This document shows positions 1 through 64,000 of a stretch of DNA of 64,000 nt, one piece after another. The notes below the pieces were generated by a model. The model saw nothing but the letters and a program-made list of their open reading frames with translations. It had not been told where the DNA came from and made no database searches. Origin of the DNA: Pseudobdellovibrionaceae bacterium (GTDB lineage Bacteria > Bdellovibrionota > FAC87 > UBA2466 > JACKAF01); assembly GCA_020635235.1 (NCBI GenBank), contig JACKAF010000001.1, positions 178,380-242,379 on the forward strand, read 5' to 3'. The position numbers and the translations under genes are program-made. Positions within the stretch are counted from its first letter, which is position 1; each line of letters opens with the position of its first letter.

Positions 1-351
1 CTTGATTGACGGCTTTTTCCAGGTCCGTCATCACCGCTTCTACGTCTTCATGATCCATGTCCACCCGGACAACAATGCGGCTTTTTCCAGACTGGCTGGT
101 TGAGCGAACGTCTTTTAACCCACTGACTGTTCGTATTTTGTCTTCTATGGGTTTGGTAATCTTACTTTCGATATCCTCGGGTGCCGCCCCCCTGTAGTTT
201 GTCTCCACAATTGCGGTCGCGAAGTTGACCGAGGGGTACGACTCTGCGTTCAGCATCATCATGCCGAGCAGGCCTGCGATAAAGATAAAGAGGGAAAGCA
301 TCGCAGTAAGCTTATTGTTAACAAGAAAAAATTCTGCCAGCCGGCGCATAC
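1..351 (-). CDS. RND efflux transporter permease (AcrB/CzcA family), N-terminal fragment running off the window
   Basis: Reverse translation from ATG at 351-349 gives MRRLAEFFLVNNKLTAMLSLFIFIAGLLGMMMLNAESYPSVNFATAIVETNYRGAAPEDIESKITKPIEDKIRTVSGLKDV..., the TM1 plus periplasmic-loop pattern of RND pumps. SD AAGGAG lies 5 nt upstream. The start is 8 nt downstream of the TolC-like stop. Confidence 0.65.
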
Positions 352-358
352 AATCTCC

Positions 359-1828
359 TTAACGCTGGTTAAATGAACAAGGCGTTTCGGTAAAAACGGT
401 TAAATAGGCAAAAAGAGCATTCAAAGCTTCCAGTTGAGTTTGAACAACGTTCAGTTCGGAGCCCAGCAATGCATCCTGTTCTGCAACAAGTTCGGTAACC
501 GAAACACGGGCCTGAGCGTACTTCTGCTCCATGTCCTTCAGTCGTATTCGTAATTTAGCGCTGTTCTCTTTAAGTAAACTAACGACTTGAGTCAGGTATT
601 GAATCGAACGGCCAATCTGCCTGTGGGTGCTCTCAACTCGCGTTTTAAGTTCCTTTGCTTCAGCATCCGATCGAAGTTGGTCGCGCAGCGTTCTGAGTTT
701 TGATGTATCGGACTTCTTGCCGTCGAGCGGAATGCGGAGCTCTAAGCCTACTTCGTAACCAAATCGATTGTTTCCACTGATGTCGTTCCAGGCTCCCCCG
801 AGGTTGCTATCGGCATCATTATCCACACCCGTGGTCTTGAGACGCGTCTTGAAGTGGACATCGATGTCATCGTAACGAGCGTGGGAGGCCATCTGCGCAT
901 TTTTTTCAGCCTCAATCTTTTCTATGATTTGATCGTAAAGCGTGTACTGCAAGGGAGCGTCGGCCGCTGTATTGATCTGAGCCGTGCACAAAAGTACTTC
1001 GGCCACCGTGGCCTGGAGATCGTACGGAAGAAGTTCCAATTCGTGCGTCGCCAAACCTGGAAGAAGGATCATGAGCTGCTTAACAATCTCGTCTTTCTCG
1101 TAGTCCAATCGAGTCAGCTGAGCACGTCGCTGCGCTACCTGGGATTCGTAGCGGGCAACCTCTCCTTTATCCGCTATAGAGTTGCGTAGACGCTTCTTGG
1201 CATCTTTTGCTTGAATCTCCGCCGTCTCTAATAGCCTCAGCGAGATCTTGCGGGATTCTTCGTTCGCAACCAGAGCCCAATACAGTTGGCGTACAGAAAT
1301 ATTGAATGCCTTGCGATTGATCTGCTCTTCTAGCTCGCTCTTTTCCGCACGAGCTTCAAGTTCCCGACGCTTAGCGCGAGTTGTGTACCCAAGGAGATCT
1401 TTCCATAGGTCGATACTTAGATCGAGGGCGCCAGTAAGGGACGTTCCGTTGGTAAGATTTAGACTTCCGGCGGTGCGCTGATCCATCACTACACTTGCCG
1501 TCATGTCGACACCGTACGGCAGCGACTTTTGAACACCAATTTGGGCATTACGAGTGGGAGAGAAGACTGGGGCAAAGGAGATGAGCGCGCGTTCCCGTGT
1601 TTCTGCGATCTGCCCGCCCGCGAAAAACGACGGCGAAAACTTTTCGTCGTAGCTGTCGCGTTGCGATCGAGCGTCTAACAAAGCCGCGTGGATGCGAGCA
1701 ACGGAAGGGGTGGACTCCTCCACAAGCTTTAAGAGCGAACCCTCAGAAACTCTAACGGTTTCCGCCTGCGCCAAGCCGGCTACGAGGAATCCCAACCACC
1801 ATCCGAACCCAACCCATCGAGAAATCAT
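359..1828 (-). CDS. TolC-like outer membrane efflux protein (OEP family)
   Basis: 489 aa with a signal peptide. Coiled-coil-rich repeats are typical of outer membrane factor proteins. Immediately followed by the RND pump gene. Confidence 0.75.
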   Translation of the reverse strand: MISRWVGFGWWLGFLVAGLAQAETVRVSEGSLLKLVEESTPSVARIHAALLDARSQRDSYDEKFSPSFFAGGQIAETRERALISFAPVFSPTRNAQIGVQKSLPYGVDMTASVVMDQRTAGSLNLTNGTSLTGALDLSIDLWKDLLGYTTRAKRRELEARAEKSELEEQINRKAFNISVRQLYWALVANEESRKISLRLLETAEIQAKDAKKRLRNSIADKGEVARYESQVAQRRAQLTRLDYEKDEIVKQLMILLPGLATHELELLPYDLQATVAEVLLCTAQINTAADAPLQYTLYDQIIEKIEAEKNAQMASHARYDDIDVHFKTRLKTTGVDNDADSNLGGAWNDISGNNRFGYEVGLELRIPLDGKKSDTSKLRTLRDQLRSDAEAKELKTRVESTHRQIGRSIQYLTQVVSLLKENSAKLRIRLKDMEQKYAQARVSVTELVAEQDALLGSELNVVQTQLEALNALFAYLTVFTETPCSFNQR

Positions 1829-1952
1829 AAGCCCCTTTCAAACGATCGTTTCAAACAATAGTATGACTCGCAGGGGCAAGAGAGTCCAGTAAATTTTCAA
1901 ACAAACGTTTGACGCTTATAATTTCATATACTTAGTTGATTTTCTTTCTGGC

Positions 1953-2480
1953 CTAACGGCCGAAGGTGCAGCCGCCCACATCGTGGTCGACTTCGCCGTA
2001 GGGGTCACTGTACGCGGTATACCGCACGTTGGCCGAGAAGAGCTCTTTGAGATATTCGTCTCGGTACGCCCGATAGGTGGACTGGGAGAAAATGTAGCTG
2101 TTCATAATGCTTTCCTTGCGCCCGTCACTGTACGAGGTGTTGGTGTGGCCGCGCCCAAGCAGGCAGTGCCCGAGTTCATGGAACACAAGCATTTCCTTAA
2201 AGGTACCGCTCCCGCTGCGCCAGGCAGAGGAAGAAAAGTCGACGTAATTTGTGCTCCCTCCTCGGTACGTGCACATGCCGACGACTGAGCTGAACCAGAA
2301 GTTAGTGAAAGAAAAAACGATCCGATCGGCAATGAAGCTGGCGCCGTAAGTTTGAGCTAGATCCTGAAAGCTTTGGTAGTAGGGAGCCACTTCCTTATCG
2401 ACCGAAAGGCTTGGACGGCGCGGGGCCATCCCATGGGCCTGGACGGAAAACAAAACAATGAATAACAAGATGACACGCAT
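1953..2480 (-). CDS. small secreted metzincin-type zinc metalloprotease
   Basis: 175 aa with signal peptide MRVILLFIVLFSVQAHG. Extended zinc motif HELGHCLLGRGH (HExxHxxGxxH) is followed by a Met-turn-like SIMNSY. Confidence 0.55.
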   Translation of the reverse strand: MRVILLFIVLFSVQAHGMAPRRPSLSVDKEVAPYYQSFQDLAQTYGASFIADRIVFSFTNFWFSSVVGMCTYRGGSTNYVDFSSSAWRSGSGTFKEMLVFHELGHCLLGRGHTNTSYSDGRKESIMNSYIFSQSTYRAYRDEYLKELFSANVRYTAYSDPYGEVDHDVGGCTFGR

Positions 2481-2571
2481 GTAGCCTCCTCCATGAGATG
2501 CGTTGCCCTCTATTATTCATCTTGATTGTGTCATAAAGACGCGGAGACTCTGTTGCTTTCCTCAAAATTCA

Positions 2572-4074
2572 CTACTCAGCCAGTGCCTTGAGAGATTTTT
2601 GCTGAAGCACGCCGCAAATGTGCTGGTGATAATTCGAGAAAATCCAATCGTTGTGAAAGCTGTACTGAAGGAGATCGCGATCGCCATCTTTAACCATCGA
2701 TTCCAACAACGGATAGAGCAGGTACTGCAGACCATGGGCCCCGGGTCCATTGAAAGAATAGGAAACCAGTTGTGGCGTACTGGCCGTGGACCAACGGCTC
2801 ATATCAATGCCGTTTCCTTCAACCAAATAGCGCATCCATGTAGCGGTACGTAAGTTGCTCTCTGTTAAATCTAGAGTCGAAGCCGCCGCAACCGCGTCTT
2901 TCTCTTCCTTGGGCCCCGTATAAAACGGGTATTCAGGAACTAAGTCTTCACCCGGATGTTCCCGGCGCCAATTGGCCTGCCAGGCCCGCGCAATGATGGC
3001 TTCGTCACGGTGCCTTTTCCGGTAGTCTGCTTCAATGTGGTCTTTGGTATCGGCGCGCAGGGCCTCAAGTCCCATACCCAATTTTAACTCTATCTTCTTG
3101 CGCTCACCCTCGGGGAGAAAGCTCTTCATTCCTCCCTTGTCGTCCAGCAACTCATCACACGTCATCAAAGCGCCTAAAAGCGCGTACTTGTAGCGGCCAA
3201 ACCAAACAGCAGGCGTCCTTAACTCCCGCAGCATTTTTTCGAAGGCCAGCTGGCCGATGAAAATGCCAAAACGGTCGTCACGTGCAAAGGGGCCCGTCCC
3301 CTCTCCGTAGGTTCCAATCGGCTCAAAAAATTGCATGCGTTTGGGTTCTTCGCCACGGCCGTCCGATCCGCGCCACGCGCCTGGACGATAGCTGTAGGTG
3401 GGCCAACGCAAAAAGGGTGGGTTTCCATGGCAGGATGCACAGTTAGGAACGCGGTGTTTTTTTCGCTCCTCCGGATCCAGCGGGTTATCAACGAAGACCG
3501 GTTTACCTTCCGAAAAATCGAGGACGTGGACACGGAACATCTCTTTGGGCTTTGCCTTACGGTCAATTTCGAAAATCTCAATGCGTTCCGACCGTTGACC
3601 ATCGAGCGGGATTCCCAAGATAAGGTTCTGACTGCCCGCAAGCAGCCGTTTACCTTTCTGCGTGCTCAAGCTGTGATGCATGCGTGTGTGGCGATGATAA
3701 AAAGTCTCTAACTTGGGATCGGTGGCAAAAAGTTTTAACAGGGAATCCAGATCCGTGAAACCGTGTTTCTCGTGGAGCATTTCGACATTGTTCTTAAAAT
3801 CTGCATAGCTTTCTGGTTCGCCGTAACGAGGATTTTCCCACTTCTGATACGTTCGGTAATACTTCTCCAGGATTTCTTCTATCGCGAAGGTCTTTACGCC
3901 CGGGCAATACTCTTCCTTTACGGTGAGAATCTTCAAACCGTCCGGACAAATACATTCAATCGTTCCGTGGGTGCGTTCACTACCGCGCTCTTTGCAAAGC
4001 GCGCGGTGCTCATCGGATGCCCCATACAACGGTCCGAAACACAAAAGAAGGGTCGCTATCAGCAGGTTCTGCAT
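2572..4074 (-). CDS. secreted hypothetical protein with a single CxxCH haem-binding motif
   Basis: ORF 2572-4170. The likely start is the internal Met of MQNLLIATLLLCFGPLYGAS, a signal peptide. Contains NCASCHGNPPF. No other recognisable domain. Confidence 0.5.
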   Translation of the reverse strand: MQNLLIATLLLCFGPLYGASDEHRALCKERGSERTHGTIECICPDGLKILTVKEEYCPGVKTFAIEEILEKYYRTYQKWENPRYGEPESYADFKNNVEMLHEKHGFTDLDSLLKLFATDPKLETFYHRHTRMHHSLSTQKGKRLLAGSQNLILGIPLDGQRSERIEIFEIDRKAKPKEMFRVHVLDFSEGKPVFVDNPLDPEERKKHRVPNCASCHGNPPFLRWPTYSYRPGAWRGSDGRGEEPKRMQFFEPIGTYGEGTGPFARDDRFGIFIGQLAFEKMLRELRTPAVWFGRYKYALLGALMTCDELLDDKGGMKSFLPEGERKKIELKLGMGLEALRADTKDHIEADYRKRHRDEAIIARAWQANWRREHPGEDLVPEYPFYTGPKEEKDAVAAASTLDLTESNLRTATWMRYLVEGNGIDMSRWSTASTPQLVSYSFNGPGAHGLQYLLYPLLESMVKDGDRDLLQYSFHNDWIFSNYHQHICGVLQQKSLKALAE

Positions 4075-4085
4075 ACGCGAGAATC

Positions 4086-5528
4086 TTAGCTTCGATTCCG
4101 CTGCGATGACAAGAAGGCTCCCAACAAAACTAAGGGAAGGTATACCCAGCAAACACTCTGGAAGCCCCAAGAAAAGGACAGACCGATATCTGCAGGCAGA
4201 CGCCCGCCCGGCGGAATCGCACTTAGCACCCGCGCTAGGCCCTGCCCTCCGGAACCCACGTTGCCCGCGTGGCGCAAGCTGAAATTAAAAATTGCCCCCG
4301 CAATGGCCACTCCCAAGCTTTGGCCAGTGTAGCGGAACATCGCAAGCAGCCCGGACGCAATCCCTCGCCTATCGTCGGCCACCGCAGACATGATGGAATT
4401 GTTGTTGGGAGCCATGAACATCCCCAGGCTGATCCCAAGTAGAAACACACGCCAAATCACACCAAAAACCGGAGTGCTCGCGTCCAAGGCCGTCAAAAGC
4501 CAGAGGCTCAGTCCGACCATTGAAAGTCCCACAGTAGAAATGCCTCGCGAACCAAAAACATCAGAAAAGCGTCCGGAAAGAGGACTGATGACCATGAAAG
4601 CAATTGGAAGCGGCAACATCAATAGCCCGGCGGTTTGAGCATCCAAGCCGCGTAAGCTCTGCCAATAAAACGGCATGAGGAACTGCACCCCGGAAAGCGT
4701 GATCATCGCGAGCACGCCCGCCAACTGGCCAAAGGCAAACTCTCGGTTCGAGAAGAGCGAAAGATCCACAAGTGGGTGCGCGTGGCGACTCTGCATCCAC
4801 ACAAAAACAGCCGTAGTCACGGCTCCAAAACTCATGAGGGCAACAGGGGCGAAACTCCACCCGTTCTCCGCTCCTTCGGTAAGCCCAAGAAAAAGGGCCC
4901 CCAAACCAAACACACAAAGCACGGCGCCCATCCAATCCAGCCGCTCGCCGTGTTTTAGGAGCTGGTGATCGGGCAACAAGCGGTAACTAAAGGCCGCCCC
5001 CAAAATACCTATGGGAATGTTGATGAAAAAGATCGACGGCCACCCAAAGTGAGTAACCAAAAAGCCACCTAGTGAAGGACCTACTGCAGCGCCACCGCTG
5101 ATGAGGATCGCCTGTATTCCCATTGCCACGCCACGGCGCCCTGGTGGGAAAGTGTCCGAGATGATTGCCAGTGTATTGCTTGAAATAAGCGCAGCACCAA
5201 AGGCCTGCACAATTCGACCGAATATCAAGAACTCTATGCTTCGAGCTTGTGCCGCAAGCAAGCTACTCGCCGCGAATACGAGCTGCCCGATGATAAAGAG
5301 TTTCTTTCGCCCCACTATATCGCTGAGTCTTCCAGCCACGGGCACAAGGCCTATCAACATCAAGGTGTAGGAGATGACGACCCACTGAACGGTAGCAAAC
5401 GGTGCTTGTAGTTCTCGCGCAAGCGAGGGCAGCGCAATGTTTACGATAGTGACGTCGATGACGACTATGAATAGGCCGAGTCCTACACAAAGCAGGACAA
5501 GCGCCTCTTCCAAACGGCTTCTGGACAT
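4086..5528 (-). CDS. MFS transporter, DHA2-like 14-TMS drug:H+ antiporter family
   Basis: Many hydrophobic helices. MFS signature region GRLSDIVGRKKLFIIG. The second in-frame ATG (MSRSRLEEAL) has a better SD than the first. Confidence 0.8.
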   Translation of the reverse strand: MSRSRLEEALVLLCVGLGLFIVVIDVTIVNIALPSLARELQAPFATVQWVVISYTLMLIGLVPVAGRLSDIVGRKKLFIIGQLVFAASSLLAAQARSIEFLIFGRIVQAFGAALISSNTLAIISDTFPPGRRGVAMGIQAILISGGAAVGPSLGGFLVTHFGWPSIFFINIPIGILGAAFSYRLLPDHQLLKHGERLDWMGAVLCVFGLGALFLGLTEGAENGWSFAPVALMSFGAVTTAVFVWMQSRHAHPLVDLSLFSNREFAFGQLAGVLAMITLSGVQFLMPFYWQSLRGLDAQTAGLLMLPLPIAFMVISPLSGRFSDVFGSRGISTVGLSMVGLSLWLLTALDASTPVFGVIWRVFLLGISLGMFMAPNNNSIMSAVADDRRGIASGLLAMFRYTGQSLGVAIAGAIFNFSLRHAGNVGSGGQGLARVLSAIPPGGRLPADIGLSFSWGFQSVCWVYLPLVLLGAFLSSQRNRS

Positions 5529-5658
5529 TTCCCAACCCTTGCCTCTTCCCATGCTTAAAGAGGCGATCCCAGCATGCTTCGGATTGGGAACAAATACAAG
5601 GCCCCTCCCCCGCGCCGCTCGGGTTTACCATCTTACGCCTCTAGAGTACGTTGGCTCG

Positions 5659-7449
5659 ATGAGTTTGATCGCAGTGCAGAAGTTAAAAAAGTCGTTTGGC
5701 GCACGTACTCTTTTTGAAGATATTGATTTCGCCATCGAACCCGCGGAGCGCGTCGGCCTCATCGGTCCAAATGGTGCCGGTAAATCTACGCTACTCGCAA
5801 TTCTCGCCGATCGTCAGAGCCCAGACAGCGGGGAAGTGGTCCGGCAAAAGGGCGCAAAAATCGCCCTTCTGGATCAGGTACCTGTTTTGGACCTAGAAAA
5901 AACGGTATTGGACACGATCCTAGAAAATTGTGAGGGTTCCATCTCGACGGCCCTAGAAGTCTTTAGCAAAACAGGGCTTGATGCTGTAGGGGTCACCCCC
6001 GAAACACCCGTCGGGCAGCTTTCCGGCGGCTGGCGGAAGCGTGCGGCACTCGCGAGAGCGCTGGCGGCGGAACCGGACCTCTTGTTGCTAGATGAACCTA
6101 CCAACCACTTGGATGTCGAGTCGATTCTCTGGCTAGAGGAATTCTTGGGCCGAGCCCCCTTTTCAACCATTACCATTACCCATGACAGGGCTTTTCTCCA
6201 AAACACCTCCAATCGCATCTTGGAACTGGATCGGCGTAACCCAGGCGGGATGCTCAAAGTAGCCGGCGACTACGCGACCTATCTCGAAAAAAAAGAAGCT
6301 CTGCTCGCAAACCAACGCAGCCAGGAAGAGTCACTTCGCAACCGCTTGAGACGGGAAACAGAGTGGCTGCGAAGAGGGGCCAAGGCACGTACCACAAAGC
6401 AGAAAGCCAGGATCCAACGTGCAGGAGAGCTCAAAGAAGATGTCGGCGAGCTGGCCGCCAGAAACCAATCCCAGTCGGTACGTCTCACCTTCGACGGCAG
6501 CCAACGCCGATCCAAAAGACTCATCGAAGCGGTTGGTGTCAGTAAAAGCATCGAAGATCGAACGCTCTTTGAAGACTTCAGCGTTTTTTTGGGTCCGGGT
6601 AGCCGGCTGGGCCTTATAGGGCAGAACGGTTGCGGCAAAACCACACTGATCCGTACTTTGCTGGGCGAAACGACTCCGGATGCAGGGTCTATCCTGCAGG
6701 CAGACGAGCTACAGATAGCGTATTTTGAACAGCACAGAGAATCACTCGACCCAACGATTTCTGTTCAGAAAGCGGTCTGCCCGAGCGGCGATCACGTACT
6801 CTTTCAGGACCGCTCTGTTCATGTACGCAGCTATCTCGACAGATTTCTTTTCTCTGCGGAACAGGCGGATCAACCCGTATCGAAACTTTCTGGCGGGGAG
6901 CAATCCCGCTTACTAATTGCACGCCTCATGCTTAAAAAGGCGGATGTTTTAGTTCTGGACGAACCCACTAACGACTTAGACATCAGCACATTGGACGTAC
7001 TTGAAGATTGCCTTATTGAGTTTCCTGGAGCCGTCATCCTAGTGAGTCACGATCGATATTTTTTGGATCGGGTTTCCAATATCTTATATGGATTTCACAA
7101 CGGCCAACTGACGAACTTCGCCGATCTACACCAATGGGAACAGTGGCGAGAAAACTTGTCCCAGAGTGCAAAATCTGTAAAATCAGCAGACAGGCGGGAA
7201 AAAAAGAAGCGAAAACTCGGCTACAAAGAAGTTCGAGAACTAGAAGGAATGGAGGCCGCCATTCAAAAAGCTGAAAAAACCTTGGAATCGTTGACGGCAC
7301 AAGCACACAATCCGGAAAACGTTGCGAACGCAGCTAAATTGAGCTCTCTCTATGCTGAGATTGCGGCGGCCCAGGAAGTCGTCGACAAACTTTTTGTACG
7401 TTGGCAGGAACTCGAAACGCTAAAGACAGATTTGGAGAACGAGTCATGA
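5659..7449 (+). CDS. ABC-F family ATPase (Uup-like, two ABC domains plus C-terminal coiled coil)
   Basis: Two Walker A sites (GPNGAGKST, GQNGCGKTT). Two ABC signatures (LSGGWRKRAALARAL, LSGGEQSRLLIARL). No transmembrane domain. C-terminal coiled-coil tail. Start taken at MSLIAVQKLKKSFG. Confidence 0.85.
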   Translation: MSLIAVQKLKKSFGARTLFEDIDFAIEPAERVGLIGPNGAGKSTLLAILADRQSPDSGEVVRQKGAKIALLDQVPVLDLEKTVLDTILENCEGSISTALEVFSKTGLDAVGVTPETPVGQLSGGWRKRAALARALAAEPDLLLLDEPTNHLDVESILWLEEFLGRAPFSTITITHDRAFLQNTSNRILELDRRNPGGMLKVAGDYATYLEKKEALLANQRSQEESLRNRLRRETEWLRRGAKARTTKQKARIQRAGELKEDVGELAARNQSQSVRLTFDGSQRRSKRLIEAVGVSKSIEDRTLFEDFSVFLGPGSRLGLIGQNGCGKTTLIRTLLGETTPDAGSILQADELQIAYFEQHRESLDPTISVQKAVCPSGDHVLFQDRSVHVRSYLDRFLFSAEQADQPVSKLSGGEQSRLLIARLMLKKADVLVLDEPTNDLDISTLDVLEDCLIEFPGAVILVSHDRYFLDRVSNILYGFHNGQLTNFADLHQWEQWRENLSQSAKSVKSADRREKKKRKLGYKEVRELEGMEAAIQKAEKTLESLTAQAHNPENVANAAKLSSLYAEIAAAQEVVDKLFVRWQELETLKTDLENES

Positions 7450-8363
7450 AGGACGCGCTACACACACTCTGGGGGGAAATTAATTGGGCGGGCGCCATCA
7501 AGTCCGGCATTCGCATTTTCGTGTGGGTCGTTGCGATGTGGGTGGTATGGGCACTTCTTAGATCGCTCATCTTTCGTTTTGAAAAACGCGTGGTCAGTCG
7601 GACCCGCAAACAGGGTGAGCCGGCGAGTGAAGCCCAAAAACGCGCCGAGACACTTGCGAGACTAATGAAACAAGGGGTCTCCATCTCTGTTGCGCTCATT
7701 TTTGTTTTGGGAATTCTGCGGGAAATAGGGATCGACATCGGGCCTGTTCTGGCGAGCGCCGGTGTGGCTGGTTTGGCCATCGGTTTTGGCGCACAAAATT
7801 TGGTTCGCGATGTGATCTCCGGTTTCTTCATGTTACTTGAGAATCAGGTTCGGGTGGGCGATGTGGCCGTAGTGAATGGGACCAGTGGACTCGTTGAAGC
7901 CGTCAATTTCAGAACTATTGTTCTGCGGGATCTCACCGGTACAGTCCACGTTTTCCCCAATGGAACCATTAACACGCTTTCCAACATGACACTCAACTGG
8001 TCTGGGTATGTGATGGACATTGGTGTCGCGTACAAAGAGGATTTGGATAGCGTTATCGACACTATCGAGGAAGTGGGTAAAAGCCTTCAGGAAAACTCTC
8101 CCGTTGGACGCTACATATTGGAACCCATCGAAGTCTTTGGCGTGGATGATTTTGGGGATTCCGCGATTATCGTAAAAGCCCGCCTGAAAACGATGCCGGG
8201 GCAGCAGTGGCTCGTTGGCCGCGCGTACCGCAAGCAGCTCAAGTACGCCTTTGATAAGAAGGGGATTGAGATTCCCTTCCCTCACCGAAGCCTCTATTTC
8301 GGAGAAGCCAGCAAGGAAGTTGCTGTAAAACTTATCGAATCTGGAGCTAAAGCCGACAAATAG
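7446..8363 (+). CDS. mechanosensitive ion channel, MscS family
   Basis: TM helices followed by an MscS beta-domain pattern (GDVAVVNGTSGLVEAVNFRTIVLRDLTGTVHVFPNG). ATGA overlap with the ABC-F stop. Confidence 0.8.
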   Translation: MKDALHTLWGEINWAGAIKSGIRIFVWVVAMWVVWALLRSLIFRFEKRVVSRTRKQGEPASEAQKRAETLARLMKQGVSISVALIFVLGILREIGIDIGPVLASAGVAGLAIGFGAQNLVRDVISGFFMLLENQVRVGDVAVVNGTSGLVEAVNFRTIVLRDLTGTVHVFPNGTINTLSNMTLNWSGYVMDIGVAYKEDLDSVIDTIEEVGKSLQENSPVGRYILEPIEVFGVDDFGDSAIIVKARLKTMPGQQWLVGRAYRKQLKYAFDKKGIEIPFPHRSLYFGEASKEVAVKLIESGAKADK

Positions 8364-8418
8364 GCTAGCTTGACTCAGCGCATTATCTCCCCCTATGCTG
8401 TTGCACCGGAGGGACACT

Positions 8419-9198
8419 ATGCGTAGAAGCTGGCTCGTGGTTGCGGGGCTTTGGTGGACTGGCGCAGTTCTGGGAATGACCGTTCCCACGGGGACCTGGC
8501 AACCTGTGGACCGAGCTGTTTTTGAAGCACGCTATGGGGATGCGTACCCAAAGACAGAACCGACTGGTGTCACACTGATTCGCCCCACCGATAAACTTTA
8601 TGTTTACACTCTGGGAACGGCGAGCACCTCCCACTGCACCCTACTTCCACACGCTGTACAGCTAAAAGATAGCGGGAGCTTCTCGACATTTACCGCGAAG
8701 GGAAATCTAGTGGCGCTTATAAAAGCCATGAAGTTCTCTGAGATAGGTTTCACGTTCCGGGACTTTGGTGCGGCAGACGGCTATGCCACCCGCTGCCTAA
8801 TCCATGCCTTTGCAGGCATCGAACCGGAACCCTCAGCAGATGAAAAAGAACGCGCCCAATATAAGCGCATAGGATCGGTTCCATACGAAGGTGGTTTTGT
8901 ACGCAGTCTGGACTATGATCTGAGTGAACGCCTGCCATTGAAGAAGTTGCTTCTTAAGACCCCGAATTCCTGCATCCAAAAAATGGAAATCCTGGAAGTC
9001 GGTACCATTGTGAACGGCCAATTCCACCGCGCGGTACCCAGTCAAAATGGTCAGGGCGAATACTTTTATCAGGTAGACAACTCGTCCAAGGATTCATTGA
9101 CGAAGATTCGCTTGCGAGTTAATGGGAAGTTCCCATCAGACGACGATAAAATGGAATGCCCGATTGAGGTCAGCGCTTTGCTTTGGAGTCAATCATGA
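8419..9198 (+). CDS. hypothetical secreted protein
   Basis: Signal peptide MRRSWLVVAGLWWTGAVLG. No recognisable domain. Confidence 0.45.
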   Translation: MRRSWLVVAGLWWTGAVLGMTVPTGTWQPVDRAVFEARYGDAYPKTEPTGVTLIRPTDKLYVYTLGTASTSHCTLLPHAVQLKDSGSFSTFTAKGNLVALIKAMKFSEIGFTFRDFGAADGYATRCLIHAFAGIEPEPSADEKERAQYKRIGSVPYEGGFVRSLDYDLSERLPLKKLLLKTPNSCIQKMEILEVGTIVNGQFHRAVPSQNGQGEYFYQVDNSSKDSLTKIRLRVNGKFPSDDDKMECPIEVSALLWSQS

Positions 9199-9971
9199 AG
9201 CTCATATGGATATTCTTGATTTTGAGTCTTCCGGCCCATGCGAGTTATTTCGGCCCCGAGATTTTTGGTAAGGGCTTTGACAGCGCGGGTGGCGATTACA
9301 TTACAGGGTTCAGAAAGCTAGACAAGAAAATGCCCGCAAACCATATCCAGGTGATGGTCAAAAGGAATGGTCTTGGAATCTGTAAGTACCAACTAAAAGG
9401 AATCGCGGTAAAACACACGCCAGGTTCCGATGTTTTTTCAACCTATACTCCGTACCGCGAAAACTCGGAGCGGGGGGATTTTCGCTCTGACACCAAGTAC
9501 TTTTCCTACTTCCGGCTCAACGATCCGAACATCGAGGAAATTCAGTTCTTTCTGGAAAATGTAGGAGAAAACGACAATGTTTGGGAATGTGCCGTAGTCG
9601 TAAATGCGGAACCCTACAAAGAATCCGTACCAGCACCCCATCTGGACGTACGCCGCTTCCACCATCTAGACGCGATTCTATACGCAGGCGGCAACAAACT
9701 GCGTTCCCTTCCTCTAGGACCAGAAGGAAAGAATCTGCAGTACGTGCGCGTCCAAGTCCCCGCATTCTGCAACCAGAGCGTGAGAATCACTCAGGTGAAC
9801 GTTATTGATAGCGAAAAGGAAAGTTGCGAGTTGCGCGCTGTAAGCAAGCCGCTTGGAATCTACCAGGTACACCTACCGCCCAAGCGAAGCGCGAACTACA
9901 TCGAACTGAAGCTCGAGGGCGAGGAATCCACCGAAGTCTGCGCGGTACCCGTCAGCCTTTTTCAGGAGTAG
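9195..9971 (+). CDS. hypothetical secreted protein
   Basis: Signal peptide MKLIWIFLILSLPAHA. ATGA overlap with the upstream gene indicates co-transcription. Confidence 0.45.
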   Translation: MKLIWIFLILSLPAHASYFGPEIFGKGFDSAGGDYITGFRKLDKKMPANHIQVMVKRNGLGICKYQLKGIAVKHTPGSDVFSTYTPYRENSERGDFRSDTKYFSYFRLNDPNIEEIQFFLENVGENDNVWECAVVVNAEPYKESVPAPHLDVRRFHHLDAILYAGGNKLRSLPLGPEGKNLQYVRVQVPAFCNQSVRITQVNVIDSEKESCELRAVSKPLGIYQVHLPPKRSANYIELKLEGEESTEVCAVPVSLFQE

Positions 9972-11289
9972 GAAAAACCGGCGGCGTAGGCGGCGGGTTT
10001 TGCGGCGGCGCTGGCTTGGGTTCTGGCGGCGGAACCACCTGCAAATACGGACTCACCAAACGACTGAACAAGATGGGCGTTAGGACCGTAGAAACCACAC
10101 TGAGCAGCACCAAGGTTGAAAAAAGGTCGGTGCCGATAACGCCACGAGTGAGGGCGATGTCGGCAACCACCAAATCCATCGTCCCCCGACAGTTTAGAAT
10201 AATTCCAATGCCAAGTGCGACCTTGGGATCCACCTTGGCCCATCTCCCCGCAAGTTTGCTGGATAGGATCTTGCTACCGATAGACACTGAAATGAGGGCT
10301 ACCGCGAAGCAGATTCCCCAGAACGACTGCAAGGGGGACCAGCTAAAATTCAAGCCGATGAACGCAAAAAAGATGGGAGCAAGAAACCCTGTCGTAATGG
10401 AATTCAGGGTCTCTTCCAGGTTCTTATAGAGCTTCGGACCGATGGCGTCCTTGCTAATCAGTAGGCCGCCAAAAAAGACCCCGATAACGAAATGGGAGCT
10501 CAGTTCCTCACTAAGAGAGCCGACTATCAACACAAAGAGGATCGTAAGGCCAAAAAGGGATTCTTTCCCGAACAGTCGGATAATGCGGGTCAGCTGTTTT
10601 TCTAAAAGTCCACGCTGTGTGCCCGCCCACTGGAATACATAGTAAATGACAAACATCACTACAGCGAAAATCATCAGTTTTCCGCCGGTGTGCTGCACAG
10701 ATGTTAGTAGCTCCGAAAAGCTGAACTGCGCCGCGGGCAGGCCCAGTACCACACCAAGAAAGAAGAGTGCCGCAATGTCATTAAACATCGCCGTCGCTAT
10801 CGAAAACTGCGAGATTGGGTGGTTCAGAAGCTTAAAGTTAGAAAAAATACGGATAATCACCGGCAATGCCGTGATTGCAATGACGAGCGCCAGAATAACT
10901 GTTTGCGTCGCGGTCTTGCTAAATAGAATACCGAGCAATATCCCGCTACTGAGTGGGATCAAAAAGGATACGGCCCCGAGTATGGAGCCTCGCCCGATGA
11001 AGGCTTTCATCACTTCCCGAAAATCCATTTCCAGACCGGCGGAAAGTAGAATGAGAAACACACTCAGCTCGGAGATCCCTTTCAGCTCAAGGGTCGGCTG
11101 AATAAAGCCCAAAGCGGCGGGACCGAGGATAATTCCCGCAAGGATTTCCCCAACCACCGGCGACTGCTTTAGCCGGTTCATCAACTCACCCAAAAGGCGA
11201 GAGAAAACCAGCAAAAGCAGTATGCTGGTGATTAATCCCACCGTTTCATGCGAATTCTCAATGAGGCCGGGTTCCGCTAAGTGTTCCAT
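9952..11289 (-). CDS. cation:proton antiporter (CPA/Kef-type Na+/H+ exchanger family) with a Pro-rich C-terminal tail
   Basis: N-terminus GEILAGIILGPAALGF is typical of Na_H_exchanger proteins. About 12 TMS. Tail PPPEPKPAPPQNPPPTPPVFPTPEKG. Confidence 0.7.
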   Translation of the reverse strand: MEHLAEPGLIENSHETVGLITSILLLLVFSRLLGELMNRLKQSPVVGEILAGIILGPAALGFIQPTLELKGISELSVFLILLSAGLEMDFREVMKAFIGRGSILGAVSFLIPLSSGILLGILFSKTATQTVILALVIAITALPVIIRIFSNFKLLNHPISQFSIATAMFNDIAALFFLGVVLGLPAAQFSFSELLTSVQHTGGKLMIFAVVMFVIYYVFQWAGTQRGLLEKQLTRIIRLFGKESLFGLTILFVLIVGSLSEELSSHFVIGVFFGGLLISKDAIGPKLYKNLEETLNSITTGFLAPIFFAFIGLNFSWSPLQSFWGICFAVALISVSIGSKILSSKLAGRWAKVDPKVALGIGIILNCRGTMDLVVADIALTRGVIGTDLFSTLVLLSVVSTVLTPILFSRLVSPYLQVVPPPEPKPAPPQNPPPTPPVFPTPEKG

Positions 11290-11388
11290 GAGTAGTTAAG
11301 AGCAACTTTTACACGCGCGGAAACGGCCGTCAAAAGGAAAAGATTTTCTGGCGGATAGGTCTAGAGAGAAGTTTCGAAGCTGGGAGAC

Positions 11389-14300
11389 CTAGAAGCAATC
11401 TCTCGAAATACTGAGAATATTTGAGGCGGGCGCGTAATTTTGCTCCTGGAATTCCGTTGGCATCCCGGGGTTTGTCATGTCGAAGTTTTCCATATTTTCG
11501 TCGTGATTCCAGTTTGCAAAAGACTGCCCAAACACCGCTCCTGTGCGAGCCGCTCCGTTTAGATCACAGTACGGCCACGCGCCGATTGCACCAATCTGGG
11601 CAACACAGAAATTCGCGACAGTCTTTTTAAGGTAGCGTTCGGCTTCTTCTTTTTCGCCCTCAAGCTCAAACGAACCGGTAGCACAGGTTCTATCTGTCTT
11701 GCCTCCCAAAAAGTTGGAAGCAATATGCACTCCAGATTCATTCGGGGAGAAAAGTCGAACGTAGGTCGCACCCGCCGTTACATAATAACCGTCCTCGGAA
11801 CCCATCGCAGTCATGTAGCTAGTGGAGGAGTAACCGTCGACATTTCGCACGCGGCCCAAGGGGGACCCGCCGGAGACATAAACACGATCCTGACCATCTA
11901 CCGCTACAGCAAACGGGAGTTTAAGTTTCGCCTGAGAAGCGGGTCCACCATCACCCGAATCACCCATTTGGCCAGTTCCAGCAAAAACTTCCCAGTTCCC
12001 GGCCGGCTTTTTTCTCCAAACCTTATGGCTTAAAGCCTCCGGAACATAAAGAGTGCCGTCCGAAGACACCGCAATGTCAGTAGCGGACTGAAAGGTCGCT
12101 CCCGCCGCTGCATACCAGCAATGGCCACGGGTCAGGTAGGTAGCCTTCCGGGCGACCTGATCAATCTTAACTACATAGTTCGTCGAGACATCCACGCCGC
12201 CGCTATTGGAAGGATCCGACGTCATGATATGACCGCTCGTAACCACATACACGTTTTTGGCCGCGTCCACCGCGACACCCACCGGAAAAGTCGTGTAAGC
12301 GGAGCATTGCTCCGCCGGGGGATCCGGTTCCGGAACATATTCGTCTGAGCACGGTATTTCTACTGAGTTGCCTTCACTATCGGTCTCATACCAGGGCGTA
12401 CACGTGCTTGCGTAATAGCCTGTGTCACTGATGGGTGCATTAACTTCACTGTCATCAGGTCTCGCGTCGCAGCCGCGGTTCAAAAGATCGGTCACGACCC
12501 CCGCTTGCGTAACTTTTAGAACTCGGTGGTTGTCGGTGTCCGCAACATAAACGCTTCCGTCCTTATCGACCGCGAGGGAGCGCGGGTATTCTAGTTTGAC
12601 CTCGAGAGGCGCACCGAGGTCGCGGCTACAACCGGGCTGTCCAGTACCCAAGAAAGGATCCACAACCATGTCACCCTCCTCATCCCGGTGAATGACCCAA
12701 ACGCGATGGTGACTTGCATCGACATAGTAAATTGAACCGTCGGGCCCGATTGCCACGTCCGAAGCTTTTTCCAGCTGGGTGATGGAGGCGAGGCGTTTTT
12801 TCGGCTCCACGCCAGGCACCTTCCCGAAAACGGTTCGGTACAACCCGTCTGCCCCGATGGACCGCACGTGCCTGTCCGGTCTACCGTCGCGGTCATTATA
12901 GATAAAGAAGAGGCGATCACTCGTGCCCGCTTCGGTCGAAGGAATTGCGGTCACAGAAATTACAATCGGCAAGGATTCTGTGGTACTTGGCACGCCGCCT
13001 TCGGGGAACGTATAAGTACCGCCGTAGGCGTAGGGGCTGACCCCATTTCCAGCGATGGCCGTGACGACTTTGGTCGCCAGATCAAGGCGGTGCAGACCTT
13101 TTTGCGAAGAGAAATACATGTTGTTCCCAGAACCGACACTAATGTGCCTTGGAACAAGACCACCGGTTATATACTTATCAGCGACCAAAGTGCCATTTTG
13201 ATCGATATGGTAGATACTATTTCCCATGGTGATATATATCTTTGAGCCGTCGAGGCTAACCGCAAGATCTTTCGCCTGATAGAGAAGTGCATCCCGAGCT
13301 ACGGTCGAAGCCATCCCTCCATCGGGCGACCCCATCATCGTACAGTTCTCTGGCAGGGAATCTACGGAAGTTCCCGCATTGTACATGGTTTCCGGATCAC
13401 ACGTTGCGTAGTAGTCAGGATCCGACGGATCCATCGTTGAGCAAGCGTCGTTGTACTCGCTAGACTGCCGTATTACTGCGGCGCGGGCGTCCATATCCAC
13501 GAGCCAGTGGTCTTTCGCCCAATTCTTATAGTCTGTTTGATAGTTTGTAGGATCAAAGGCCCCGGGACACGGGCCCTTACCCGCAAATCGGTATACAGTT
13601 GTGCCGGTCGGATCGATTCGCCGAACAACATTTCTACCCTCAACCAAATACAATGAGCCGTCTTTACCGGCCGCATAGCCCATAATGTTATAAAGGTCAA
13701 AACCCGTGCTATAGTTGCCCCATTTCACGGTATTTGCCGGCACCTGATCGTAGACCATGGTTGCCGCTTCAATCGAACTAGTCTCCGCCACGAACTTGAG
13801 ATCATCGCCCTTAATCATATAGATTTTCCAGCGCTCTCCGGATGTCGTGTACATGGGATCCATAGTCGACATCGTCCAATCCCATGGGTTGTATTGGATC
13901 TTGCTGAGAACCCAGATAACGCCGGGGTTCTTAGGATGGCAGGTAGTGTAGAGCGTAGGGTGTAAGTTTGTTTTTAATCGATGTGCAGTGTTGCCCGGGG
14001 TAAGCGTATCGGATGGGTTGGCGGAACCTGCAAAAAGTTCAGCGGCGCCATCTAAATTCACTTTGTAAACAAATCCCTGCGAGGTCACGTAGTAGGCGTT
14101 TCCATCAAAACAGCCAGACTCCGCCGGGTCAATTTGCACCGCACGGGGGTTAAATTTTAGCGTTTGGTAACCCGCATATTCAGTGTCTGAAATTTGCCCT
14201 TTGGAGCCCGCTAAGAATACCTGAGGTATCGCAAATACAAATCCGTAGGCCTCTACCTCGATCAGGGTAACTGTCGCCGTTCTGGTATCTGTATCCACTA

Positions 14301-14793
14301 CAACGCCGTTTCGTACGTCTTCTTTTGTTAAATGGAAGTCAACGGAGGTGGTCTTTTCTTCGTAAACACTAATGTCACAAGTATGAGTGGTCCTGTCGGG
14401 AGAACTCGTACAACTGATACTACGAATGTTGCTTTCTTCACTGGCGGGAGGATCTGTCCAGCTCAGGCGCACCGAGGTTTCGACGTTACGTAACTCATTT
14501 CCGTTTTCTTTGTTAACCGTGTAACACTGGACCGTGAAATCTTTCGAGCTCTGTTTCTTTTCTCCGTCCAACACGCAAACCGCTTCGGAATCCATGTTCG
14601 CGCCGCCGACGTTTCGTCCCACGCCATTGTTGGGGAGCGCGGCCAACTCTTCAAAGCCTTCATCGCCGTTACTCCCCGTACTTCCGCTACCCGAACCGCT
14701 GCTCTTGTTACCAAACATGGCAAACGGACACGCCGTTAACGTGAATAGAAAAAAGACGTAGATAGACGATTGTAGATAAGGTCTTAATTTCAC
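11389..14793 (-). CDS. giant NHL-repeat lipoprotein (copy 1) with a Cys-rich C-terminal domain
   Basis: 1134 aa. Lipobox FLFTLTAC. NHL-type repeats (YVADTDNHRVLKV, YYVDASHHRVWVI). Paralogous to 44056-47064. Both end in a conserved four-Cys domain terminating in -CF. Confidence 0.7.
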   Translation of the reverse strand: MKLRPYLQSSIYVFFLFTLTACPFAMFGNKSSGSGSGSTGSNGDEGFEELAALPNNGVGRNVGGANMDSEAVCVLDGEKKQSSKDFTVQCYTVNKENGNELRNVETSVRLSWTDPPASEESNIRSISCTSSPDRTTHTCDISVYEEKTTSVDFHLTKEDVRNGVVVDTDTRTATVTLIEVEAYGFVFAIPQVFLAGSKGQISDTEYAGYQTLKFNPRAVQIDPAESGCFDGNAYYVTSQGFVYKVNLDGAAELFAGSANPSDTLTPGNTAHRLKTNLHPTLYTTCHPKNPGVIWVLSKIQYNPWDWTMSTMDPMYTTSGERWKIYMIKGDDLKFVAETSSIEAATMVYDQVPANTVKWGNYSTGFDLYNIMGYAAGKDGSLYLVEGRNVVRRIDPTGTTVYRFAGKGPCPGAFDPTNYQTDYKNWAKDHWLVDMDARAAVIRQSSEYNDACSTMDPSDPDYYATCDPETMYNAGTSVDSLPENCTMMGSPDGGMASTVARDALLYQAKDLAVSLDGSKIYITMGNSIYHIDQNGTLVADKYITGGLVPRHISVGSGNNMYFSSQKGLHRLDLATKVVTAIAGNGVSPYAYGGTYTFPEGGVPSTTESLPIVISVTAIPSTEAGTSDRLFFIYNDRDGRPDRHVRSIGADGLYRTVFGKVPGVEPKKRLASITQLEKASDVAIGPDGSIYYVDASHHRVWVIHRDEEGDMVVDPFLGTGQPGCSRDLGAPLEVKLEYPRSLAVDKDGSVYVADTDNHRVLKVTQAGVVTDLLNRGCDARPDDSEVNAPISDTGYYASTCTPWYETDSEGNSVEIPCSDEYVPEPDPPAEQCSAYTTFPVGVAVDAAKNVYVVTSGHIMTSDPSNSGGVDVSTNYVVKIDQVARKATYLTRGHCWYAAAGATFQSATDIAVSSDGTLYVPEALSHKVWRKKPAGNWEVFAGTGQMGDSGDGGPASQAKLKLPFAVAVDGQDRVYVSGGSPLGRVRNVDGYSSTSYMTAMGSEDGYYVTAGATYVRLFSPNESGVHIASNFLGGKTDRTCATGSFELEGEKEEAERYLKKTVANFCVAQIGAIGAWPYCDLNGAARTGAVFGQSFANWNHDENMENFDMTNPGMPTEFQEQNYAPASNILSISRDCF

Positions 14794-14952
14794 TAACGTT
14801 CCTCTAATGACCGGATAAGTCTCCTGATTATCCCAAGAAACTGTGGGGCAATTATGAAAAGACCTTCAAAGTCCACCCGTTGGACAACTTTTCCCTCATG
14901 CGCAAGACTGAGATAAATAGCCGATATTAGAGGTTTTAATCAAAAACCAGCC

Positions 14953-16455
14953 TTGAGGTGTGTGCTGAGCACACCCGCATTCGGAAAACCTAGGCCTGCC
15001 TGTCTAGCTACAAACGAAGCCATCGCTTACGCCGAAGCCATCGATTCGCTTCCGCTGGCCCACTCAACAACTGTGGCCCGTCCGATGACGCTCCCGCCGC
15101 GTACGAGAGCGTCAGAAGCCGTCGATCCGGAAGGCCATCTCACACCGTATCTCGAACTTGCCAATAGCCCAACGATCCACACGGAAACAAAGCGTCTCTA
15201 CGATGAAGCGTTTCGACTCATGGCAGAGCGCGATCTGGCGGCAAAGCGCTATGAGTTTCTAGCAGCAAAAAAATCGCCAGCGGATCCCGTTCAACACGCT
15301 AAAGATCTCGCAGCCGCAGAAGCCGCATACTTCCAAAAGCGCGCAGAGTACGATGCCAATCAAAGGCTCCTTGGACGCAACCGCGCCGCTCTTCGACTCA
15401 AAGAGCTGCACGACAAGGGAAAGATCCTTCAGGTCATCACCCAAATGGACGCGAGCCAAATGCATGCTCTCAACCACAGTGGTGAAAAAGATGTCCCGCC
15501 TTGGGGAGACGAAGCCCCTCCTTTGCTTCTGCTTTTGAAACCCGACACTGTTCTTACCCGTGTCTATGGACAGGACGCCGGTATGTTTGGGGGTTTTGCG
15601 ACTTTTCCTAGCCGCGCTGTTTACGAACCACGTACCAATGCGAGTGTGAACCGCAACCGCCTAGCCACGCCCCACGGCGACTATGAAAACACCCTCACCC
15701 ACGCAGTGAAGTTTACCTTTGCTAAACCACTTCAACCCGGGGAGGATCCGACAACTCAACCGGTACTGGCGTGGTACGGAACAACGGGGCCAATCTACCC
15801 CACCGGCGGTGAGGTGAGAGGCGCGGTGCGCGCACCGAACGGTGATCAATACGCGAGCGAAACTCTAGGGAGTCCCGGTGGTGGTGTCCAAGTCATTATC
15901 GGAAACGGAAGATGGAAGTACTACGCGGACGGATCCGAGCACAAAATTCCAGCGAGCATAAAGTGGCATTACGAAACCGCCCCGGGCGGCGAAAAAATAG
16001 TCGTTTTCGATTCCGGAAACCCTTATATGAACGAAAAGGACAACGTCATTCGGGACGTCACTATTGTTAGCAACCTACACGACATACAATCTCACATCAC
16101 GATGGATCTATTCCGCTTAAGACGCGAGCAGGTTTTTGCCGGCATCAGGGCGGGCGAGCCTTACACGGAATACCGCCAAACCACACGCTTACCCGAAGAC
16201 TGGGTCGATACACCGGAATATAGAGAGAACTACAATAGAATTTACCGAACGCTTGCAGCTATAAAGCAAACGAATATGGCGATCGTGCAAGCGGGCGCCC
16301 GCTTTCCCGAGGCAGAGGTACGTTCTGCCAGTCTAACTCTGCGCGACGTACAGATTCTGGAACAGGAACTAAGTGAGCTGAAACCCGCCGGAACTAGCTA
16401 TGCCCCGGTAAACGCGTCAGTAGGAGTGTCCACTGGCACCTACGTTCCCAATTAA
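14953..16455 (+). CDS. hypothetical protein (start uncertain)
   Basis: 500-aa ORF with TTG start. No signal peptide or known motif. Located between NHL copy 1 and cyclase copy 1. Confidence 0.45.
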   Translation: MRCVLSTPAFGKPRPACLATNEAIAYAEAIDSLPLAHSTTVARPMTLPPRTRASEAVDPEGHLTPYLELANSPTIHTETKRLYDEAFRLMAERDLAAKRYEFLAAKKSPADPVQHAKDLAAAEAAYFQKRAEYDANQRLLGRNRAALRLKELHDKGKILQVITQMDASQMHALNHSGEKDVPPWGDEAPPLLLLLKPDTVLTRVYGQDAGMFGGFATFPSRAVYEPRTNASVNRNRLATPHGDYENTLTHAVKFTFAKPLQPGEDPTTQPVLAWYGTTGPIYPTGGEVRGAVRAPNGDQYASETLGSPGGGVQVIIGNGRWKYYADGSEHKIPASIKWHYETAPGGEKIVVFDSGNPYMNEKDNVIRDVTIVSNLHDIQSHITMDLFRLRREQVFAGIRAGEPYTEYRQTTRLPEDWVDTPEYRENYNRIYRTLAAIKQTNMAIVQAGARFPEAEVRSASLTLRDVQILEQELSELKPAGTSYAPVNASVGVSTGTYVPN

Positions 16456-16507
16456 GGGTCCACATTGGGAAAACCCCTAAGAGTGCCGATACAGATTCCG
16501 AAGCCTT

Positions 16508-18790
16508 ATGCGATCCACAGTCTCAAATTGGCGCGGACAACGGTACCTGTCACCGCGTCAGGCCGCAATCATTGCCGCGGTGAGTCTTTTGGCGGTTTTC
16601 TTGATTCTGTCATCTCTTGGGGTGGAAAACGCCGCCTCCAACTTTGATCTTCGTCTCCTTTTTACAACCCGATCGAAATTGGGCAAGAATCCCAATTGGG
16701 ATCCCAAGCTGAAAGTATTCGCCTATGACGATCTAGCCGTCTCACTCCTCCAGAAGAGTGAACCTCCGGCCGGCATTCTTGCGGAAACCCTACGCGCCAT
16801 AAAAGCCCAAAAACCAAAAGCCATATTAATAGACAAGATGTTTAGCTACCGCCTAGAAGGGGATGTGGAAAAGCTCAAGGCCGCGATTGGCGAAGTTCCC
16901 CCCATCTACACAAGCGCATCGTTTTCTGACTCCGCGATTCCCCACCGCAATCCAATTTCCAATGAAGTCCTTATCAACCAGTCGAGCGGGTGGAGAGTCT
17001 CGGAGGCCGATTGGATACCCAACGCGACTTTCGCGTACGGGGCCAATGCAACGTACGGCTCAGCGTTCACAAAGGTAGGCCACCTCAATCTCGCAAAGGC
17101 CGAAAGGATCCAGCCGGTCGTGCGCGTCGGTGAGGCACTGCTCCCACACTGGGCACTTCGCTGGTGGGATCAAGCGGAGCTAAACCCATCGGGCATCACG
17201 AGCTCTTGGGGGCAGATTCCCGTAACTGGTAACGGAACGACTCTAGTTAACCTTGTCCCCTTAGAGGTCTTCGGGAAAAAAGCGCGCTCCATTGCTGCGG
17301 TCTTTTCTAGGATTCAGAAAAACGCGCCCATCGACGAAATCGAAGAGGGCGACATCGTCGCGTTGGTGATGGGTCTTTATTCTGGAAAAGAAACCTATAT
17401 ACGGACAGCGATCGGCTCCCTCCCACGTTCGTACTTGAACATTGCAACTCTGAATAGTGCTTTGTCGGATCAGTGGATCCACGAATTCGATCATCCTATT
17501 CTAGCGAGTCTCGGTGCGGGCGCACTTGCTCTTCTAACAGCTTTCTTTCTTCGGGGATTACTGTTTTGGGCGTCGGCGGGCCTTTTCTCGCTCTTTTGGA
17601 TAGGCTTTGCTCTCAGTTTGTTTGCCTACGGGAGTACTACGCTGCCATTACTTGCTCCAGTAGTTTCGTACGTCCTTTGCGGCGGAACCTACTTCGCGTT
17701 GAACATGGTCGCTGGCGAAAAACGGGTGCGGTCGCTCAAACAATCTCTGGAAGGCCTCGTTGAGCCTGAGAAACTGAAGCAACTCATTCGGAATTCCAAC
17801 GACATCCAATGGCAGCCAAGACTGCAGCAACTCTCCGTGATGTTCGTCGACATTGTAGGGTTCTCGAAAAGCGCTGAGAGAAAAGACCCGAGAGAGGTTT
17901 TTCTAAATCTGCGGAGTTTTCTCGAAAAAGCAAGCCACGTAGTACACGAACACAACGGGATCATCGACAAAACGCTTGGAGACGGACTGCTTGCCTTTTT
18001 TGGGTATGAATTCGATGGGAGCTCTTCAAACGATCACGCTGACAACGCTGTCCAATGTGCGGTAGCCCTACAACAAATGGCGCTTGAATACGCTCTCGAG
18101 TGCGTGGCGGTTAAGGCTCCAGTTTACCCACTTCGAATTGGAATTCATACGGAGGAGGTTTTTATCGGAGATCTGGGCGGAGCCAACCGCGTCGATTTTA
18201 GTATCGTCGGTCAAGGCGTTAATTTTGCTCAACGCTGTGAAGCTGCCTGTGAGTCCTTTCGTGTGATCTTCTCAGACGCCACAAAAAAATCGCTCAAACG
18301 AGGCTTCGATAGTACCTTCAAACTTCACGAGCGGGCGATCCAAATCAAACACCATGACGAGGCCTTTGCCGTTTGGGAGCTCGAACCCTTGGAGGAAAAT
18401 CGAACTCAGGTACAGCAAGTCATTCGACACCACCGACAACAAATTGGTTTAGAGCGCGAAGAATCCCGGTTCACTCTCCGCCAAAGTCTAGAGGCCCACT
18501 TCAAAGCGAATGACATCCAGGCCGAGATCTTAAATTTCTCGCGATCTGGTTTCCTACTTTTTACTTCCGGCTATTTGGGCGTGAAGAGCCGCCTGCAATT
18601 GCGTACGCCCCATCTCCAAAAAATGGGCAATTCCTTTCCCCAGCTCCTGGACGTCGAAATCCGTTGGGGCCAGCCACATCGAGACGGCTACATTCACGGC
18701 GTGCGCATTCTAAACCTAAATGATAACGAGAAGAACGCGCTCTTTGAGACACTCGCCTCCTCAAACCCCTCGCTGGCTGGCGTTGGTTAG
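16508..18790 (+). CDS. CHASE2 sensor, class III adenylate/guanylate cyclase, C-terminal PilZ-like domain (copy 1)
   Basis: N-terminal TM, then a periplasmic CHASE2-like region (KLKVFAYDD...). A TM cluster follows. Cyclase homology domain VMFVDIVGFSK...GDGLLAFFG. C-terminal RHHRQ...NFSRSGF resembles the PilZ RxxxR/DxSxGG pattern. Confidence 0.75.
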   Translation: MRSTVSNWRGQRYLSPRQAAIIAAVSLLAVFLILSSLGVENAASNFDLRLLFTTRSKLGKNPNWDPKLKVFAYDDLAVSLLQKSEPPAGILAETLRAIKAQKPKAILIDKMFSYRLEGDVEKLKAAIGEVPPIYTSASFSDSAIPHRNPISNEVLINQSSGWRVSEADWIPNATFAYGANATYGSAFTKVGHLNLAKAERIQPVVRVGEALLPHWALRWWDQAELNPSGITSSWGQIPVTGNGTTLVNLVPLEVFGKKARSIAAVFSRIQKNAPIDEIEEGDIVALVMGLYSGKETYIRTAIGSLPRSYLNIATLNSALSDQWIHEFDHPILASLGAGALALLTAFFLRGLLFWASAGLFSLFWIGFALSLFAYGSTTLPLLAPVVSYVLCGGTYFALNMVAGEKRVRSLKQSLEGLVEPEKLKQLIRNSNDIQWQPRLQQLSVMFVDIVGFSKSAERKDPREVFLNLRSFLEKASHVVHEHNGIIDKTLGDGLLAFFGYEFDGSSSNDHADNAVQCAVALQQMALEYALECVAVKAPVYPLRIGIHTEEVFIGDLGGANRVDFSIVGQGVNFAQRCEAACESFRVIFSDATKKSLKRGFDSTFKLHERAIQIKHHDEAFAVWELEPLEENRTQVQQVIRHHRQQIGLEREESRFTLRQSLEAHFKANDIQAEILNFSRSGFLLFTSGYLGVKSRLQLRTPHLQKMGNSFPQLLDVEIRWGQPHRDGYIHGVRILNLNDNEKNALFETLASSNPSLAGVG

Positions 18791-18894
18791 CCAACTCCTT
18801 GATGTTACCGCCCTTAGTCTGTCCAAATGCTTTACATTGATTATGAAGAAACAGATTCACTACAATAGTCAGATAGGGATCCCCTATATCGTAG

Positions 18895-19875
18895 ATGAAA
18901 TTAACGCCAGCTTCATTGCGCCACGGCTTCATTTTGCTCGTTCTGTCTGGAATTGCCCTAACGGCAAGCGGCTGCTTTTTCCGGCTTGCGGGAAGCGGCG
19001 AGGACTCGCTGTCCAATTTCCCCCCCATTTCAGAAGATGACTTCACCACCACCAACCCGATCTTCGGAAGCGGAGGCGGGGAAGAGAATGTAGCCTCGAA
19101 ACCTTTTTGCCAGCTTTCCCATTCGGAAAAGTTTGAGGAACCGGGAGCTGAATTCTCGTGCTGGTGGAGCCGCTCGCCGTCTTTGATTGCGCAGCCGCTC
19201 CCCGGGCAGATCGTTGCCGTGTCGGTCTTTGATCGAAAAAATTCTTATTTTTGGAGAGCGGTCGATTTCAAAGTGAATGAAGACTATGTCGAAGGCTCCA
19301 GTGACCCGGCCTTCTATTTTTTGGACAAGACTGATTCGTTCTTCGGCCCCGGAGGCGATCTCATTCCATTTTTCGGAGACCAGATCGAAATTCGGGTCGT
19401 TTTTAGAAGAATTCTCGCACTCCCGCATACCAATATTGCCCTGCCCTTTGACGTAAACGCAGACGGTATCGTGGATGCGGGCGACGTAGCAGCTTTGAAT
19501 GAAGAATTTGAGGTCAATGGGTATCGGCGGATGGACTCAAGTATCACGTCCCCGCCCTCAATATTCGTGGACGTCGATAGAAACCTGTTCTTCAACCACG
19601 ACGATCTAGATCTGCTCAATATGTACCTTTCCCCTCCACACCCGTGGCAAAACCCCCTCAACCGTTTGGACGTAGATAACAACGGCGTGATCGCACCCGT
19701 CGATATCATGCTACTCCAAAACTTGATGACCCAATATGGCCAAGAAATAGATTTGGCGATAGACCCCCCATGGAGAAGCAAGCCAGTCGGCGTTCTTTAT
19801 GCGGATCCCAGCGGGGACAATCGACTGACCCCCCTTGATGTCGAGATGATCATCAATTACCTCAATTCGGACTAA
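18895..19875 (+). CDS. lipoprotein with dockerin-type calcium-binding repeats
   Basis: Lipobox LTASGC. Four dockerin-like repeats (DVNADGIVDAGDVAALNEEF, DVDRNLFFNHDDLDLL, DVDNNGVIAPVDIMLLQNLM, DPSGDNRLTPLDVEMIINYL). Confidence 0.6.
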   Translation: MKLTPASLRHGFILLVLSGIALTASGCFFRLAGSGEDSLSNFPPISEDDFTTTNPIFGSGGGEENVASKPFCQLSHSEKFEEPGAEFSCWWSRSPSLIAQPLPGQIVAVSVFDRKNSYFWRAVDFKVNEDYVEGSSDPAFYFLDKTDSFFGPGGDLIPFFGDQIEIRVVFRRILALPHTNIALPFDVNADGIVDAGDVAALNEEFEVNGYRRMDSSITSPPSIFVDVDRNLFFNHDDLDLLNMYLSPPHPWQNPLNRLDVDNNGVIAPVDIMLLQNLMTQYGQEIDLAIDPPWRSKPVGVLYADPSGDNRLTPLDVEMIINYLNSD

Positions 19876-19919
19876 AACAAAAATCCACCCCCAGGCGAAT
19901 TCTCTGGTATAGCTAGGCA

Positions 19920-20570
19920 ATGAGGTTGCCTATGCGTTTGCACCGTGCCGTACTTTTTGGCTGCTCGTTTTTGCTGCTAGCCTTGGGAGGATCCAAACCT
20001 ACCGAAACGCCTACAAACGAACATCTCCCCACGTTTGATCGTATTAGCTTAAAGATAGCTGTGAAGCGCGATAAGAACACCTACCGCCTACGTACAGCAG
20101 GCCAGCTAAACTTCCTTGTCACTAGCCCAGTCCAGGGGGAAATCGCCTCCGTTTGTGAGCTCCCGGTTGTGTTGGAGTATTTGGGTGATAAGAACGACTT
20201 TGACAAAAAAGCCTCGAGCAAGATGGATCGCATCGCTAAACAGATGGGGCTCGAGCACTCCTCGGCTCAGGAGTTTTCGAGTGATCTCTTCTTTTTGAAG
20301 GAAGGTAAGTTTGCGGAGGAATTTGCGGGTCGCCTAGACGATCTTCTCACCCGCTATGAACTTACGCCGGTGCTGCTCGAAAAAACTGGGGAAGTGATCT
20401 TCGCTAAAACCGAAAAAGGGTTCGCTTTTAAGTTGCCCCTCGATACAAAGCTTGAATCGCAGATGTCGATTATTATCTCGCTCCGCCCAACAGACGACGC
20501 GGGGACGAGCGCTCTTTGCCAGCAAATCATCGGCAAGGGGTGGAGGCGGGCAAAGCCAACTCCGGGCTAG
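19920..20570 (+). CDS. hypothetical secreted protein
   Basis: Signal peptide MRLPMRLHRAVLFGCSFLLLALGGS. No known motif. Confidence 0.45.
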   Translation: MRLPMRLHRAVLFGCSFLLLALGGSKPTETPTNEHLPTFDRISLKIAVKRDKNTYRLRTAGQLNFLVTSPVQGEIASVCELPVVLEYLGDKNDFDKKASSKMDRIAKQMGLEHSSAQEFSSDLFFLKEGKFAEEFAGRLDDLLTRYELTPVLLEKTGEVIFAKTEKGFAFKLPLDTKLESQMSIIISLRPTDDAGTSALCQQIIGKGWRRAKPTPG

Positions 20571-21496
20571 TTTAGCCGATCGATGCGATCTCGTTTTTTA
20601 GGCCGCTCGATGGATCGGGCGATGCGCTTTTCGTTCACATCGAGGATAAAATCCCAATTGAATTTGACCTTGTTGTTCTTCAAAAGTTCCTGTGGTGGGT
20701 TGGGAAATCTTCCGACATCTTTAAAGGCTTTGATGGCGGCCTCATCCAAATACCCGGATTGGCTACTCGCTACAACCGCCAAATCAACCAGATTGCCCTC
20801 GCTATCTAGTTCCACGTAGACTTTGGTCCTTTTAATTCCATCCTTGAGTTTTCTTTGGCTCATCACCAAAGCGCGTGCACGGCGCTGCACTTCTGGCCGC
20901 CATTTGGGCGCGATTTTTTGTTTGATCCGATCGAAATAGATCCAGTGAGCAAACTCCTTGGTATTAAGAAGTGTGCGGGGCCCGCCGTCTATTCCCTCCA
21001 GGTATTCGTCCCGGGTGCTGCCAAAGCGAATTTCAAAGTCTGGAACACCGTGTTCGGATTTGTTAGGGCCCGCCGTCTGATCTCCCATCGTGTACGCATC
21101 GGGCAATAGCCCCAAACTTTGCAAAGAATCCTCTGAGCCGCCCGAGGCGACGGGGTCGCCTGTGAAAAAGGCCTCGCCTATCGGGGCGCGGGTTTCTTTG
21201 TCGACGGTTTGGCTGCGATCACTCAACTGATCTTCGCTCCCCGCTCTTGAGTCGTCCAGTGCGGCTTCTGTACGCACGAGCTTCTTGCTCTGTTCCGACT
21301 CGGGAACGACTCTCTCGCCGAGAACAGACTCGGCTTCCGAGATCTCAATGAGATCTTCCTCAGAAAGCGGATTTTTAGGCTGCGCTATAAAAATCTGCGG
21401 CGGCTGTATCTGAACCAAAAGAATTACCGCGTGAACAGCTACAGAAAGACAGAGATAGAATGAGCTAGAAAGCCGTTTGAGGGTTTTATCGAGCAT
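20567..21496 (-). CDS. TonB C-terminal-domain protein (membrane-anchored, acidic linker)
   Basis: N-terminal TM anchor. C-terminal roughly 90 aa (KVYVELDSEGNLVDLAVVASSQSGYLDEAAIKAFKDVGRFPNP) fits the TonB_C pattern. No adjacent exbBD. Confidence 0.5.
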   Translation of the reverse strand: MLDKTLKRLSSSFYLCLSVAVHAVILLVQIQPPQIFIAQPKNPLSEEDLIEISEAESVLGERVVPESEQSKKLVRTEAALDDSRAGSEDQLSDRSQTVDKETRAPIGEAFFTGDPVASGGSEDSLQSLGLLPDAYTMGDQTAGPNKSEHGVPDFEIRFGSTRDEYLEGIDGGPRTLLNTKEFAHWIYFDRIKQKIAPKWRPEVQRRARALVMSQRKLKDGIKRTKVYVELDSEGNLVDLAVVASSQSGYLDEAAIKAFKDVGRFPNPPQELLKNNKVKFNWDFILDVNEKRIARSIERPKKRDRIDRLN

Positions 21497-22117
21497 AGCG
21501 TTAGGCCGAGTGCGGGAAACACCGGGCGGTACTCTTCATTCTAGATGAAGCGACAACGCATCTGAAGCAAAACCGGAAAAATCGGACGGCGCTCGGCATT
21601 AGCAGGATAGCCACCTGCGTAATAAAGGGAAGGAAGGAAAGGTGGGTAGGCCGAACACTACGCAACTAATTTTTCTATGAGACTTAGGTGACTGGTATTG
21701 CAGTATTGGATCGCGTATGTGTTCAGCCCTCTTTATTCCCACTGCTTACGGGACAATCTATAGCTATTGTGCGCTTCACCGGGCCCAAGCTCACGTGACA
21801 AGGGTGGCGAGAAAAGGAGGCCACGCTGAGCCCAGTTTGTCGGAAACGTATTCAGTCTGTGTACAGAGCTTGGTCAGCTGGGGAGATAGCTGTATTCATT
21901 AGCTAAATGGATTTTTCCCGGACGAGTGTCGAGCTTCATAGGCCCTCAGGCACGATGGGGGTTGCCATATAATACCAATATAATCAAGTGCTTATTGACT
22001 GCCGGGATGGCCCGGGCCTTGCAATTTGTAGAGGCTGTCTGGCTGCTTTCACCTTTGACCTTCATCCCTGTCCCACTTCATTGAATCTTCCAAGCAAAGC
22101 AAAGTCGAAGGGTTCTA

Positions 22118-23656
22118 ATGTCCGCGCTTTTCAAAAATTTGTTTCTGCTCTCCCTGATAGCACTTGCCGGTTGTACCCGGATTACCGGAGGTAACGGCGA
22201 AGTTTTCGGGGGCGGCGATATTACCAAACAGCTTCTCAATCGCATCCGCAATACGATCCTGTTGGACTCAGTCCGAAACTTAGCGGATGGGCGACAAGTC
22301 AGCTGCAACCTTGAAGCGCTTTGCAGCGAGCACTCGGAGACGCGCGTTTGCCAATCGCGTCCTGTACTGAACCAAACCGAAGTTCAAGCCTGTGAATACA
22401 TCATCCAAAGAAACATCGGAAAACTTCTCTCCGTAGTGCAGTCAACTCAAGTTACGATGGAAAGCTCCGAAAAACCTATTTTTGATAATGGGGCACGCGT
22501 CTCTGCAATTACCTCATTATCCAGTAGCGGCCCGATTCGAGTGGACGTTGCCCGCGTACGGGAACAAAACCTGACGGATTCGGAAATCGCCACACTCTTT
22601 GCCCATGAATTCCTCCACAAAGTTCAGGATCTAATGCCTGGAACGGGATACCTGGATGACGAGGACTCGCTTTCGCCGTTTAGCCAGGGAAGAAAACTCT
22701 TAGATGCCATCGCAACGGTAGTGGGAATCGGCACGCTTAGGAGAATAAGCGCCAAAACCGCTCGCATCGCGGTCGGAACAGACTCGGGAATTCTACGCAC
22801 TCTTCTGGTCTCAGAACAAAAACTCGCTTCTGATCTTTTTCAGCAGCTGGACGCCTTTGGTGAAGACGCCGCACCCGCCATTGCCTCAGGAGATCTGAAC
22901 GGAGACGGGACAGCGGATCTGGTTCTTTCAAGCGCACTCTCCTCACAAGTGATCGCTATCGATGGAAAAACCGGCTCCCAGCTCGCGAGCTGGGTAGGTT
23001 TGGGCGCCGGTTCATCCGTCGCGGTAGGAGACGTGAACGGCGACGGTCTCCCCGATGTCCTCGTGGGTACGCCTCCTGGCCCCGTAAACAAAATTGTAGT
23101 TTACGACAATTTGAACCAGTCGGAATTATATGTCCACCAACCCTATGACACCGGTTTTATCAGTGGGGTTTACGTCGCGGCAGGCGATGTAAATGGAGAT
23201 GGACGCGATGAGATCGTCTCCACCCCTCGGTTGGGCGGCGGCCCTCACCTCAAAGTTTATGATCCAATGGCCGGGATCTACCGATATGATGGATTCGTGT
23301 ACAACCCCGCCTATGTCGGCGGTGTCTCTGTTGCCGCAGGGGATTTGAACGGTAACGGCCGGGATGAGATAATTGTGGGTGCCGCTTTTGGCGCCGGTCC
23401 TCACGTTCGCGCTTTGGACGTCGTCTCCGGAACCATAGCTTATGATGGCTTCCCCTACGATCCCGGTTTCACGGGGGGCGTGCTGGTAGCCAGTGGTGAT
23501 ACGGATGGAGATGGTTTAGCAGAAATCATCACTGTGCCGCATCAAATCGAAAATTTGCCATTGAAAGTGCTTAACCCAAGAAACTCCTCGATAGCGTTTC
23601 AATTTCAGCTATCTCAGGGAGCCACGGGGCCACGCACTTTGGCTTTCATCCGATAA
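22118..23656 (+). CDS. lipoprotein with conserved N-terminal HExxH domain plus FG-GAP repeats (module A, copy 1)
   Basis: Lipobox LIALAGC. HEFLHKVQD motif. Five to six FG-GAP-like repeats (GDLNGDGTADLV, GDVNGDGLPDVLVG, GDVNGDGRDEIVS, GDLNGNGRDEIIVG, GDTDGDGLAEIITV). N-terminal 180 aa paralogous to 25355-26713. Confidence 0.65.
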   Translation: MSALFKNLFLLSLIALAGCTRITGGNGEVFGGGDITKQLLNRIRNTILLDSVRNLADGRQVSCNLEALCSEHSETRVCQSRPVLNQTEVQACEYIIQRNIGKLLSVVQSTQVTMESSEKPIFDNGARVSAITSLSSSGPIRVDVARVREQNLTDSEIATLFAHEFLHKVQDLMPGTGYLDDEDSLSPFSQGRKLLDAIATVVGIGTLRRISAKTARIAVGTDSGILRTLLVSEQKLASDLFQQLDAFGEDAAPAIASGDLNGDGTADLVLSSALSSQVIAIDGKTGSQLASWVGLGAGSSVAVGDVNGDGLPDVLVGTPPGPVNKIVVYDNLNQSELYVHQPYDTGFISGVYVAAGDVNGDGRDEIVSTPRLGGGPHLKVYDPMAGIYRYDGFVYNPAYVGGVSVAAGDLNGNGRDEIIVGAAFGAGPHVRALDVVSGTIAYDGFPYDPGFTGGVLVASGDTDGDGLAEIITVPHQIENLPLKVLNPRNSSIAFQFQLSQGATGPRTLAFIR

Positions 23657-23661
23657 AAACC

Positions 23662-25116
23662 ATGGATCTTGCCTCGCGATTCGCTGACATCGACCATCTG
23701 ATTCAGAAGGGTCGAAGCCAGGAAGCCTTTGAAAAATTATCTCATCTAAATGCCAAAGAATTGGAGCGTTCAGATTTGCCGGCCTACGCCCAACTTGCCT
23801 GGCGGGCCAACGCCCCAGAACTAGGAATAAGAGCTTTAGCAAAATACGTACGGCCGGATCTTAAAACAACGCAAGATCCCTCAACGGCAGAAGTTGCGGA
23901 ATATGCTGCCTGCCTTTCTCGCATTGGGGCCCACGCAGAAGCGGAATTTTTGCTAGCGCCTTGCGACCCGGGGGAGTACCCGAGAGTCTTATTTTATCGG
24001 GCCGCCTTACACATCTCTAAATGGGAATACCACCTAGCCGTCCCAATTCTCAGAAATTTTCTATCCAATTCTCGTATCACACCCTACGAGCGCCTCGTTG
24101 CAAGGATAAATGTCGCCGAAGCGCTTGTCGTTCTGGGTGAAGCCATTCAGGCCAACTATCTCCTCAGAGAGCTGCTGCACACGACTAACCTGTACCAGTA
24201 CCAATACGCAAATGCCAAAGTGCTCGAGCTTTCTGCGCAAAATGCCATCCAAAGAGGTGACATAGAGATCGCGCAAAAAATGCTGAACAGCGCGGGCGAG
24301 ATGTTGGGCGAGGCGAAAAACTTTGAGCCCCTGTTCATTTCTAAATTCAAACTCTACGCGCGGATGCACGCCAACCCTGGAGAAGCAGGGCTTCTTGCGG
24401 AGCTAAAGGAGCTCCTCCTGCGGGCTAAGGAAATTGCCCACTACGAAACGGTCAGGGATCTGGAAGCTTGTATCGCTATTTACAATCAGGACGATAAAAG
24501 GTTTTTGCGCGTTTACGAGGGCACCCCCTATCTGGCATTCAGAAGCAAGATGCTGAGCGCATGGCCCAATGAAGCCCCCGCCCCACGCGGCATACTGCGG
24601 CTGGGTCCCGAAAATGGCGAAGCGAAGCCCCTATCTCTCTTTGGAAAAGAGGAGGAAGGCAAACCCAGCCTGCTCATTCAAAAGGTTTTTTCTGCGCTAC
24701 TAAAGGACCTCTACCGACCGACAAAGGTAGCTACGCTCTACGCAGCCATTTACGAAGGCGAGCACTATCGATACGAAAGCTCCCCGCTACGCGTACGCCA
24801 GGCGGTAAAACGCGCGAGACAATGGCTTTCGGAGAATTGTAACGGACTCAAGATTGAGAGAAGTGAGGACGGTTTTTTTCTCAGTGCCGATGAGCCAATC
24901 GACGTGTACGTGGCGCCCCCTCAGCCCGCCGCGGAGAACCGCTTGGAGGCGTTAAAAGAAAATTTTGGGCAAGAGGCCTTCTCACTCCAAACCGCGGGTA
25001 AGGTGCTCGAACTCTCGCCTCGTTCGGTACTGCGTCTGCTCAGCGAACCGCTCGACTCGGGAGAAATCCAGAAGACGGGTTCGGGTCGCCAAACCAAGTA
25101 CCGGTTCTGCTCGTAG
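23662..25116 (+). CDS. TPR-like helical protein with C-terminal winged-helix motif (module A partner, copy 1)
   Basis: 484 aa. Helical repeat-rich N-region. C-terminus LSPRSVLRLLSEPLDSGEIQKTGSGRQTKYRF carries a GxGRxTxY winged-helix signature. Paralog of 26716-28191. Confidence 0.6.
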   Translation: MDLASRFADIDHLIQKGRSQEAFEKLSHLNAKELERSDLPAYAQLAWRANAPELGIRALAKYVRPDLKTTQDPSTAEVAEYAACLSRIGAHAEAEFLLAPCDPGEYPRVLFYRAALHISKWEYHLAVPILRNFLSNSRITPYERLVARINVAEALVVLGEAIQANYLLRELLHTTNLYQYQYANAKVLELSAQNAIQRGDIEIAQKMLNSAGEMLGEAKNFEPLFISKFKLYARMHANPGEAGLLAELKELLLRAKEIAHYETVRDLEACIAIYNQDDKRFLRVYEGTPYLAFRSKMLSAWPNEAPAPRGILRLGPENGEAKPLSLFGKEEEGKPSLLIQKVFSALLKDLYRPTKVATLYAAIYEGEHYRYESSPLRVRQAVKRARQWLSENCNGLKIERSEDGFFLSADEPIDVYVAPPQPAAENRLEALKENFGQEAFSLQTAGKVLELSPRSVLRLLSEPLDSGEIQKTGSGRQTKYRFCS

Positions 25117-25153
25117 GCCCCCACTGAACAAAGCCCTAACGCCTGCCCAAAAC

Positions 25154-25170
25154 GTATACAACTTGTATAC
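25154..25170. promoter_or_regulatory. perfect 8-1-8 palindrome GTATACAACTTGTATAC, candidate operator
   Basis: Read directly from the sequence. Lies in the intergenic region between the two copies of module A. Confidence 0.35.
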
Positions 25171-25354
25171 TGACCGGGGGGTGTGCAGCAATATTATCCT
25201 TTACTTTCAATAACTTACCAACTGATCTACCGCCCGAATCTGGCACGTCACTTGCTTTATTTAGGTGTGACGCCTTTTAGATAACTTCTTTGCCGGCCAC
25301 TTCTTAGAAACTCTTTCCAACGATTCGCACCCAGGCATTTCCGATAGGTGCTTT

Positions 25355-26713
25355 TTGAGAGACTTCGCTAAAAACTTCCGAATTTTGGTTCTAGGCCTCA
25401 GCCTAAGCGCGCTTCTCACCGGTTGTCTCGATCTAAACAACGGTGAATTCTATGGCGGCAGTGACGGGCTCAAGAAAAAGGCGCAATCTGCTTGGGCACT
25501 AGCGAATAAGCACATCATGGAAATCGAAACAGCGATTAACGCGGGAACGCTAGAACGGGACAGCCTCTGCGTTGCTTCGCTTTGCGATCAGAATCCCGAG
25601 GTCTGTGCGCACCTTCAGGCTGTGAGCACGATCGATTTGGAATCTGCGCGGGACTTTTTAGTGAACCCAAACAACGTGATTGACCTTGTGACGGCAATCA
25701 ACTCAATGGAACTGGTTATTAGTGAGAATCCGCTCTTCCTCAACGGTACGGAAAAAGACGCCATCGTCAACCTTCGCAATCAAACGATTGCCCTAAGCCG
25801 ACCGCGAACCAAAGACATGAGCGTCTCCCGTCTTCAAATGCTCATTGTTCATGAGTTGATTCACATTGTAGAGCAAACTGCGCAGGAGCTTCCGGAAATG
25901 GATAACGTAGGCGCCTGTGTCGCGGTTTTCGGGAATCCGACAGACAGCTTGGGCCCTCAGTACGAGCGCCCCCACTGCGAGTTGCGATTGAGCAAGAGCG
26001 TAGCCGAGCTCAACGAAAATATTGAAGCAACCGTCCGCGTAGTATCCGGTGACGCCGGAGCACGCGCCCGAATCGACGGTGAAGTTGCCGCTATCGAGGA
26101 AGACAGCGATGAGTCTCTCGTCGCCAGCCGGATGATTTCCTTCGCGCGCGACGGGGTGAAACAGATTGAGGCCTCCGTACTAGGTAAAGACGGTAGTTAC
26201 TACGCGTGTGAAGCGGGTGCAAACGGGACCCCCCGCTACCCAGCACAAATTACCCTTCTCCCGCCTAAGTGCGAATCGCGCATATCCATCTTGACCGGTG
26301 AAGTCTCGGGCTTGAGAGCGGGTGAGCTAACAAGCACGGTTTACATTCCCATTTACCCGGAGCTGCGCGAAGGGGAGAGCAAAAGGTTGATGGTGTATGC
26401 AATGGTTGAAACAATTCCCGATAGGAACGACCCGAACGCACCCGCGAACGGGCGGGTGACGGTGCGCGTGCGCACGTCCAACCCGAACATCCCGTCACAG
26501 AATCCCTTAGAAGTTTGGTGCGACCATGGTTTGCTTCAAAGCAATATGGATACACTTGAGTTCCTGGTTACCGAAGAAACTGCCCCGGAAGTTCGGGACC
26601 GTTTGCACTTGAAATTAATGCATGAAGTGTCTGACAGAGGCCCGAAATTCTTCCCAGATACTCATCCGGATTTGACCTCCTGGAGAGGCATTCGGGTCTT
26701 TGAAAGGCAGTAA
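25355..26713 (+). CDS. lipoprotein with conserved N-terminal HExxH domain (module A, copy 2)
   Basis: TTG start with SD AGGTG. Lipobox LLTGC. HELIHIVEQ motif. The N-domain aligns with copy 1 (GC..NGE.FGG.D...C..SLC...VC...HE..H.V). The C-terminal region is different. Confidence 0.6.
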   Translation: MRDFAKNFRILVLGLSLSALLTGCLDLNNGEFYGGSDGLKKKAQSAWALANKHIMEIETAINAGTLERDSLCVASLCDQNPEVCAHLQAVSTIDLESARDFLVNPNNVIDLVTAINSMELVISENPLFLNGTEKDAIVNLRNQTIALSRPRTKDMSVSRLQMLIVHELIHIVEQTAQELPEMDNVGACVAVFGNPTDSLGPQYERPHCELRLSKSVAELNENIEATVRVVSGDAGARARIDGEVAAIEEDSDESLVASRMISFARDGVKQIEASVLGKDGSYYACEAGANGTPRYPAQITLLPPKCESRISILTGEVSGLRAGELTSTVYIPIYPELREGESKRLMVYAMVETIPDRNDPNAPANGRVTVRVRTSNPNIPSQNPLEVWCDHGLLQSNMDTLEFLVTEETAPEVRDRLHLKLMHEVSDRGPKFFPDTHPDLTSWRGIRVFERQ

Positions 26714-26715
26714 AC

Positions 26716-28191
26716 CTAAGCTTTGAAGCGGTAGCGAGTAGAACGCCCACCACCTGTCTTTTCCAAAATTCCGTCCGCGACAAAGTCCGCGAGCAGCCTG
26801 GTTGCCGATCGATCGGACATCGCGAGGCAAAACGCCGCTTCCTTTAGCGAAAAAGGCGTTGCGCTGAGCTTCTCACGAAGTTTTTCCAGTTTTACCCCAC
26901 CCCGCGAGGCCAAGGTTTCCCGGTGCGGCACGGTAATTGTACATTCCGGTTTAGCGACGAGGCGATAGTGGCGCCCCTGGTGGGCGATGCCCAGCGGGAT
27001 CTTGTTCAGCTCAAACCACTCACGAAGACGCACAATTCCCTGATGTATCCTGCCCGGCGAAGTGCTCGGATTGAAAAATTCATCGCCGAAAACCTCCGAA
27101 AAAAGTGCGGCGATCTGACGGGGGCGATAAAAGTCGGAGCACAAGGCCCCTAACAATCGATGAGGAAGTTGACCCACCTTAAGCGGATCTCTGAAATTGG
27201 ACTTCTCCTCAAAAAGGCGGAAGGCCTTTTCTTCTTTTAGATTTCCAACGGCCCAATTGAATTCTTTTGGAATTGCTAGATCCTCACCAAAATCTTTTAA
27301 AAGATACTCACGATACCGCTTGTGGGGAGTTCCAAAGTAAAGTTTTAAGAGCAGTTCTTCATCCTTAGCGATTAACGCTAAAAACCGATCACAGTCCCTA
27401 ACCGTTTCCCAGTGTCCAAATTCTACGGCCCGAGAGCGTACCGAGTGAATGTTCCGAAAGTTTTCGGAACTCGGTGAGAGTTTGGCGCAAACAATCGCTG
27501 ACCACTTATCAATAAACAATCTATCGACGGTATTAGATTCTTTTAGGAGAGTTCGCGCACGATCAAGAAAAGTACCTGCACCCGCTAGGTCCCCAAGAAA
27601 AACCGCGTGCGTCGCGGATATCTCAAGGGCATTAGCCAAAAGTCTTGTGTGCTTGTGGAGGCTCGTGTCGTGCAACAACTCTCGTAAAAGAGCCGTCGCA
27701 GGTACCTCCTGGCGTTCGAAGACCAGCGCCGAAGCAAGGTTCACTTTCGCTACCAGTCTCTGGTACGGATCCTCACCAGGGGCTTCCAAAAATTCCTGAA
27801 GTAGAGGAATGGCTTCCTGGTACGCCCAGGACCCAAAATAGGCAAAAGCCCGGTAGAGAGAGGTTTTCGGAGTAGGTTCAGCGATGGAGTCTAAGATCCC
27901 CAACGCCTCCGGGGTTGCCCCCAAGCGCATCAAACACGCGGCGTATTCGAGCTTCTCCTCAACACTCGCTTCTTTTTTCTTGCGCTCCGAAGGGCGGACG
28001 ATCGCGTGCAAAGCCAAAAGGCCAGCTTCGGGTAGACCTGCGCGCCAGGAGAGTTGCGCGAGCTTCGCCCGAAAATCTCGGGGTGTTTTTCGAGCCGCTA
28101 GATCCTTTAAAAGGGCCTGGGCCTCACCCCCCTGCCCCGCCTGGATTAGCCGGTGGATTTGCTCCAATTGGGTGCTGTAGGGAGAGCTCAT
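26716..28191 (-). CDS. TPR-like helical protein with C-terminal winged-helix motif (module A partner, copy 2)
   Basis: 491 aa, paralogous along its length to 23662-25116. Ends ...ILEKTGGGRSTRYRFKA. Convergent with, and 2 bp from, the copy-2 lipoprotein. Confidence 0.6.
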   Translation of the reverse strand: MSSPYSTQLEQIHRLIQAGQGGEAQALLKDLAARKTPRDFRAKLAQLSWRAGLPEAGLLALHAIVRPSERKKKEASVEEKLEYAACLMRLGATPEALGILDSIAEPTPKTSLYRAFAYFGSWAYQEAIPLLQEFLEAPGEDPYQRLVAKVNLASALVFERQEVPATALLRELLHDTSLHKHTRLLANALEISATHAVFLGDLAGAGTFLDRARTLLKESNTVDRLFIDKWSAIVCAKLSPSSENFRNIHSVRSRAVEFGHWETVRDCDRFLALIAKDEELLLKLYFGTPHKRYREYLLKDFGEDLAIPKEFNWAVGNLKEEKAFRLFEEKSNFRDPLKVGQLPHRLLGALCSDFYRPRQIAALFSEVFGDEFFNPSTSPGRIHQGIVRLREWFELNKIPLGIAHQGRHYRLVAKPECTITVPHRETLASRGGVKLEKLREKLSATPFSLKEAAFCLAMSDRSATRLLADFVADGILEKTGGGRSTRYRFKA

Positions 28192-28363
28192 AGGAGGGTT
28201 TATTGTACCATGGGGGTGACCGCAGGCCGGCCCGACGCGAGCATAACTTATTAATATTATTCATATATATTACTTGCTATTCTCGCCAAAATGCTAAATC
28301 GGAACGCACGTCCCATTTCCGTAAACTAAGAGAATACGAACCCCTTTTACTTAAGAGGCCAAC

Positions 28364-29302
28364 ATGAAAAACATACTTAGTGCATTCACCCTCATAGTAA
28401 TCCTTCAGGCGACTGTCGCCTGCCAAAAAGCACCGATAAACCTTGTCCCGCAAGAGGCGGCTATCAAGTCCGCTAGGAACGGGAAAATTTACCCAGTCAA
28501 CTGCCTCATCGAAATGGGTGCGGACGACATGGAGCAATGCGCGCTCTCGGAAAGCCAAGTTCGATCGGGCGGAAGCAGCGCTAGAGGGCTCGCGAACTCG
28601 CAATTCAACTACACTCAACCTGGATACGGGTACACGCAGCTCTTTAATCCGTACTATTTCTTGAACGTGGGTAGCTACAACGAGTTTGATCTTTGTACCT
28701 ACCTTTTTGGGATCGATCGCTGTTTCGAAGCCTTTGGTTATTTCCCGCCGCTGCCTTTGAACTCCGGGCCTAGCGACTGCGAACTCGCGTTTCTCTTTGG
28801 GGGCGCTCCTGTATTCGATCCCCGGTGCTTTATCGGCGCGGTTCCGGAATTTCCTGGAGTTGTCATCGAGCCAACAGAGCCGCTTTCAGGCCACGAGGCA
28901 AACCCGCACATCCTCATTGAGGTGCGCATGCGCCGCGGTACTTCGGCGAAGTTCCTGCGCGTAATGCGCAACCGCGACATTGTCACCGGCTGCTCGGGTG
29001 ATCAGGAATGCCCGAACCGCACCGTGCGCAAGATCACGACCGAGCGCGAGAACAATATTCGCGAAGCGCTTACCAAGCTCAAAAAAGAAGATCTCGAAGT
29101 ACTTGTGAACGACCGCACTTGCCAGGGCAACCCGGCTCGGCCCGCAACGAACTTCGACCGCTTCACTGCAAACGATCGAGAATTCGTACTGTTCGAACAG
29201 ATCCGAACGCAATGCTTGAGCCGAGTCCGACAAGATCGTACCAACCCTGCGGTACGCTTGTACGACATTCTTCGCCAGCTCAGAAACGAGGTTCAATTAT
29301 AA
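28364..29302 (+). CDS. Cys-rich secreted hypothetical protein
   Basis: Signal or lipoprotein peptide MKNILSAFTLIVILQATVAC. Multiple Cys residues. No known domain. Confidence 0.45.
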   Translation: MKNILSAFTLIVILQATVACQKAPINLVPQEAAIKSARNGKIYPVNCLIEMGADDMEQCALSESQVRSGGSSARGLANSQFNYTQPGYGYTQLFNPYYFLNVGSYNEFDLCTYLFGIDRCFEAFGYFPPLPLNSGPSDCELAFLFGGAPVFDPRCFIGAVPEFPGVVIEPTEPLSGHEANPHILIEVRMRRGTSAKFLRVMRNRDIVTGCSGDQECPNRTVRKITTERENNIREALTKLKKEDLEVLVNDRTCQGNPARPATNFDRFTANDREFVLFEQIRTQCLSRVRQDRTNPAVRLYDILRQLRNEVQL

Positions 29303-29333
29303 GGAATGGTCCCTAATACCTAAGCACGCAACT

Positions 29334-29378
29334 CCCGACTCCAGACTAGCGCCCGCAGTGTCTGGAGTCGGGTTTTAT
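29334..29378. terminator. bidirectional rho-independent terminator hairpin
   Basis: 13-bp stem CCCGACTCCAGAC / GTCTGGAGTCGGG followed by TTTTAT. Sits between convergent genes 28364-29302 and 29423-33919. Confidence 0.55.
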
Positions 29379-29422
29379 CCTTGTAAACATGGCGCTCTTC
29401 GGCCGCGGCGGCGAAAAATCAC

Positions 29423-32400
29423 TTACTTGCTGATACGTACGTACGCGTTGTTACAGGAGTTTGCGTCAAATAACGAACTCCCCTTCGTCATGTCGGTCAT
29501 GATGCGGGGCATGAGTTCTACAACGATATCAGAATGGATCTGACCTTCCTGGATGACCCCCTTTACAACGTCTTCCAGATCCCCCGGCTGCAGGTACTTG
29601 AAAAAGTCACCGAGCGCGATGACCCCTTTCTGCACGCGGATCAGGTAATCTGATGCCCCACCTTTTTCTGTTTTTTCCTGAATGAGTTTAAACAGGTAGT
29701 CCCCAAAGGCGTGATCCCCGGTACCGAGTTCGGATTTGAAGCTTTTTACCCCCTCATAGAGGACATCCGCGAGTACTTTTCTATCTTCTGTCGTTGGCAG
29801 CTGATCGTCGGTTGCCATTGCACCGAAATCAAACAAGTAGATCTTGTTTCCGTCTATTTTGAGCTGCGCACCGTGGCGATCGTGATCGAATTTCTCGCCT
29901 CTCAGTATCCGTGAAATCTCAAGCGCCACATAAGCGCGCGCGATGTCGCGCTTGCGTGCTTTTTGCTTGGCGGTTCTTTCGGGGAGATCGTTAAAATGCA
30001 CGCCTTTAGCCTGCTCCATCACGCGGTAACCCTCTCCGCTCTCCAGTGTGCGGGCCACGTGTATCTCGAAGGGTTTGCCATCGCCCACTTTAATCGTGGC
30101 GCCGTGATAAAGGCGCTCAGCGTCCTCGGCTTGCTTTTTCCCGATTTGCCAATCGGTTTCAATATCAGCCATCCGTTCGGCTTGCTCGATCATGGAAACA
30201 AGGACCTTAAAGGCGGAGTTCTTTTCGGCCTGCTTTTGCGCCATCTTCTTCATGACTTCAAAACCAGTCTTGGCGCGCTTCTTCGCATGCGGACGAAGGA
30301 GAGAAATCACGCGGCTTTCTAGTACGACGCCGCCATTGGGCCGCACGGTCTCTAGTTCTACTTCGTAGGTGACATAGTAGGACGCAGCGCCAAGTATCCG
30401 TTTGACGCGTTTAATGCGCTTTTTGAGAGAAGCGGGAATGACATCTCCATGCAGCTTAAAGAGATCCCAACGCGTTAGCACGTCCGCTTCGCTCTTGAGG
30501 CGGCCCATCCCATCACGGATTTCATGTGGGGTGTGCGGACTACTGTGCAGGACTTGTCCCAACTTTGTTTCGGCGGGTCCCATGCGTTCTAGAATAAGCG
30601 CCAGACGTTCTCCAATGGTGGTCTTAAAGCGAGACTGCTCCGTATTTTGCGCCGCCGCCATAAGCGCTGCGATCACAAGGCTGCGTTGGTACTTGGGGAT
30701 CTCCTCGATGTAGAGTCGCACCAGATCGTGCGCCTCTTTTGAGTACTTTTCACCCGTTGGGAAAACCTTGTTTAGGATTCTCTCGGCAGCCTTTTCAAAT
30801 TCACCGTCACTTCGCCTGTCTCCGGGAAGAATAAGTTCATCAATGATCCCGACCCGAAGCTCCATGTCGGACGCCCAGAAGTTTTGGTGAATCTCGCGGG
30901 CCAGACGCTGGTAACCCTCATCGGTTGAAATGGCTTGACCATCGGTGAGGAGCTGTTGCTCAAGACTTAGGGCGTGGCCAAAATCCGAAAGAGAACGCGC
31001 GGTCATCGGGCGCGTGAGAAAATCGACTAGTTCGTCGCGAAATTGATGGTTGGCTCGCACCAAGCGCAGGGAGAGGTTAAGCCCCATCATTTTTAGGTCG
31101 GTCTCGACACCTTGCCCCCTTCGCGCTTCTCCTAGCTTCAAACTGAGATCTTCTTGCGATTCCACTTCGTTGGCGAGGTGGTTGAATAGTTCGTGCCGGT
31201 CTTGGGCATAGAGGTGTGTCCCGGCGCGATCAGCTTCTGCGAGGATAGTTTCGGTGTAGATAGAATCGCCTGCATCCTTACCGAATCGCTCACGCGCGGA
31301 TTGCGCCCAGAGTTTAAGCATGCGGGTTCGCAGTTTTGGGTCTTGTACTCGTGGGCCTCTAAAGATGCGCTCAATGGCGCCTTGGCGAAGCGCTGGCGAG
31401 CTGTATTCGGAAAGCCGATCCAGAATGTCTTTGATAAGTTTGTAGCGCAGCACCCCGTCCTCCGGGAAAAGCCTCGCCTTGTCAAAGAGGGTAAACTCGT
31501 TGAGTAGTGGCCGTGCGCTTTTTGGCCAGTCTTTGCGGTTTTTTACGTAGTTCGAAAACCTTTTTTCTAAGCTTGTGGTTTTCTCTCGCCATTCGCTATG
31601 CAGATATGGAAGCACGCGTTTTGGATCCAGGTTTTCTTTGGGGTGGTTGACCTGAAAGACTTCTGCTTCCATCGCCGCCAGCCCGGCGAGGAAGTTTCCG
31701 GGACGGGATCCCAGACTTTCCAGTAGCTTGTAGAGCTCCTCGGCCGTTTGTGGTTGCTCGTAACCCAACTGCCTCCTAACGGTCGTGAGATAGAGATTGG
31801 CTGTATCTTGCCGGACATCGGGCATACCGCTAGGGGCGAGCGGCGGCACGAGGGCTGAGGTAAATCCAAGCACATGGACTTTGTCCTGACGCGAGGGAAA
31901 TAGGCCGTGAGGGTCTTCGAGCGCAAAGCTTACTAGCGGGTGGGCAAGCGGCAGACCGTCAAAACCGTGCTCGCCATAAGAGGCCCCCGCTCTGCCCGCG
32001 ATATCGGGGAAGGCGCCTTTCATATAAAACTCGCGGACGATGGGTTTCCATTTGTCCGGATCTTCTCGGATGAGTTCGGAGAGCTTTTTTATGAGTTGCC
32101 CGGCGGGCGCACCCGAGCGTGCCGGGATATCAGACAGGATCGGCATATTGACCCGCATAAAAAGATCAAAATCTTTATCTATGGATTCGAGTCCGATGAG
32201 GCCGTCTGATTTTCCCATTGAGGAAGCGCTCGCAGTAGCTAAAATGTCGTGGGCTTCCGTATCGCCGTGAATCGCTCGCTGAAAGAGTTCCGGTACATAC
32301 TCTCCGAAGAGTTCGCGGCGTAACTCTTCAGCTTTTCCCGAGCCCGGCTTTCGCAGCCCGACCGCTTCACCGTCGGCGCCAATAACCAAACGATCCATGG

Positions 32401-33919
32401 TGCGATCGTCCCGACGAGGGCCTTCGTTCACCGATTTGCAGCGTCCCAGCATACAGAGCGCTTTGTCGTTAAGATCCATCAGCTGATAGACGCGCGGCTC
32501 TTTCACTCCGAGATGATAGAGCGCCAAGCTTAGGTGTTTGGAATCGTCCCCCACGCCCTGCGACCAAACGATGGCCCGTTCCCATTCCACGGTTTCGCCC
32601 TTTCGGGGAAAACGAAAGGTTGGGATGTAAAGATCCTGTAGAAAGGCGGCATCAATCTTTCCGTCTTTGATGGCCTTATTCAGGCCGATGGCGGCTTCCA
32701 CTGCGGCTTTTCTGTAAGAGTCTGCGGTGCGGGTATCCCCTTCGTCCGAGGCTTCGGTGGCTTTTCTCACTGCCTCCACAAAATCATAAGCATAGACGAA
32801 GATTGGCTCTGCATCTCCCAGAGCGGTGTCGGATTTGTGGTAGCGCTGCGCGAGAGCGGTGTAGAGTCTTTGGCGTGGGCCCGTGAGTCCAAGTTTTTCA
32901 TCTGGGTCACGTGTTGGCAGATGCAAGATGAGATTTGCGGCCTTGCTGAGTTCCACCCAACGCGGATCATCGTCCATTTCGATGCTTTCCAGGGAGGGGA
33001 TCGTTCCAATCGCTGCGCTAAGGTCCTCGGTGCGCGCATCGTGACCGGAAAGAATGTGGGGCATCTGCGCCTGGACAAATTTCAGTTTCTCTACAGCGTC
33101 CAGAGTGGAGAACTTGGCCTTTTCCATTTCCTTATCTAAAAAAGATACGTGCTTGCTACTGCCGGCCGCGGCAATCTTGGGATCCACAGGAGTGCTGGCA
33201 ATCTTTTCCCCGGCGTCCGTTTCCTCAAGCTTTCCTTTTTTGAAACGTAAATGCCCTAACCCTTTCTCCACCATCGAGCGGCGCGTGGGGAGGTCCCACG
33301 CAAATATTGAGCGATCTCCAAATCCGAACTTCGATCGGGGTTCATTTTCAAGAGCGTCCTGTACGCTTAGCGCGGCCGTAGCGTCGAAATGGCGTTCATG
33401 GAGGACTTCCAAAGCGCGCGTGACCCCGAGAGCGTCATCTGCCATACCGGTTCGGGCTTGTGGCTCGGAATCGATCTGGTTCGAAATGACTTCGGTCGCG
33501 AGCAAGTAGGCGAGCTCATCTTGTGTCTTTACCGTCCGCACGGTTTGCGTGGTGAAGCCAATGAAGTTGTGTCCGTCGGTAACGAAGCTTTTGTGCCCGA
33601 GACGATCGCTATCCATCAGGAAAAAATGAACGGGGTGCTTTTTTAGGTCGTGATTGGGAAAGAGCCGCTTAAAGAGCTCTTGCATTTCGATGTCGAAGTC
33701 GCGCGCCACGGGGGATTGGAGATCCACCACACGGTGATTTTCCTGAAGGCGTTGAGACATCTCGCCACGCGCAAGCGCTTTGTCTTCATCGTCCGTAGGA
33801 TCTGCGTGCAGGGCAAAACTGAAGGCAAAAAACAGAAAAAATAGAATTTTAGCTAGGGACTTGATCCCGGCCTCCTCGTGCGTAATCCGTCGCTTGTTGT
33901 TATGCAAGGAGACGGCCAA
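29423..33919 (-). CDS. giant signal-anchored protein: degenerate M48-like peptidase segment plus C-terminal ABC1/UbiB-type atypical kinase domain
   Basis: 1498 aa. Hydrophobic N-terminal segment ILFFLFFAFSFALHA. N-terminal region FFLMDSDRLGHKSFVTDGHNFIGFTTQ...DELAYLLATEVIS resembles the M48 core, but HExxH is replaced by TEVIS. C-terminal LERMGPAETKLGQVLHSSPHTPHEIRDGM ... FDHDRHGAQLKIDG ... LFDFGAM match ABC1 kinase motifs. Confidence 0.65.
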   Translation of the reverse strand: MAVSLHNNKRRITHEEAGIKSLAKILFFLFFAFSFALHADPTDDEDKALARGEMSQRLQENHRVVDLQSPVARDFDIEMQELFKRLFPNHDLKKHPVHFFLMDSDRLGHKSFVTDGHNFIGFTTQTVRTVKTQDELAYLLATEVISNQIDSEPQARTGMADDALGVTRALEVLHERHFDATAALSVQDALENEPRSKFGFGDRSIFAWDLPTRRSMVEKGLGHLRFKKGKLEETDAGEKIASTPVDPKIAAAGSSKHVSFLDKEMEKAKFSTLDAVEKLKFVQAQMPHILSGHDARTEDLSAAIGTIPSLESIEMDDDPRWVELSKAANLILHLPTRDPDEKLGLTGPRQRLYTALAQRYHKSDTALGDAEPIFVYAYDFVEAVRKATEASDEGDTRTADSYRKAAVEAAIGLNKAIKDGKIDAAFLQDLYIPTFRFPRKGETVEWERAIVWSQGVGDDSKHLSLALYHLGVKEPRVYQLMDLNDKALCMLGRCKSVNEGPRRDDRTMDRLVIGADGEAVGLRKPGSGKAEELRRELFGEYVPELFQRAIHGDTEAHDILATASASSMGKSDGLIGLESIDKDFDLFMRVNMPILSDIPARSGAPAGQLIKKLSELIREDPDKWKPIVREFYMKGAFPDIAGRAGASYGEHGFDGLPLAHPLVSFALEDPHGLFPSRQDKVHVLGFTSALVPPLAPSGMPDVRQDTANLYLTTVRRQLGYEQPQTAEELYKLLESLGSRPGNFLAGLAAMEAEVFQVNHPKENLDPKRVLPYLHSEWREKTTSLEKRFSNYVKNRKDWPKSARPLLNEFTLFDKARLFPEDGVLRYKLIKDILDRLSEYSSPALRQGAIERIFRGPRVQDPKLRTRMLKLWAQSARERFGKDAGDSIYTETILAEADRAGTHLYAQDRHELFNHLANEVESQEDLSLKLGEARRGQGVETDLKMMGLNLSLRLVRANHQFRDELVDFLTRPMTARSLSDFGHALSLEQQLLTDGQAISTDEGYQRLAREIHQNFWASDMELRVGIIDELILPGDRRSDGEFEKAAERILNKVFPTGEKYSKEAHDLVRLYIEEIPKYQRSLVIAALMAAAQNTEQSRFKTTIGERLALILERMGPAETKLGQVLHSSPHTPHEIRDGMGRLKSEADVLTRWDLFKLHGDVIPASLKKRIKRVKRILGAASYYVTYEVELETVRPNGGVVLESRVISLLRPHAKKRAKTGFEVMKKMAQKQAEKNSAFKVLVSMIEQAERMADIETDWQIGKKQAEDAERLYHGATIKVGDGKPFEIHVARTLESGEGYRVMEQAKGVHFNDLPERTAKQKARKRDIARAYVALEISRILRGEKFDHDRHGAQLKIDGNKIYLFDFGAMATDDQLPTTEDRKVLADVLYEGVKSFKSELGTGDHAFGDYLFKLIQEKTEKGGASDYLIRVQKGVIALGDFFKYLQPGDLEDVVKGVIQEGQIHSDIVVELMPRIMTDMTKGSSLFDANSCNNAYVRISK

Positions 33920-34105
33920 TTCTTGTCCGTCATTTCAACTGGTTAGCAGCCTGTAAACTAGCTGAGTTCGTAGTAGATCTAAGCACCAGTCTGGGTCTTG
34001 ATATAAGGTGAAAGCGAGGAGCTGCATTCTAGAAGTGTGCTCCCGAGGAGAGCGAAAGATTCGACCCCGAAGGGAACGAATCACAAAACCGTCAGCCAGT
34101 GAAAC

Positions 34106-34231
34106 TGGCGGAGAGAGAGAGATTCGACCCCGAAGGGAACGAATCACAAAACCGTCAGCCAGTGAAACTGGCGGAGAGAGAGAGATTCGACCCCGAAGGG
34201 AACGAATCACAAAACCGTCAGCCAGTGAAAC
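34106..34231. repeat. two perfect tandem 63-bp repeats, each starting with a copy of the 22-nt 3' end (with CCA) of the adjacent tRNA-Ser; a degenerate third copy lies at 34043-34105
   Basis: Unit is TGGCGGAGAGAGAGAGATTCGA plus CCCCGAAGGGAACGAATCACAAAACCGTCAGCCAGTGAAAC. Copies start at 34106 and 34169. The tRNA itself starts at 34232. The degenerate copy matches 17 of 22 nt. Confidence 0.85.
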
Positions 34232-34319
34232 TGGCGGAGAGAGAGAGATTCGAACTCTCGATAGGTTTCCCTATACACGCGTTCCAGGCGTGCGCCTTCA
34301 ACCACTCGGCCATCTCTCC
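34232..34319 (-). tRNA. tRNA-Ser (anticodon GGA), type II with long variable arm
   Basis: Reverse complement GGAGAGATGGCCGAGTGGTTGAAGGCGCACGCCTGGAACGCGTGTATAGGGAAACCTATCGAGAGTTCGAATCTCTCTCTCTCCGCCA folds as a cloverleaf. 7-bp acceptor stem, anticodon loop CTGGAAC, T-loop TTCGAAT, encoded CCA. Confidence 0.85.
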
Positions 34320-34590
34320 TTAGGCGATTTGGAAACTGACAAGAGTAACGAGATAACACGGTTTCACACACGCGTCTACGCCAGAAAAGTAGCCTAATCT
34401 TAGCTGTTTAGAGCGTTCTGGGCGCAGTTGCCAGGAATGAGGGACCTGCCCCCCAACACGGCTCCCGGACAGAATTCCAGCCCCAACAGGATCCCGTCCA
34501 GCAGGCATACGATCTAGGCGTATTCCGACAGAATTCCTGGCCCCCTCGGGCTCACACCGTGGCCTTAGCTTTGCATTTTCGCTCCTTAGT

Positions 34591-36030
34591 ATGGCTGGGG
34601 GTCACAAACTACTATTCTTTTTTCTTTTGCTTGCGCGCGCCGTAATGGCCGACACTCTTTCACCACCCGCCACCCCCCTTGATTGCCGTGCGGCGCTCCA
34701 AGAAATCGGCCTTACTCCCGATGAAGCCTCCGCGCTCATGAACGAGGCGTCCCCGTCCTCTCTTCGCCACATCATCGAGAACCACTACCGAACTCCGTCG
34801 AGCCTGGAGGACTCTTTGCGTAAGCACGTCGCGGGTGACCGAGCCCTTTCCGATTCCGCGGTAGCCGCCTTGGAGAAAGCCGGCTATCGGGTAATCCGCA
34901 AACTCGGGCAAGGCGCTTTTGGCACCGCACACCTTATTGAAAAAAACGGAAAGCGCTTTGTCGTAAAAGAGGGGCACTCACCAGAGTCCCTGATCCGAGA
35001 GGCTGAGGCCATCTCCGCATTGCCCCAAATTCCACCGCAGTTTTTCTACTTCCCGTCAGTGTGGTACCCAACCGCCACTGAATTTCCGTACCAGCGCGGC
35101 GGCAATAAAGATAACTTGCTCATCGCGGCCCTTTTCGAAAAGTGCCCCGGCTGTCACGAGCCAGCTCCCGCGCTTAGCCAACGTATTAAAGAGCAGTTCT
35201 TGGATCCTCAAGAAAATCCGGTACGGTACCAGCACTTCGTACGGAGCCTACTGGATAGCGTCGCTGTTCTCCATACTTCAGGCCGTATCATCCACCGCGA
35301 TATTAAACCCGAAAACATTCTGGTGGACGACTCGGGAAACGTGGGGGTCATCGACTACGGAATGGCCATCGACGGCGCCGCCTTCGGACCAACCACCCTC
35401 TCGGGCACGCTGAAATACGTCTCGCCAAGTGCGCTAAGGGGAAACCCTCCCTCTCCCCTTGATGATATCCACGCGCTACGGATCACTTTGCGCAGCGTTC
35501 GCCAATCGACCGATCCTAATGCTGCGCCACTCATCAATGTTTCGACTGATTATGGCGTCTTGCCGCTTCACAGCCACGCGGCTGAACTCCCAGGTAAACC
35601 GGACAGAGTTGCAATGCTTGAATGGAGCCGAGTGTTTGACTCCGTTACTGAGTGGCAAGCAGCGTTGGACAAGCGGGCGATTCCGGATCGTGAGTTTGAC
35701 CCTTGGTACGGCCAACGGTTGACGACTCAGGATGATTCAACAATCGCACTCGAAATGCTCAGTTCCCTCTATTCTATCGAACGCTTCCGATCCAACGGTG
35801 GGTACCAGATTGAAAATGAGCGGTTAAAAGAAATAATCGTTGAAGTTATTCGCCTCGATGGCGCTTTAGGGAACCAGCCCGCGCTCCTTCTGGAACGGGG
35901 CTTCCTGACTAGAGACGCACACTTTGAGGAATTCTACGATCAAGTAGAAACACTCTACCAACACGGAGAAATACCCCACTACCTACTACGCATGGCGCGG
36001 GAATCGCGCACCCGCCGCGCAGGCCCCTAG
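34591..36030 (+). CDS. eukaryotic-like Ser/Thr protein kinase with N-terminal signal peptide
   Basis: Signal-like MAGGHKLLFFFLLLARAVMA. Gly-rich loop LGQGAFGTAHL with VVKEG lysine. Catalytic loop HRDIKPENILVD. DYG(MA) variant of DFG. Confidence 0.75.
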   Translation: MAGGHKLLFFFLLLARAVMADTLSPPATPLDCRAALQEIGLTPDEASALMNEASPSSLRHIIENHYRTPSSLEDSLRKHVAGDRALSDSAVAALEKAGYRVIRKLGQGAFGTAHLIEKNGKRFVVKEGHSPESLIREAEAISALPQIPPQFFYFPSVWYPTATEFPYQRGGNKDNLLIAALFEKCPGCHEPAPALSQRIKEQFLDPQENPVRYQHFVRSLLDSVAVLHTSGRIIHRDIKPENILVDDSGNVGVIDYGMAIDGAAFGPTTLSGTLKYVSPSALRGNPPSPLDDIHALRITLRSVRQSTDPNAAPLINVSTDYGVLPLHSHAAELPGKPDRVAMLEWSRVFDSVTEWQAALDKRAIPDREFDPWYGQRLTTQDDSTIALEMLSSLYSIERFRSNGGYQIENERLKEIIVEVIRLDGALGNQPALLLERGFLTRDAHFEEFYDQVETLYQHGEIPHYLLRMARESRTRRAGP

Positions 36031-36051
36031 TGGATCCGAAAGCGGATTCCT

Positions 36052-36873
36052 TCAGCTAGTTAGATTCAACCCTTCGCTCAGCACTTGTATCCCGTGCGCA
36101 AAAAGCGGAATACCCGCCTCAAGCGCCTCCTGCTCGAGCTGCCGCCGACGGGCACGAAGACTTTGGCGAGACGCCTTTTCTACGCCGTTGGCCTTGGCCC
36201 ACTCCTCCAGCACTGCCAGATCGTGGGCCGTACCGAGAAGTTTACCGAGCGCCTCGACGGCCTCAAGCCTCCTGGCGGCAAACTCCATATCCCGAAGCAA
36301 CTTCAAATGAAAGCCGTGGTACTTCACGCGCTTCCGCCACACGTGAAATTTCAGTGCAGAGGGCTTCGCCTCCGCCTCCCGCCCACAGCGCTCCGCGCGC
36401 CGATACGTCTTCAAGAAACCAGGAGCAAACCCAGCGGCCTCTAAAAACTTCCACTTACCGCAACGCGCCTGCCCAAGCAGCAATCTCTGCCGGACCTCTT
36501 TGAGTACCTTTTCAATCTCCAATTCCGTCGCTTGCTCGGCCCTTAACTTCTCCAACCACAAATTTGCCTCTGGCTGAGACTCGCCCCATTTTGCCGCGGT
36601 TAGCTGCAAAATTTCGCCGTCCCGATACCGCGACAACAATCTACCGGTATCGCGGTACCACCTGTTCTCCTTGCGATAGGTTTTTACAGGCAAGCTGGCG
36701 CGAAAAAGTCGCAAACTCGCGCGAATCCTTTTCAAACTTCTCCGAATACTGTGCACTCGTTCAGCGAGTGACTTCCCTTCGGTGGTGTTTACTAGCGACT
36801 CGGTGAGCTCCTCACGGATCACGCGAGCTAGTTCCTGATTGGCGGGCGCATAGAGGTCGATCTTAAAGGCCAT
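36052..36873 (-). CDS. CHAD domain-containing protein
   Basis: Conserved His-containing helices VHSIRRSLKRIRASLRLFR, FHVWRKRVKYHGFHLKLL and LGTAHDLAVL match the CHAD pattern. Confidence 0.65.
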   Translation of the reverse strand: MAFKIDLYAPANQELARVIREELTESLVNTTEGKSLAERVHSIRRSLKRIRASLRLFRASLPVKTYRKENRWYRDTGRLLSRYRDGEILQLTAAKWGESQPEANLWLEKLRAEQATELEIEKVLKEVRQRLLLGQARCGKWKFLEAAGFAPGFLKTYRRAERCGREAEAKPSALKFHVWRKRVKYHGFHLKLLRDMEFAARRLEAVEALGKLLGTAHDLAVLEEWAKANGVEKASRQSLRARRRQLEQEALEAGIPLFAHGIQVLSEGLNLTS

Positions 36874-36911
36874 TCTTACCGTGTAAAACTAACGGTGGCA
36901 TCTGGCAATGC

Positions 36912-37796
36912 CTAAGCGTTTCGGGAGAGCTGCAGGCCTTGGGCCGGAAGCGTCCGAATGTGGATGTCGCGCTGCGGAAAGGAAATCTCAATACCGCTCT
37001 TCCTAAAGGCCGCATCGATGGCGAAACGCAAATCAGACATAATTCGGTCTTTGATCCAAAGTTCCTCTACCCAAACGCGGAGATCAAATTCCAGCGAGGA
37101 GTCGCCAAAGTTTTCAAAAAACACTAGAGGAGGCGGATTATTGAGTACGTGTTCATTGGCCGCGGCCACTCGAAGCAGCTGCTCCTTAACAGCAGCCGTA
37201 TCCGATCCGTAGGCGACACCGACTCGCACGTGCACCCTCACTCGGTCCGCGGAAAAACTCTCGTTTACCACCGTTTCTGATACCAATTGCGAGTTCGGGA
37301 TAATCATCGCCACATCGTCTCGCGACAGTAGAATAGTAGAACGAACACGGATATCGGACACCCTGCCCTCGACATCCCCAACCTGTAGAATGTCCCCCTG
37401 TTTAATGGGCCGCTCAATCAAGATGATAATGCCTGAAATAAAGTTCTGTGTGATATTTTGCAGACCGAAACCGATACCGACCATCAAAATCGCGCCGAGT
37501 GCCGTCAACGATTGCAAGCTGACCCCAACGGTGTCCAAGGAAATCAGTGAGCCTACAACAATCACGAGGTAACGTGAAAAGCGTTCGATAGACCCTTTGA
37601 CCCCCCGGTCCAGATGAAGGTTTCTAAGCCTTCTCTCGACCACCTGGCCGACAAATTTGGCAAATAGTAACGAACCGCCAAAAATGATACCGGCAGTAAT
37701 GAGAGAAAAAAGTGTGATGGTATTGCCGCCGATTTCAAAAAGCGGACGAGAAATCAATTCTAGAAACATTTTTACGTACTCTTTGAAGTTTTCCAC
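36912..37796 (-). CDS. mechanosensitive ion channel, MscS family (second paralog)
   Basis: TM helices followed by GDILQVGDVEGRVSDIRVRSTILLSRDDVAMIIPNSQL, the MscS beta-domain pattern. Confidence 0.8.
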   Translation of the reverse strand: MENFKEYVKMFLELISRPLFEIGGNTITLFSLITAGIIFGGSLLFAKFVGQVVERRLRNLHLDRGVKGSIERFSRYLVIVVGSLISLDTVGVSLQSLTALGAILMVGIGFGLQNITQNFISGIIILIERPIKQGDILQVGDVEGRVSDIRVRSTILLSRDDVAMIIPNSQLVSETVVNESFSADRVRVHVRVGVAYGSDTAAVKEQLLRVAAANEHVLNNPPPLVFFENFGDSSLEFDLRVWVEELWIKDRIMSDLRFAIDAAFRKSGIEISFPQRDIHIRTLPAQGLQLSRNA

Positions 37797-37813
37797 AAGG
37801 CCTCTTTAGACGT

Positions 37814-38479
37814 CTATTTTACACTTTTATTGCGGTTCTCCACAAATCCCCGCGCTGCAGAACCGGCGGCGATTCCGACCAGCATCAAAACCACCAAAGG
37901 TAGGTAGTGAAAAAAGAAGGCGTGCCAAGGGTTGTACATGCAGGCGAGCTGCATCAAGGATGAGGAAATAAGACCCGCGGCCAAGGCCGCGACGGCCCCT
38001 GCCCGTTTCCAGTCTTGGACGAGTCCCCGATAGAGAAAAAAGGCAAGCCAGGGCCAGGCGAGCAAGGCATAAAAGATAACCTCAAATTCGCACCCGCGCC
38101 GTGCCCCTTCCGCTGTTGTGGGCGTATCCGAAGAGAGCCCAAAGTAGAGGGCAGCGAGAAAAGCGCCGAGGGCCGCTCCTGAAAGCAAACGCAACCAACT
38201 GCCTCCGGTTTCACCCGGTACCGCGCTTCGAAAAAGATAAAGGAAACTCAAAAGCGAAAGCGCGAGGCCCGCTACCACCTCGACGCCCAGGTGCGGGTGG
38301 CGAAGCATGTCCTCCCACCACATCGCGCGGAAGGGCTGCACCAGAAACAGCATAAGAATCTGTGCTGCGAGAATTCCGATAAAACCAACAGCCGCCCGCA
38401 CCTTAGAAGGCCAAAGCCTCCCCGTCGGCTTGTAACTCTCCACGAGCTCTGAAATAAAAGTGTCCTTACTCTTCGGCAC
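37814..38479 (-). CDS. polytopic membrane anti-sigma factor, NrsF/DUF1109-like (putative)
   Basis: Immediately downstream of the ECF sigma gene. GTG start with SD GGAGAAAG overlaps the last sigma codons. About 6 TM helices and a size typical of NrsF-type anti-sigma factors. Confidence 0.5.
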   Translation of the reverse strand: MPKSKDTFISELVESYKPTGRLWPSKVRAAVGFIGILAAQILMLFLVQPFRAMWWEDMLRHPHLGVEVVAGLALSLLSFLYLFRSAVPGETGGSWLRLLSGAALGAFLAALYFGLSSDTPTTAEGARRGCEFEVIFYALLAWPWLAFFLYRGLVQDWKRAGAVAALAAGLISSSLMQLACMYNPWHAFFFHYLPLVVLMLVGIAAGSAARGFVENRNKSVK

Positions 38480-39059
38480 TATCTTTCTCCAGAGACTGAC
38501 TAAATAAATCACCCAAACTTTTGTACGCCCGAGAGATACGCTTGCGAAGCGCAGGCTCAGCTACCCCAACTCGCCTGGAGGCCTCGGCATAGCTTAGGCC
38601 CTCGACCTTGGTAAGCTGGATCGCTTCGCGGAGCGATTCGGGCAAGCGTCCGATGGCCTCTTGCAAGTGCGCAAGGGTCTCGCCCTTCTCCATGGAGTTC
38701 GCTCCGCCTTCCGCTTTTGTGACATCGGCCAGGTTATCGGGCAGTGCCTGCTCCTTGCGCCGCGATACACGACGGAAGTGATCCACGATCTTGAAGCGCG
38801 CAATCGCATACAGCCAAGGCTTAATGCTTCTACGAGTGTCGTAAGAAGCTAAAGATCGGTGGACGGCGATCAGAGACTCTTGGGTGACATCGTCCGCGTC
38901 GACCACCCCACGAAGTTTCTTTGAAAACAGATCCTGGAAAAACGGGTAAAGCTCTTGGAGGAGGCTCTCGTACGCCTGCCTGTCTCCCGCCTGACTCTGG
39001 GCCGCCAAACGCTGCCAGCGCTCGAAGATACTGGAATATTTGTCTTTTCCCGATGTCAC
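38466..39059 (-). CDS. ECF-type RNA polymerase sigma-70 family sigma factor
   Basis: Region 2 (DADDVTQESLIAVHRSLASYD...KPWLYAIARFKIVDHFRR) and region 4 (EAIQLTKVEGLSYAEASRRVGVAEPALRKRISRA). GTG start. Confidence 0.8.
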   Translation of the reverse strand: MTSGKDKYSSIFERWQRLAAQSQAGDRQAYESLLQELYPFFQDLFSKKLRGVVDADDVTQESLIAVHRSLASYDTRRSIKPWLYAIARFKIVDHFRRVSRRKEQALPDNLADVTKAEGGANSMEKGETLAHLQEAIGRLPESLREAIQLTKVEGLSYAEASRRVGVAEPALRKRISRAYKSLGDLFSQSLEKDSAEE

Positions 39060-39124
39060 AAAATCAGCCTTTGGACGAATTCTAAAGTGAGCCCGTTAGA
39101 TTATACTTGATGGAGGGAGGGCCA

Positions 39125-39868
39125 ATGAAACTAGTTTTCTTAATAAGTGCCGTTCTTGCGGTCGCCCCGACCCTCTCCTTTGGCAAAAATGACAGCTTTG
39201 AAAGCCCTTCGCGGCAAGCGCACTTGCTAGAGCTTTTCAGTACCCAAAGCTGCAGCAGCTGCCCACCCGCACAACGCTGGGTATCCGGACTGAAGGAAGA
39301 AAAGACCTTGTGGAAGAATTTTGTTCCGGTTGTTTACCACGTAGACTATTGGGATTATCTAGGTTGGAAAGATCCTTACTCACAAAAAAGCTATACACGC
39401 CGACAACACGGGTATGCACAACAATGGAAGTCATCTCGGGTCTACACTCCGATGTTCGTGTTGGACGGCAAGGAATGGCGGGATCGATCCACAACCAAAC
39501 TCAATGAAGTGGGATCCGATAGCGGCGTCCTCAAGGCAGACCGAGGCAAAGGACTGCAATTTACGGTTACTTTTAGACCTTCAAGAAACCGCAAAGACAG
39601 ACTGATCGTTTTCGCAGCACTTCTCGGGAATGAAATAGCCACCAACGTAACGTCCGGAGAAAACGGTGGAAAAGTATTGAAACACGATTTCCTGAGTCTG
39701 GATTTGCAGCAGAGCAATGCGGTAGAGAAAAATGGAGTCTACCAGGCCAGTTTTGATTTTAAGACCGCTCCCAAAGAAGTCACAAACTTGGGAGCTTCAT
39801 TTTGGATTACGACCTCCAACGGGACGGTACTACAGGCCGTTGGCGGCAATCTTTCGAAGGGAGAATAA
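39125..39868 (+). CDS. DUF1223 family thioredoxin-like secreted protein
   Basis: Signal peptide. [15 protein letters not shown] and [16 protein letters not shown] motifs characteristic of DUF1223. SD GGAGGGAGGG upstream. Confidence 0.65.
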
Positions 39869-39869
39869 C

Positions 39870-40967
39870 ATGAAACGGTACGTGTTAGCGGCGTTCCTAT
39901 CCATAGTGACCTTGAACGCGTTGGGAGCCACAAAAGAAAAAAAGTCCACAACTTCCAAAACCGAGACCGCCACCTTTTCCGGTGGATGCTTCTGGTGCAT
40001 GGAATCGCCTTTTGAAAAACTCGACGGTGTTTCCGCTGTTATCTCCGGCTACACAGGTGGGACCGTGAAAAACCCCACCTACGAACAAGTATCAAGCGGC
40101 TCAACAGGACACATCGAGACCGTTCAGATCACCTATGACCCCACCAAAGTGAGTTATGAAGATCTTCTCCACGTCTTTTGGCGGAATATCGACCCGACAG
40201 ACGGAGGCGGGCAATTTGTGGATCGTGGTGGGCAATATGTATCAAAAATCTTTTACCACAACAAAGAGCAGCAGAAGGCCGCCGAGGCCTCCAAAAAAGC
40301 CCTGCAAGAATCCAAAAGATTCAGTAAGTCTATAGTGACTGGGATTGTTCCTGCTGTGACGTTTTACCCAGCGGAGGAGTATCACCAGGATTACTACAAG
40401 AAGAACCCGATTCGGTACAAGTACTACCGCTACCGATCCGGACGGGATCAGTTCTTGGACAAGACTTGGGGAGAAGAGCGGTATTCGCACCGCAAAGCGG
40501 AAAATTCAAAGTATCAGAAACCGGAGGGTTCAAAATTGAAAGAGAAACTTAGCAAATTGCAATACCATGTGACCCAGGAAAACGGCACCGAAGCCCCGTT
40601 CAAGAACGAATACTGGAACAACAAAGAAGCGGGCATCTACGTGGACATCGTCTCGGGCGAACCTCTTTTCAGCTCAGTTCATAAATACGATTCAGGTACC
40701 GGCTGGCCGTCCTTCTACCAGCCCTTGGAAAAAGCAAACGTGGTCGAGAAGTCGGACAATACACTGTTCATGAGACGCACCGAAGTCCGATCCAAGAATG
40801 GCGATTCTCATTTGGGACACGTATTCGACGACGGCCCACAGCCAACAGGGCTTCGCTATTGCATCAATTCAGCGTCCCTGCGGTTTATCGCAGTCGCCGA
40901 CTTGGAAAAGGAAGGCTACGGCCAGTACGCAGCTCTCTTCTCAGGGCAGCAAGTGAGCAAGAAATAA
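39870..40967 (+). CDS. msrAB: secreted bifunctional peptide methionine sulfoxide reductase MsrA/MsrB fusion
   Basis: Signal peptide. MsrA active site [11 protein letters not shown]. Msr[12 protein letters not shown] and a CxxC zinc site. Start 2 nt after the DUF1223 stop, with SD AAGGGAGA. Confidence 0.9.
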
Positions 40968-42494
40968 CTATTCGAACAAAGAGGCCGCCGGAACCACCTT
41001 AATCTGTGCGGCCTCGACACCCACATCATAAACGGCGATCTTCTTGTCTTCTTCCGAAATCTCTGCAGGGACCTCAACTCCGTCCTTGTAAGTTATCTCG
41101 CACTTGTCGCTTGAGATCTCTTTGGAGAAGGCATCCGTGTCCTTGGTGACTACCACCATTTGCAGACTCTCCGGCTGAACATACTTCTTGATCGCTGCGT
41201 TCACTTGCTCGTGCGTCAGCTCACTGACTTTGGCCTGAAGGTTCGCGAGGTAATCCCCGGTAACCCCATAGAACTCAGAGTCGATAGAGATCCCCAAACG
41301 CTTTTCGATACCGGCAGCGGTAATCGGTATATTGCCGATGAGATATTTTTGAACGCGTTTGAATTCCTCTTCGGTTATTCCCTCGTTGGCGAGCTTTGTC
41401 GTCTCACGGGCTAGGAGTCGCAGCAGAAAACACCCGTTTTCGGCCGTCGTGGGACGTCCCCAAACCGTGAAGGCCTGCTGGCTGCGCGCGACCTGGGTTT
41501 GCTCCGAAAGATAGCGGCCGCCGTTTGGAAATTCCTCAATATAGGAATAGGTGCCGTAGTTCATGCTGCGGATCTCACGGACAATGCGCATCAAACGGCC
41601 GACAAAATCACGGTGCTTGCCGTAAGCATTGTTGGCGAGAAACATCGCAGGAAAATCAGCACTCGCGCGAGTCAAGCTCGTCGGGTGTCCCAGATGCACG
41701 CCGGTTCCTTCGAAATCACCCTTCACCAAAGTAAGGGTACGCGCCGTATGCGCTGGAGCGGCCGGCAAAGTGGCTTTGGCAGACTCACCCTCTGGCAAAC
41801 TATCATTGAAGACCTTTACAGCAGCCTCAAGATCCCCACCGATAACACCGGTCACACCCACCGTCAGTCGTTGCTTGGTGTAGAGTTTCGCGGCAAATTC
41901 CTTTACATCTTCAATAGTCGTCGCTTCCACCCCGGCCAGTGTGCCCTCCACGACGTGAGAGTATGGGTGTGCAGGGCCATACATCACTCGCTCCAAGGCG
42001 GCTTTGCCGAGCTCTTCCTGATCCTGCTGCGGCCACTTTTGGGTAAGAGAGAGCTTAGTCTCCTCTTTGATGCGCTTGAATTCGACCGGATCAAGAGCGG
42101 GCGCTTGCAGCACCTGGCGAAGAAGCGCAAAGACACGGTCTCCATTCTCCGCAGTTGCCATTACAGAAAACGAGGTTTGCTCTTTGTTCACGGAAACGGA
42201 AATATCTGCCGCCAAGGGGAAGAGTACCTTCTCCAACTCGGGTCGAGTCAAAGCGGGCAAATCTCCCAGCGCTTTCACACCGCCTTCACGAACCAGACGC
42301 GCCGTCAGATTTGCAAGACCCTGACGGGCCTGCGGATCATCTGCCGAACCAGCGCGGAACGTAATGTTGAAAACGGTCAGCGGTAAATCGTTGTTTTTCT
42401 CCAAGAGCACCTTCCCCAAACAAGATGGACTATAAAAAACGCTCCCGGCTAAAGCCAGAACCACAAAGCCCAATCCAAATAGCTTCTTGTTCAT
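40968..42494 (-). CDS. M16 family peptidase-like protein (probable non-catalytic subunit)
   Basis: Signal peptide. Overall M16 (insulinase-like) pattern but no HxxEH motif. Paired with the catalytic paralog upstream. Confidence 0.65.
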   Translation of the reverse strand: MNKKLFGLGFVVLALAGSVFYSPSCLGKVLLEKNNDLPLTVFNITFRAGSADDPQARQGLANLTARLVREGGVKALGDLPALTRPELEKVLFPLAADISVSVNKEQTSFSVMATAENGDRVFALLRQVLQAPALDPVEFKRIKEETKLSLTQKWPQQDQEELGKAALERVMYGPAHPYSHVVEGTLAGVEATTIEDVKEFAAKLYTKQRLTVGVTGVIGGDLEAAVKVFNDSLPEGESAKATLPAAPAHTARTLTLVKGDFEGTGVHLGHPTSLTRASADFPAMFLANNAYGKHRDFVGRLMRIVREIRSMNYGTYSYIEEFPNGGRYLSEQTQVARSQQAFTVWGRPTTAENGCFLLRLLARETTKLANEGITEEEFKRVQKYLIGNIPITAAGIEKRLGISIDSEFYGVTGDYLANLQAKVSELTHEQVNAAIKKYVQPESLQMVVVTKDTDAFSKEISSDKCEITYKDGVEVPAEISEEDKKIAVYDVGVEAAQIKVVPAASLFE

Positions 42495-43885
42495 TGTACT
42501 TTCCCTCTCAGCGTTACTGTAGTCCGCTTGGTATTGACCAAATACTTCTTGGCGAATGCCGCCACATCGGACGGCTGTACTTCGTCAATTCGTTGAAACA
42601 CGCGATCGAGTACCTCGAAGTCGGCCTCAAAGTTTGTGTACCAATTGATTTGGCCTGCCAAAGAGTCAGGTGCACTGAACCACTGGGTCAACGCGGCATT
42701 ACGCGCGCGCATTTTTGCCGACGTCAGCTCCGCCGTGTCTACCGGCGAATTTTTGATTTTCTCCATCTCGTCCAAAACTGCCTGCTTGAGTTCCGCTTCT
42801 TTGTCTTTACCGGCCTCCGAAAGGACCAATTCGACCTTCCACAGCCCCGGATCAACGGTCTCAAAGGGGAATGCAGAAACAGAATCTAACCAGCCTTTTT
42901 CAAAGCGATAGATTTTCTGGAACTCAGATGTCTCCGAGAAGTAAACGTCGGCGATGAGCTTGAGCGCGGCGTTTTCAACGTCTTTGGTACCAAAGGCAGG
43001 TACTTTGTGTGCAATTGCTATTCGTGTAGGTGTTGCAGACGGAAACTCAACGGCTTTGGAACGTTCATCGTTCTGCTCAGACTCCGGCGTTACCTCCTGC
43101 GGGAGTTCGGCAGGGTTTTCCCAGGCTCCGAAATTGGCGCGGATAAGCTCCAGCGCTTTATCGAATTCAATATCTCCCACTAGTACGATCCGCACGTTTG
43201 AAGGACGGTAGTAGCGCTTAAAGAACGGCCACACATCCTGGTACCGATTCGGGTACTGCTCAATGTCCGCCTTGTAACCCAAAGTCGTATGACCGTAGGT
43301 GTGGGACTTATAGGCAAGTTCCTGCATGGTCTCTTCCATCAGGAAGCCGGGATCGGACGCGCTTTTTAGGTATTCACCCATCACCGCGCCGGCCTCAGCC
43401 TTCAGCGCGGCTTCGGAAAAATCCAAGTTTTGAAAACGATCGGCCTCGGCCGCCAGGATTTTGTCCAGATACCGAGAGGCGACTTTGCCGTGGTAATTGG
43501 TCATGTCGTACCAAGTCCAAGCGTTGTAACTCACGCCGTTTTCCGTATAAATCGCACCAAATTCCTGCGAGCTAAGGGTTTTTGTTCCCCGGAACATCAG
43601 ATGTTCAAAGAAGTGTGCAAAACCGCTCTTGCCTTTCTCCACTTCGTTTCTCGAGCCGACTCGCACACCCAGCTGGTACGCGACAACACCGGTGCTCGGG
43701 TATTTCACCAAAAACACCTTCAGCCCGTTCTCCAAAGTCGCGGTCTGGTGCGGAAGAGTGAGAATGCTCTTAGATGCTCGGTTCACGTTCGCTCCCATCC
43801 CGTTTGTAGAATTCTTGGTGCAGGCAACCAGCAGACATAGGCCTAGGCTCGCTACGCCGAAAAACAGACTAGATTTTCCCATCAT
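42491..43885 (-). CDS. M16 family zinc peptidase (pitrilysin-like, catalytic)
   Basis: Signal peptide. Inverted zinc motif HFFEHLMFRGT (HxxEH) with downstream E residues. 4-bp overlap with the partner gene. Confidence 0.75.
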   Translation of the reverse strand: MMGKSSLFFGVASLGLCLLVACTKNSTNGMGANVNRASKSILTLPHQTATLENGLKVFLVKYPSTGVVAYQLGVRVGSRNEVEKGKSGFAHFFEHLMFRGTKTLSSQEFGAIYTENGVSYNAWTWYDMTNYHGKVASRYLDKILAAEADRFQNLDFSEAALKAEAGAVMGEYLKSASDPGFLMEETMQELAYKSHTYGHTTLGYKADIEQYPNRYQDVWPFFKRYYRPSNVRIVLVGDIEFDKALELIRANFGAWENPAELPQEVTPESEQNDERSKAVEFPSATPTRIAIAHKVPAFGTKDVENAALKLIADVYFSETSEFQKIYRFEKGWLDSVSAFPFETVDPGLWKVELVLSEAGKDKEAELKQAVLDEMEKIKNSPVDTAELTSAKMRARNAALTQWFSAPDSLAGQINWYTNFEADFEVLDRVFQRIDEVQPSDVAAFAKKYLVNTKRTTVTLRGKVQ

Positions 43886-43982
43886 TTGCTCCTGAAGCTA
43901 TAATCACCGCATACCGGAATCCCGAAGGGATGGGAAGCTCGCAAACAACAGGAATTAAATATCTGTAATTACTAGTATTTTT

Positions 43983-44006
43983 AATTGTGCCCGACTCGGC
44001 ACAATT
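43983..44006. promoter_or_regulatory. perfect 9-6-9 inverted repeat AATTGTGCC-N6-GGCACAATT in a divergent promoter region
   Basis: Read directly. A further ACAATT half-site lies 8 nt downstream. Located between the M16 operon and NHL copy 2. Confidence 0.35.
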
Positions 44007-44055
44007 CCCCTACAATTGCGTGTCATACTCAGAGGACTAATCTGAGGCACGTTGA

Positions 44056-47000
44056 TTGTTCCAAAAAAGCTTACAAATTCTCAAATCCCTCTCCTTTGTA
44101 TGTCTGATTATGGCCAGCCCTGCCTGCCTTAAGCTCAACGATAGCGGTGCGAGCTCAGGCGGCGACGGCGAAGACTTGGCGAGTATTCCCACCTCTGGCA
44201 CGGGCCGCAATGCGACCGTTATCGCCACGGCGACGAACAGTTTGGCCCGGTGTAGTTTCACCCAAATGGGTCTCGTGGAATTTTCCCTAGAGTGCGCGGT
44301 CGTAGTCGTCCAGAACAATCAGGAGTTGGTAGCCAACGAAGCTGAAAATGTTGAGTTCAACTGGGGTACGCCCAGTCGCGTTTCCGGCGCGGAAATTCTC
44401 ACTTCGACCTGCGAATCCGGTTACAAGAACTTGAGCCACAATTGCGATCTCGTATTAGACGAGCCCCGAACGACTGAAGTCGAAGTCGGCTTGTTGCGAA
44501 CAAACACCGTAACGACAGAAGCGGATGAGTTATCCGCACTCGTTTTGCTCGCCTATTCAGTTTCTTCCTATGGCTTGGTTCCGCAAATACCGATCGCGTT
44601 CAACCCTGGCCCGCGCGGACTGCTCGGTTTGAGCGGCAAAGACCGATCGGAAATGGGCTTCGCCACCCGAAGTTTTGTGGCGGACAACATCTCAGTCGAT
44701 GAGATCAAGTCGCAGTGCTGGGACGGCACCCACAAGATCTCTACTGAAGGCTACATCTATTCCCGAAACGCCACTACCGGACGAGCGGAAATCTTCGCGG
44801 GTACCGCGAACACGCTAAACACTTTGGATTATCCGAACACCGAACACCGCCTGCGCGTTCACTTTGAGCCGGGAGATCTCTTCCTGGCGTGTAGTCCCGC
44901 CAAACCCAATCTCCTCTATGTTCTAGTCCGTCAAAAGGGTGTCGACCCCAACGGCTATTACGTTCCGGATGCGCTCCTAAAGATATATAAAATAGAGAAC
45001 GACATGGTTTCGGTGGTCGTTCGCGCTAATCCCGGCGAAGGCGAGTACAACTGGTTAACGCCCCCCCTTGTCGAGGCCGCGGTGAACGCCAACCTCGATT
45101 CTTTAGGCGGCGGTGCCGTTGGCGACGATGGTGCACTTTATTTTTCCGAACCCGGACGCGGTATCGTGCGAAAGCTGGACGCCGACGGTGGCAACATCCA
45201 CCTTTACGCCGGCGCTGGCCCTTGTGCCACCTACAATCCGGATCCTGATGAAAATGGAAACGATCAAAACCCTCCGTGGTGCACGTTTACCGGAAATGGT
45301 TATCTCGATGGCCCCATCAGCCAATCTTTGCTCAGCTCGCCCAAGGGCTTGGCTTATCACAACGGCAAACTCTACATTGCCGATGAAATGAATCGCCGGA
45401 TCCGTGTCGCGGAAAATGGAATGGTTTCGACATTCGCTGGCGGTGGCACTCAAACCACTGACGGTGCGAGCCCGTTGGCCGCGCAGTTGGGTTACCTTCA
45501 AGATGTCAGTGTTGACTCTGCCGGTACTATTTATATTGCCGACTCCGATGTGAACCGGATCAAGAAGATTGAAAATAACCAGGTCATAACGATTGTTGGC
45601 TCAGGCGACGAAGGAAACCCTTCGCACGGAGACAGCGCTCTTTCGGCTGCCGTCTTTCATCCCTTTTCAGTGGTGTCGGGTAGCCCTTCACAGGTTTATT
45701 TTGCTTTTCAGTTGTTTGAACAAGTCTCGCCGGCTCCAAACGGGAGGCGAGTTTTTGGTTTGAATGAAAGCAACGAGCTCAAAGTTGTTTTTGGCGAGGC
45801 CACCATAGATTTGAATTTGAGCCCAGATACCCGCTTTGCGCAGTTAAGAGAAGCGTCTGGCATCGCCTTTCACCCGAATGGAGACATTTACTACACGGAC
45901 GCCCAGAACCATCTCGTCATGCGGATTCACAAAGGAAGTAGAGGACAGGACGTCGTCAGTCGATTTGCGGGCATTGGGCTAAGTGGCTGCACGAATGTTC
46001 TCGGTGGCAATCCGGCTACCCTAGTATTGAATGAACCGACCGGTATCGCCATTACCGAAAACGGTGATATTTTTGTGAGCGACACAGGAAACCATCGTAT
46101 CCTCAAATTCCACGAAGGTTTGTTTGTGTACAACATCTCTCGGGCGACTGGACTAAATTGTAATGAGAGTCCGTTTGCTCCATACTACAATGGCTATAAC
46201 GAGCCCCTGTACGACGAAGAAGGAAATGAAATTCCGCAACCTCCAGCGGTTTGCGGCATCTACACGCCGTACCCGACAGCCATGACGGCAGACCCCTCTG
46301 GCAACGTCTTTGCTATCTTGGGCGCTTCCCAGGAAATCGTAAAAATCCCTGCTGAAGGCGCCCCTCGCTACTACGTAGGTGGGTGCGATTCCATTGCAAC
46401 TCTCCCCACGCGTGAAAAGCTCATCGGAATTACTTCCGACGGTGATGGAAACATTTACGTTTCGGACGCCGAGACTTCAAAAATCCACCGAATTGGAAGC
46501 GATAACGTCGGCGTCACCATCGCCGGTACCGGAACGCGTGGAAGTGCAGGCGACGGAGGCCCGGCTCTCAGCGCTCAATTTGAGTACCCCGCCGCACTGG
46601 CGTACGACAATGATCGCCTTTATGTTGCAGACGGCGGAAGCGCCATCGTGCGCATGCACATGGCTGATGGTGCGGCCAATCCCGACTTCAGCGATATCCC
46701 ACCGGGGTATGACATATCTTCTGGAAGCACGCGGATCCGTGTGATCGAAACTCAACAAGATACAACGCTTCGCGTTAGTTTGCTTGTGGGTGGCCGCCTG
46801 AATAACACTTGCGGAACAGGTACTGTCCAGGGTTCCAGTGAATCCTCAAACCTATTCGATCAATTGAGTGCCAGTTTGTCCAACTACTGCCGCGCACGCA
46901 TCCGAGCGCTTGCCGGCAAAAACACGTGCGACGCAGAGCAGAACCAGACTTCGCTCGTTTTCGCGCAAAGCTTTTCTTCCGTCTACGAGAACGAAATCCT

Positions 47001-47064
47001 CGAAGCCTTCTCCCGTAACGCGCCGTCCTCAAACGTCATCAAGGTGGATCGACAGTGCTTTTAA
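44056..47064 (+). CDS. giant NHL-repeat secreted lipoprotein (copy 2) with Cys-rich C-terminal domain
   Basis: 1002 aa. Signal peptide with ASPAC. NHL repeats (YIADSDVNRIKKI, FVSDTGNHRILKF, YVSDAETSKIHRI). C-terminal region aligns with copy 1 and ends ...KVDRQCF. Confidence 0.7.
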   Translation: MFQKSLQILKSLSFVCLIMASPACLKLNDSGASSGGDGEDLASIPTSGTGRNATVIATATNSLARCSFTQMGLVEFSLECAVVVVQNNQELVANEAENVEFNWGTPSRVSGAEILTSTCESGYKNLSHNCDLVLDEPRTTEVEVGLLRTNTVTTEADELSALVLLAYSVSSYGLVPQIPIAFNPGPRGLLGLSGKDRSEMGFATRSFVADNISVDEIKSQCWDGTHKISTEGYIYSRNATTGRAEIFAGTANTLNTLDYPNTEHRLRVHFEPGDLFLACSPAKPNLLYVLVRQKGVDPNGYYVPDALLKIYKIENDMVSVVVRANPGEGEYNWLTPPLVEAAVNANLDSLGGGAVGDDGALYFSEPGRGIVRKLDADGGNIHLYAGAGPCATYNPDPDENGNDQNPPWCTFTGNGYLDGPISQSLLSSPKGLAYHNGKLYIADEMNRRIRVAENGMVSTFAGGGTQTTDGASPLAAQLGYLQDVSVDSAGTIYIADSDVNRIKKIENNQVITIVGSGDEGNPSHGDSALSAAVFHPFSVVSGSPSQVYFAFQLFEQVSPAPNGRRVFGLNESNELKVVFGEATIDLNLSPDTRFAQLREASGIAFHPNGDIYYTDAQNHLVMRIHKGSRGQDVVSRFAGIGLSGCTNVLGGNPATLVLNEPTGIAITENGDIFVSDTGNHRILKFHEGLFVYNISRATGLNCNESPFAPYYNGYNEPLYDEEGNEIPQPPAVCGIYTPYPTAMTADPSGNVFAILGASQEIVKIPAEGAPRYYVGGCDSIATLPTREKLIGITSDGDGNIYVSDAETSKIHRIGSDNVGVTIAGTGTRGSAGDGGPALSAQFEYPAALAYDNDRLYVADGGSAIVRMHMADGAANPDFSDIPPGYDISSGSTRIRVIETQQDTTLRVSLLVGGRLNNTCGTGTVQGSSESSNLFDQLSASLSNYCRARIRALAGKNTCDAEQNQTSLVFAQSFSSVYENEILEAFSRNAPSSNVIKVDRQCF

Positions 47065-47111
47065 GCGCTGGCCGTTGAGTACCGATAAGATCCTGAAACA
47101 ACTTAATTTTA

Positions 47112-49454
47112 GTGAATAAGACAAAGTCATTTTGGAACCGCTTTGCCCCCCGGGACATTTCCTTGCAGCGGGGGCTTGTGATCGTAGCAGTCTGCACGGC
47201 GGCGTTTTCAGGTTTGTACTCCTCACAATGGGGAGAGCGCATCGAACGACGAGCCGCACATCCTATCGCGTTTCAGATCCGGCATTTGCTCGGCATGGAT
47301 CCGAAGATCGATCCGCGCCTTAAGGTGTACGCCTTTGATGACTCCACACTTAAGTACGTCGACGAAGAGGATCTCACCCTCAAGCAGTGGGCCGACACGT
47401 TGGAAAGTTTCATAAAGGCGAATCCGAAGGCAGTGATTATTCCGAAATTGTTTGGGACTCCGAGCGGCCGAGAGTATGCAAAACATTTCGAGAAAAGAAT
47501 TCAGCAACTCCCGTTCCCCGTCATCACCGCGGCTGTGTTGACTCACGACGCTTCCCGGGCACCCCTAAGAATGGAGCAAGATTTTTCAGACCTGGAAAGC
47601 CTAGCGGCGGCTGGAAAATTTCAGGAAACTCTACAATCGCTGACGCTTCCCAAAGCAAGCGATCTGAATCCCATAGGACCTCACCCAACTATTGAAAAAG
47701 CCTTCTCACACGTTGGCCATATCAATTACTATGACGATTTCTTCTTTGAAACTTTTGTCCGAGTTAATGAAAAAAAAGCTCTGCCTGCGGCGCCTCTGCT
47801 GCTGGCAGACACTCTATATTTTGACGACGGGGATCTTTATGCGGACGGAACAGAAATACCGACCGACAGCCGTGGTCGAGTTCTCATTAACATGGGAGAC
47901 CCCTCAAAGTACTACGAGCGGATCTACGCGCTGAAAAGCGTGATCAAAAGAGCGTCCCAAGGAGAGCAGGTCACCACATTACCGGATAACTCCGTGGTAC
48001 TTCTCCTTTTTATGTTTTCGCCAAACGTAGACATGACACAGTCGCCTTTTGGTCCCATCCCTGAGGGCCTGGTTTTAAACGCATTCGTCAATAGCGTCCT
48101 GACAAAACAGTGGGTTCGCTTTTTGCCTATGGGTGTTTTCTGGGTGGCGGTTTTCTGTTTAATCGGTGGCGCTCTAGGGCTGTACTTTCAAGGAAGTCAG
48201 TTTTGGATCACGCTGGCGGCAGGGACCTTTTCCATTTTCGTTGCCGGCTGCGCGGCCTTTTCCTATGGGTCTATCCATACTCCATGGTTTTTCTCCGGTC
48301 TGGGACTCTTGACCACCGGGGCGACGGTATTTCTAGAAAAGTATCGGCTAATCGACAAAAAAACTCGTCGTGTTCGGGCTGCATTGGACGGCTTGGTTCC
48401 TCAGCGACAACTTCTCGAAATAATCAAACAACCCCTTGCAGAATTAACCAAACCCTCAGAACACGTCACTACAATCATGTTTATCGACGTGATCGGTTTT
48501 TACCTAACGGCTGAGACGCAAGCACCGGCAAACGTTTTCCTCTCACTGAAAGACCTGCTTTCCCGCTTAACAAACACCATTCATAGTTTTGATGGAATCG
48601 TCGACAAAACCACTGGAGACGGGATGCTGTGCTTTTTTGGTTATGACTACGTAACCGGAAAAGTAGATCCAGAGCACGCCAATAAAGCGCTGGCCTGCGC
48701 TATCGAGATCCAGCGAACAAGCCTGGAACTCAATCTAAAGGCGCACGAAAATCACAAAGCCCTCTTCCCCTTGCGCATCGGACTCAATACGGGGAACGTT
48801 TTTATCGGTGATTTGGGGAACTCTCAGCGAATGGATTTCACCATCATCGGTCATGCTATTAATTTTGCGAAAAGGCTTGAAAGCGCCTGCGAAGACTACT
48901 GCGTAATGTTAGGCGCCTCCACTTATGACTTGATTTCCCTGGAGCCCGAGGGAGTGGGAATCAAGAAGAAGATGTTGCAGATCAAGCACTACCAGGAACT
49001 GATTGAAGGGTACGAAGTAGATCCACTGGCCCAACTGCAGGAACAACGGCAGGCCGCACTGAGCGCCTACTGGAACTTCGCACACAAGGCTCAGCACAGT
49101 CCACGCTGGGAAGTACCAGAGAGCGTCCGAATAGAGGCCATCACAAAAACCCACGGCAAAGGTCGAGTCGTTAATTTTTCCTTAGGTGGAATGGCAATCG
49201 AACTGGATCAGTACCTCGCCCGCGGAGTAATTCTCGAGTTTCATATCGAATCCCAATCACCAGAACTAATCGAACAGCTAAAGAAGATCGGACTGCCTTC
49301 TTTGGTGGGAGAAATCCGCTGGGGGCGTCCCAAGAGCAACGGATTATACCTGCATGGGGTCGCGCTGCAAAATCTTACGGAAGATCAATCTAAGGAAATC
49401 CAACGTATTCTCCGCTCGACGGTGACCTCCACAACGCTCCGAAAAACGGGCTAA
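47112..49454 (+). CDS. CHASE2 sensor, class III adenylate/guanylate cyclase, C-terminal PilZ-like domain (copy 2)
   Basis: GTG start. Same architecture as 16508-18790 (RLKVYAFDD..., IMFIDVIGF...GDGMLCFFG). C-terminal VNFSLGGMAIE is a canonical PilZ DxSxGG-type motif. Confidence 0.75.
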   Translation: MNKTKSFWNRFAPRDISLQRGLVIVAVCTAAFSGLYSSQWGERIERRAAHPIAFQIRHLLGMDPKIDPRLKVYAFDDSTLKYVDEEDLTLKQWADTLESFIKANPKAVIIPKLFGTPSGREYAKHFEKRIQQLPFPVITAAVLTHDASRAPLRMEQDFSDLESLAAAGKFQETLQSLTLPKASDLNPIGPHPTIEKAFSHVGHINYYDDFFFETFVRVNEKKALPAAPLLLADTLYFDDGDLYADGTEIPTDSRGRVLINMGDPSKYYERIYALKSVIKRASQGEQVTTLPDNSVVLLLFMFSPNVDMTQSPFGPIPEGLVLNAFVNSVLTKQWVRFLPMGVFWVAVFCLIGGALGLYFQGSQFWITLAAGTFSIFVAGCAAFSYGSIHTPWFFSGLGLLTTGATVFLEKYRLIDKKTRRVRAALDGLVPQRQLLEIIKQPLAELTKPSEHVTTIMFIDVIGFYLTAETQAPANVFLSLKDLLSRLTNTIHSFDGIVDKTTGDGMLCFFGYDYVTGKVDPEHANKALACAIEIQRTSLELNLKAHENHKALFPLRIGLNTGNVFIGDLGNSQRMDFTIIGHAINFAKRLESACEDYCVMLGASTYDLISLEPEGVGIKKKMLQIKHYQELIEGYEVDPLAQLQEQRQAALSAYWNFAHKAQHSPRWEVPESVRIEAITKTHGKGRVVNFSLGGMAIELDQYLARGVILEFHIESQSPELIEQLKKIGLPSLVGEIRWGRPKSNGLYLHGVALQNLTEDQSKEIQRILRSTVTSTTLRKTG

Positions 49455-50464
49455 GGATCCAACTGTTCCAACCACTCCCGCAACCACTGAACTGCCCTTT
49501 CATCTACTAGTTTTGTGCCAATTGGGGGCATTCGATTAAAGTCGGTGGATTCCATTCGGTAGAGCACCGCGCTTTTATCAGGCTCATGGCCTTTCAGTCT
49601 AAAGGTGGATTCCATTCCGGGAATTTGAAAAAAGAGGGTCGGCTGATTCACGGCAGTCAGGAATGCCGGGGCCGCTTGCTCAGTGGTCATTTCTACGTCG
49701 TGTCTCATCCAAAGGTTTGTCCATCCCGCACTGCCTTGCGGGTTGTGGCAATGTCCGCAGTTGCCGTGCAGATAGCCCATCGAGACCCGTGCTTCAGCTG
49801 TGGCGGCATGAATTCGGGGCGCAGGATTTAGCTCCGTTTCCTGTCTATCTATCAGACCTTCCCTTGCCAGCATAAGCAAGTCGAGTCCTACAGAATTGGA
49901 AGGCATACTCAGCGGATCGCGATCGGTAGAAAGCTGAAGCGCGCCGAACCCCAAAACCGGATCGCCCCCTCTGCGGTGGCAGGTCAGACAATCAGCGCGG
50001 CGGGGGATATCATGAGAAACACCGGGAGCGACGGGATAGTGGTTGGACAAGCCTCCTGACGGCGCCAATACAGCGTCGTTTTCACCCTCCTCCCAGACGT
50101 ACGATCCAAATTCCCATTCGCCCTCCGCTACTTTCTCTATGAGACGGGTCTCCACACGGTGCAGCCCACTATCAGTATTGTAAGCAAACTCCTTCCAGAT
50201 CTTGGTGCCCAAGGGGAAAGCCCAGTGGTTGATGTCAGCACCCTCGCCCTGAGTCCGAATGGTCTGCGCCGGAGGCAAGTAGATCCATCTTCTCTTTTCT
50301 GCCCCGTCGGTCCATAGAGGGTACTGAGGATCATAAAATCTGTTCTCCGGTTTTACTTCTTTGGTTGAAATATTTGTGTAGAGACCTGTTTCAGACAGTC
50401 GTAGACTTTGCGCCTGCGCCGATAAAGCAAGGACCAAGAATGAAATACTGATGCGTAGGCGCAT
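49451..50464 (-). CDS. secreted di-haem c-type cytochrome (putative)
   Basis: Signal peptide MRLRISISFLVLALSAQAQS. Two CxxCH motifs (CLTCH, CGHCH). 4-bp convergent overlap with cyclase copy 2. Confidence 0.55.
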   Translation of the reverse strand: MRLRISISFLVLALSAQAQSLRLSETGLYTNISTKEVKPENRFYDPQYPLWTDGAEKRRWIYLPPAQTIRTQGEGADINHWAFPLGTKIWKEFAYNTDSGLHRVETRLIEKVAEGEWEFGSYVWEEGENDAVLAPSGGLSNHYPVAPGVSHDIPRRADCLTCHRRGGDPVLGFGALQLSTDRDPLSMPSNSVGLDLLMLAREGLIDRQETELNPAPRIHAATAEARVSMGYLHGNCGHCHNPQGSAGWTNLWMRHDVEMTTEQAAPAFLTAVNQPTLFFQIPGMESTFRLKGHEPDKSAVLYRMESTDFNRMPPIGTKLVDERAVQWLREWLEQLDP

Positions 50465-50676
50465 TCAAAACCTCCATGGCGGGCCCCATCTAGGCCCCGC
50501 ATTCAGTTTCCGGTTTTTTGAAGTTTCTTTGCAGCGCAAAGGGTGCAAGTTGCCGTTGCTGTCATTGCAAGGCGCCTTGTGGCACCGTCACACCAATTTG
50601 GAACCAAGTTTCTCTGTCTCGGAGGCACGAAAATTCTGGCATCACGATTGCAATCTCATTGGCTTGGAGGGGCACC

Positions 50677-51147
50677 ATGCAGCGCCTGGTAACAGCATTT
50701 GTACTTCTAGTTGGACTAATGGCACAGGGAAGCGAGGAGAACATCCGGCTAAGCCTGGTGGAAACCGAGCTCCAGGGAGACGGTGTTTCCGCAGGACTGC
50801 AAAAGATGATTCGGGTTAACCAGGATGGTGTCGCCTACGGGATTTTGCAAGGAGCACAGGGAGAAGTACACAAAGTATACTTGCGCGTGTTTCTAAAAAA
50901 AGAAATGGACGATCTCGAAACTAAGATCTCAGAAGTGGACAATGGTTCGCACACCCATCGGGCGGCACAATGTCTCGCACTCCCCACCAAGCGCTTTGCC
51001 TACCATGCTGCCAACGATTCCATTTCGCTATATGAAGCTAGCGCGCCGTGCGGCGCCTCCGATCGGAATGAAGCGCCGGCAACCTCGGCACTCATCAACA
51101 TCTTGGACGCTCTTCAATTAAGTTTTCAAGAAGAACTGGAGACTTAA
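50677..51147 (+). CDS. hypothetical secreted protein
   Basis: The internal Met of MQRLVTAFVLLVGLMAQGSEE gives a clean signal peptide. The longer ORF from 50518 has an implausible Cys/Arg-rich leader. Confidence 0.4.
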   Translation: MQRLVTAFVLLVGLMAQGSEENIRLSLVETELQGDGVSAGLQKMIRVNQDGVAYGILQGAQGEVHKVYLRVFLKKEMDDLETKISEVDNGSHTHRAAQCLALPTKRFAYHAANDSISLYEASAPCGASDRNEAPATSALINILDALQLSFQEELET

Positions 51148-51176
51148 ACTCTCCTTTTTTTCCATTAGCGGACGAA

Positions 51177-51210
51177 GGCGTGGGCACGGTGCCCGCGCTT
51201 TCGTTTTTTT
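51177..51210 (+). terminator. rho-independent terminator
   Basis: GC-rich hairpin GCGTGGGCAC-G-GTGCCCGCGC followed by TTTCGTTTTTTT, 30 nt after the stop at 51147. Confidence 0.55.
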
Positions 51211-51535
51211 ATCCAGAATTATTTGAGTTTAGGCGAGGCGCCAGCTCTTCAAAGCTGGCGCCCACTCCATTGTGCTTTCACCGTGGGACACAAAGAAAGG
51301 GTCCGACGGCTTGCAACCAGGGTACCCGCAAACCCCCGACCGCGGGGCCTCGTTGCTGAAAGCGTTCCCCCCTGTTTTGGAACTTTCAAAAAGGTGCGTC
51401 CTTCCGCAATAACCGGGATGGACGCGAAAACTGTTAACTGATTCCAAAACCTGTTGCGTAAAAAAAACGTAGCGCGCTAGGCCAGCGATGTCACAGCCCG
51501 CCATTGCATAGTGTTAACAAATGCTACCACTTCCG

Positions 51536-52792
51536 TTAACGGACCTGGCCGCTCCCGTCGATGATCCAGCGGGCGCTGGTCAATTCTCTGAGGCCGACGG
51601 GGCCTCTCACGTGAAGTTTTTGGGTGCTGATGCCGAGCTCACCCCCGAGACCAAAGGCAAAGCCATCGGTAAAACGAGTTGAAGCGTTCCAATAGGCGGC
51701 CGCACAATCCACTTCCTGCTGGAACGCACGTGCGGGTTCCGGCGAGGCCGTAACAATAGATTCCGAATGTCCGGAACCGTGCCTTTCAATATGCTCCAGG
51801 GCCGCCTCAAGACTGGGCACGACACGACAATTTAGCTGGTAATCGAGGTACTCCGTATCCCAGTTTTGGTCAGTAGCAGCCGCAACCCCCGACTTGCCTT
51901 CCAATACTTTTAGCGCCCTTGGGCAGCAAAACCACCGAACACTCTTTGAACTCAAACGTTCATACATCTTGGGCAAGAGATCGTCGGCTATGGATTCATG
52001 GACCAGCAAAGTCTCCATCGCATTGCAGACCCCTGGTCGCTGCGTCTTGGCATTCTCAACGATACTCAGACTCATTTCCGGATCGGCGTCGGCATGCAAA
52101 TAAACGTGGCATAATCCACGGTCATTCTTAATGATTGGCATCCGCGCGTTTTCAACGACATAGTTGATAAGCCCTTCGCCGCCCCTGGGCACCACTATGT
52201 CTATGAAGCGTTTCTGTTTGAGCAGAAACTCCACCAAACTTCGGTCCGGATCCGTGATGCCCCAAAACAATTGGGTCGACATTTCATTCAGCGAAAGTGC
52301 TTCTTGCAGCAAGGAATAAATAGCGGCAGTGGAGTGGCGGGATTCTTTTCCCCCACGCAAGATAATGATGTTGCCCGACTTAAAGGCTAGGGAAAAAGCT
52401 TCGAGCGCTACATTGGGTCGCGACTCAAAAATGAGCAAAATAACTCCGAGTGGGCTTCGCACCTGACGCAATTTCAGGCCATTCTCCAACACGCGGGAAG
52501 AAACTTCTTCGCCAATCGGATCCTGTTGAGCGGCAACCTGTTGCAAACTATCGGCTGCTTGCTTCAGCCTTTCTTCGCTGAGCAAAAGCCGATCCTTAAA
52601 GGCAGAACTCGCGTCTCCGGGCAGCGCCGCAAGATCCTTCGCATTGGCCTCAAGAATTGAAGGGCTTTTCTTCAGGAGCAATTCAGCGGCGGTTAGTAGC
52701 ACGGCATTCTTTTTTTCCACGTGGGAAGTTCGCAACTCACGAGCTTCTTTTTTGCAGGCGGCCAACTGACTGAGAATCTCATTTTCTGTCAT
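51536..52792 (-). CDS. proA: gamma-glutamyl phosphate reductase (glutamate-5-semialdehyde dehydrogenase)
   Basis: 418 aa. Aldehyde dehydrogenase-like ProA pattern (N-terminal MTENEILSQLAACKKEARELR, catalytic Cys region NDRGLCHVYL...). ATGA overlap with proB. Confidence 0.85.
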   Translation of the reverse strand: MTENEILSQLAACKKEARELRTSHVEKKNAVLLTAAELLLKKSPSILEANAKDLAALPGDASSAFKDRLLLSEERLKQAADSLQQVAAQQDPIGEEVSSRVLENGLKLRQVRSPLGVILLIFESRPNVALEAFSLAFKSGNIIILRGGKESRHSTAAIYSLLQEALSLNEMSTQLFWGITDPDRSLVEFLLKQKRFIDIVVPRGGEGLINYVVENARMPIIKNDRGLCHVYLHADADPEMSLSIVENAKTQRPGVCNAMETLLVHESIADDLLPKMYERLSSKSVRWFCCPRALKVLEGKSGVAAATDQNWDTEYLDYQLNCRVVPSLEAALEHIERHGSGHSESIVTASPEPARAFQQEVDCAAAYWNASTRFTDGFAFGLGGELGISTQKLHVRGPVGLRELTSARWIIDGSGQVR

Positions 52793-53568
52793 CGTTCAGC
52801 TCCTACTGATGTTCCCAAAGCTTCTCCGTCGGCTAATCGCAAAAGAACGTTGGGAAGATCTCCCCGTACCAGCGACGCACGGATGCCCGCAGCGTTGGCC
52901 TCTTTAGCCGCCTTCAGTTTGGAGTACATGCCGCCGGTTCCAAATTTCGATCCCTCCGAGGGGGCGAGTTGTTCCAACAATTCATCGCTCACCGAATTCA
53001 AGTGTGAAACGACTTTGCTTTTCGGATCCTGTTTGGGGTTCTTCTCATACAGACCATCCACGTCCGTAAGGAGGACCAGCCTGTCCGCACGCAACATCAC
53101 CGCAACTTTCGCACTGAGAGAATCGTTGTCACCGAACTTGATCTCTTCAGTGGCCACGGCATCGTTCTCGTTGAGTATGGGAACGACACCCCACTGGAGC
53201 AATGTCTGAAGGGTACGCTCTAGGTTTTGGCAGCGCACAGGATCTGCCATATCCCCATAGGTGAGTAGAATCTGGGCACCCTTGAGCCCAACGGCATTGA
53301 GGCTCAAGTTGTAGAGATCCATTAGACCGGGCTGCCCAATCGCACTCAGTGCCTGCTTTTCTGCCAAAGTCCGCGTGGACGACTCAAAGCCCGTGCGCTC
53401 TACTGCCATCGCGATCGCGCCCGAAGTAACCCAGACCACCTCTACCTGTTTCTTGGCTAGGGCGGCCACCTGCTGCATCCAGGTCCGCAATAGCAAGGGC
53501 CCGCCGTTACAAACGATCTGGCTACCGACCTTGACCACCCATCTCTTTTTTGAAGAATCAGACATTCT
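52789..53568 (-). CDS. proB: glutamate 5-kinase (short form without PUA domain)
   Basis: Amino-acid kinase fold: VVKVGSQIV..., DNDSLSAKVA.... Start taken at MSDSSKKRWVVKVGS. Confidence 0.8.
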   Translation of the reverse strand, partial: RMSDSSKKRWVVKVGSQIVCNGGPLLLRTWMQQVAALAKKQVEVVWVTSGAIAMAVERTGFESSTRTLAEKQALSAIGQPGLMDLYNLSLNAVGLKGAQILLTYGDMADPVRCQNLERTLQTLLQWGVVPILNENDAVATEEIKFGDNDSLSAKVAVMLRADRLVLLTDVDGLYEKNPKQDPKSKVVSHLNSVSDELLEQLAPSEGSKFGTGGMYSKLKAAKEANAAGIRASLVRGDLPNVLLRLADGEALGTSVGAER

Positions 53569-53614
53569 AGGCCCACTTATAGAATAGTCAGGCGATCGGC
53601 ACAAGGGCCTGAGG

Positions 53615-55174
53615 CTAATGGGATCGCCAAAAGGCGGGCATAAGAAGTACGAGAATCGCAAAGACCTCCAAGCGTCCAATCACCATCAGCAAGGAGAGAA
53701 TGAGCTTACCCGATGCCGATATCCACCCAAAATTCTCCACCGGACCAACGGCGGCCAGTCCGGGACCCACGTTGTTTAAAGTAGCAATAGCCGCCGCCAT
53801 CGCGGTGGTCCCCGACACGCCACTCCCGGCCTCTGTGATCATTATCAGCACGGAACCAAGGCCGAAAAGGAACAGAATCCCCAAAACATAAGCAAGAATG
53901 GAGATTCTCTGGTGATATTCGACATTGTGGGTCCCGATGCGTACCGAACGCAAAACACTCGGGCGAAAAGCCCGCTCGAGTTCCACCTTCATGATCTTAA
54001 GTGCCCCGATGACTCGGATCACCTTGATGCCGCCGGCCGTAGATCCCCCGCACCCCCCGATGAACATCAGCGCGACGAGGACGGCCTTTGGAATCAAACC
54101 CCACTGGTCAAAGTTCGCAGTTGCGGAACCAGTAGTGGTCTGAATCGAAACTGCCTGAAAAATAGCATCCCGAGCTGTCGTAAAAATGTCTTTCTCGTTC
54201 ACTGCACCGGTTGTCGCGTGGTACTCGGTTCCGTAGATAAAAAACCCGATGGTAAGAGAGGCCGCCGCAATAATAGCCAGATAAACGCGAAACTCCGTAT
54301 CCTTCACCGCAGACCGAATTTTTCCCAGTACCACCTTCTTGTAGAGCCCGAAGTTGATTCCGGCCAGAATCATGAAGAGGATAATCACCCATTGAACCGC
54401 AGGGCTGTGTTGACCAGAGCTCGCATTGTAAATGTTATAACCACCAGTACCCAACGTACCGAAGGCTTCAGTGATGCACGAAAACCAACCAATGCTAGGA
54501 TCCACCAGTTTCATGAGGACGATCTGAGAAACGGTAAGGGCACTGTAGATAAGTAGCAAAATCCGAGTAGTTTCTTTGATGTTCGAAGAGGCCGTATCTG
54601 ATCCGATCCCTGTCGACTCGAAGTGAAAAAGTTTTTTCCCCCCGCCGCCCAAAGAGGGAAGAACCGCCACGAAGATGACCACGATACCCAGCCCACCCAG
54701 CCAGTGGGTGAACGCACGCCAGAAGAGAAGTCCACGCGGTATAGATTCCACATTAGACAAAACCGTAGCGCCTGTCGTCGTTAGCCCACTCATTGCCTCG
54801 AAGTAACAATTAACAAAGGATAGGAACGCCCGGTCCTGAAGCGGTACAAAAACGTGGGTTTTGGCCCAGAAATAAAAAGGGAACGCGGCCAGCATGGCTC
54901 CGACCAACCAAGAAATGCTTACCAGAAATAATGCCTCGCGCTTCCCAAAATGCCCGTCCGTACTCCCGAAGAACCAAAGGCCACCTCCGATAAATCCCCC
55001 AATGGCCATAGTCACCAGAAATGCGCGGACAATCTCCACCCCCTGGCGCCAAGTGGAAACACGAAAGAAGTACTCAAAAATAGACCAGCTAAACGCCAAA
55101 ACCATTGAGGCGCTCATCAATAGAAGCAGCAAACCCAGGAGCCGCAGAACGTATCTGTGATTGATCGTTTTCAC
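53615..55174 (-). CDS. trkH: Trk/Ktr-type potassium uptake membrane protein (TrkH/KtrB family)
   Basis: 519 aa polytopic protein with repeated GxG-containing pore loops (TTTGAT, GTGGY, TTTGSA, GGSTAGG). Confidence 0.8.
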   Translation of the reverse strand: MKTINHRYVLRLLGLLLLLMSASMVLAFSWSIFEYFFRVSTWRQGVEIVRAFLVTMAIGGFIGGGLWFFGSTDGHFGKREALFLVSISWLVGAMLAAFPFYFWAKTHVFVPLQDRAFLSFVNCYFEAMSGLTTTGATVLSNVESIPRGLLFWRAFTHWLGGLGIVVIFVAVLPSLGGGGKKLFHFESTGIGSDTASSNIKETTRILLLIYSALTVSQIVLMKLVDPSIGWFSCITEAFGTLGTGGYNIYNASSGQHSPAVQWVIILFMILAGINFGLYKKVVLGKIRSAVKDTEFRVYLAIIAAASLTIGFFIYGTEYHATTGAVNEKDIFTTARDAIFQAVSIQTTTGSATANFDQWGLIPKAVLVALMFIGGCGGSTAGGIKVIRVIGALKIMKVELERAFRPSVLRSVRIGTHNVEYHQRISILAYVLGILFLFGLGSVLIMITEAGSGVSGTTAMAAAIATLNNVGPGLAAVGPVENFGWISASGKLILSLLMVIGRLEVFAILVLLMPAFWRSH

Positions 55175-56514
55175 TTATCTATGAAGAGCCTTCGCAACTC
55201 AGGTTCGACTCCAGTTGGTCCAATTACTACTAGGATATCGTTCCGTATGATGTTGTTGTTGGCTCCCGGGACGTGCACTTCACCCCCTCGCTGAATCGCA
55301 GCGACAAAGGAACCCTTGGGTAAGGAAATATCTTTTAACAGTCGATCCACCGCTTCGCCCTCGCGCACCGGCCCCACTTCATAAACGTCGGCAACATTGG
55401 GAGCCAGATTCGCGAGTCGTCGCACGCTGGCATCGTCTACGAGTTTGAGTAGCTCTCGCGCAGCAACAATTCTCGGGCTCAATGGCCAATCCACACCAAG
55501 ATTCTCCAACAGAGGCAGATAGGTCGGCATGTGGATGACTGCTGCCGTTAGGCGAGCACCCAATTGCTTGGCTTGCAAGGCACCTAAAATATTATGTTCG
55601 TCGTCGTCAGATACGGCAATAAAAGCAGTTGCTTCATCTAAATGCTCTTCCTTGAACTCGACAGGATCCGTAGGATCCGAATCCAAAACAGTGAGGTGAG
55701 GAAAGCGCTCGGAAAAATCAATGGCGCGGGCGCGGTTCTTTTCAAATACCCGAATCGCAAAGTCTCTTCTTTTTAGGTCTTCGGAAAGCCACTCCGTCAT
55801 CGAAGTGGCACCCATGATCGCCACACTATTATTCGACGTCTTGCGCGGGCTGAATAGATGCCGTACCAGCGTAAAGTGCTTAGTTTCGCCAATCAGGGTT
55901 ACCACGTCATCGGCTAGCAGGGTGGTCTCTCCCCCCGGCGTAAAGAAATGCCCGTCCCGATTTACGACCGCAAGGCGCACTTCGCTGGGAAGCTTCAGTT
56001 CGCTTAACTTGGTGCCGATCGCCTTGGAATCCGTCTCCACGGTGTAACGATGCATTTCTATTTTATTTTGAGCAAATCTTTCTATCGCCATGACGCCCGG
56101 GTCCTCTAGTTTTCCGGTAATGGCTTGCGAGGTAAGCTGTTCGGGACAAATAAGATGATCGATAGCGAACTCTTTACCGTAATCCATCAGGGTGCTGTCG
56201 ATGTAAGTCCGGTGATGGATCCGCGCAACGACCCGGCCGGCGCCCATTCGCTTTCCCAACGCCGCAGAAAGAAGGTTAAATTCGTCGTGATTAGTCGCCG
56301 CGATCAACAGATCTGCCGAACCCACCGAAGCTTCTTTCAGCGTTTCCGGGTGGCAGGAGGAACCGCGAATAGACCGCACATCCACGCTCTCCTCCACCAG
56401 GGCGAGCCTTGCTGCCGCAACGTCGATAACGGAAACCGCATGCCCTTCGCGGGCGAGCACCTCAGCGGCGTGTTTACCAACCTCACCCGCTCCACAGATG
56501 ATGATTTTCTTCAT
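55171..56514 (-). CDS. trkA: Trk system potassium uptake protein TrkA (tandem RCK/NAD-binding domains)
   Basis: MKKIIICGAGEVGKHAA Rossmann motif. A second RCK_N (AIMGATSMTEW) and RCK_C domains. 4-bp overlap with trkH. Confidence 0.85.
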   Translation of the reverse strand: MKKIIICGAGEVGKHAAEVLAREGHAVSVIDVAAARLALVEESVDVRSIRGSSCHPETLKEASVGSADLLIAATNHDEFNLLSAALGKRMGAGRVVARIHHRTYIDSTLMDYGKEFAIDHLICPEQLTSQAITGKLEDPGVMAIERFAQNKIEMHRYTVETDSKAIGTKLSELKLPSEVRLAVVNRDGHFFTPGGETTLLADDVVTLIGETKHFTLVRHLFSPRKTSNNSVAIMGATSMTEWLSEDLKRRDFAIRVFEKNRARAIDFSERFPHLTVLDSDPTDPVEFKEEHLDEATAFIAVSDDDEHNILGALQAKQLGARLTAAVIHMPTYLPLLENLGVDWPLSPRIVAARELLKLVDDASVRRLANLAPNVADVYEVGPVREGEAVDRLLKDISLPKGSFVAAIQRGGEVHVPGANNNIIRNDILVVIGPTGVEPELRRLFIDK

Positions 56515-56599
56515 GCTGTTTCATCTCTCGTTTGGTGAAACCTTAGATGATATAAGCCTCGCGAGAGAATGCCAACAATCAGGCACAAAATGCATCGCG

Positions 56600-58369
56600 T
56601 TATACGGGGGAAGAACCCTCTAACAAAATGGGAACAAAAGCCGCTAGGTTTTTCGGTAGCAGAGGGACGCCGAGCTTCTGACAGCGGGCGCGGACAGCTT
56701 TTTCATCGGAGCGACTGGTCACCAGCACGGAGTTAGCAGCGATAGAGTGCTCCGCTATGAGCTGAAGGCCATTCTTGGACTCGCCCACCAACTCGTAATC
56801 GATCAAATAGACATCCCCCGGTGATGCGTTCTTGGGGTTCTCAAACCACCGGCTAGCGTCTTCCCCAGTCGAGAAGTGACAAATCTGAACCGATCGCTCC
56901 CGCAACTTGAGAGATTGGAACCGCCCTTCCCAAACATGGTGAATCGATGGATCGTCGTCTAAAATCACAACAGTAGTACGCGGCTTAAGAACCAATTGGG
57001 AAAAAAACCAGTTGGGGATCGCCACTCGAGGAAGATCGATCTGCACGGTCGTTCCCTTGCCCTCCTGGGATTGGATCCTAATAGATCCTCCCCAGGCCTC
57101 CACGGACCGTTTGGCGTGGTACAGCCCTAGACCCGCGCCACTGGATTTACCGAAAGTTTCTCCCCGAGTCATCAAACGCGGAAGATTCTCTGCTGAAATC
57201 CCTTTCCCGTTGTCTACGACGCAGATAGTGACGGCCTCTTTGTCGGCAAAGGTTTCCACCACTACCTTTCCTTTTTTACCTAAGGCCTCTACTCCGTTGT
57301 CGATGATATTGGAGAGAACGCGCTTAAATTCCGTAGAGTTCACCTTGGCGAATAGCCCATATGACCTCGGGCCAACGACAGAATCAATCTGAATCTCCAG
57401 CTTGCCTCGGTATTGGACCCGCTTTTCAGAGAGGAGTGGTTCGACCAAGCTGGAAATCAATTCGGCTTTAATTTCCGTTTCCGCAGCTGTGTCAGTCGGA
57501 TGAGTGCGGTGCTTATCCAGTAAGCCATTTGCGATATCCCGAATTCTGCCCAGCGCCCCACGCATCAGTACTCGCTTCTCTTCTGGAAGTTGCGTGAGGC
57601 CGGTCGCCAACATGTCCAAAGCGGCAAGCGGAGAACGAATGTCATGTGCGACTTGTGCGGCCATATCGCCGATAGATGCCTGGGTTTGCAACGTAAGGGC
57701 CTTGTCTTTTTCCAAATCCCGTTCACGCATGTAACTTTGTAGTTTCTTGTAGAGTGTCACCGTTTCTTCGGCCACCCAAGGTTGGGTCCCCCCATCCCAG
57801 TTTTCCGGATCCCGGGCGAGCCGCTTGATGGGTTCGACAATAGATTTTTCAAGCTCTTTGCGGATTCTATACGTTGTAAACAGGCCAAAAAGGATCAAAG
57901 GCACGCAGAACCAAAAGACAACCGAGAATCCGGTAGCCAAACTTAACTCCGGTGTACGGCTACGAACCACCAGAAACAGCGAAGCACTAATTTCTTTTAA
58001 CGGGACCGCGAGGCAACTTTCGAAAGTAGGGATCCATTTCCGCCAGGTATCGGAACGAAGCGTGCATACATTTTCGTTTTTTACCAGTTCAAGCGAACTA
58101 AGATTGAACTGGCGCTTCAGTTCTTCGCTCAAGAGTTCAAGAGATCGTTCGTCCCCAACAAGCAACTCACTCGCGATTGAGCGCGTAATCGCGGGTGCGA
58201 CGACCGCCAAGCGGCGCTCTTCCTTGTCGATCCTGGCCCGTACTTCTTGAAGTAGCGCTATGAGCGAAAAAATGGTGACAAAGAAAATTGTCGCGATGAA
58301 GGCCCAAACCGAAGCTTTCTTGGCTATCCAATCGATAGATATGTGGGAAGTTTCGGCGATCGTTTTCAT
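56600..58369 (-). CDS. sensor hybrid histidine kinase (TM sensor, HisKA, HATPase, C-terminal receiver-like domain)
   Basis: H-box AHDIRSPLAAL. N/G boxes (IIDNGVEA, DNGKGI, GAGLGLY). C-terminal VVILDDDPS...YLIDYEL receiver-like segment. Confidence 0.8.
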   Translation of the reverse strand: MKTIAETSHISIDWIAKKASVWAFIATIFFVTIFSLIALLQEVRARIDKEERRLAVVAPAITRSIASELLVGDERSLELLSEELKRQFNLSSLELVKNENVCTLRSDTWRKWIPTFESCLAVPLKEISASLFLVVRSRTPELSLATGFSVVFWFCVPLILFGLFTTYRIRKELEKSIVEPIKRLARDPENWDGGTQPWVAEETVTLYKKLQSYMRERDLEKDKALTLQTQASIGDMAAQVAHDIRSPLAALDMLATGLTQLPEEKRVLMRGALGRIRDIANGLLDKHRTHPTDTAAETEIKAELISSLVEPLLSEKRVQYRGKLEIQIDSVVGPRSYGLFAKVNSTEFKRVLSNIIDNGVEALGKKGKVVVETFADKEAVTICVVDNGKGISAENLPRLMTRGETFGKSSGAGLGLYHAKRSVEAWGGSIRIQSQEGKGTTVQIDLPRVAIPNWFFSQLVLKPRTTVVILDDDPSIHHVWEGRFQSLKLRERSVQICHFSTGEDASRWFENPKNASPGDVYLIDYELVGESKNGLQLIAEHSIAANSVLVTSRSDEKAVRARCQKLGVPLLPKNLAAFVPILLEGSSPV

Positions 58370-59475
58370 TTGGAAACTACGTAAGCGTAATTCACTTTGG
58401 GGCCTTCGAGTGTAAAGACCGCGACTTTCATGTCTGTCTTAAAGTGATCGGGCTTTAGTCGTTTCAGGTAGGCGAGGAACGCCGCCTTGTCTTTGGGTTT
58501 CAACTGGCACAACTCGTCTGAGAGCCTCCGCACAAAATCGACGAGCATGAATGAAGCAAAATCCGGCAGCACACTCCTACCCGCATGCTCGCGACGAAGC
58601 GATCGCACCTTATAATAGTCACGCATATTGGAGGCCGAGGGGCCTCCGCGCACGTGGATACCTCTCACGGACAGAGGTAAGTTGTACTTGTCCAAGTTAG
58701 GAACCTGCTCGTCCCCCCAGAAATCAGCCCCGACAAACTTAATGGCCGGAAATTTTTCGTGTACCTGCTTGATGACATAGGCGGACAAACTGGAAAAATT
58801 TGGAATCAGCAGAAAATCCACAGGCTTTGCGGCGAGCTCGGTCATCAAGCCCAAAAGATCCGGCGTGTTGCCCACCACATCGATCCAAAAAAGACGCTCG
58901 AACTTCCCCTGGGACTGCCTGGCAAACTCCTCGCCGAAGTCTTTGCACGAAGGGCAGCTCGCATCAATCAACGCCCCGTAATGGCGCCCAAATACTCCTT
59001 TTTCCGCTCCCACCACAGCGCCGTTCGCCAGCTCATCAATTGCGGGATACATCGTAAAGAAAGGAGGCGGAAGGCTCGTTACAGCGCGCGCACCCGCCAT
59101 AGCCGACACCATCGCCGTTTCAGTAAGTCCTTTGCGTGCCACAAGAAATGGGTAGCTGGAGAGAGGGCCGAAAATAGCCCACGCACCCTCTTTTTCCAAA
59201 GCCTGCGCCCGCTCCTTGGCCGAAAGCTTGTCATCATCGTCAAAATAGGAGAGACGCGCTTCGAGTTCGTATCCGCATTGATTGAGCCGCTTGTCGTTTT
59301 CGCCGATCGCGTAGAAAAGCGCGGCCTCTAAACCGCGTTCGTAGTCGCTTAGACGTTCCTTGGGCGAAGCCTGCCCCTGGAGCATGCCGAGTTTTACGGC
59401 TATCAGCTCTTGATTGGCCCCGAAAGAGGCCCCCAGCCAAGCCACCCCCAGCGTTATCACCAGGATTCGCATCAT
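58366..59475 (-). CDS. periplasmic substrate-binding protein (type 1 PBP/ANF-receptor-like), co-transcribed with the kinase
   Basis: Signal peptide MMRILVITLGVAWLGASFG. Two-lobe PBP-like pattern. ATGA overlap with the histidine kinase gene. Confidence 0.55.
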   Translation of the reverse strand: MMRILVITLGVAWLGASFGANQELIAVKLGMLQGQASPKERLSDYERGLEAALFYAIGENDKRLNQCGYELEARLSYFDDDDKLSAKERAQALEKEGAWAIFGPLSSYPFLVARKGLTETAMVSAMAGARAVTSLPPPFFTMYPAIDELANGAVVGAEKGVFGRHYGALIDASCPSCKDFGEEFARQSQGKFERLFWIDVVGNTPDLLGLMTELAAKPVDFLLIPNFSSLSAYVIKQVHEKFPAIKFVGADFWGDEQVPNLDKYNLPLSVRGIHVRGGPSASNMRDYYKVRSLRREHAGRSVLPDFASFMLVDFVRRLSDELCQLKPKDKAAFLAYLKRLKPDHFKTDMKVAVFTLEGPKVNYAYVVSK

Positions 59476-59716
59476 CTAACACCTCATTGAGCCGGTCCGT
59501 GGTTGCGACGCTTCATAGAAGTTGGACTGTTCGTACCAGAAAGCGAGTCCCTTTGGTAGTGGAATGCGGCGTCGCGCTATGCCACAAAATAAGCTTTATT
59601 AACAGATACTTAAGAGATTGTGCTGTCGTCTCCCTCTTTGAATCAAAATTTTCTTAATTTCGTCCGAAATAATAGGAGTAGGCCCCGATGTACCCATTTA
59701 ACGAAAGGGGAGAGCC

Positions 59717-60973
59717 ATGAAGTTCCTAAAACGAACCACGAAACTTTCCGTTTGGATGATGTCCTTTCTAACGGCACTCTTCTTTGTCTCCTGCGCGGGC
59801 CAGAACGAGAGCGAATTTTTTGATGAAAGCCTAAAGGCCTCGATGGGCGATAGCCTCGACACAGGCATCGAGAGCGTAGATGAGCTCGGTGGCCAGGGCA
59901 CCCAGACCGCAGATTTGAGCGTAGATAACCTTTTGTCTGAAGAACCTTCGGACAGCACTTCAGAAAACATGGACGCGGAAACGGAAGAGTTGGACGGCGA
60001 GATGGCCGCCCTCCTTTCGGACGAAGAAGCCGGTACTGAAGGTAGCGATGCGCTCTTCAATGACAGCGCAGCGCCCGTCGCGCAAGCCGTGAGTGCGGAA
60101 ATGCCGATGGAAGACAACGGCCCTCTTTTTGACTCCGAACCCGCTGGAGACATCGCCTTGGACAGCCTTGCGGCCCCGGAAGCAGCGCCTCTTGCGCTTG
60201 ATTCCTCCAATTTTGAGCCGGCCACCGTGGCGGCCTTAACTCCAGAACCAGCGGCCCGTCGCACGCCCAGCCGGGCCCGTGCGAAATCTAAAACGCCCGA
60301 AATCGCTGGTGACGCTATCCAAGAGGGTGGCAAAGTTTTGAACCGCTACTACTTCGTTCGAAACGGAGACACCCCTGAATCGGTTTCTGAAATGATCTAT
60401 GGAACGCAAGACCGTGTCGCTGACTTGCTCGCCTCCGCCGGAGGAGCGCCGAGCTGGGAACCCGGAACGGCCGTTTACTATACATCGACCGAGCAGCCGA
60501 CTGACTCCAAGATGCGCTCATTTTATTACGAACGTACCGTAAAACCTGAAACCTACACGATTAAGCGCGGCGACAGCTTGGCGCAAATCGCAAAAGAGGC
60601 TTATGGCGATTCGCGAAGCTGGAAAGAAATTGCTGTAGTGAACCAGATGGGAGATCCGACCGATCTCGAAGAAGGGCAGCTACTCGCGTTGGCACCGAAA
60701 AACCTGAGCGACTACGCCCGCAACAACTGGATCGTCGCCCGTCAAATGGATCCCAAAGATATCGAACTCAGCGAAGAAGCGATGGCCGCCCAGGCCAAGG
60801 CCGAGTTCAATAAACCGCTCTCCGACATAGAACGCAATGCAAACAGCCAACAAGCAAATGTCGGCATCAGTGGCTTTATTCGTCAGAATTGGTTGTTTCT
60901 CGGCGTCATAATGACGATTGGGCTTGCGGCTCTTTTCTTCCTCGTCATTATGCCCAGACGTTCGAGCTTCTAA
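59717..60973 (+). CDS. LysM peptidoglycan-binding domain lipoprotein with acidic linker and C-terminal TM segment
   Basis: Lipobox FFVSC. Two LysM-like segments (YYFVRNGDTPESVSEMIYG..., YTIKRGDSLAQIAKEAYGDSRSWKEIAVVNQ). C-terminal hydrophobic helix. Confidence 0.65.
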   Translation: MKFLKRTTKLSVWMMSFLTALFFVSCAGQNESEFFDESLKASMGDSLDTGIESVDELGGQGTQTADLSVDNLLSEEPSDSTSENMDAETEELDGEMAALLSDEEAGTEGSDALFNDSAAPVAQAVSAEMPMEDNGPLFDSEPAGDIALDSLAAPEAAPLALDSSNFEPATVAALTPEPAARRTPSRARAKSKTPEIAGDAIQEGGKVLNRYYFVRNGDTPESVSEMIYGTQDRVADLLASAGGAPSWEPGTAVYYTSTEQPTDSKMRSFYYERTVKPETYTIKRGDSLAQIAKEAYGDSRSWKEIAVVNQMGDPTDLEEGQLLALAPKNLSDYARNNWIVARQMDPKDIELSEEAMAAQAKAEFNKPLSDIERNANSQQANVGISGFIRQNWLFLGVIMTIGLAALFFLVIMPRRSSF

Positions 60974-60974
60974 G

Positions 60975-61994
60975 CTACCAACCTAAGACGTAGGCAAACA
61001 CGAGGGGCGCCACAATGGTGGCGTCCGATTCGACGATGAATTTAGGCGTGTCGATGCCCAACTTGCCCCAAGTGATCTTTTCATTCGGCACGGCGCCTGA
61101 ATAAGAGCCATAGCTCGTCGTGGAATCAGAAATCTGACAGAAGTAGCCCCACAGAGGGACGGACTTCGTTTCATCGTGTCGCAGAATATCCTGATTGATC
61201 AAAGGTACAACGCAGATAGGAAAATCACCCGCTATACCGCCGCCAATCTGGAAAAACCCGTACGAATTCTCGGTGGCCTCGGTTCGGTACCATTCCACCA
61301 GTGCCGCCATGTACTCCAAACCACTCTTCATCGAGCGCAGAGATCGTAAATTCCCGCGGTGGGTTTCAGCGACACAGGCGTTGCCGAGCGTGGAATCTTC
61401 CCAGCCAGGAACAAACATCGGGAGCTTTTTCTCCCAAGCGGCAACAAGCCAGCTGTTTTTCGGATCGATCTGGAAGGGCCGCTCCGACTCCGGCATCGCC
61501 ATCCAGTCGCCTATTAGCTGATAAAAATACTCGTGGGGGAAGAAGCGCTCCCCAGACTCCTCGGCGGAAGCCCATTTCCGAACCATCAACTTGTCGATAA
61601 CCCGCATCGCATCGTCTTCCGGAATGCAGGTATCGGTTACTCGATTCATGCCCTTATCAAGCAGGGCCGCTTCCTGAGCAGCTGTGAGATCTCGATAATT
61701 TGGAATTCTTCGGTAGTGCTCATGGGCGACGAGGTTATAAACGTCCTCTTCCAGATTCGCGCCAGTACAGCTGATCGCGTGTACTTTTCCCTGACGGATC
61801 ATCTCTGCGAGCGACAGGCCGAGCTCGGCGGTACTCATCGCGCCCGCCAAGGTTACCAGCATTTTCCCGCCCTTTTCCAGGTGCACACGGTAACCTTCCG
61901 CTGCATCAATCAGGGCCGCCGAATTGAAATGGCGGTAATGGTAGGTAATAAAGTGGGAAACAGGCGACTTTGCAGGGTCAAACATCCGAGCCAT
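60975..61994 (-). CDS. deoxyhypusine synthase-like protein (DHS/homospermidine synthase-like)
   Basis: 339 aa. HAISCTGANLEEDVYNL motif and overall DHS-like pattern. Confidence 0.65.
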   Translation of the reverse strand: MARMFDPAKSPVSHFITYHYRHFNSAALIDAAEGYRVHLEKGGKMLVTLAGAMSTAELGLSLAEMIRQGKVHAISCTGANLEEDVYNLVAHEHYRRIPNYRDLTAAQEAALLDKGMNRVTDTCIPEDDAMRVIDKLMVRKWASAEESGERFFPHEYFYQLIGDWMAMPESERPFQIDPKNSWLVAAWEKKLPMFVPGWEDSTLGNACVAETHRGNLRSLRSMKSGLEYMAALVEWYRTEATENSYGFFQIGGGIAGDFPICVVPLINQDILRHDETKSVPLWGYFCQISDSTTSYGSYSGAVPNEKITWGKLGIDTPKFIVESDATIVAPLVFAYVLGW

Positions 61995-62097
61995 TTTTCG
62001 TGAGACCTCCTAGGAATCGTTCAGAGAGACAGGGTTTTCATACCAGAAGAATTCCAGTGAATCAAACGATGAGCCGGAAAATCAAGCTGGGTGAGCC

Positions 62098-62799
62098 TTA
62101 CAAGACTGTAATGACCCCGGCAGTGAGCTCGATCCCCCTACTGTAGTACTGATCGGCGTCTTTTTGCAGATCTACCAGACCGAGCGAGTAGCGAAGATTC
62201 ACAAACCCACGGAAGTTTTTAGCGAAGACAAATTCGGTGCCCACACCGATGGCAAGCCCGATATCAAACTCGTTGAAACGGTCGATCAACGTCTGCGTGA
62301 CCAGATTCAGGAGCCGAATCTCGCGAATGAGCGCCAACGAAAATGTGGGGCCCGCAAAGACGTATGGATTGAATCTGGCGCTGCCAAACTTGTATTTTAG
62401 GAGGATTGGAACTTCTACCGCGTCCATGGCGATTGTGCCGCCAACGCCAAATCCAAGCACCGGGAGGATCGTGTTCACTCCCTTTTGTATGTAGCGCAAG
62501 CCGGGCTGGATGAAGAGGCGTTCCGTAAGGAAAGCCCTTTCCCAGAACACCCCAATAATGAGTCCTTGGCGCGTCGAACCTTCTCCTTTTGGTTCATTCT
62601 TGGAAAACGCGAAATTAATGCCCAACTCAGCGCCGATTAGCCAGGGGACATAATAGCTTTTGTGCTGCGCTTTGGTTCGGCGCACCTTCTTCTTGCGGGC
62701 GGCAATCGCTGGCGCACCGTCCCCAAGAAGGGCGAACAATACGAGAAGCAGAACCGATTTCCTTACCCAGCCTAGTTGCTTGGGGCAAAATTGCATCAA
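62098..62799 (-). CDS. outer membrane beta-barrel protein (OmpW/OmpA-like small porin family)
   Basis: Signal peptide. Alternating amphipathic beta strands. C-terminal aromatic residue pattern ...TAGVITVL. Confidence 0.55.
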   Translation of the reverse strand: MMQFCPKQLGWVRKSVLLLVLFALLGDGAPAIAARKKKVRRTKAQHKSYYVPWLIGAELGINFAFSKNEPKGEGSTRQGLIIGVFWERAFLTERLFIQPGLRYIQKGVNTILPVLGFGVGGTIAMDAVEVPILLKYKFGSARFNPYVFAGPTFSLALIREIRLLNLVTQTLIDRFNEFDIGLAIGVGTEFVFAKNFRGFVNLRYSLGLVDLQKDADQYYSRGIELTAGVITVL

Positions 62800-63422
62800 T
62801 GCCTACTGGTTGATAGGGCGGGCCACTCCGGGGCCGAATCGCCAGAAGCGTCCTTACAGAAAGGATACAGGAAGAGCTGTAGTTTAATCAATTCGTCCGC
62901 TGTCAAACCATCTGCTGGTATGGTCATCTGAATTTCGAATTCTGACCGGATGGGAAGCGACAGGTGGCGGACGTTTTTCTTGGATTCCGGCAGCGAGATT
63001 TCTTTAGTCTCACTCACGACGGGACGTTTTGACTTCGTTTTCGGGCGAACTGGCGCCGGCGCTTCCGGCTTTGCCACGGAGACCTTGTTCATCATCGCGT
63101 GCTCCCAGCCTATGGGATCCCGACTCCACTGCATGAAGTCCTCAACCGAGCTCTTCACCCGCGACTTGTAGACCTTTAAAGTGTTTTTGTTTACGTTGGT
63201 ATTCTTCTTCTTGAATCTGCCAACCAAGAGACCGAGATTCTTGAGTACATATTCCGCGTTGGTTTCGCCTTCGCGAAGGACTCCGAAGAGATTGTTGCAG
63301 GCGCTCATACGACTGTGCATGGCGTTTTCGGAGATAATGCCGTTTTTCCCAGCGTCCTCCAAGAATTTGATGACCTCTTGAGTTTCATCGATCAAAGACA
63401 TTTGACTATCCATAGGATCCAT
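62796..63422 (-). CDS. hypothetical protein
   Basis: 208-aa ORF with 4-bp overlap to the downstream beta-barrel protein gene. No recognisable motif. Confidence 0.35.
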   Translation of the reverse strand: MDPMDSQMSLIDETQEVIKFLEDAGKNGIISENAMHSRMSACNNLFGVLREGETNAEYVLKNLGLLVGRFKKKNTNVNKNTLKVYKSRVKSSVEDFMQWSRDPIGWEHAMMNKVSVAKPEAPAPVRPKTKSKRPVVSETKEISLPESKKNVRHLSLPIRSEFEIQMTIPADGLTADELIKLQLFLYPFCKDASGDSAPEWPALSTSRH

Positions 63423-63650
63423 CGAATTCCCTACACTGATGCCTTACCAGAATGACTCATGCCGGACGGATTCAACGAAGTTAGCCCGTTACCCGAGAAC
63501 AGCAATAACATAGAGCTGTTCTGAGGAACTTGCAAGACCAACATCCGAGCTCTTTCCAGTATGATTCTGAAAGCTTACTGCATGCCCATTGAGATCAAAT
63601 CGATAATTCTGTATTATGTGCGCCCTATCCTTAAGATTGTGGAGGAATTC

Positions 63651-64000
63651 GTGCCAAAATTTGTCACCACCGCTATCAGGAATGCCGTGCTCGTTGCCAT
63701 GCTGCTGTTGCTCAACGCTTGTGGCGATGGAACCGACACGTTGAAAGCAAAATCTAGTTTCATCCCTGACGGCGTGGCACTCGACAATATGGAAAAGGCG
63801 CTGCCGACCGACACGGGCATTGGTCTTCTCTATAAATATAAATCGGACAACGTACAGGTGGATTCGGTTTCCATAAATCCGGAAATCCGCGCCGACTTCC
63901 CCACTACGGCCAAACACCATTACGCCTTGAGTACGCGTTACTTCCAGGTGCTTGCCTTCTTACGTAAAATTGAGGCCTTCCTGAAAGAACACGAAGATTT
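63651..64000 (+). CDS. putative lipoprotein, N-terminal fragment running off the window
   Basis: GTG start. VPKFVTTAIRNAVLVAMLLLLNACGDG has a clean lipobox (LNAC). More plausible than the antisense 143-aa ORF 63489-63920. Confidence 0.4.
   Translation, partial: MPKFVTTAIRNAVLVAMLLLLNACGDGTDTLKAKSSFIPDGVALDNMEKALPTDTGIGLLYKYKSDNVQVDSVSINPEIRADFPTTAKHHYALSTRYFQVLAFLRKIEAFLKEHED

Follow-up and report, generated by a model that had tools for sequence, protein, structure and literature searches.

A rare family of Hanks-type kinases with predicted Sec signal peptides and its member in a Pseudobdellovibrionaceae genome

We analyzed a 64-kb stretch of DNA (the window) from a Pseudobdellovibrionaceae MAG, a bacterial family that includes Bdellovibrio. 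The forward-strand gene at 34591..36030 of the window begins with ATG, ends with a TAG stop at 36028-36030 and encodes a 479-aa protein (NCBI MCB9253222.1; product name 'phosphotransferase'). Our favored reading, to which we give a probability of roughly 60%, is that this protein is an exported, catalytically competent Hanks-type kinase with a Sec signal, that it belongs to a rare accessory family, and that its targets lie outside the cytoplasm of the producer cell. Such a layout, a kinase behind an export signal, is surprising, since ATP is normally missing outside the cytoplasm of bacteria.

The N-terminal segment and the start codon

Using a hydrophobicity heuristic, we predict a Sec-type signal peptide at aa 1-20 (34591..34650, forward strand). 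It consists of the n-region MAGGHK, the h-region LLFFFLLLA and the c-region RAVMA, with a predicted cut before D21 that leaves V at -3 and A at -1. The segment thus has the positive n-region, the h-region of 7-15 residues, the small residues at -3 and -1 and the overall length of about 18-30 aa by which Sec signals are recognized. At 9 residues its h-region is at the short end of that range, and the conserved Arg that the c-region carries at -5 is unusual. This is the sole hydrophobic segment of the 479-aa kinase; its uncharged core is bounded by K6 and R16, and none follows residue 20.

An equivalent segment is found in 8/8 full-length members of the kinase family (23-60% identity), each with a positive n-region and a hydrophobic core of 9-17 residues, and the pattern is kept though the N-terminal sequence itself diverges. 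In seven of these eight proteins a small residue (A or G) occupies -1 and a polar or Pro-rich stretch follows; the cleavage register of P0160 is ambiguous. The hydrophobic, signal-like N-terminus described in the original prediction is borne out, and every member has the n-region and the hydrophobic core. When the heuristic was run on proteins of the window, it flagged 10 of the 11 expected to be exported and 0 of 7 cytoplasmic ones. Among 333 unrelated Hanks kinases it flagged 12, two of which had no later membrane segment, both longer than 3,000 aa. The call for our kinase thus rests on the heuristic together with family conservation, and the signal is a predicted one.

We considered a lipoprotein signal and rejected it. 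No lipobox ([LVI][ASTVI][GAS]C) stands right after the h-region; the conserved Cys comes 5-23 residues past the predicted cut, and the residues just before it are PLD, TLE, GKI, PDP, DDA, DKG, VFL or SSA.

A transmembrane anchor of a conventional receptor kinase was also rejected. It had been named beforehand as the scenario that would refute the idea of export, in the form of a TM-anchored conventional membrane kinase encoded by a core gene. The N-terminal core is too short for a membrane span, because only 9 residues lie between the two charged ones, and the protein has no other hydrophobic segment and is therefore not a conventional membrane receptor kinase. The order of signal and kinase is the reverse of the PknB type, and the gene is rare and non-syntenic (see below). 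We give little probability to the related reading of an uncleaved signal-anchor, which would tether the protein to the inner membrane in type II topology, with its kinase domain on the periplasmic side. The longer cores of P0127, P0155 and P0258 (15-17 residues) could just span a membrane, but the 479-aa kinase and its closest ortholog offer only 9 uncharged residues, and the A or G at -1 with the polar or Pro-rich stretch behind it resembles cleaved signals. Even with an anchor the kinase would still be outside the cytoplasm, and the ATP problem would persist.

The signal segment depends on where translation starts. One NCBI entry, MCB0417595.1 (461 aa), is the same gene begun at M19, which removes the segment, while MCB9253222.1, a second and independent deposit, begins at M1. 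We prefer M1 because the 60% ortholog has a GTG start at the position aligned to M1 and a Cys at position 19, and we rejected M19 as the true start on these grounds. We found no Shine-Dalgarno sequence ahead of M1. The frame is open from 34441, but it holds no upstream ATG, GTG or TTG; the conserved DNA blocks in this region are split by a fully diverged stretch, and a codon-like pattern was not found, so a 5′ extension of the coding region was rejected. The database starts of two members were mis-called, and their signal pattern was found once the starts were corrected. In public annotations of this kinase family, start-codon mis-calls conceal the signal peptide.

We find it hardly credible that the protein is a cytoplasmic kinase, of the PD-T4-6/mad6 defense type or of ordinary signaling, whose N-terminal segment is a membrane-association helix or a start-codon artifact. 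The annotation from M19 and the missing Shine-Dalgarno sequence would suit it, as would PADLOC matches to mad6 (66.7 bits) and PD-T4-6 (up to 61.8 bits) and a patchy accessory distribution of the kind also seen for defense genes. The ortholog, however, has no M19 and yet keeps the hydrophobic N-terminus, and the segment persists in all eight members in spite of identities of 23-28%. The PADLOC matches cover the generic catalytic core only (aa ~214-300) and score no better than Pfam Pkinase. No defense genes lie beside the kinase and its neighbors have no PADLOC matches, and on these grounds a defense kinase was rejected. Anti-phage Ser/Thr kinases (PD-T4-6, mad6, Stk2-like) are likewise single-gene accessory bacterial Hanks kinases, but they are cytoplasmic and have no signal peptide; the likeness extends over about 85 core residues, with no common accessory domains or defense neighborhood.

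Kinase domain, leader and C-terminal region

Motif, profile and model evidence places a Hanks-type kinase domain at aa ~97-380 (34879..35730, forward strand). By translation we located the G-loop GQGAFG (aa 106-111; 34906-34923), K126 in RFVVKEG (34966-34968), the alpha-C residue E137 (34999-35001), the hinge CPGC (35143-35154), the catalytic loop HRDIKPEN (aa 235-242; 35293-35316) and DYG (aa 255-257; 35353-35361), all on the forward strand, and thereby verified the Hanks-type motifs listed in the original prediction (G-loop, VVKEG, HRDIKPEN and DYG). By alignment, the forward strand also encodes SPS where APE is expected (35422-35430) and the alpha-F sequence DDIHALR (35461-35481). Pfam Pkinase (PF00069) reaches 69.9 bits (cut-off 31.7), the aligned part being only aa 212-303. 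Seven residues, K126, E137, R236, D237, K239, N242 and D255, do not vary when the protein is aligned with 35 generic kinases, and the catalytic residues are all invariant within the family. The Mg-binding motif is DYG in the 479-aa kinase and DFG in the six distant members. The AF2 model (pLDDT 72.5, pTM 0.71) has a bilobal kinase fold, with PknA, PknB, PKA and CaMKII as the top Foldseek matches (E 2e-8 to 1e-7); the best of these, PknA, PknB and PKA, lie at E ~2e-8 with TM up to 0.66, and the PknA and PknB structures (4x3f and 3oro) have TM 0.62-0.66. Judged by these features of its sequence, the protein is apparently an active Hanks-type (eukaryotic-like) protein kinase.

PknB/Stk1/PknA receptor kinases of Mycobacterium and Firmicutes are thus alike in catalytic fold and motifs and include the best structural matches. 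They have a cytoplasmic N-terminal kinase, one TM helix and extracellular PASTA or other sensors, whereas here the signal comes first, the kinase follows, no later TM segment exists and a Pfam search found no PASTA domain in the protein. The 479-aa kinase further differs from the PknB type by the loss of the APE Glu and by an orphan C-terminal region, and its best NCBIfam match, PknB_PASTA_kin (NF033483), reaches 51.8 bits against a cut-off of 450.

The column of the APE Glu holds Glu in at least 90% of generic kinases and S280 in our kinase. In all eight members the motif is replaced, by SPS, SPN, SEN, SDN, SKN, SPG or GEG. The loss of this residue, together with the divergent C-lobe, could mean that protein-substrate binding is changed or lost. 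This bears on a different reading, namely an exported small-molecule or lipid/glycan kinase (APH-, Kdo- or WaaP-like) whose substrate would be a lipid, an antibiotic, or a constituent of the cell wall or LPS. It would draw on the fact that the Glu which anchors the protein-substrate lobe is gone in every member and that alpha-G to alpha-I are divergent. Faint Kdo/WaaP-family matches on P0258 and P0160, the NCBI name and a Pfam APH (PF01636) score of 27.1 bits against a cut-off of 23.2 point the same way. The APH match, however, is confined to profile positions 153-197 of 239 (45 positions), which surround the catalytic loop, and its score falls far below that of Pkinase. The HRDxKPxN loop carries the Lys typical of Ser/Thr protein kinases, the activation segment is full-length and retains the GT..Y.SP P+1 loop, and the top structural matches are protein kinases. 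We therefore regard a small-molecule kinase as improbable.

Between the predicted cut and beta-1 lies a leader of 76 aa (aa 21-96; 34651..34878, forward strand), in good agreement with the 'roughly 80' aa proposed earlier. Family members differ in this Pro-rich part, and the model has low confidence here. Within it, Cys32 (34684-34686, forward strand) is conserved family-wide in the motif C-x-x-[AD]-[FLYW]-x-x-[IVL]. Four members have exactly one Cys in about 460 mature residues, and it is this one. A functional extracytoplasmic cysteine typically shows this pattern.

The kinase domain is followed by a family-specific C-terminal extension (aa 381-479; 35731..36027, forward strand) that is helical in the AF2 model. 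Neither this extension nor the divergent alpha-F to alpha-I region before it (from aa 291) gave a Pfam, PDB-sequence or Foldseek match, and a viral Foldseek search returned generic kinases only. We recognized no second-step secretion signal; the C-terminus matches neither a Pfam domain nor a T9SS CTD or another sorting domain.

Distribution, neighborhood and upstream region

Performing an exhaustive profile search, we assembled a family of eight full-length members: the 479-aa kinase itself, its ortholog at 60% identity and six more distant proteins at 23-28%. In total the family makes up 8 of 5.8 billion clusters. One layout is common to all eight: a signal peptide, a lone conserved Cys, a kinase domain without the APE Glu and a C-terminal helical region. 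Close relatives among 5.8 billion clusters were P0001 and P0002 only, and the distant members numbered six among 1.84 billion representatives. JGI metagenomes, scanned with the single protein and with the subgroup alignment A6, gave no family member. Among 185,579 species representative genomes we found one related locus. The family is absent from cultured Bdellovibrio and is therefore not a core predation function.

No synteny surrounds the members, and no neighbor is kept next to other members. Tandem pairs with an ATGA overlap (translationally coupled) occur in two lineages, L003 and L006, and P0150 sits between the IS elements IS110 and ISL3. The loci of the six distant members have 50 to 67% GC. 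The original prediction had left open whether orthologs are patchy or core; the distribution is rare and non-syntenic. On the sequence data searched, this is a very rare and previously undescribed family, and its gene is an accessory gene, sometimes tandem-duplicated and sometimes IS-flanked.

Near the kinase gene lies a tRNA-Ser(GGA) gene (34232..34319, reverse strand). The kinase is on its 5′ side, and the tRNA gene is context outside the kinase unit. A 63-bp tandem array of 3.3 copies (34047..34253) repeats the last 21 nt of the tRNA gene and 42 nt downstream of it, on the side of a large neighbor. This divergent neighbor (29423..33919, reverse strand) encodes 1498 aa and combines a signal-like N-terminus with an ABC1/UbiB-like domain at the C-terminal end. 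The suggestion that the tRNA-Ser marks a hotspot to which the kinase belongs found no support, since the array is local and on the 3′ side of the tRNA, away from the kinase. We found no distal att copy, no integrase and no compositional or GC anomaly, and an island integrated at the tRNA was rejected on these grounds. Nor was the proposed cluster of kinases supported beyond this species. The ABC1 giant adjoins the kinase in this species only (L012) and is missing beside every other member, and with no co-occurrence outside this species we rejected a functional pair. All that really connects the two genes is a sigma54-like promoter and a signal peptide in each; the element of the ABC1 giant is a pattern match at 33903-33918.

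The element upstream of the kinase, TGGCCTTAGCTTTGCA (34560..34575, forward strand), follows the sigma54 pattern of -24 GG and -12 GC at a 10-bp spacing (TGGC-N7-TTGC) and points toward the gene. Its GC lies 17 nt before the ATG, which would leave a leader of only about 5 nt. The HKST-UBA01 ortholog locus has kept the element as TGGCCTCGGCGTTGCA, and P0150 too has a near-consensus copy in its upstream region. The window has 4 matches to the pattern against 0.69 expected; no rpoN or Sigma54_activat gene was found within its 64 kb. We conclude from these matches that the kinase in this lineage is probably transcribed from a sigma54-type promoter. Further upstream, the conserved block GCATACGATCTAGGCGTATTCCGACAGAATTC (34505..34543, forward strand) contains the near-palindrome GCATAC-N9-GTATTC. 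Of the two copies of the direct repeat GACAGAATTCC, one overlaps this block and the other is at 34468-34484. The block is a candidate regulator-binding site.

The compartment in which the kinase may act

We propose that the kinase is synthesized as a precursor whose Sec-type signal peptide can be cleaved off. Because the precursor would bear such a signal, the whole kinase domain would be moved out of the producer's cytoplasm, and most likely it would phosphorylate protein targets there, in a compartment that contains ATP. For the Bdellovibrio-family member this compartment would be an invaded or permeabilized prey cell (the bdelloplast or the prey cytoplasm). We infer export, cleavage, kinase activity, compartment and substrates alike from sequence, and the predatory lifestyle of the source is assumed from the NCBI taxonomic label on the MAG.

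To our knowledge, bacterial Hanks kinases have been treated as cytoplasmic enzymes since the periplasm has no ATP. A published survey likewise regards the periplasm as lacking ATP and predicts the bacterial Pkinase domains that it covered to be uniformly cytoplasmic (PMC11032199). Because the periplasm is held to be ATP-free, an exported kinase would need a special ATP source. This weighs on our favored reading, and it counts against a periplasmic or envelope kinase, which would be Sec-exported, soluble or disulfide-linked through Cys32, and would phosphorylate the cell's own envelope proteins, perhaps only when feeding supplies ATP. We consider it rather unlikely, although the same signal-peptide evidence serves it as serves our main explanation and no second-step secretion signal is recognizable. 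The lone conserved Cys and the coupled pairs suggest a stable extracytoplasmic complex, and stress and envelope genes (MscS, an ECF sigma with NrsF, and MsrAB) lie close by. These neighbors, however, are never conserved beside other family members, and an envelope regulator would be expected more widely in the lineage than in 8 clusters.

For the favored reading, action on targets outside the producer's cytoplasm, two groups of known kinases offer comparison. Effector kinases (Legionella LegK1-4/7, Coxiella CstK, Yersinia YpkA/YopO, Salmonella SteC and H. pylori CtkA) are Hanks-type or related, act on proteins of another cell, and are accessory and patchy. LegK1-4/7, YpkA/YopO, SteC and CtkA target eukaryotic hosts; they lack a Sec signal at the N-terminus and are delivered by T3SS, T4SS or unknown routes. 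CstK is a translocated effector kinase with a eukaryotic host target (10.1101/611707). The 479-aa kinase differs from these effectors by its predicted Sec signal and by a LegK1 (NF043056) score of 33.4 bits against a cut-off of 550. Within the 64-kb window we found no secretion system, chaperone, phosphatase or target gene linked to it, and the host- or prey-directed effector role raised in the original prediction is a hypothesis. Toxoplasma ROP, Plasmodium FIKK and Fam20C/VLK kinases likewise place an N-terminal signal peptide before a kinase fold, work outside the cytosol or in another cell, and belong to gene families that also grow by duplication. They are eukaryotic, however, and use an ER/Golgi route with imported ATP; no specific sequence or fold tie goes beyond the generic kinase core, and the likeness is one of analogy.

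Extending this analogy, we tentatively suggest that Sec-exported active Hanks kinases might be a bacterial counterpart of the eukaryotic secreted kinases. In a predator of the Bdellovibrio family they would act on prey or bdelloplast proteins with ATP released by the prey. The lone extracytoplasmic Cys would govern how active they are or how they assemble, through disulfide-linked homodimers or, from the coupled pairs, heterodimers.

The literature that we searched contains no account of a Hanks kinase with a Sec signal from Bdellovibrionota or from other predators, and no description of extracytoplasmic bacterial protein phosphorylation or of an anti-prey kinase weapon. A Sec signal before an intact kinase domain in every member, in a lineage that feeds inside bacteria, would point to extracytoplasmic protein phosphorylation in bacteria or to a kinase weapon against bacterial prey. 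The family defines a compact, testable protein: it has about 460 residues when mature, a single conserved Cys, and at its C-terminal end an orphan domain.

Start codon and catalytic core

The kinase gene was located where the original prediction had put it (34591..36030, + strand, ATG start, 479 aa), and translation bore out every motif quoted there: the G-loop GQGAFG (aa 106-111), RFVVKEG including K126, the catalytic loop HRDIKPEN (aa 235-242) and DYG (aa 255-257). The identical protein has been deposited twice at NCBI with differing starts, as MCB9253222.1 from M1 (479 aa) and as MCB0417595.1 from M19 (461 aa, without the signal). We take M1 as the true start and rule out M19 because P0002, an ortholog of 60% identity from the Bdellovibrionales MAG HKST-UBA01, carries a Cys at the position of M19 and starts with a GTG at the nucleotide position aligned with M1. 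The N-terminus of P0002 reads MARGKKLVLFLFALTRLLCA before DS. No in-frame ATG, GTG or TTG lies upstream of M1.

Pfam Pkinase scored 69.9 bits on the protein against a gathering score of 31.7, the aligned part covering only residues 212-303, and phmmer hits in the PDB comprised Aurora A plus some 1,300 further kinases. Aligning the protein with 35 unrelated kinases, we found K126, E137, R236, D237, K239, N242 and D255 to be invariant; the APE glutamate was the sole canonical residue absent, with S280 instead. The protein falls within the Hanks superfamily, its motif set is intact at the level of translated sequence, and we infer that it is catalytically active. It belongs to none of the PASTA-kinase, LegK and defence-kinase families.

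A predicted export signal across the family

The N-terminus reads MAGGHK-LLFFFLLLA-RAVMA, with cleavage predicted before DT, and no other segment of the protein reaches membrane-type hydropathy. The uncharged core, between K6 and R16, is only 9 residues long, and a 76-aa leader separates the predicted cleavage site from beta-1. Re-deriving the family N-termini from locus DNA, we found that all eight full-length members encode a positively charged n-region followed by a hydrophobic core of 9-17 residues. On a rival reading, this segment would be an uncleaved signal-anchor. A small residue occupies -1 of the predicted site in seven of the eight members, the register being ambiguous in P0160; the short h-region of the window protein and a conserved Arg at -5 are mild counter-evidence to the signal call. 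In the distant member P0160, the gene caller had picked an internal Met, and the extended frame gives MRDMMWRAQLLLLLLSLHAVMPALA before AP. The frame of P0139, also distant, holds a signal-like segment (..IVRRALVCLALLTFSLGLRA before DN) upstream of the called Met (locus L008, ~700-760) with no ATG, GTG or TTG start in range, which points to either a non-canonical start or an assembly error.

The signal call combines a heuristic with family conservation. Of 11 necessarily exported window proteins (OMP barrel, TolC-like, M16 peptidases, lipoproteins) the heuristic flagged 10, of 7 cytoplasmic ones none, and of 333 unrelated Hanks kinases 12. Only two of those 12 are without a later TM-like segment, both being >3,000 aa. 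A cytoplasmic or defence kinase is a further rival reading. A predicted Sec-like N-terminal signal is conserved without any other membrane segment, and judged from sequence it is a character of the whole family. The earlier reading of an exported kinase is strengthened, while the effector role attached to it is unproven; we infer that the kinase domain is exported.

Distribution, neighbours and candidate promoters

Searching 5.8 billion clusters by word index, we found P0001 and P0002 as the only close relatives, the remaining matches being generic kinases (E 3e-11 or worse). Apart from HKST-UBA01, 185,579 GTDB species genomes held no close relatives, and none were found in JGI metagenomes. 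HMMER, run exhaustively over 1.84 billion representatives, added at least six further proteins (450-511 aa) among the best 150 matches listed, so that the census is a lower bound. These six match in one stretch over query residues ~85-400, at 23-28% identity to the window protein. Across the eight-sequence alignment, the catalytic residues are all invariant, and DD291-292, R297, W345, L377, F399, F448 and L455 are family-specific invariant positions.

The same species is present in four assemblies with identical neighbours; beyond it, no synteny around family genes was found, and the GC of family loci runs from 50 to 67%. The ortholog P0002 has an SdpI-like gene on one side and unrelated genes on the other, and P0150, on a 772-kb contig, is flanked by an IS110 and an ISL3 transposase. 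At that locus (L005), the IS110-family and ISL3-family transposases (8438-9424 and 18440-19726) bracket P0150 and a Fringe-like glycosyltransferase, and the region between them looks like an island. Tandem pairs of family members occur in two independent lineages (L003, 2-2754, with L004; L006, 402-3295, with L007); their start/stop overlap is ATGA, which suggests co-translated partners. The family is rare, accessory and duplicating.

A tRNA hotspot and a kinase cluster had also been proposed, and neither is supported. A 63-bp tandem array (34047-34253; 3.3 copies, 98% identity) has as its unit the last 21 nt of tRNA-Ser(GGA) (34232-34319, - strand) plus 42 nt of downstream sequence with a hairpin-like GATTCG...CGAATC. 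Because the array is local, lies on the 3' side of the tRNA (the ABC1 side, opposite the kinase) and comes without a distal copy, an integrase or a GC anomaly in the window, nothing indicates that the kinase came in at a tRNA hotspot. Logan assemblies of the species break at the array, L010 and L011 ending 301 nt upstream of the kinase. The divergent 1498-aa ABC1 protein (29423..33919, - strand) adjoins the kinase only in the window species and is absent from all other family loci. A signal-like segment starts both proteins. Within 33868-33919 (- strand), the TTG start of the ABC1 protein, listed here and at NCBI, overlaps its own sigma54-like promoter; a strong GAGGAGG stands 5 nt before an in-frame ATC (33868-33866), from which the protein would begin MKSLAKILFFLFFAFSFALHA before DP, a clean predicted signal peptide, and this non-canonical ATC is probably the true start.

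A CHAD-domain (polyphosphate-associated) protein (36052-36873, - strand) is convergent with the kinase, 21 nt from its stop; since this adjacency is conserved within the window species only, a functional link is unsupported. Elsewhere in the window, two paralogous modules (11389-18790 and 44056-49454) each pair an NHL-repeat protein of ~1000-1100 aa with a nearby adenylate/guanylate cyclase of ~770 aa. Both cyclases are fusions with a C-terminal PilZ domain, which is an unusual architecture, and one of the two also carries a CHASE2 sensor.

TGGCC-N6-TTGCA with sigma54 spacing lies upstream of both the kinase and the ABC1 gene. The sigma54-like -24/-12 pattern (TGGC-N7-TTGCA) has four occurrences in the window (33903-33918, - strand; 34560-34575, 22008-22023 and 50637-50652, + strand), where 0.69 would be expected. 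Three of them lie directly upstream of the genes of the kinase, the ABC1 giant and an FG-GAP lipoprotein at 22118, all with products predicted to be exported. The kinase element is conserved at the ortholog locus (L001 ~751-766), together with an upstream near-palindrome and direct repeat, and P0150 has a near-consensus TGGCAC-N5-TTGCT 62 nt upstream (L005 ~9925-9940). From these elements, a sigma54 regulon for secreted proteins seems possible. Genes for a secretion system, a PP2C phosphatase or a sigma54 activator are absent from the window.

Fold, cysteines and proposed site of action

An AF2 model from the eight-sequence alignment (pLDDT 72.5, pTM 0.71) has a bilobal kinase of standard fold (aa ~97-380) between a low-confidence helical leader and a ~100-aa helical extension. 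Foldseek matches in the PDB were PknA, PknB, PKA and CaMKII (E ~2e-8, TM up to 0.66); effector kinases were not among them, and the viral library gave generic kinases only. Another rival reading is a small-molecule kinase. Residues 291-479 have no Pfam or PDB sequence match and, modelled alone (pLDDT 75.5), no Foldseek match (best E 0.66).

All eight members have one Cys 5-23 residues past the predicted cleavage site (alignment A4), within C-x-x-[AD]-[FLYW]-x-x-[IVL]; it is C32 here (34684-34686), and in four members the sole Cys in about 460 mature residues. Its role could lie in disulfide-linked dimerisation or in redox switching. A lipobox at this Cys was rejected. The window subfamily and P0139 also have a hinge CxxC (CPGC, aa 185-188, 35143-35154, in the window protein).

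The signal-plus-kinase architecture is unusual, given that the periplasm contains no ATP and that predictions otherwise place bacterial Pkinase domains in the cytoplasm (PMC11032199). Searching the literature, we found no counterpart described for a Sec-signal Hanks kinase in Bdellovibrionota or other predators. The exported kinase would work where ATP is present. A rival reading is a periplasmic kinase with a self-regulatory role. The window source is a Pseudobdellovibrionaceae MAG, from the same family as Bdellovibrio (NCBI taxonomy); it lies on a 795-kb contig, and the accessions of neighbouring genes run up to MCB9253229. As the product of a relative of a periplasm-invading predator, the kinase may act in or on the prey cell, which would be the most economical way to make an exported kinase functional.

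Follow-up and report, generated by a model that had tools for sequence, protein, structure and literature searches.

Lipoproteins such as RcsF and NlpE are co-sensors of membrane sensors, and in the PilZ fusions BcsA, Alg44 and MCP-PilZ an enzyme or a receptor is gated by c-di-GMP. QseG, also a lipoprotein, targets the sensor kinase QseE in the periplasm (PMC6075780). In S. meliloti, signal perception by the CHASE2 cyclases CyaD1, CyaD2, and CyaK needs the outer-membrane protein NsrA, and their output runs through Clr, a regulator of the CRP family (PMC13001267). In Bdellovibrio, cAMP activates the c-di-GMP phosphodiesterase Bd1971 (PMC6717892).

In an uncultured Bdellovibrionota bacterium, the gene of a predicted lipoprotein (NHL2) adjoins that of a membrane cyclase (CYC2) within the 64-kb stretch of DNA analyzed here (the window). 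As in the S. meliloti systems, a class III membrane cyclase whose periplasmic domain is CHASE2-like is accompanied by a separate envelope protein, to which gene order would assign the accessory role, and the predicted output is cAMP. Unlike NsrA, which is an outer-membrane beta-barrel, NHL2 is a putative NHL-propeller lipoprotein; in addition, no PilZ domain has been reported for the S. meliloti cyclases, in contrast to CYC2, and the organisms are unrelated. The likeness to QseG, RcsF, and NlpE lies in a lipoprotein that is encoded beside, or tied to, an inner-membrane sensor and that here would likewise act on its periplasmic domain. However, those lipoproteins are small and their sensors are histidine kinases or IgaA, whereas this locus combines a nucleotide cyclase as output with a multi-domain propeller lipoprotein of about 1000 aa.

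The catalytic domain of CYC2, with its Asp pair, Lys/Thr, and Asn/Arg, resembles those of CyaB from P. aeruginosa (3r5g) and CyaC from Spirulina (1wc0), but the CYC2 sensor is CHASE2-like and both of these enzymes lack a C-terminal PilZ domain. This domain is modeled with the canonical PilZ fold, as in BcsA, Alg44, and MCP-PilZ, and no published fusion of a class III cyclase with PilZ was found in the literature searched. Like Bd1971, CYC2 is predicted to link the cAMP and c-di-GMP networks, but with the cross-talk reversed, c-di-GMP acting on cAMP synthesis.

Gene Structure and Domains of NHL2 and CYC2

The two genes have the ORFs, strand, domain content, and spacing that the original prediction had given them (Table 1). 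CYC2 starts with GTG. The start of NHL2 was placed at ATG 44110 by automatic gene callers, but TTG 44056 is better supported, since it is preceded at 8 nt by GAGG and opens a signal-peptide-like frame that is kept in the ortholog L004 (76–84% identity), in which ATG 44110 is not conserved. From its sequence, NHL2 is predicted to be exported and lipid-anchored; its lipobox, A-S-P-A-C (S-P-G-C in the L004 ortholog), has an atypical Pro at -2 when compared with [LVI][ASTVI][GAS]C.

Table 1. Features of the two gene pairs and of their surroundings in the window.
Feature	Position	Strand	Remarks
9-6-9 inverted repeat AATTGTGCC-CGACTC-GGCACAATT, candidate operator	43983..44006	.	Perfect; core TGTGC-N8-GCACA
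Predicted leader hairpin pairing the GAGG Shine-Dalgarno (44044-47), up to the TTG start	44012..44059	+	RNA fold
NHL2, predicted lipoprotein, 1002 aa	44056..47064	+	Pfam NHL/TEN_NHL; AF2 model
NHL2 signal peptide Cys24	44125-44127	+	
NHL2 Ig-like beta-sandwich, residues 62-165	44239-44550	+	
NHL2 beta-propeller blades, about residues 226-860	44731-46635	+	
NHL2 Cys-containing C-terminal domain, residues 861-1002	46636-47061	+	Ends ...RQCF
NHL2-CYC2 spacer, 47 nt	47065..47111	+	Length and most bases conserved in L004
CYC2, membrane receptor-type class III cyclase with C-terminal PilZ, 780 aa	47112..49454	+	Pfam; AF2 model
CYC2 TM1	about residues 16-40	+	
CYC2 periplasmic CHASE2-like domain, residues 43-335	47238-48116	+	
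CYC2 TM2-4, residues 336-412	48117-48347	+	
CYC2 cyclase domain, residues 448-615	48453-48956	+	
CYC2 PilZ domain, residues 656-770	49077-49421	+	
NHL1, paralogous lipoprotein, 1134 aa	11389..14793	-	Canonical lipobox LTAC; ends ...RDCF
Lineage-specific insertion of ~1.56 kb between NHL1 and CYC1	14920..16491	+	Orphan 500-aa ORF 14953-16455
CYC1, paralogous CHASE2-cyclase-PilZ, 760 aa	16508..18790	+	Canonical RxxxR, NxSxxG

In Pfam, NHL2 matched NHL (PF01436, 100.6 bits) and TEN_NHL. Its AF2 model (pLDDT 62) showed the blades to be four-stranded, and the best Foldseek matches of the model were the propellers of teneurin, NHLRC2, and LRP6, with Pizza propellers also found. The conserved Cys residues are 66, 80, 119, 130, 221, 279, 919, 945, 958, and 1001. 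When defined by their own N- and C-domains, the NHL2-type lipoproteins formed 96 clusters among 1.84 billion representatives; members of this family have Cys-rich N- and C-terminal domains, and a lipobox-like motif was detected in 38 of 45. NHL propellers in general are common in enzymes and adhesins.

A match to Guanylate_cyc (PF00211) was obtained for CYC2 (61.9 bits, cut-off 21.9) and for 35/35 members of the cyclase family. The solved sequences closest to its catalytic domain were CyaB (PDB profile match, 1.3e-36) and CyaC, on which this domain of the AF2 model (pLDDT 76) was superposed with a TM of 0.89 and an rmsd of 2.2 Å. The catalytic residues of CYC2 are D459, K499, D503, T577, N584, and R588. 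The metal-binding Asp pair and the transition-state residues N584 and R588 are present in both CYC2 and its paralog CYC1, and over 64 family members they were conserved in 64 (D459), 63 (D503), 62 (N584), and 64 (R588) sequences. Adenylate-specific class IIIb enzymes follow the rule of a Lys plus Thr/Ser (or Asp) as substrate-selecting pair. This pair is K499 and T577 in CYC2 and K and S in CYC1, and in the family the first position is occupied by K (56/64) or R (8/64) and the second by T (61/64) or S (3/64). CYC2 is thus probably a catalytically competent class III adenylate cyclase (IIIb-like, Lys/Thr), with cAMP as the expected product.

For the sensor domain, CYC2 gave no match to Pfam CHASE2 (PF05226) at E ≤ 0.01, one precomputed match being marked as weak, and CYC1 reached 25.1 bits, below the cut-off of 26.3; the domain was matched by 31 of 35 family members, with a best E of 1.8e-15. 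The topology of CYC2 is of the CHASE2 type, with one TM, an extracytoplasmic domain of ~300 aa, three TM helices, and an output domain. A hydropathy scan resolved TM1 and, beyond the periplasmic domain, two further TM segments, and the AF2 model contains helices at residues 18–37, 341–358, 362–386, and 393–425 and an alpha/beta domain at residues 60–335.

The C-terminal domain of CYC2 matched PilZ (PF07238) with 33.7 bits (cut-off 22.5), and its model has a six-strand barrel (strands 674–752) followed by a C-terminal helix (757–768). The [D/N]xSxxG motif is intact in both copies (N688-F-S-L-G-G693 in CYC2, N-F-S-R-S-G in CYC1). The RxxxR motif is intact in CYC1 (R-E-E-S-R) but not in CYC2 (Q661-H-S-P-R665), where the first Arg is replaced by Gln; at this position R is found in the L004 ortholog and Q in L005. 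Because of this replacement, CYC2 probably has a lower affinity for c-di-GMP than CYC1, and its binding of c-di-GMP is doubtful, while the PilZ domain of CYC1 looks canonical. Both motifs were fully canonical in 39 of the 64 family members.

Comparison With the Paralogous Pair

The window was confirmed to contain a second, paralogous pair, NHL1 and CYC1. Full-length identity was 27% between NHL1 and NHL2 (E 5e-95) and 28% between CYC1 and CYC2 (E 4e-93). The two pairs had been attributed to a duplication with divergence, giving different sensory inputs. They are paralogous, but not recent duplicates: CYC1 and CYC2 belong to different deep branches of the family, and CYC2 shares more identity with cyclases of other genomes (39% with L006, 36% with L007) than with CYC1. 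As for the sensory inputs, the alignment of the two copies hints weakly at divergence, the sensor parts of the cyclases being the most diverged (identity of 22% in the periplasmic, 14% in the transmembrane, and 40% in the catalytic part), along with the Gln in the RxxxR motif of copy 2. The insertion in copy 1 is flanked by a 7-bp direct repeat, GCCGATA, and an 11-nt imperfect inverted repeat. In the sister MAG HKST-UBA01, the orthologs of NHL1 (70% identity) and CYC1 (66%) are directly divergent and 145 nt apart.

Recurrence of the Gene Pair and Proposed Function

The cyclase family is Bdellovibrionota-wide, and 64 full-length loci were fetched. Genes of the NHL family and CHASE2-cyclase-PilZ genes were neighbors in six or more separate lineages, with tandem pairs as in copy 2 (L004, L005, L006, and L007), divergent pairs (L029 and L087), and a convergent pair (L091/L092). 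When the window was compared with L006 and L007 (36–39% cyclase identity), only the pair was in common and the flanks differed. In other cyclase clades the neighboring gene encodes a lipoprotein particular to the clade or, in a single clade, a solute-binding protein that is exported; these clade-specific partners are an LVIVD propeller, SBP_bac_5 plus F4, F6, F11, and F39, and lipoproteins of ~230 aa. A lipobox-like signal was present in 45 of 117 genes adjacent to cyclases versus 55 of 525 genes at least three positions away (odds ratio 5.3, p 6e-12, with a crude pattern and shared ancestry ignored).

The same pairing in distant relatives suggests that the lipoprotein may pass an envelope signal to the cyclase. 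We give even chances to a reading of the locus as an envelope-to-cAMP sensing module, with NHL2 as co-sensor, CYC2 as receptor cyclase, and an output modulated by PilZ. NHL2, once exported and lipid-anchored, would use its Ig-like domain, NHL propeller(s), and disulfide-rich C-domain to bind or monitor a periplasmic or cell-surface target, and would then act on the periplasmic CHASE2-like domain of CYC2 as an accessory co-sensor, presumably by physical interaction, a coupling proposed only from gene neighborhood. CYC2 would respond with cAMP synthesis, which the C-terminal PilZ domain may further modulate, either via c-di-GMP or by protein contact.

The association of the two families is not obligate. 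An NHL-family neighbor was found at only 7 of the 64 cyclase loci and, among six further NHL-family members sampled, three had no cyclase within 6 kb, two were contig-limited, and one was adjacent, so that three of the four informative contexts lacked a cyclase. These counts favor an alternative in which the genes are independent neighbors, NHL2 serving the envelope in some role of its own, as an adhesin, a hydrolase or lyase, or a binder of prey or matrix, with no direct signaling link to the cyclase, and the adjacency reflecting shared gene-order ancestry or loose co-regulation of envelope genes. The occurrence of such propellers in enzymes and adhesins also fits an independent job, and the NHL and cyclase trees, both star-like when built by neighbor joining, showed no visible congruence. 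We regard this alternative as unlikely, since two rare families recur side by side across those lineages in three orientations without conserved flanks, both NHL-family genes of the window sit beside a cyclase of the same family, and every other cyclase clade likewise has an adjacent gene for a lipoprotein or an exported binding protein.

The same neighborhood evidence would also fit a coupling in the reverse direction, because gene order gives no direction. The cyclase-PilZ protein would then control the NHL lipoprotein, much as LapD controls LapG, with c-di-GMP on PilZ or local cAMP shifting the periplasmic domain so as to retain, release, or activate its partner. The fusion of a cytoplasmic nucleotide-binding PilZ domain to a protein whose periplasmic part is large is consistent with this possibility, which we nevertheless consider quite improbable. 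The catalytic residues are strictly conserved family-wide, which argues that nucleotide synthesis upon input is the selected function, and the partners vary by clade while the cytoplasmic part is constant, as would fit variable inputs and a common output. Moreover, CHASE2 is known as a cyclase input domain (PMC13001267).

The sensing module can tentatively be extended to the whole family, a step to which we give rather less than even chances: CHASE2 would be a docking receptor for clade-specific lipoproteins (NHL, LVIVD, orphans) or solute-binding proteins, and PilZ would gate cAMP by c-di-GMP. If so, CHASE2 would sense via interchangeable protein partners and not a small ligand, and a c-di-GMP-conditional cAMP synthesis, together with cAMP-activated Bd1971-type c-di-GMP phosphodiesterases, would complete a loop of mutual control.

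Upstream Region and Co-transcription

The predicted 9-6-9 inverted repeat was found, and it is perfect. A search of the window that tolerated 3 mismatches returned this site alone, no second copy being present in the 64 kb, and 0 matches were obtained in 100 shuffles. The repeat had been placed in the promoter region of the pair and does lie upstream of NHL2, 50 nt from its start. However, it also lies ~100 nt upstream of the start (43885) of a divergent M16 peptidase gene (42491–43885, minus strand), and since the intergenic region is common to both genes, it is not the promoter region of NHL2 alone. In L004 the half-sites TTGTGC/GCACA are kept, with 5 substitutions in the central 8 nt. The palindrome looks like an operator for a repressor or an activator.

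CRP sites have the consensus TGTGA-N6-TCACA, that is, TGTG-N8-CACA. The palindrome, TGTG-N10-CACA, is 2 bp longer than canonical and does not fit an operator of the CRP/FNR type. No CRP-family gene was detected among the window ORFs scanned (about two thirds of the larger ORFs). A -10-like TACAAT is located at 44011–44016, and the RNA of 43960–44060 was predicted to fold with -29.1 kcal/mol (z -3.4). With respect to L004, the leader hairpin shows one compensatory change (A-U to G-C) and two one-sided changes, a covariation that is weak evidence because only two sequences were compared.

In the window, no promoter-like or terminator-like site was found in or near the NHL2-CYC2 spacer and no inverted repeat within it, and the spacer of L004 is also 47 nt long. 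The co-transcription suggested in the original prediction, from a promoter beside the palindrome, is plausible. Separate regulation, in which the palindrome would control the M16 operon or NHL2 alone and CYC2 would have its own promoter without forming an operon, is somewhat unlikely in view of this conserved spacer devoid of such sites. It is favored by the position of the repeat upstream of both starts and by the spacers of other loci with the same tandem order, where a 45-nt insertion with a hairpin (L005) and terminator-like hairpins (L006 and L007) were found. Additionally, the two partners are encoded on opposite strands in copy 1, L029, and L091, and therefore no shared transcript is possible there. 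Separate regulation would bear only on transcription and leave room for a functional coupling of the two proteins.

The Gene Pair and Its Paralog

The original prediction described an NHL protein gene and a CHASE2-cyclase-PilZ gene in tandem on one strand; both ORFs were found as described, 47 nt apart, and are listed with their neighbors in the table below. Its domain calls were also correct, with NHL, class III cyclase and PilZ recognized by Pfam and the CHASE2-like domain by homology, and a second paralogous pair (copy 1) is present in the same window.

Features of the two gene pairs and their surroundings (window coordinates)
Feature	Position	Strand	Characteristics
NHL1 gene (copy 1)	11389-14793	-	full-length identity to NHL2 27%
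Insertion, ~1.56 kb	14920-16491		orphan 500-aa ORF at 14953-16455; splits the divergent NHL1-CYC1 pair
CYC1 gene (copy 1)	16508-18790	+	full-length identity to CYC2 28%
M16 peptidase gene	42491-43885	-	divergent neighbor of the NHL2 gene
NHL2 gene (copy 2)	44056-47064	+	1002 aa, TTG start; Pfam NHL 100.6 bits and TEN_NHL
CYC2 gene (copy 2)	47112-49454	+	780 aa, GTG start; Pfam Guanylate_cyc 61.9 bits, PilZ 33.7 bits

The start of the NHL2 gene was placed at ATG 44110 by the gene callers. GAGG (44044-44047) stands upstream of the TTG at 44056, from which translation yields MFQKSLQILKSLSFVCLIMASPAC, a signal-peptide-like stretch with Cys24 at its end. The frame from TTG 44056 is kept in the ortholog of MAG BC2.86 (locus L004; MFRNYFQILRFLSLLLAVLASPGC) and ATG 44110 is not. 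This ortholog consists of two overlapping ORFs of 716 and 324 aa (L004 813-3807), which reflects a frameshift or else a mistake in the assembly. The GTG at 47112 was favored over the shorter NCBI model of the cyclase (758 aa) because the N-terminus MxxxxSFWxR is common to paralogs and distant homologs.

Exact matches to CYC2 were a protein from a 'Bdellovibrionales bacterium' MAG and a Logan contig; two other MAGs of the Bdellovibrionota have orthologs with 82-84% identity and the same gene order. A 337-aa diheme c-type cytochrome-like gene (49451-50464, - strand; TIGR03806 163 bits, under its cut-off) is convergent with CYC2, overlapping its stop by 4 nt, and is kept 3' of the cyclase in the orthologous loci L004 and L005.

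When one genome per species was scanned, 64 full-length CHASE2-cyclase-PilZ relatives were recovered, nearly all in genomes labeled Bdellovibrionota/Oligoflexia, several of which carry more than one copy. The identity of CYC2 to the cyclases of two other genomes (39% to L006 and 36% to L007) was higher than to CYC1 (28%), and the two copies of the window are therefore old paralogs. Thus, of the proposed duplication with divergence, the paralogy and the divergence held, but the duplication is not recent. Alignment of the two cyclases located their variable parts in the periplasmic domain (22% identity) and TM2-4 (14%); the catalytic domain is 40% identical and PilZ 31%. NHL1 and NHL2 were 29-35% identical domain by domain, and NHL1 carries large insertions. 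This pattern fits the idea that the copies may feed different inputs into a common output. Co-phylogeny was attempted with neighbor-joining trees of the NHL and cyclase proteins, both of which were star-like with long branches.

The NHL Protein Family

Ordinary NHL proteins aligned only to the central ~50% of NHL2, and a fold search with its AF2 model (pLDDT 62, moderate) returned generic NHL/YWTD propellers only. The model comprises an Ig-like sandwich (residues 62-165) followed by propeller blades that span roughly residues 226-860; residues 168-224 and the C-terminal domain (last 140 residues) are absent from it. The two ends of the protein (N-terminal ~250 and C-terminal ~140 residues) both contain conserved cysteines and are common only to copy 1, the orthologs and cyclase-adjacent NHL proteins of other genomes. 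A word-index search with the N-domain alignment found a single fragment, and in 1.84 billion representatives a full HMMER search with the N-domain profile hit 96 clusters at E<=1e-3. Proteins of 800-1000 aa with the N-domain at the N-terminus made up nearly all of them. In the 45 members examined, a lipobox-like motif was detected in 38 and the C-domain in 43, most with a ...PCx end. These proteins make up a small and specific family, exported and probably lipid-anchored and disulfide-bonded.

Association of the NHL and Cyclase Families

In the copy 2 clade, an NHL-family gene was located directly upstream of the cyclase and on the same strand at every locus with a visible upstream side (the window, L004, L005, L006 and L007), while the remaining flanks differ. 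L029, a locus of another cyclase clade, has its NHL-family gene in divergent orientation to the cyclase. The same arrangement was found in the sister MAG HKST-UBA01 (L087), where orthologs of NHL1 (70% identity) and CYC1 (66% identity) are directly divergent with 145 nt between them. Sampling from the NHL side revealed a third orientation, in that the NHL-family member P0181 and a full-length cyclase of the family converge across a gap of 9 nt. Within 6 kb of three other members there was no cyclase, and contig ends limited the view for two more. The association of these two rare families is therefore frequent, in three orientations and at least six lineages, but not obligate.

About 1 kb downstream of P0173, an NHL-family member without an adjacent cyclase, a 357-aa protein with weak PilZ and faint HATPase_c matches is encoded (L084 9786-10859).

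Other cyclase clades have partners of their own. A 500-aa LVIVD-repeat propeller lipoprotein is encoded directly upstream of the cyclase at five loci (L049, L053, L056, L057 and L066). About 16 Oligoflexus-type loci, including L022, L024, L027, L033, L035, L037, L038, L043, L051 and L063, carry a divergent SBP_bac_5 binding protein together with a downstream 450-aa lipoprotein. Moreover, families F6, F11 and F39 and ~230-aa proteins are conserved neighbors of other clades, the conserved partner families of which measure about 170, 230, 360 and 400 aa. All of the clade partners possess a hydrophobic N-terminal stretch followed by a lipobox-like Cys, except for the SBP_bac_5 proteins, which have a signal peptide without lipobox. 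With a crude pattern, 45 of 117 cyclase-adjacent genes were lipobox-positive versus 55 of 525 genes at least three positions off (odds ratio 5.3, p 6e-12, shared ancestry ignored); this is a lower bound, since the pattern has known false negatives. These data suggest that the periplasmic domain of the cyclase family may generally work with a partner protein encoded next door.

A large neighbor was also seen beside a CHASE2 sensor with a different output. At L003 (2385-8696), a CHASE2-SpoIIE phosphatase (P0005), 28% identical to the sensor half of the cyclase, is preceded on the same strand by an fn3-containing 1326-aa protein.

Domains of the Cyclase

The catalytic set of CYC2 is complete: D459 and D503 for metal binding, K499 and T577 as the substrate pair, and N584 and R588 for the transition state. 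Among the 64 family members these residues are nearly invariant. The nearest solved sequences were the class IIIb adenylate cyclases CyaB (P. aeruginosa) and CyaC (Spirulina), and in the AF2 model (pLDDT 76) the catalytic domain superposed onto CyaC with a TM score of 0.89 and 2.2 Å. From the Lys/Thr substrate pair, the product is predicted to be cAMP.

In the model, a single N-terminal TM helix leads into the alpha/beta periplasmic domain (residues 60-335), which is followed by three TM helices, the cyclase and PilZ. No Pfam CHASE2 match was obtained for CYC2 at E<=0.01, and CYC1 scored just under the Pfam cut-off. The periplasmic domain was named CHASE2-like by homology, because 31 of 35 cyclase family members match CHASE2 (best E 1.8e-15).

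The PilZ part was modeled as the beta-barrel and helix typical of PilZ, and was scored for R-x-x-x-R and [D/N]xSxxG. Both motifs are present in CYC1, and they are fully canonical in 39 of the 64 family members. At the R-x-x-x-R position CYC2 has Q-H-S-P-R; the Gln is shared by ortholog L005 and the Arg is kept in ortholog L004. With Gln for the first Arg, the PilZ domain of CYC2 would presumably bind c-di-GMP more weakly. RWEVP (copy 2) and RFTLR (copy 1) were ruled out as the RxxxR motif, as the 64-sequence alignment puts R-x-E-x-R-W four residues upstream.

Regulatory Elements

The inverted repeat AATTGTGCC-CGACTC-GGCACAATT (43983-44006), previously assigned to the promoter region of the NHL2 gene, proved perfect, but lies in a 170-nt divergent region shared with the M16 peptidase gene. 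It was the sole match in the 64 kb with three mismatches allowed, no shuffle matched, and no second copy beyond chance was found in the window, for instance upstream of copy 1. In L004, TTGTGC/GCACA is retained and the center has diverged without compensatory change, a conservation that fits better with a protein-binding site than with an RNA stem. The spacing TGTG-N10-CACA is 2 bp over that of the canonical CRP site. With the TACAAT at 44011-44016 as a putative -10 element, the palindrome would cover the -35 and spacer region. Additionally, a leader hairpin (44012-44059; fold z -3.4) pairs the GAGG Shine-Dalgarno of the NHL2 gene, with one compensatory A-U to G-C change in L004, weak evidence as it comes from two sequences only. 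No riboswitch or other known RNA was detected by Rfam in the leader and spacer.

Neither a sigma-70-like promoter nor an intrinsic terminator was predicted in the 47-nt spacer and its surroundings, and the spacer is conserved in L004. The L005 spacer (1660-1751) contains a 45-nt insertion forming a long-stem hairpin, and those of L006 (4093-4110) and L007 (3998-4016) have terminator-like hairpins, whereas the window spacer has none. Co-transcription of NHL2 and CYC2, as originally proposed, is plausible in the window.

Proposed Function

CHASE2 is a widespread extracytoplasmic sensor domain, and to our knowledge the mechanism by which it perceives signals is largely unknown; its best-studied case, that of S. 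meliloti, points to an accessory protein of the envelope. The function that we regard as most likely, with confidence about evenly balanced, is a lipoprotein co-sensor together with an adenylate cyclase that has CHASE2 as receptor and PilZ as modulator. NHL2 would act as the co-sensor for CYC2, CYC2 as the receptor with cAMP as output, and PilZ would modulate the cyclase, linking c-di-GMP to cAMP. Without real coupling, the locus would amount to two ordinary neighboring genes, one of the envelope and one of signaling.

The nearest characterized system is that of the S. meliloti CHASE2 cyclases: activation requires the outer-membrane protein NsrA, and signaling proceeds via Clr (PMC13001267). 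Lipoprotein co-sensors, QseG-QseE for example, are a mechanistic analogue (PMC6075780). In Bdellovibrio, Bd1971 is a cAMP-activated c-di-GMP phosphodiesterase and joins the two networks in the direction opposite to that predicted for the cyclase-PilZ protein (PMC6717892). The separate domains are already recognized by database annotation. In the literature searched, no CHASE2-lipoprotein pair was described, nor any class III cyclase-PilZ fusion, although domain-architecture catalogues beyond it may list one.

The main points of the locus are the family-wide partner pattern and the predicted link from c-di-GMP to cAMP. Across the phylum-wide family, the adjacent lipoproteins, one kind to each cyclase clade, offer concrete, testable partner pairs for CHASE2. 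From the fusion, direct cross-talk from c-di-GMP to cAMP is predicted for predatory bacteria and related ones, as a mirror image of Bd1971.

Insertion in Copy 1 and Other Genes of the Window

The ~1.56-kb segment between NHL1 and CYC1 is missing from HKST-UBA01; as the orthologs there are directly divergent, the 500-aa ORF of the window is an insertion. Its edges carry a 7-bp direct repeat, GCCGATA (14920-14926 and 16485-16491), and an 11-nt imperfect inverted repeat (14927-14937 and 16470-16480). The insertion looks transposon-like, with short repeats and a protein unlike any known transposase family. The ORF had no Pfam or NCBIfam match; this, the lack of similarity and the comparison with the sister MAG led to its rejection as a diverged LVIVD-type partner.

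The window also encodes a dockerin-repeat protein just 3' of CYC1 (18895-19875), an FG-GAP repeat protein (22118-23656), a 1498-aa protein with an ABC1 kinase-like domain (29423-33919), one tRNA (34235-34319, - strand), and an ECF sigma factor with an NrsF-type anti-sigma (37814-39059).
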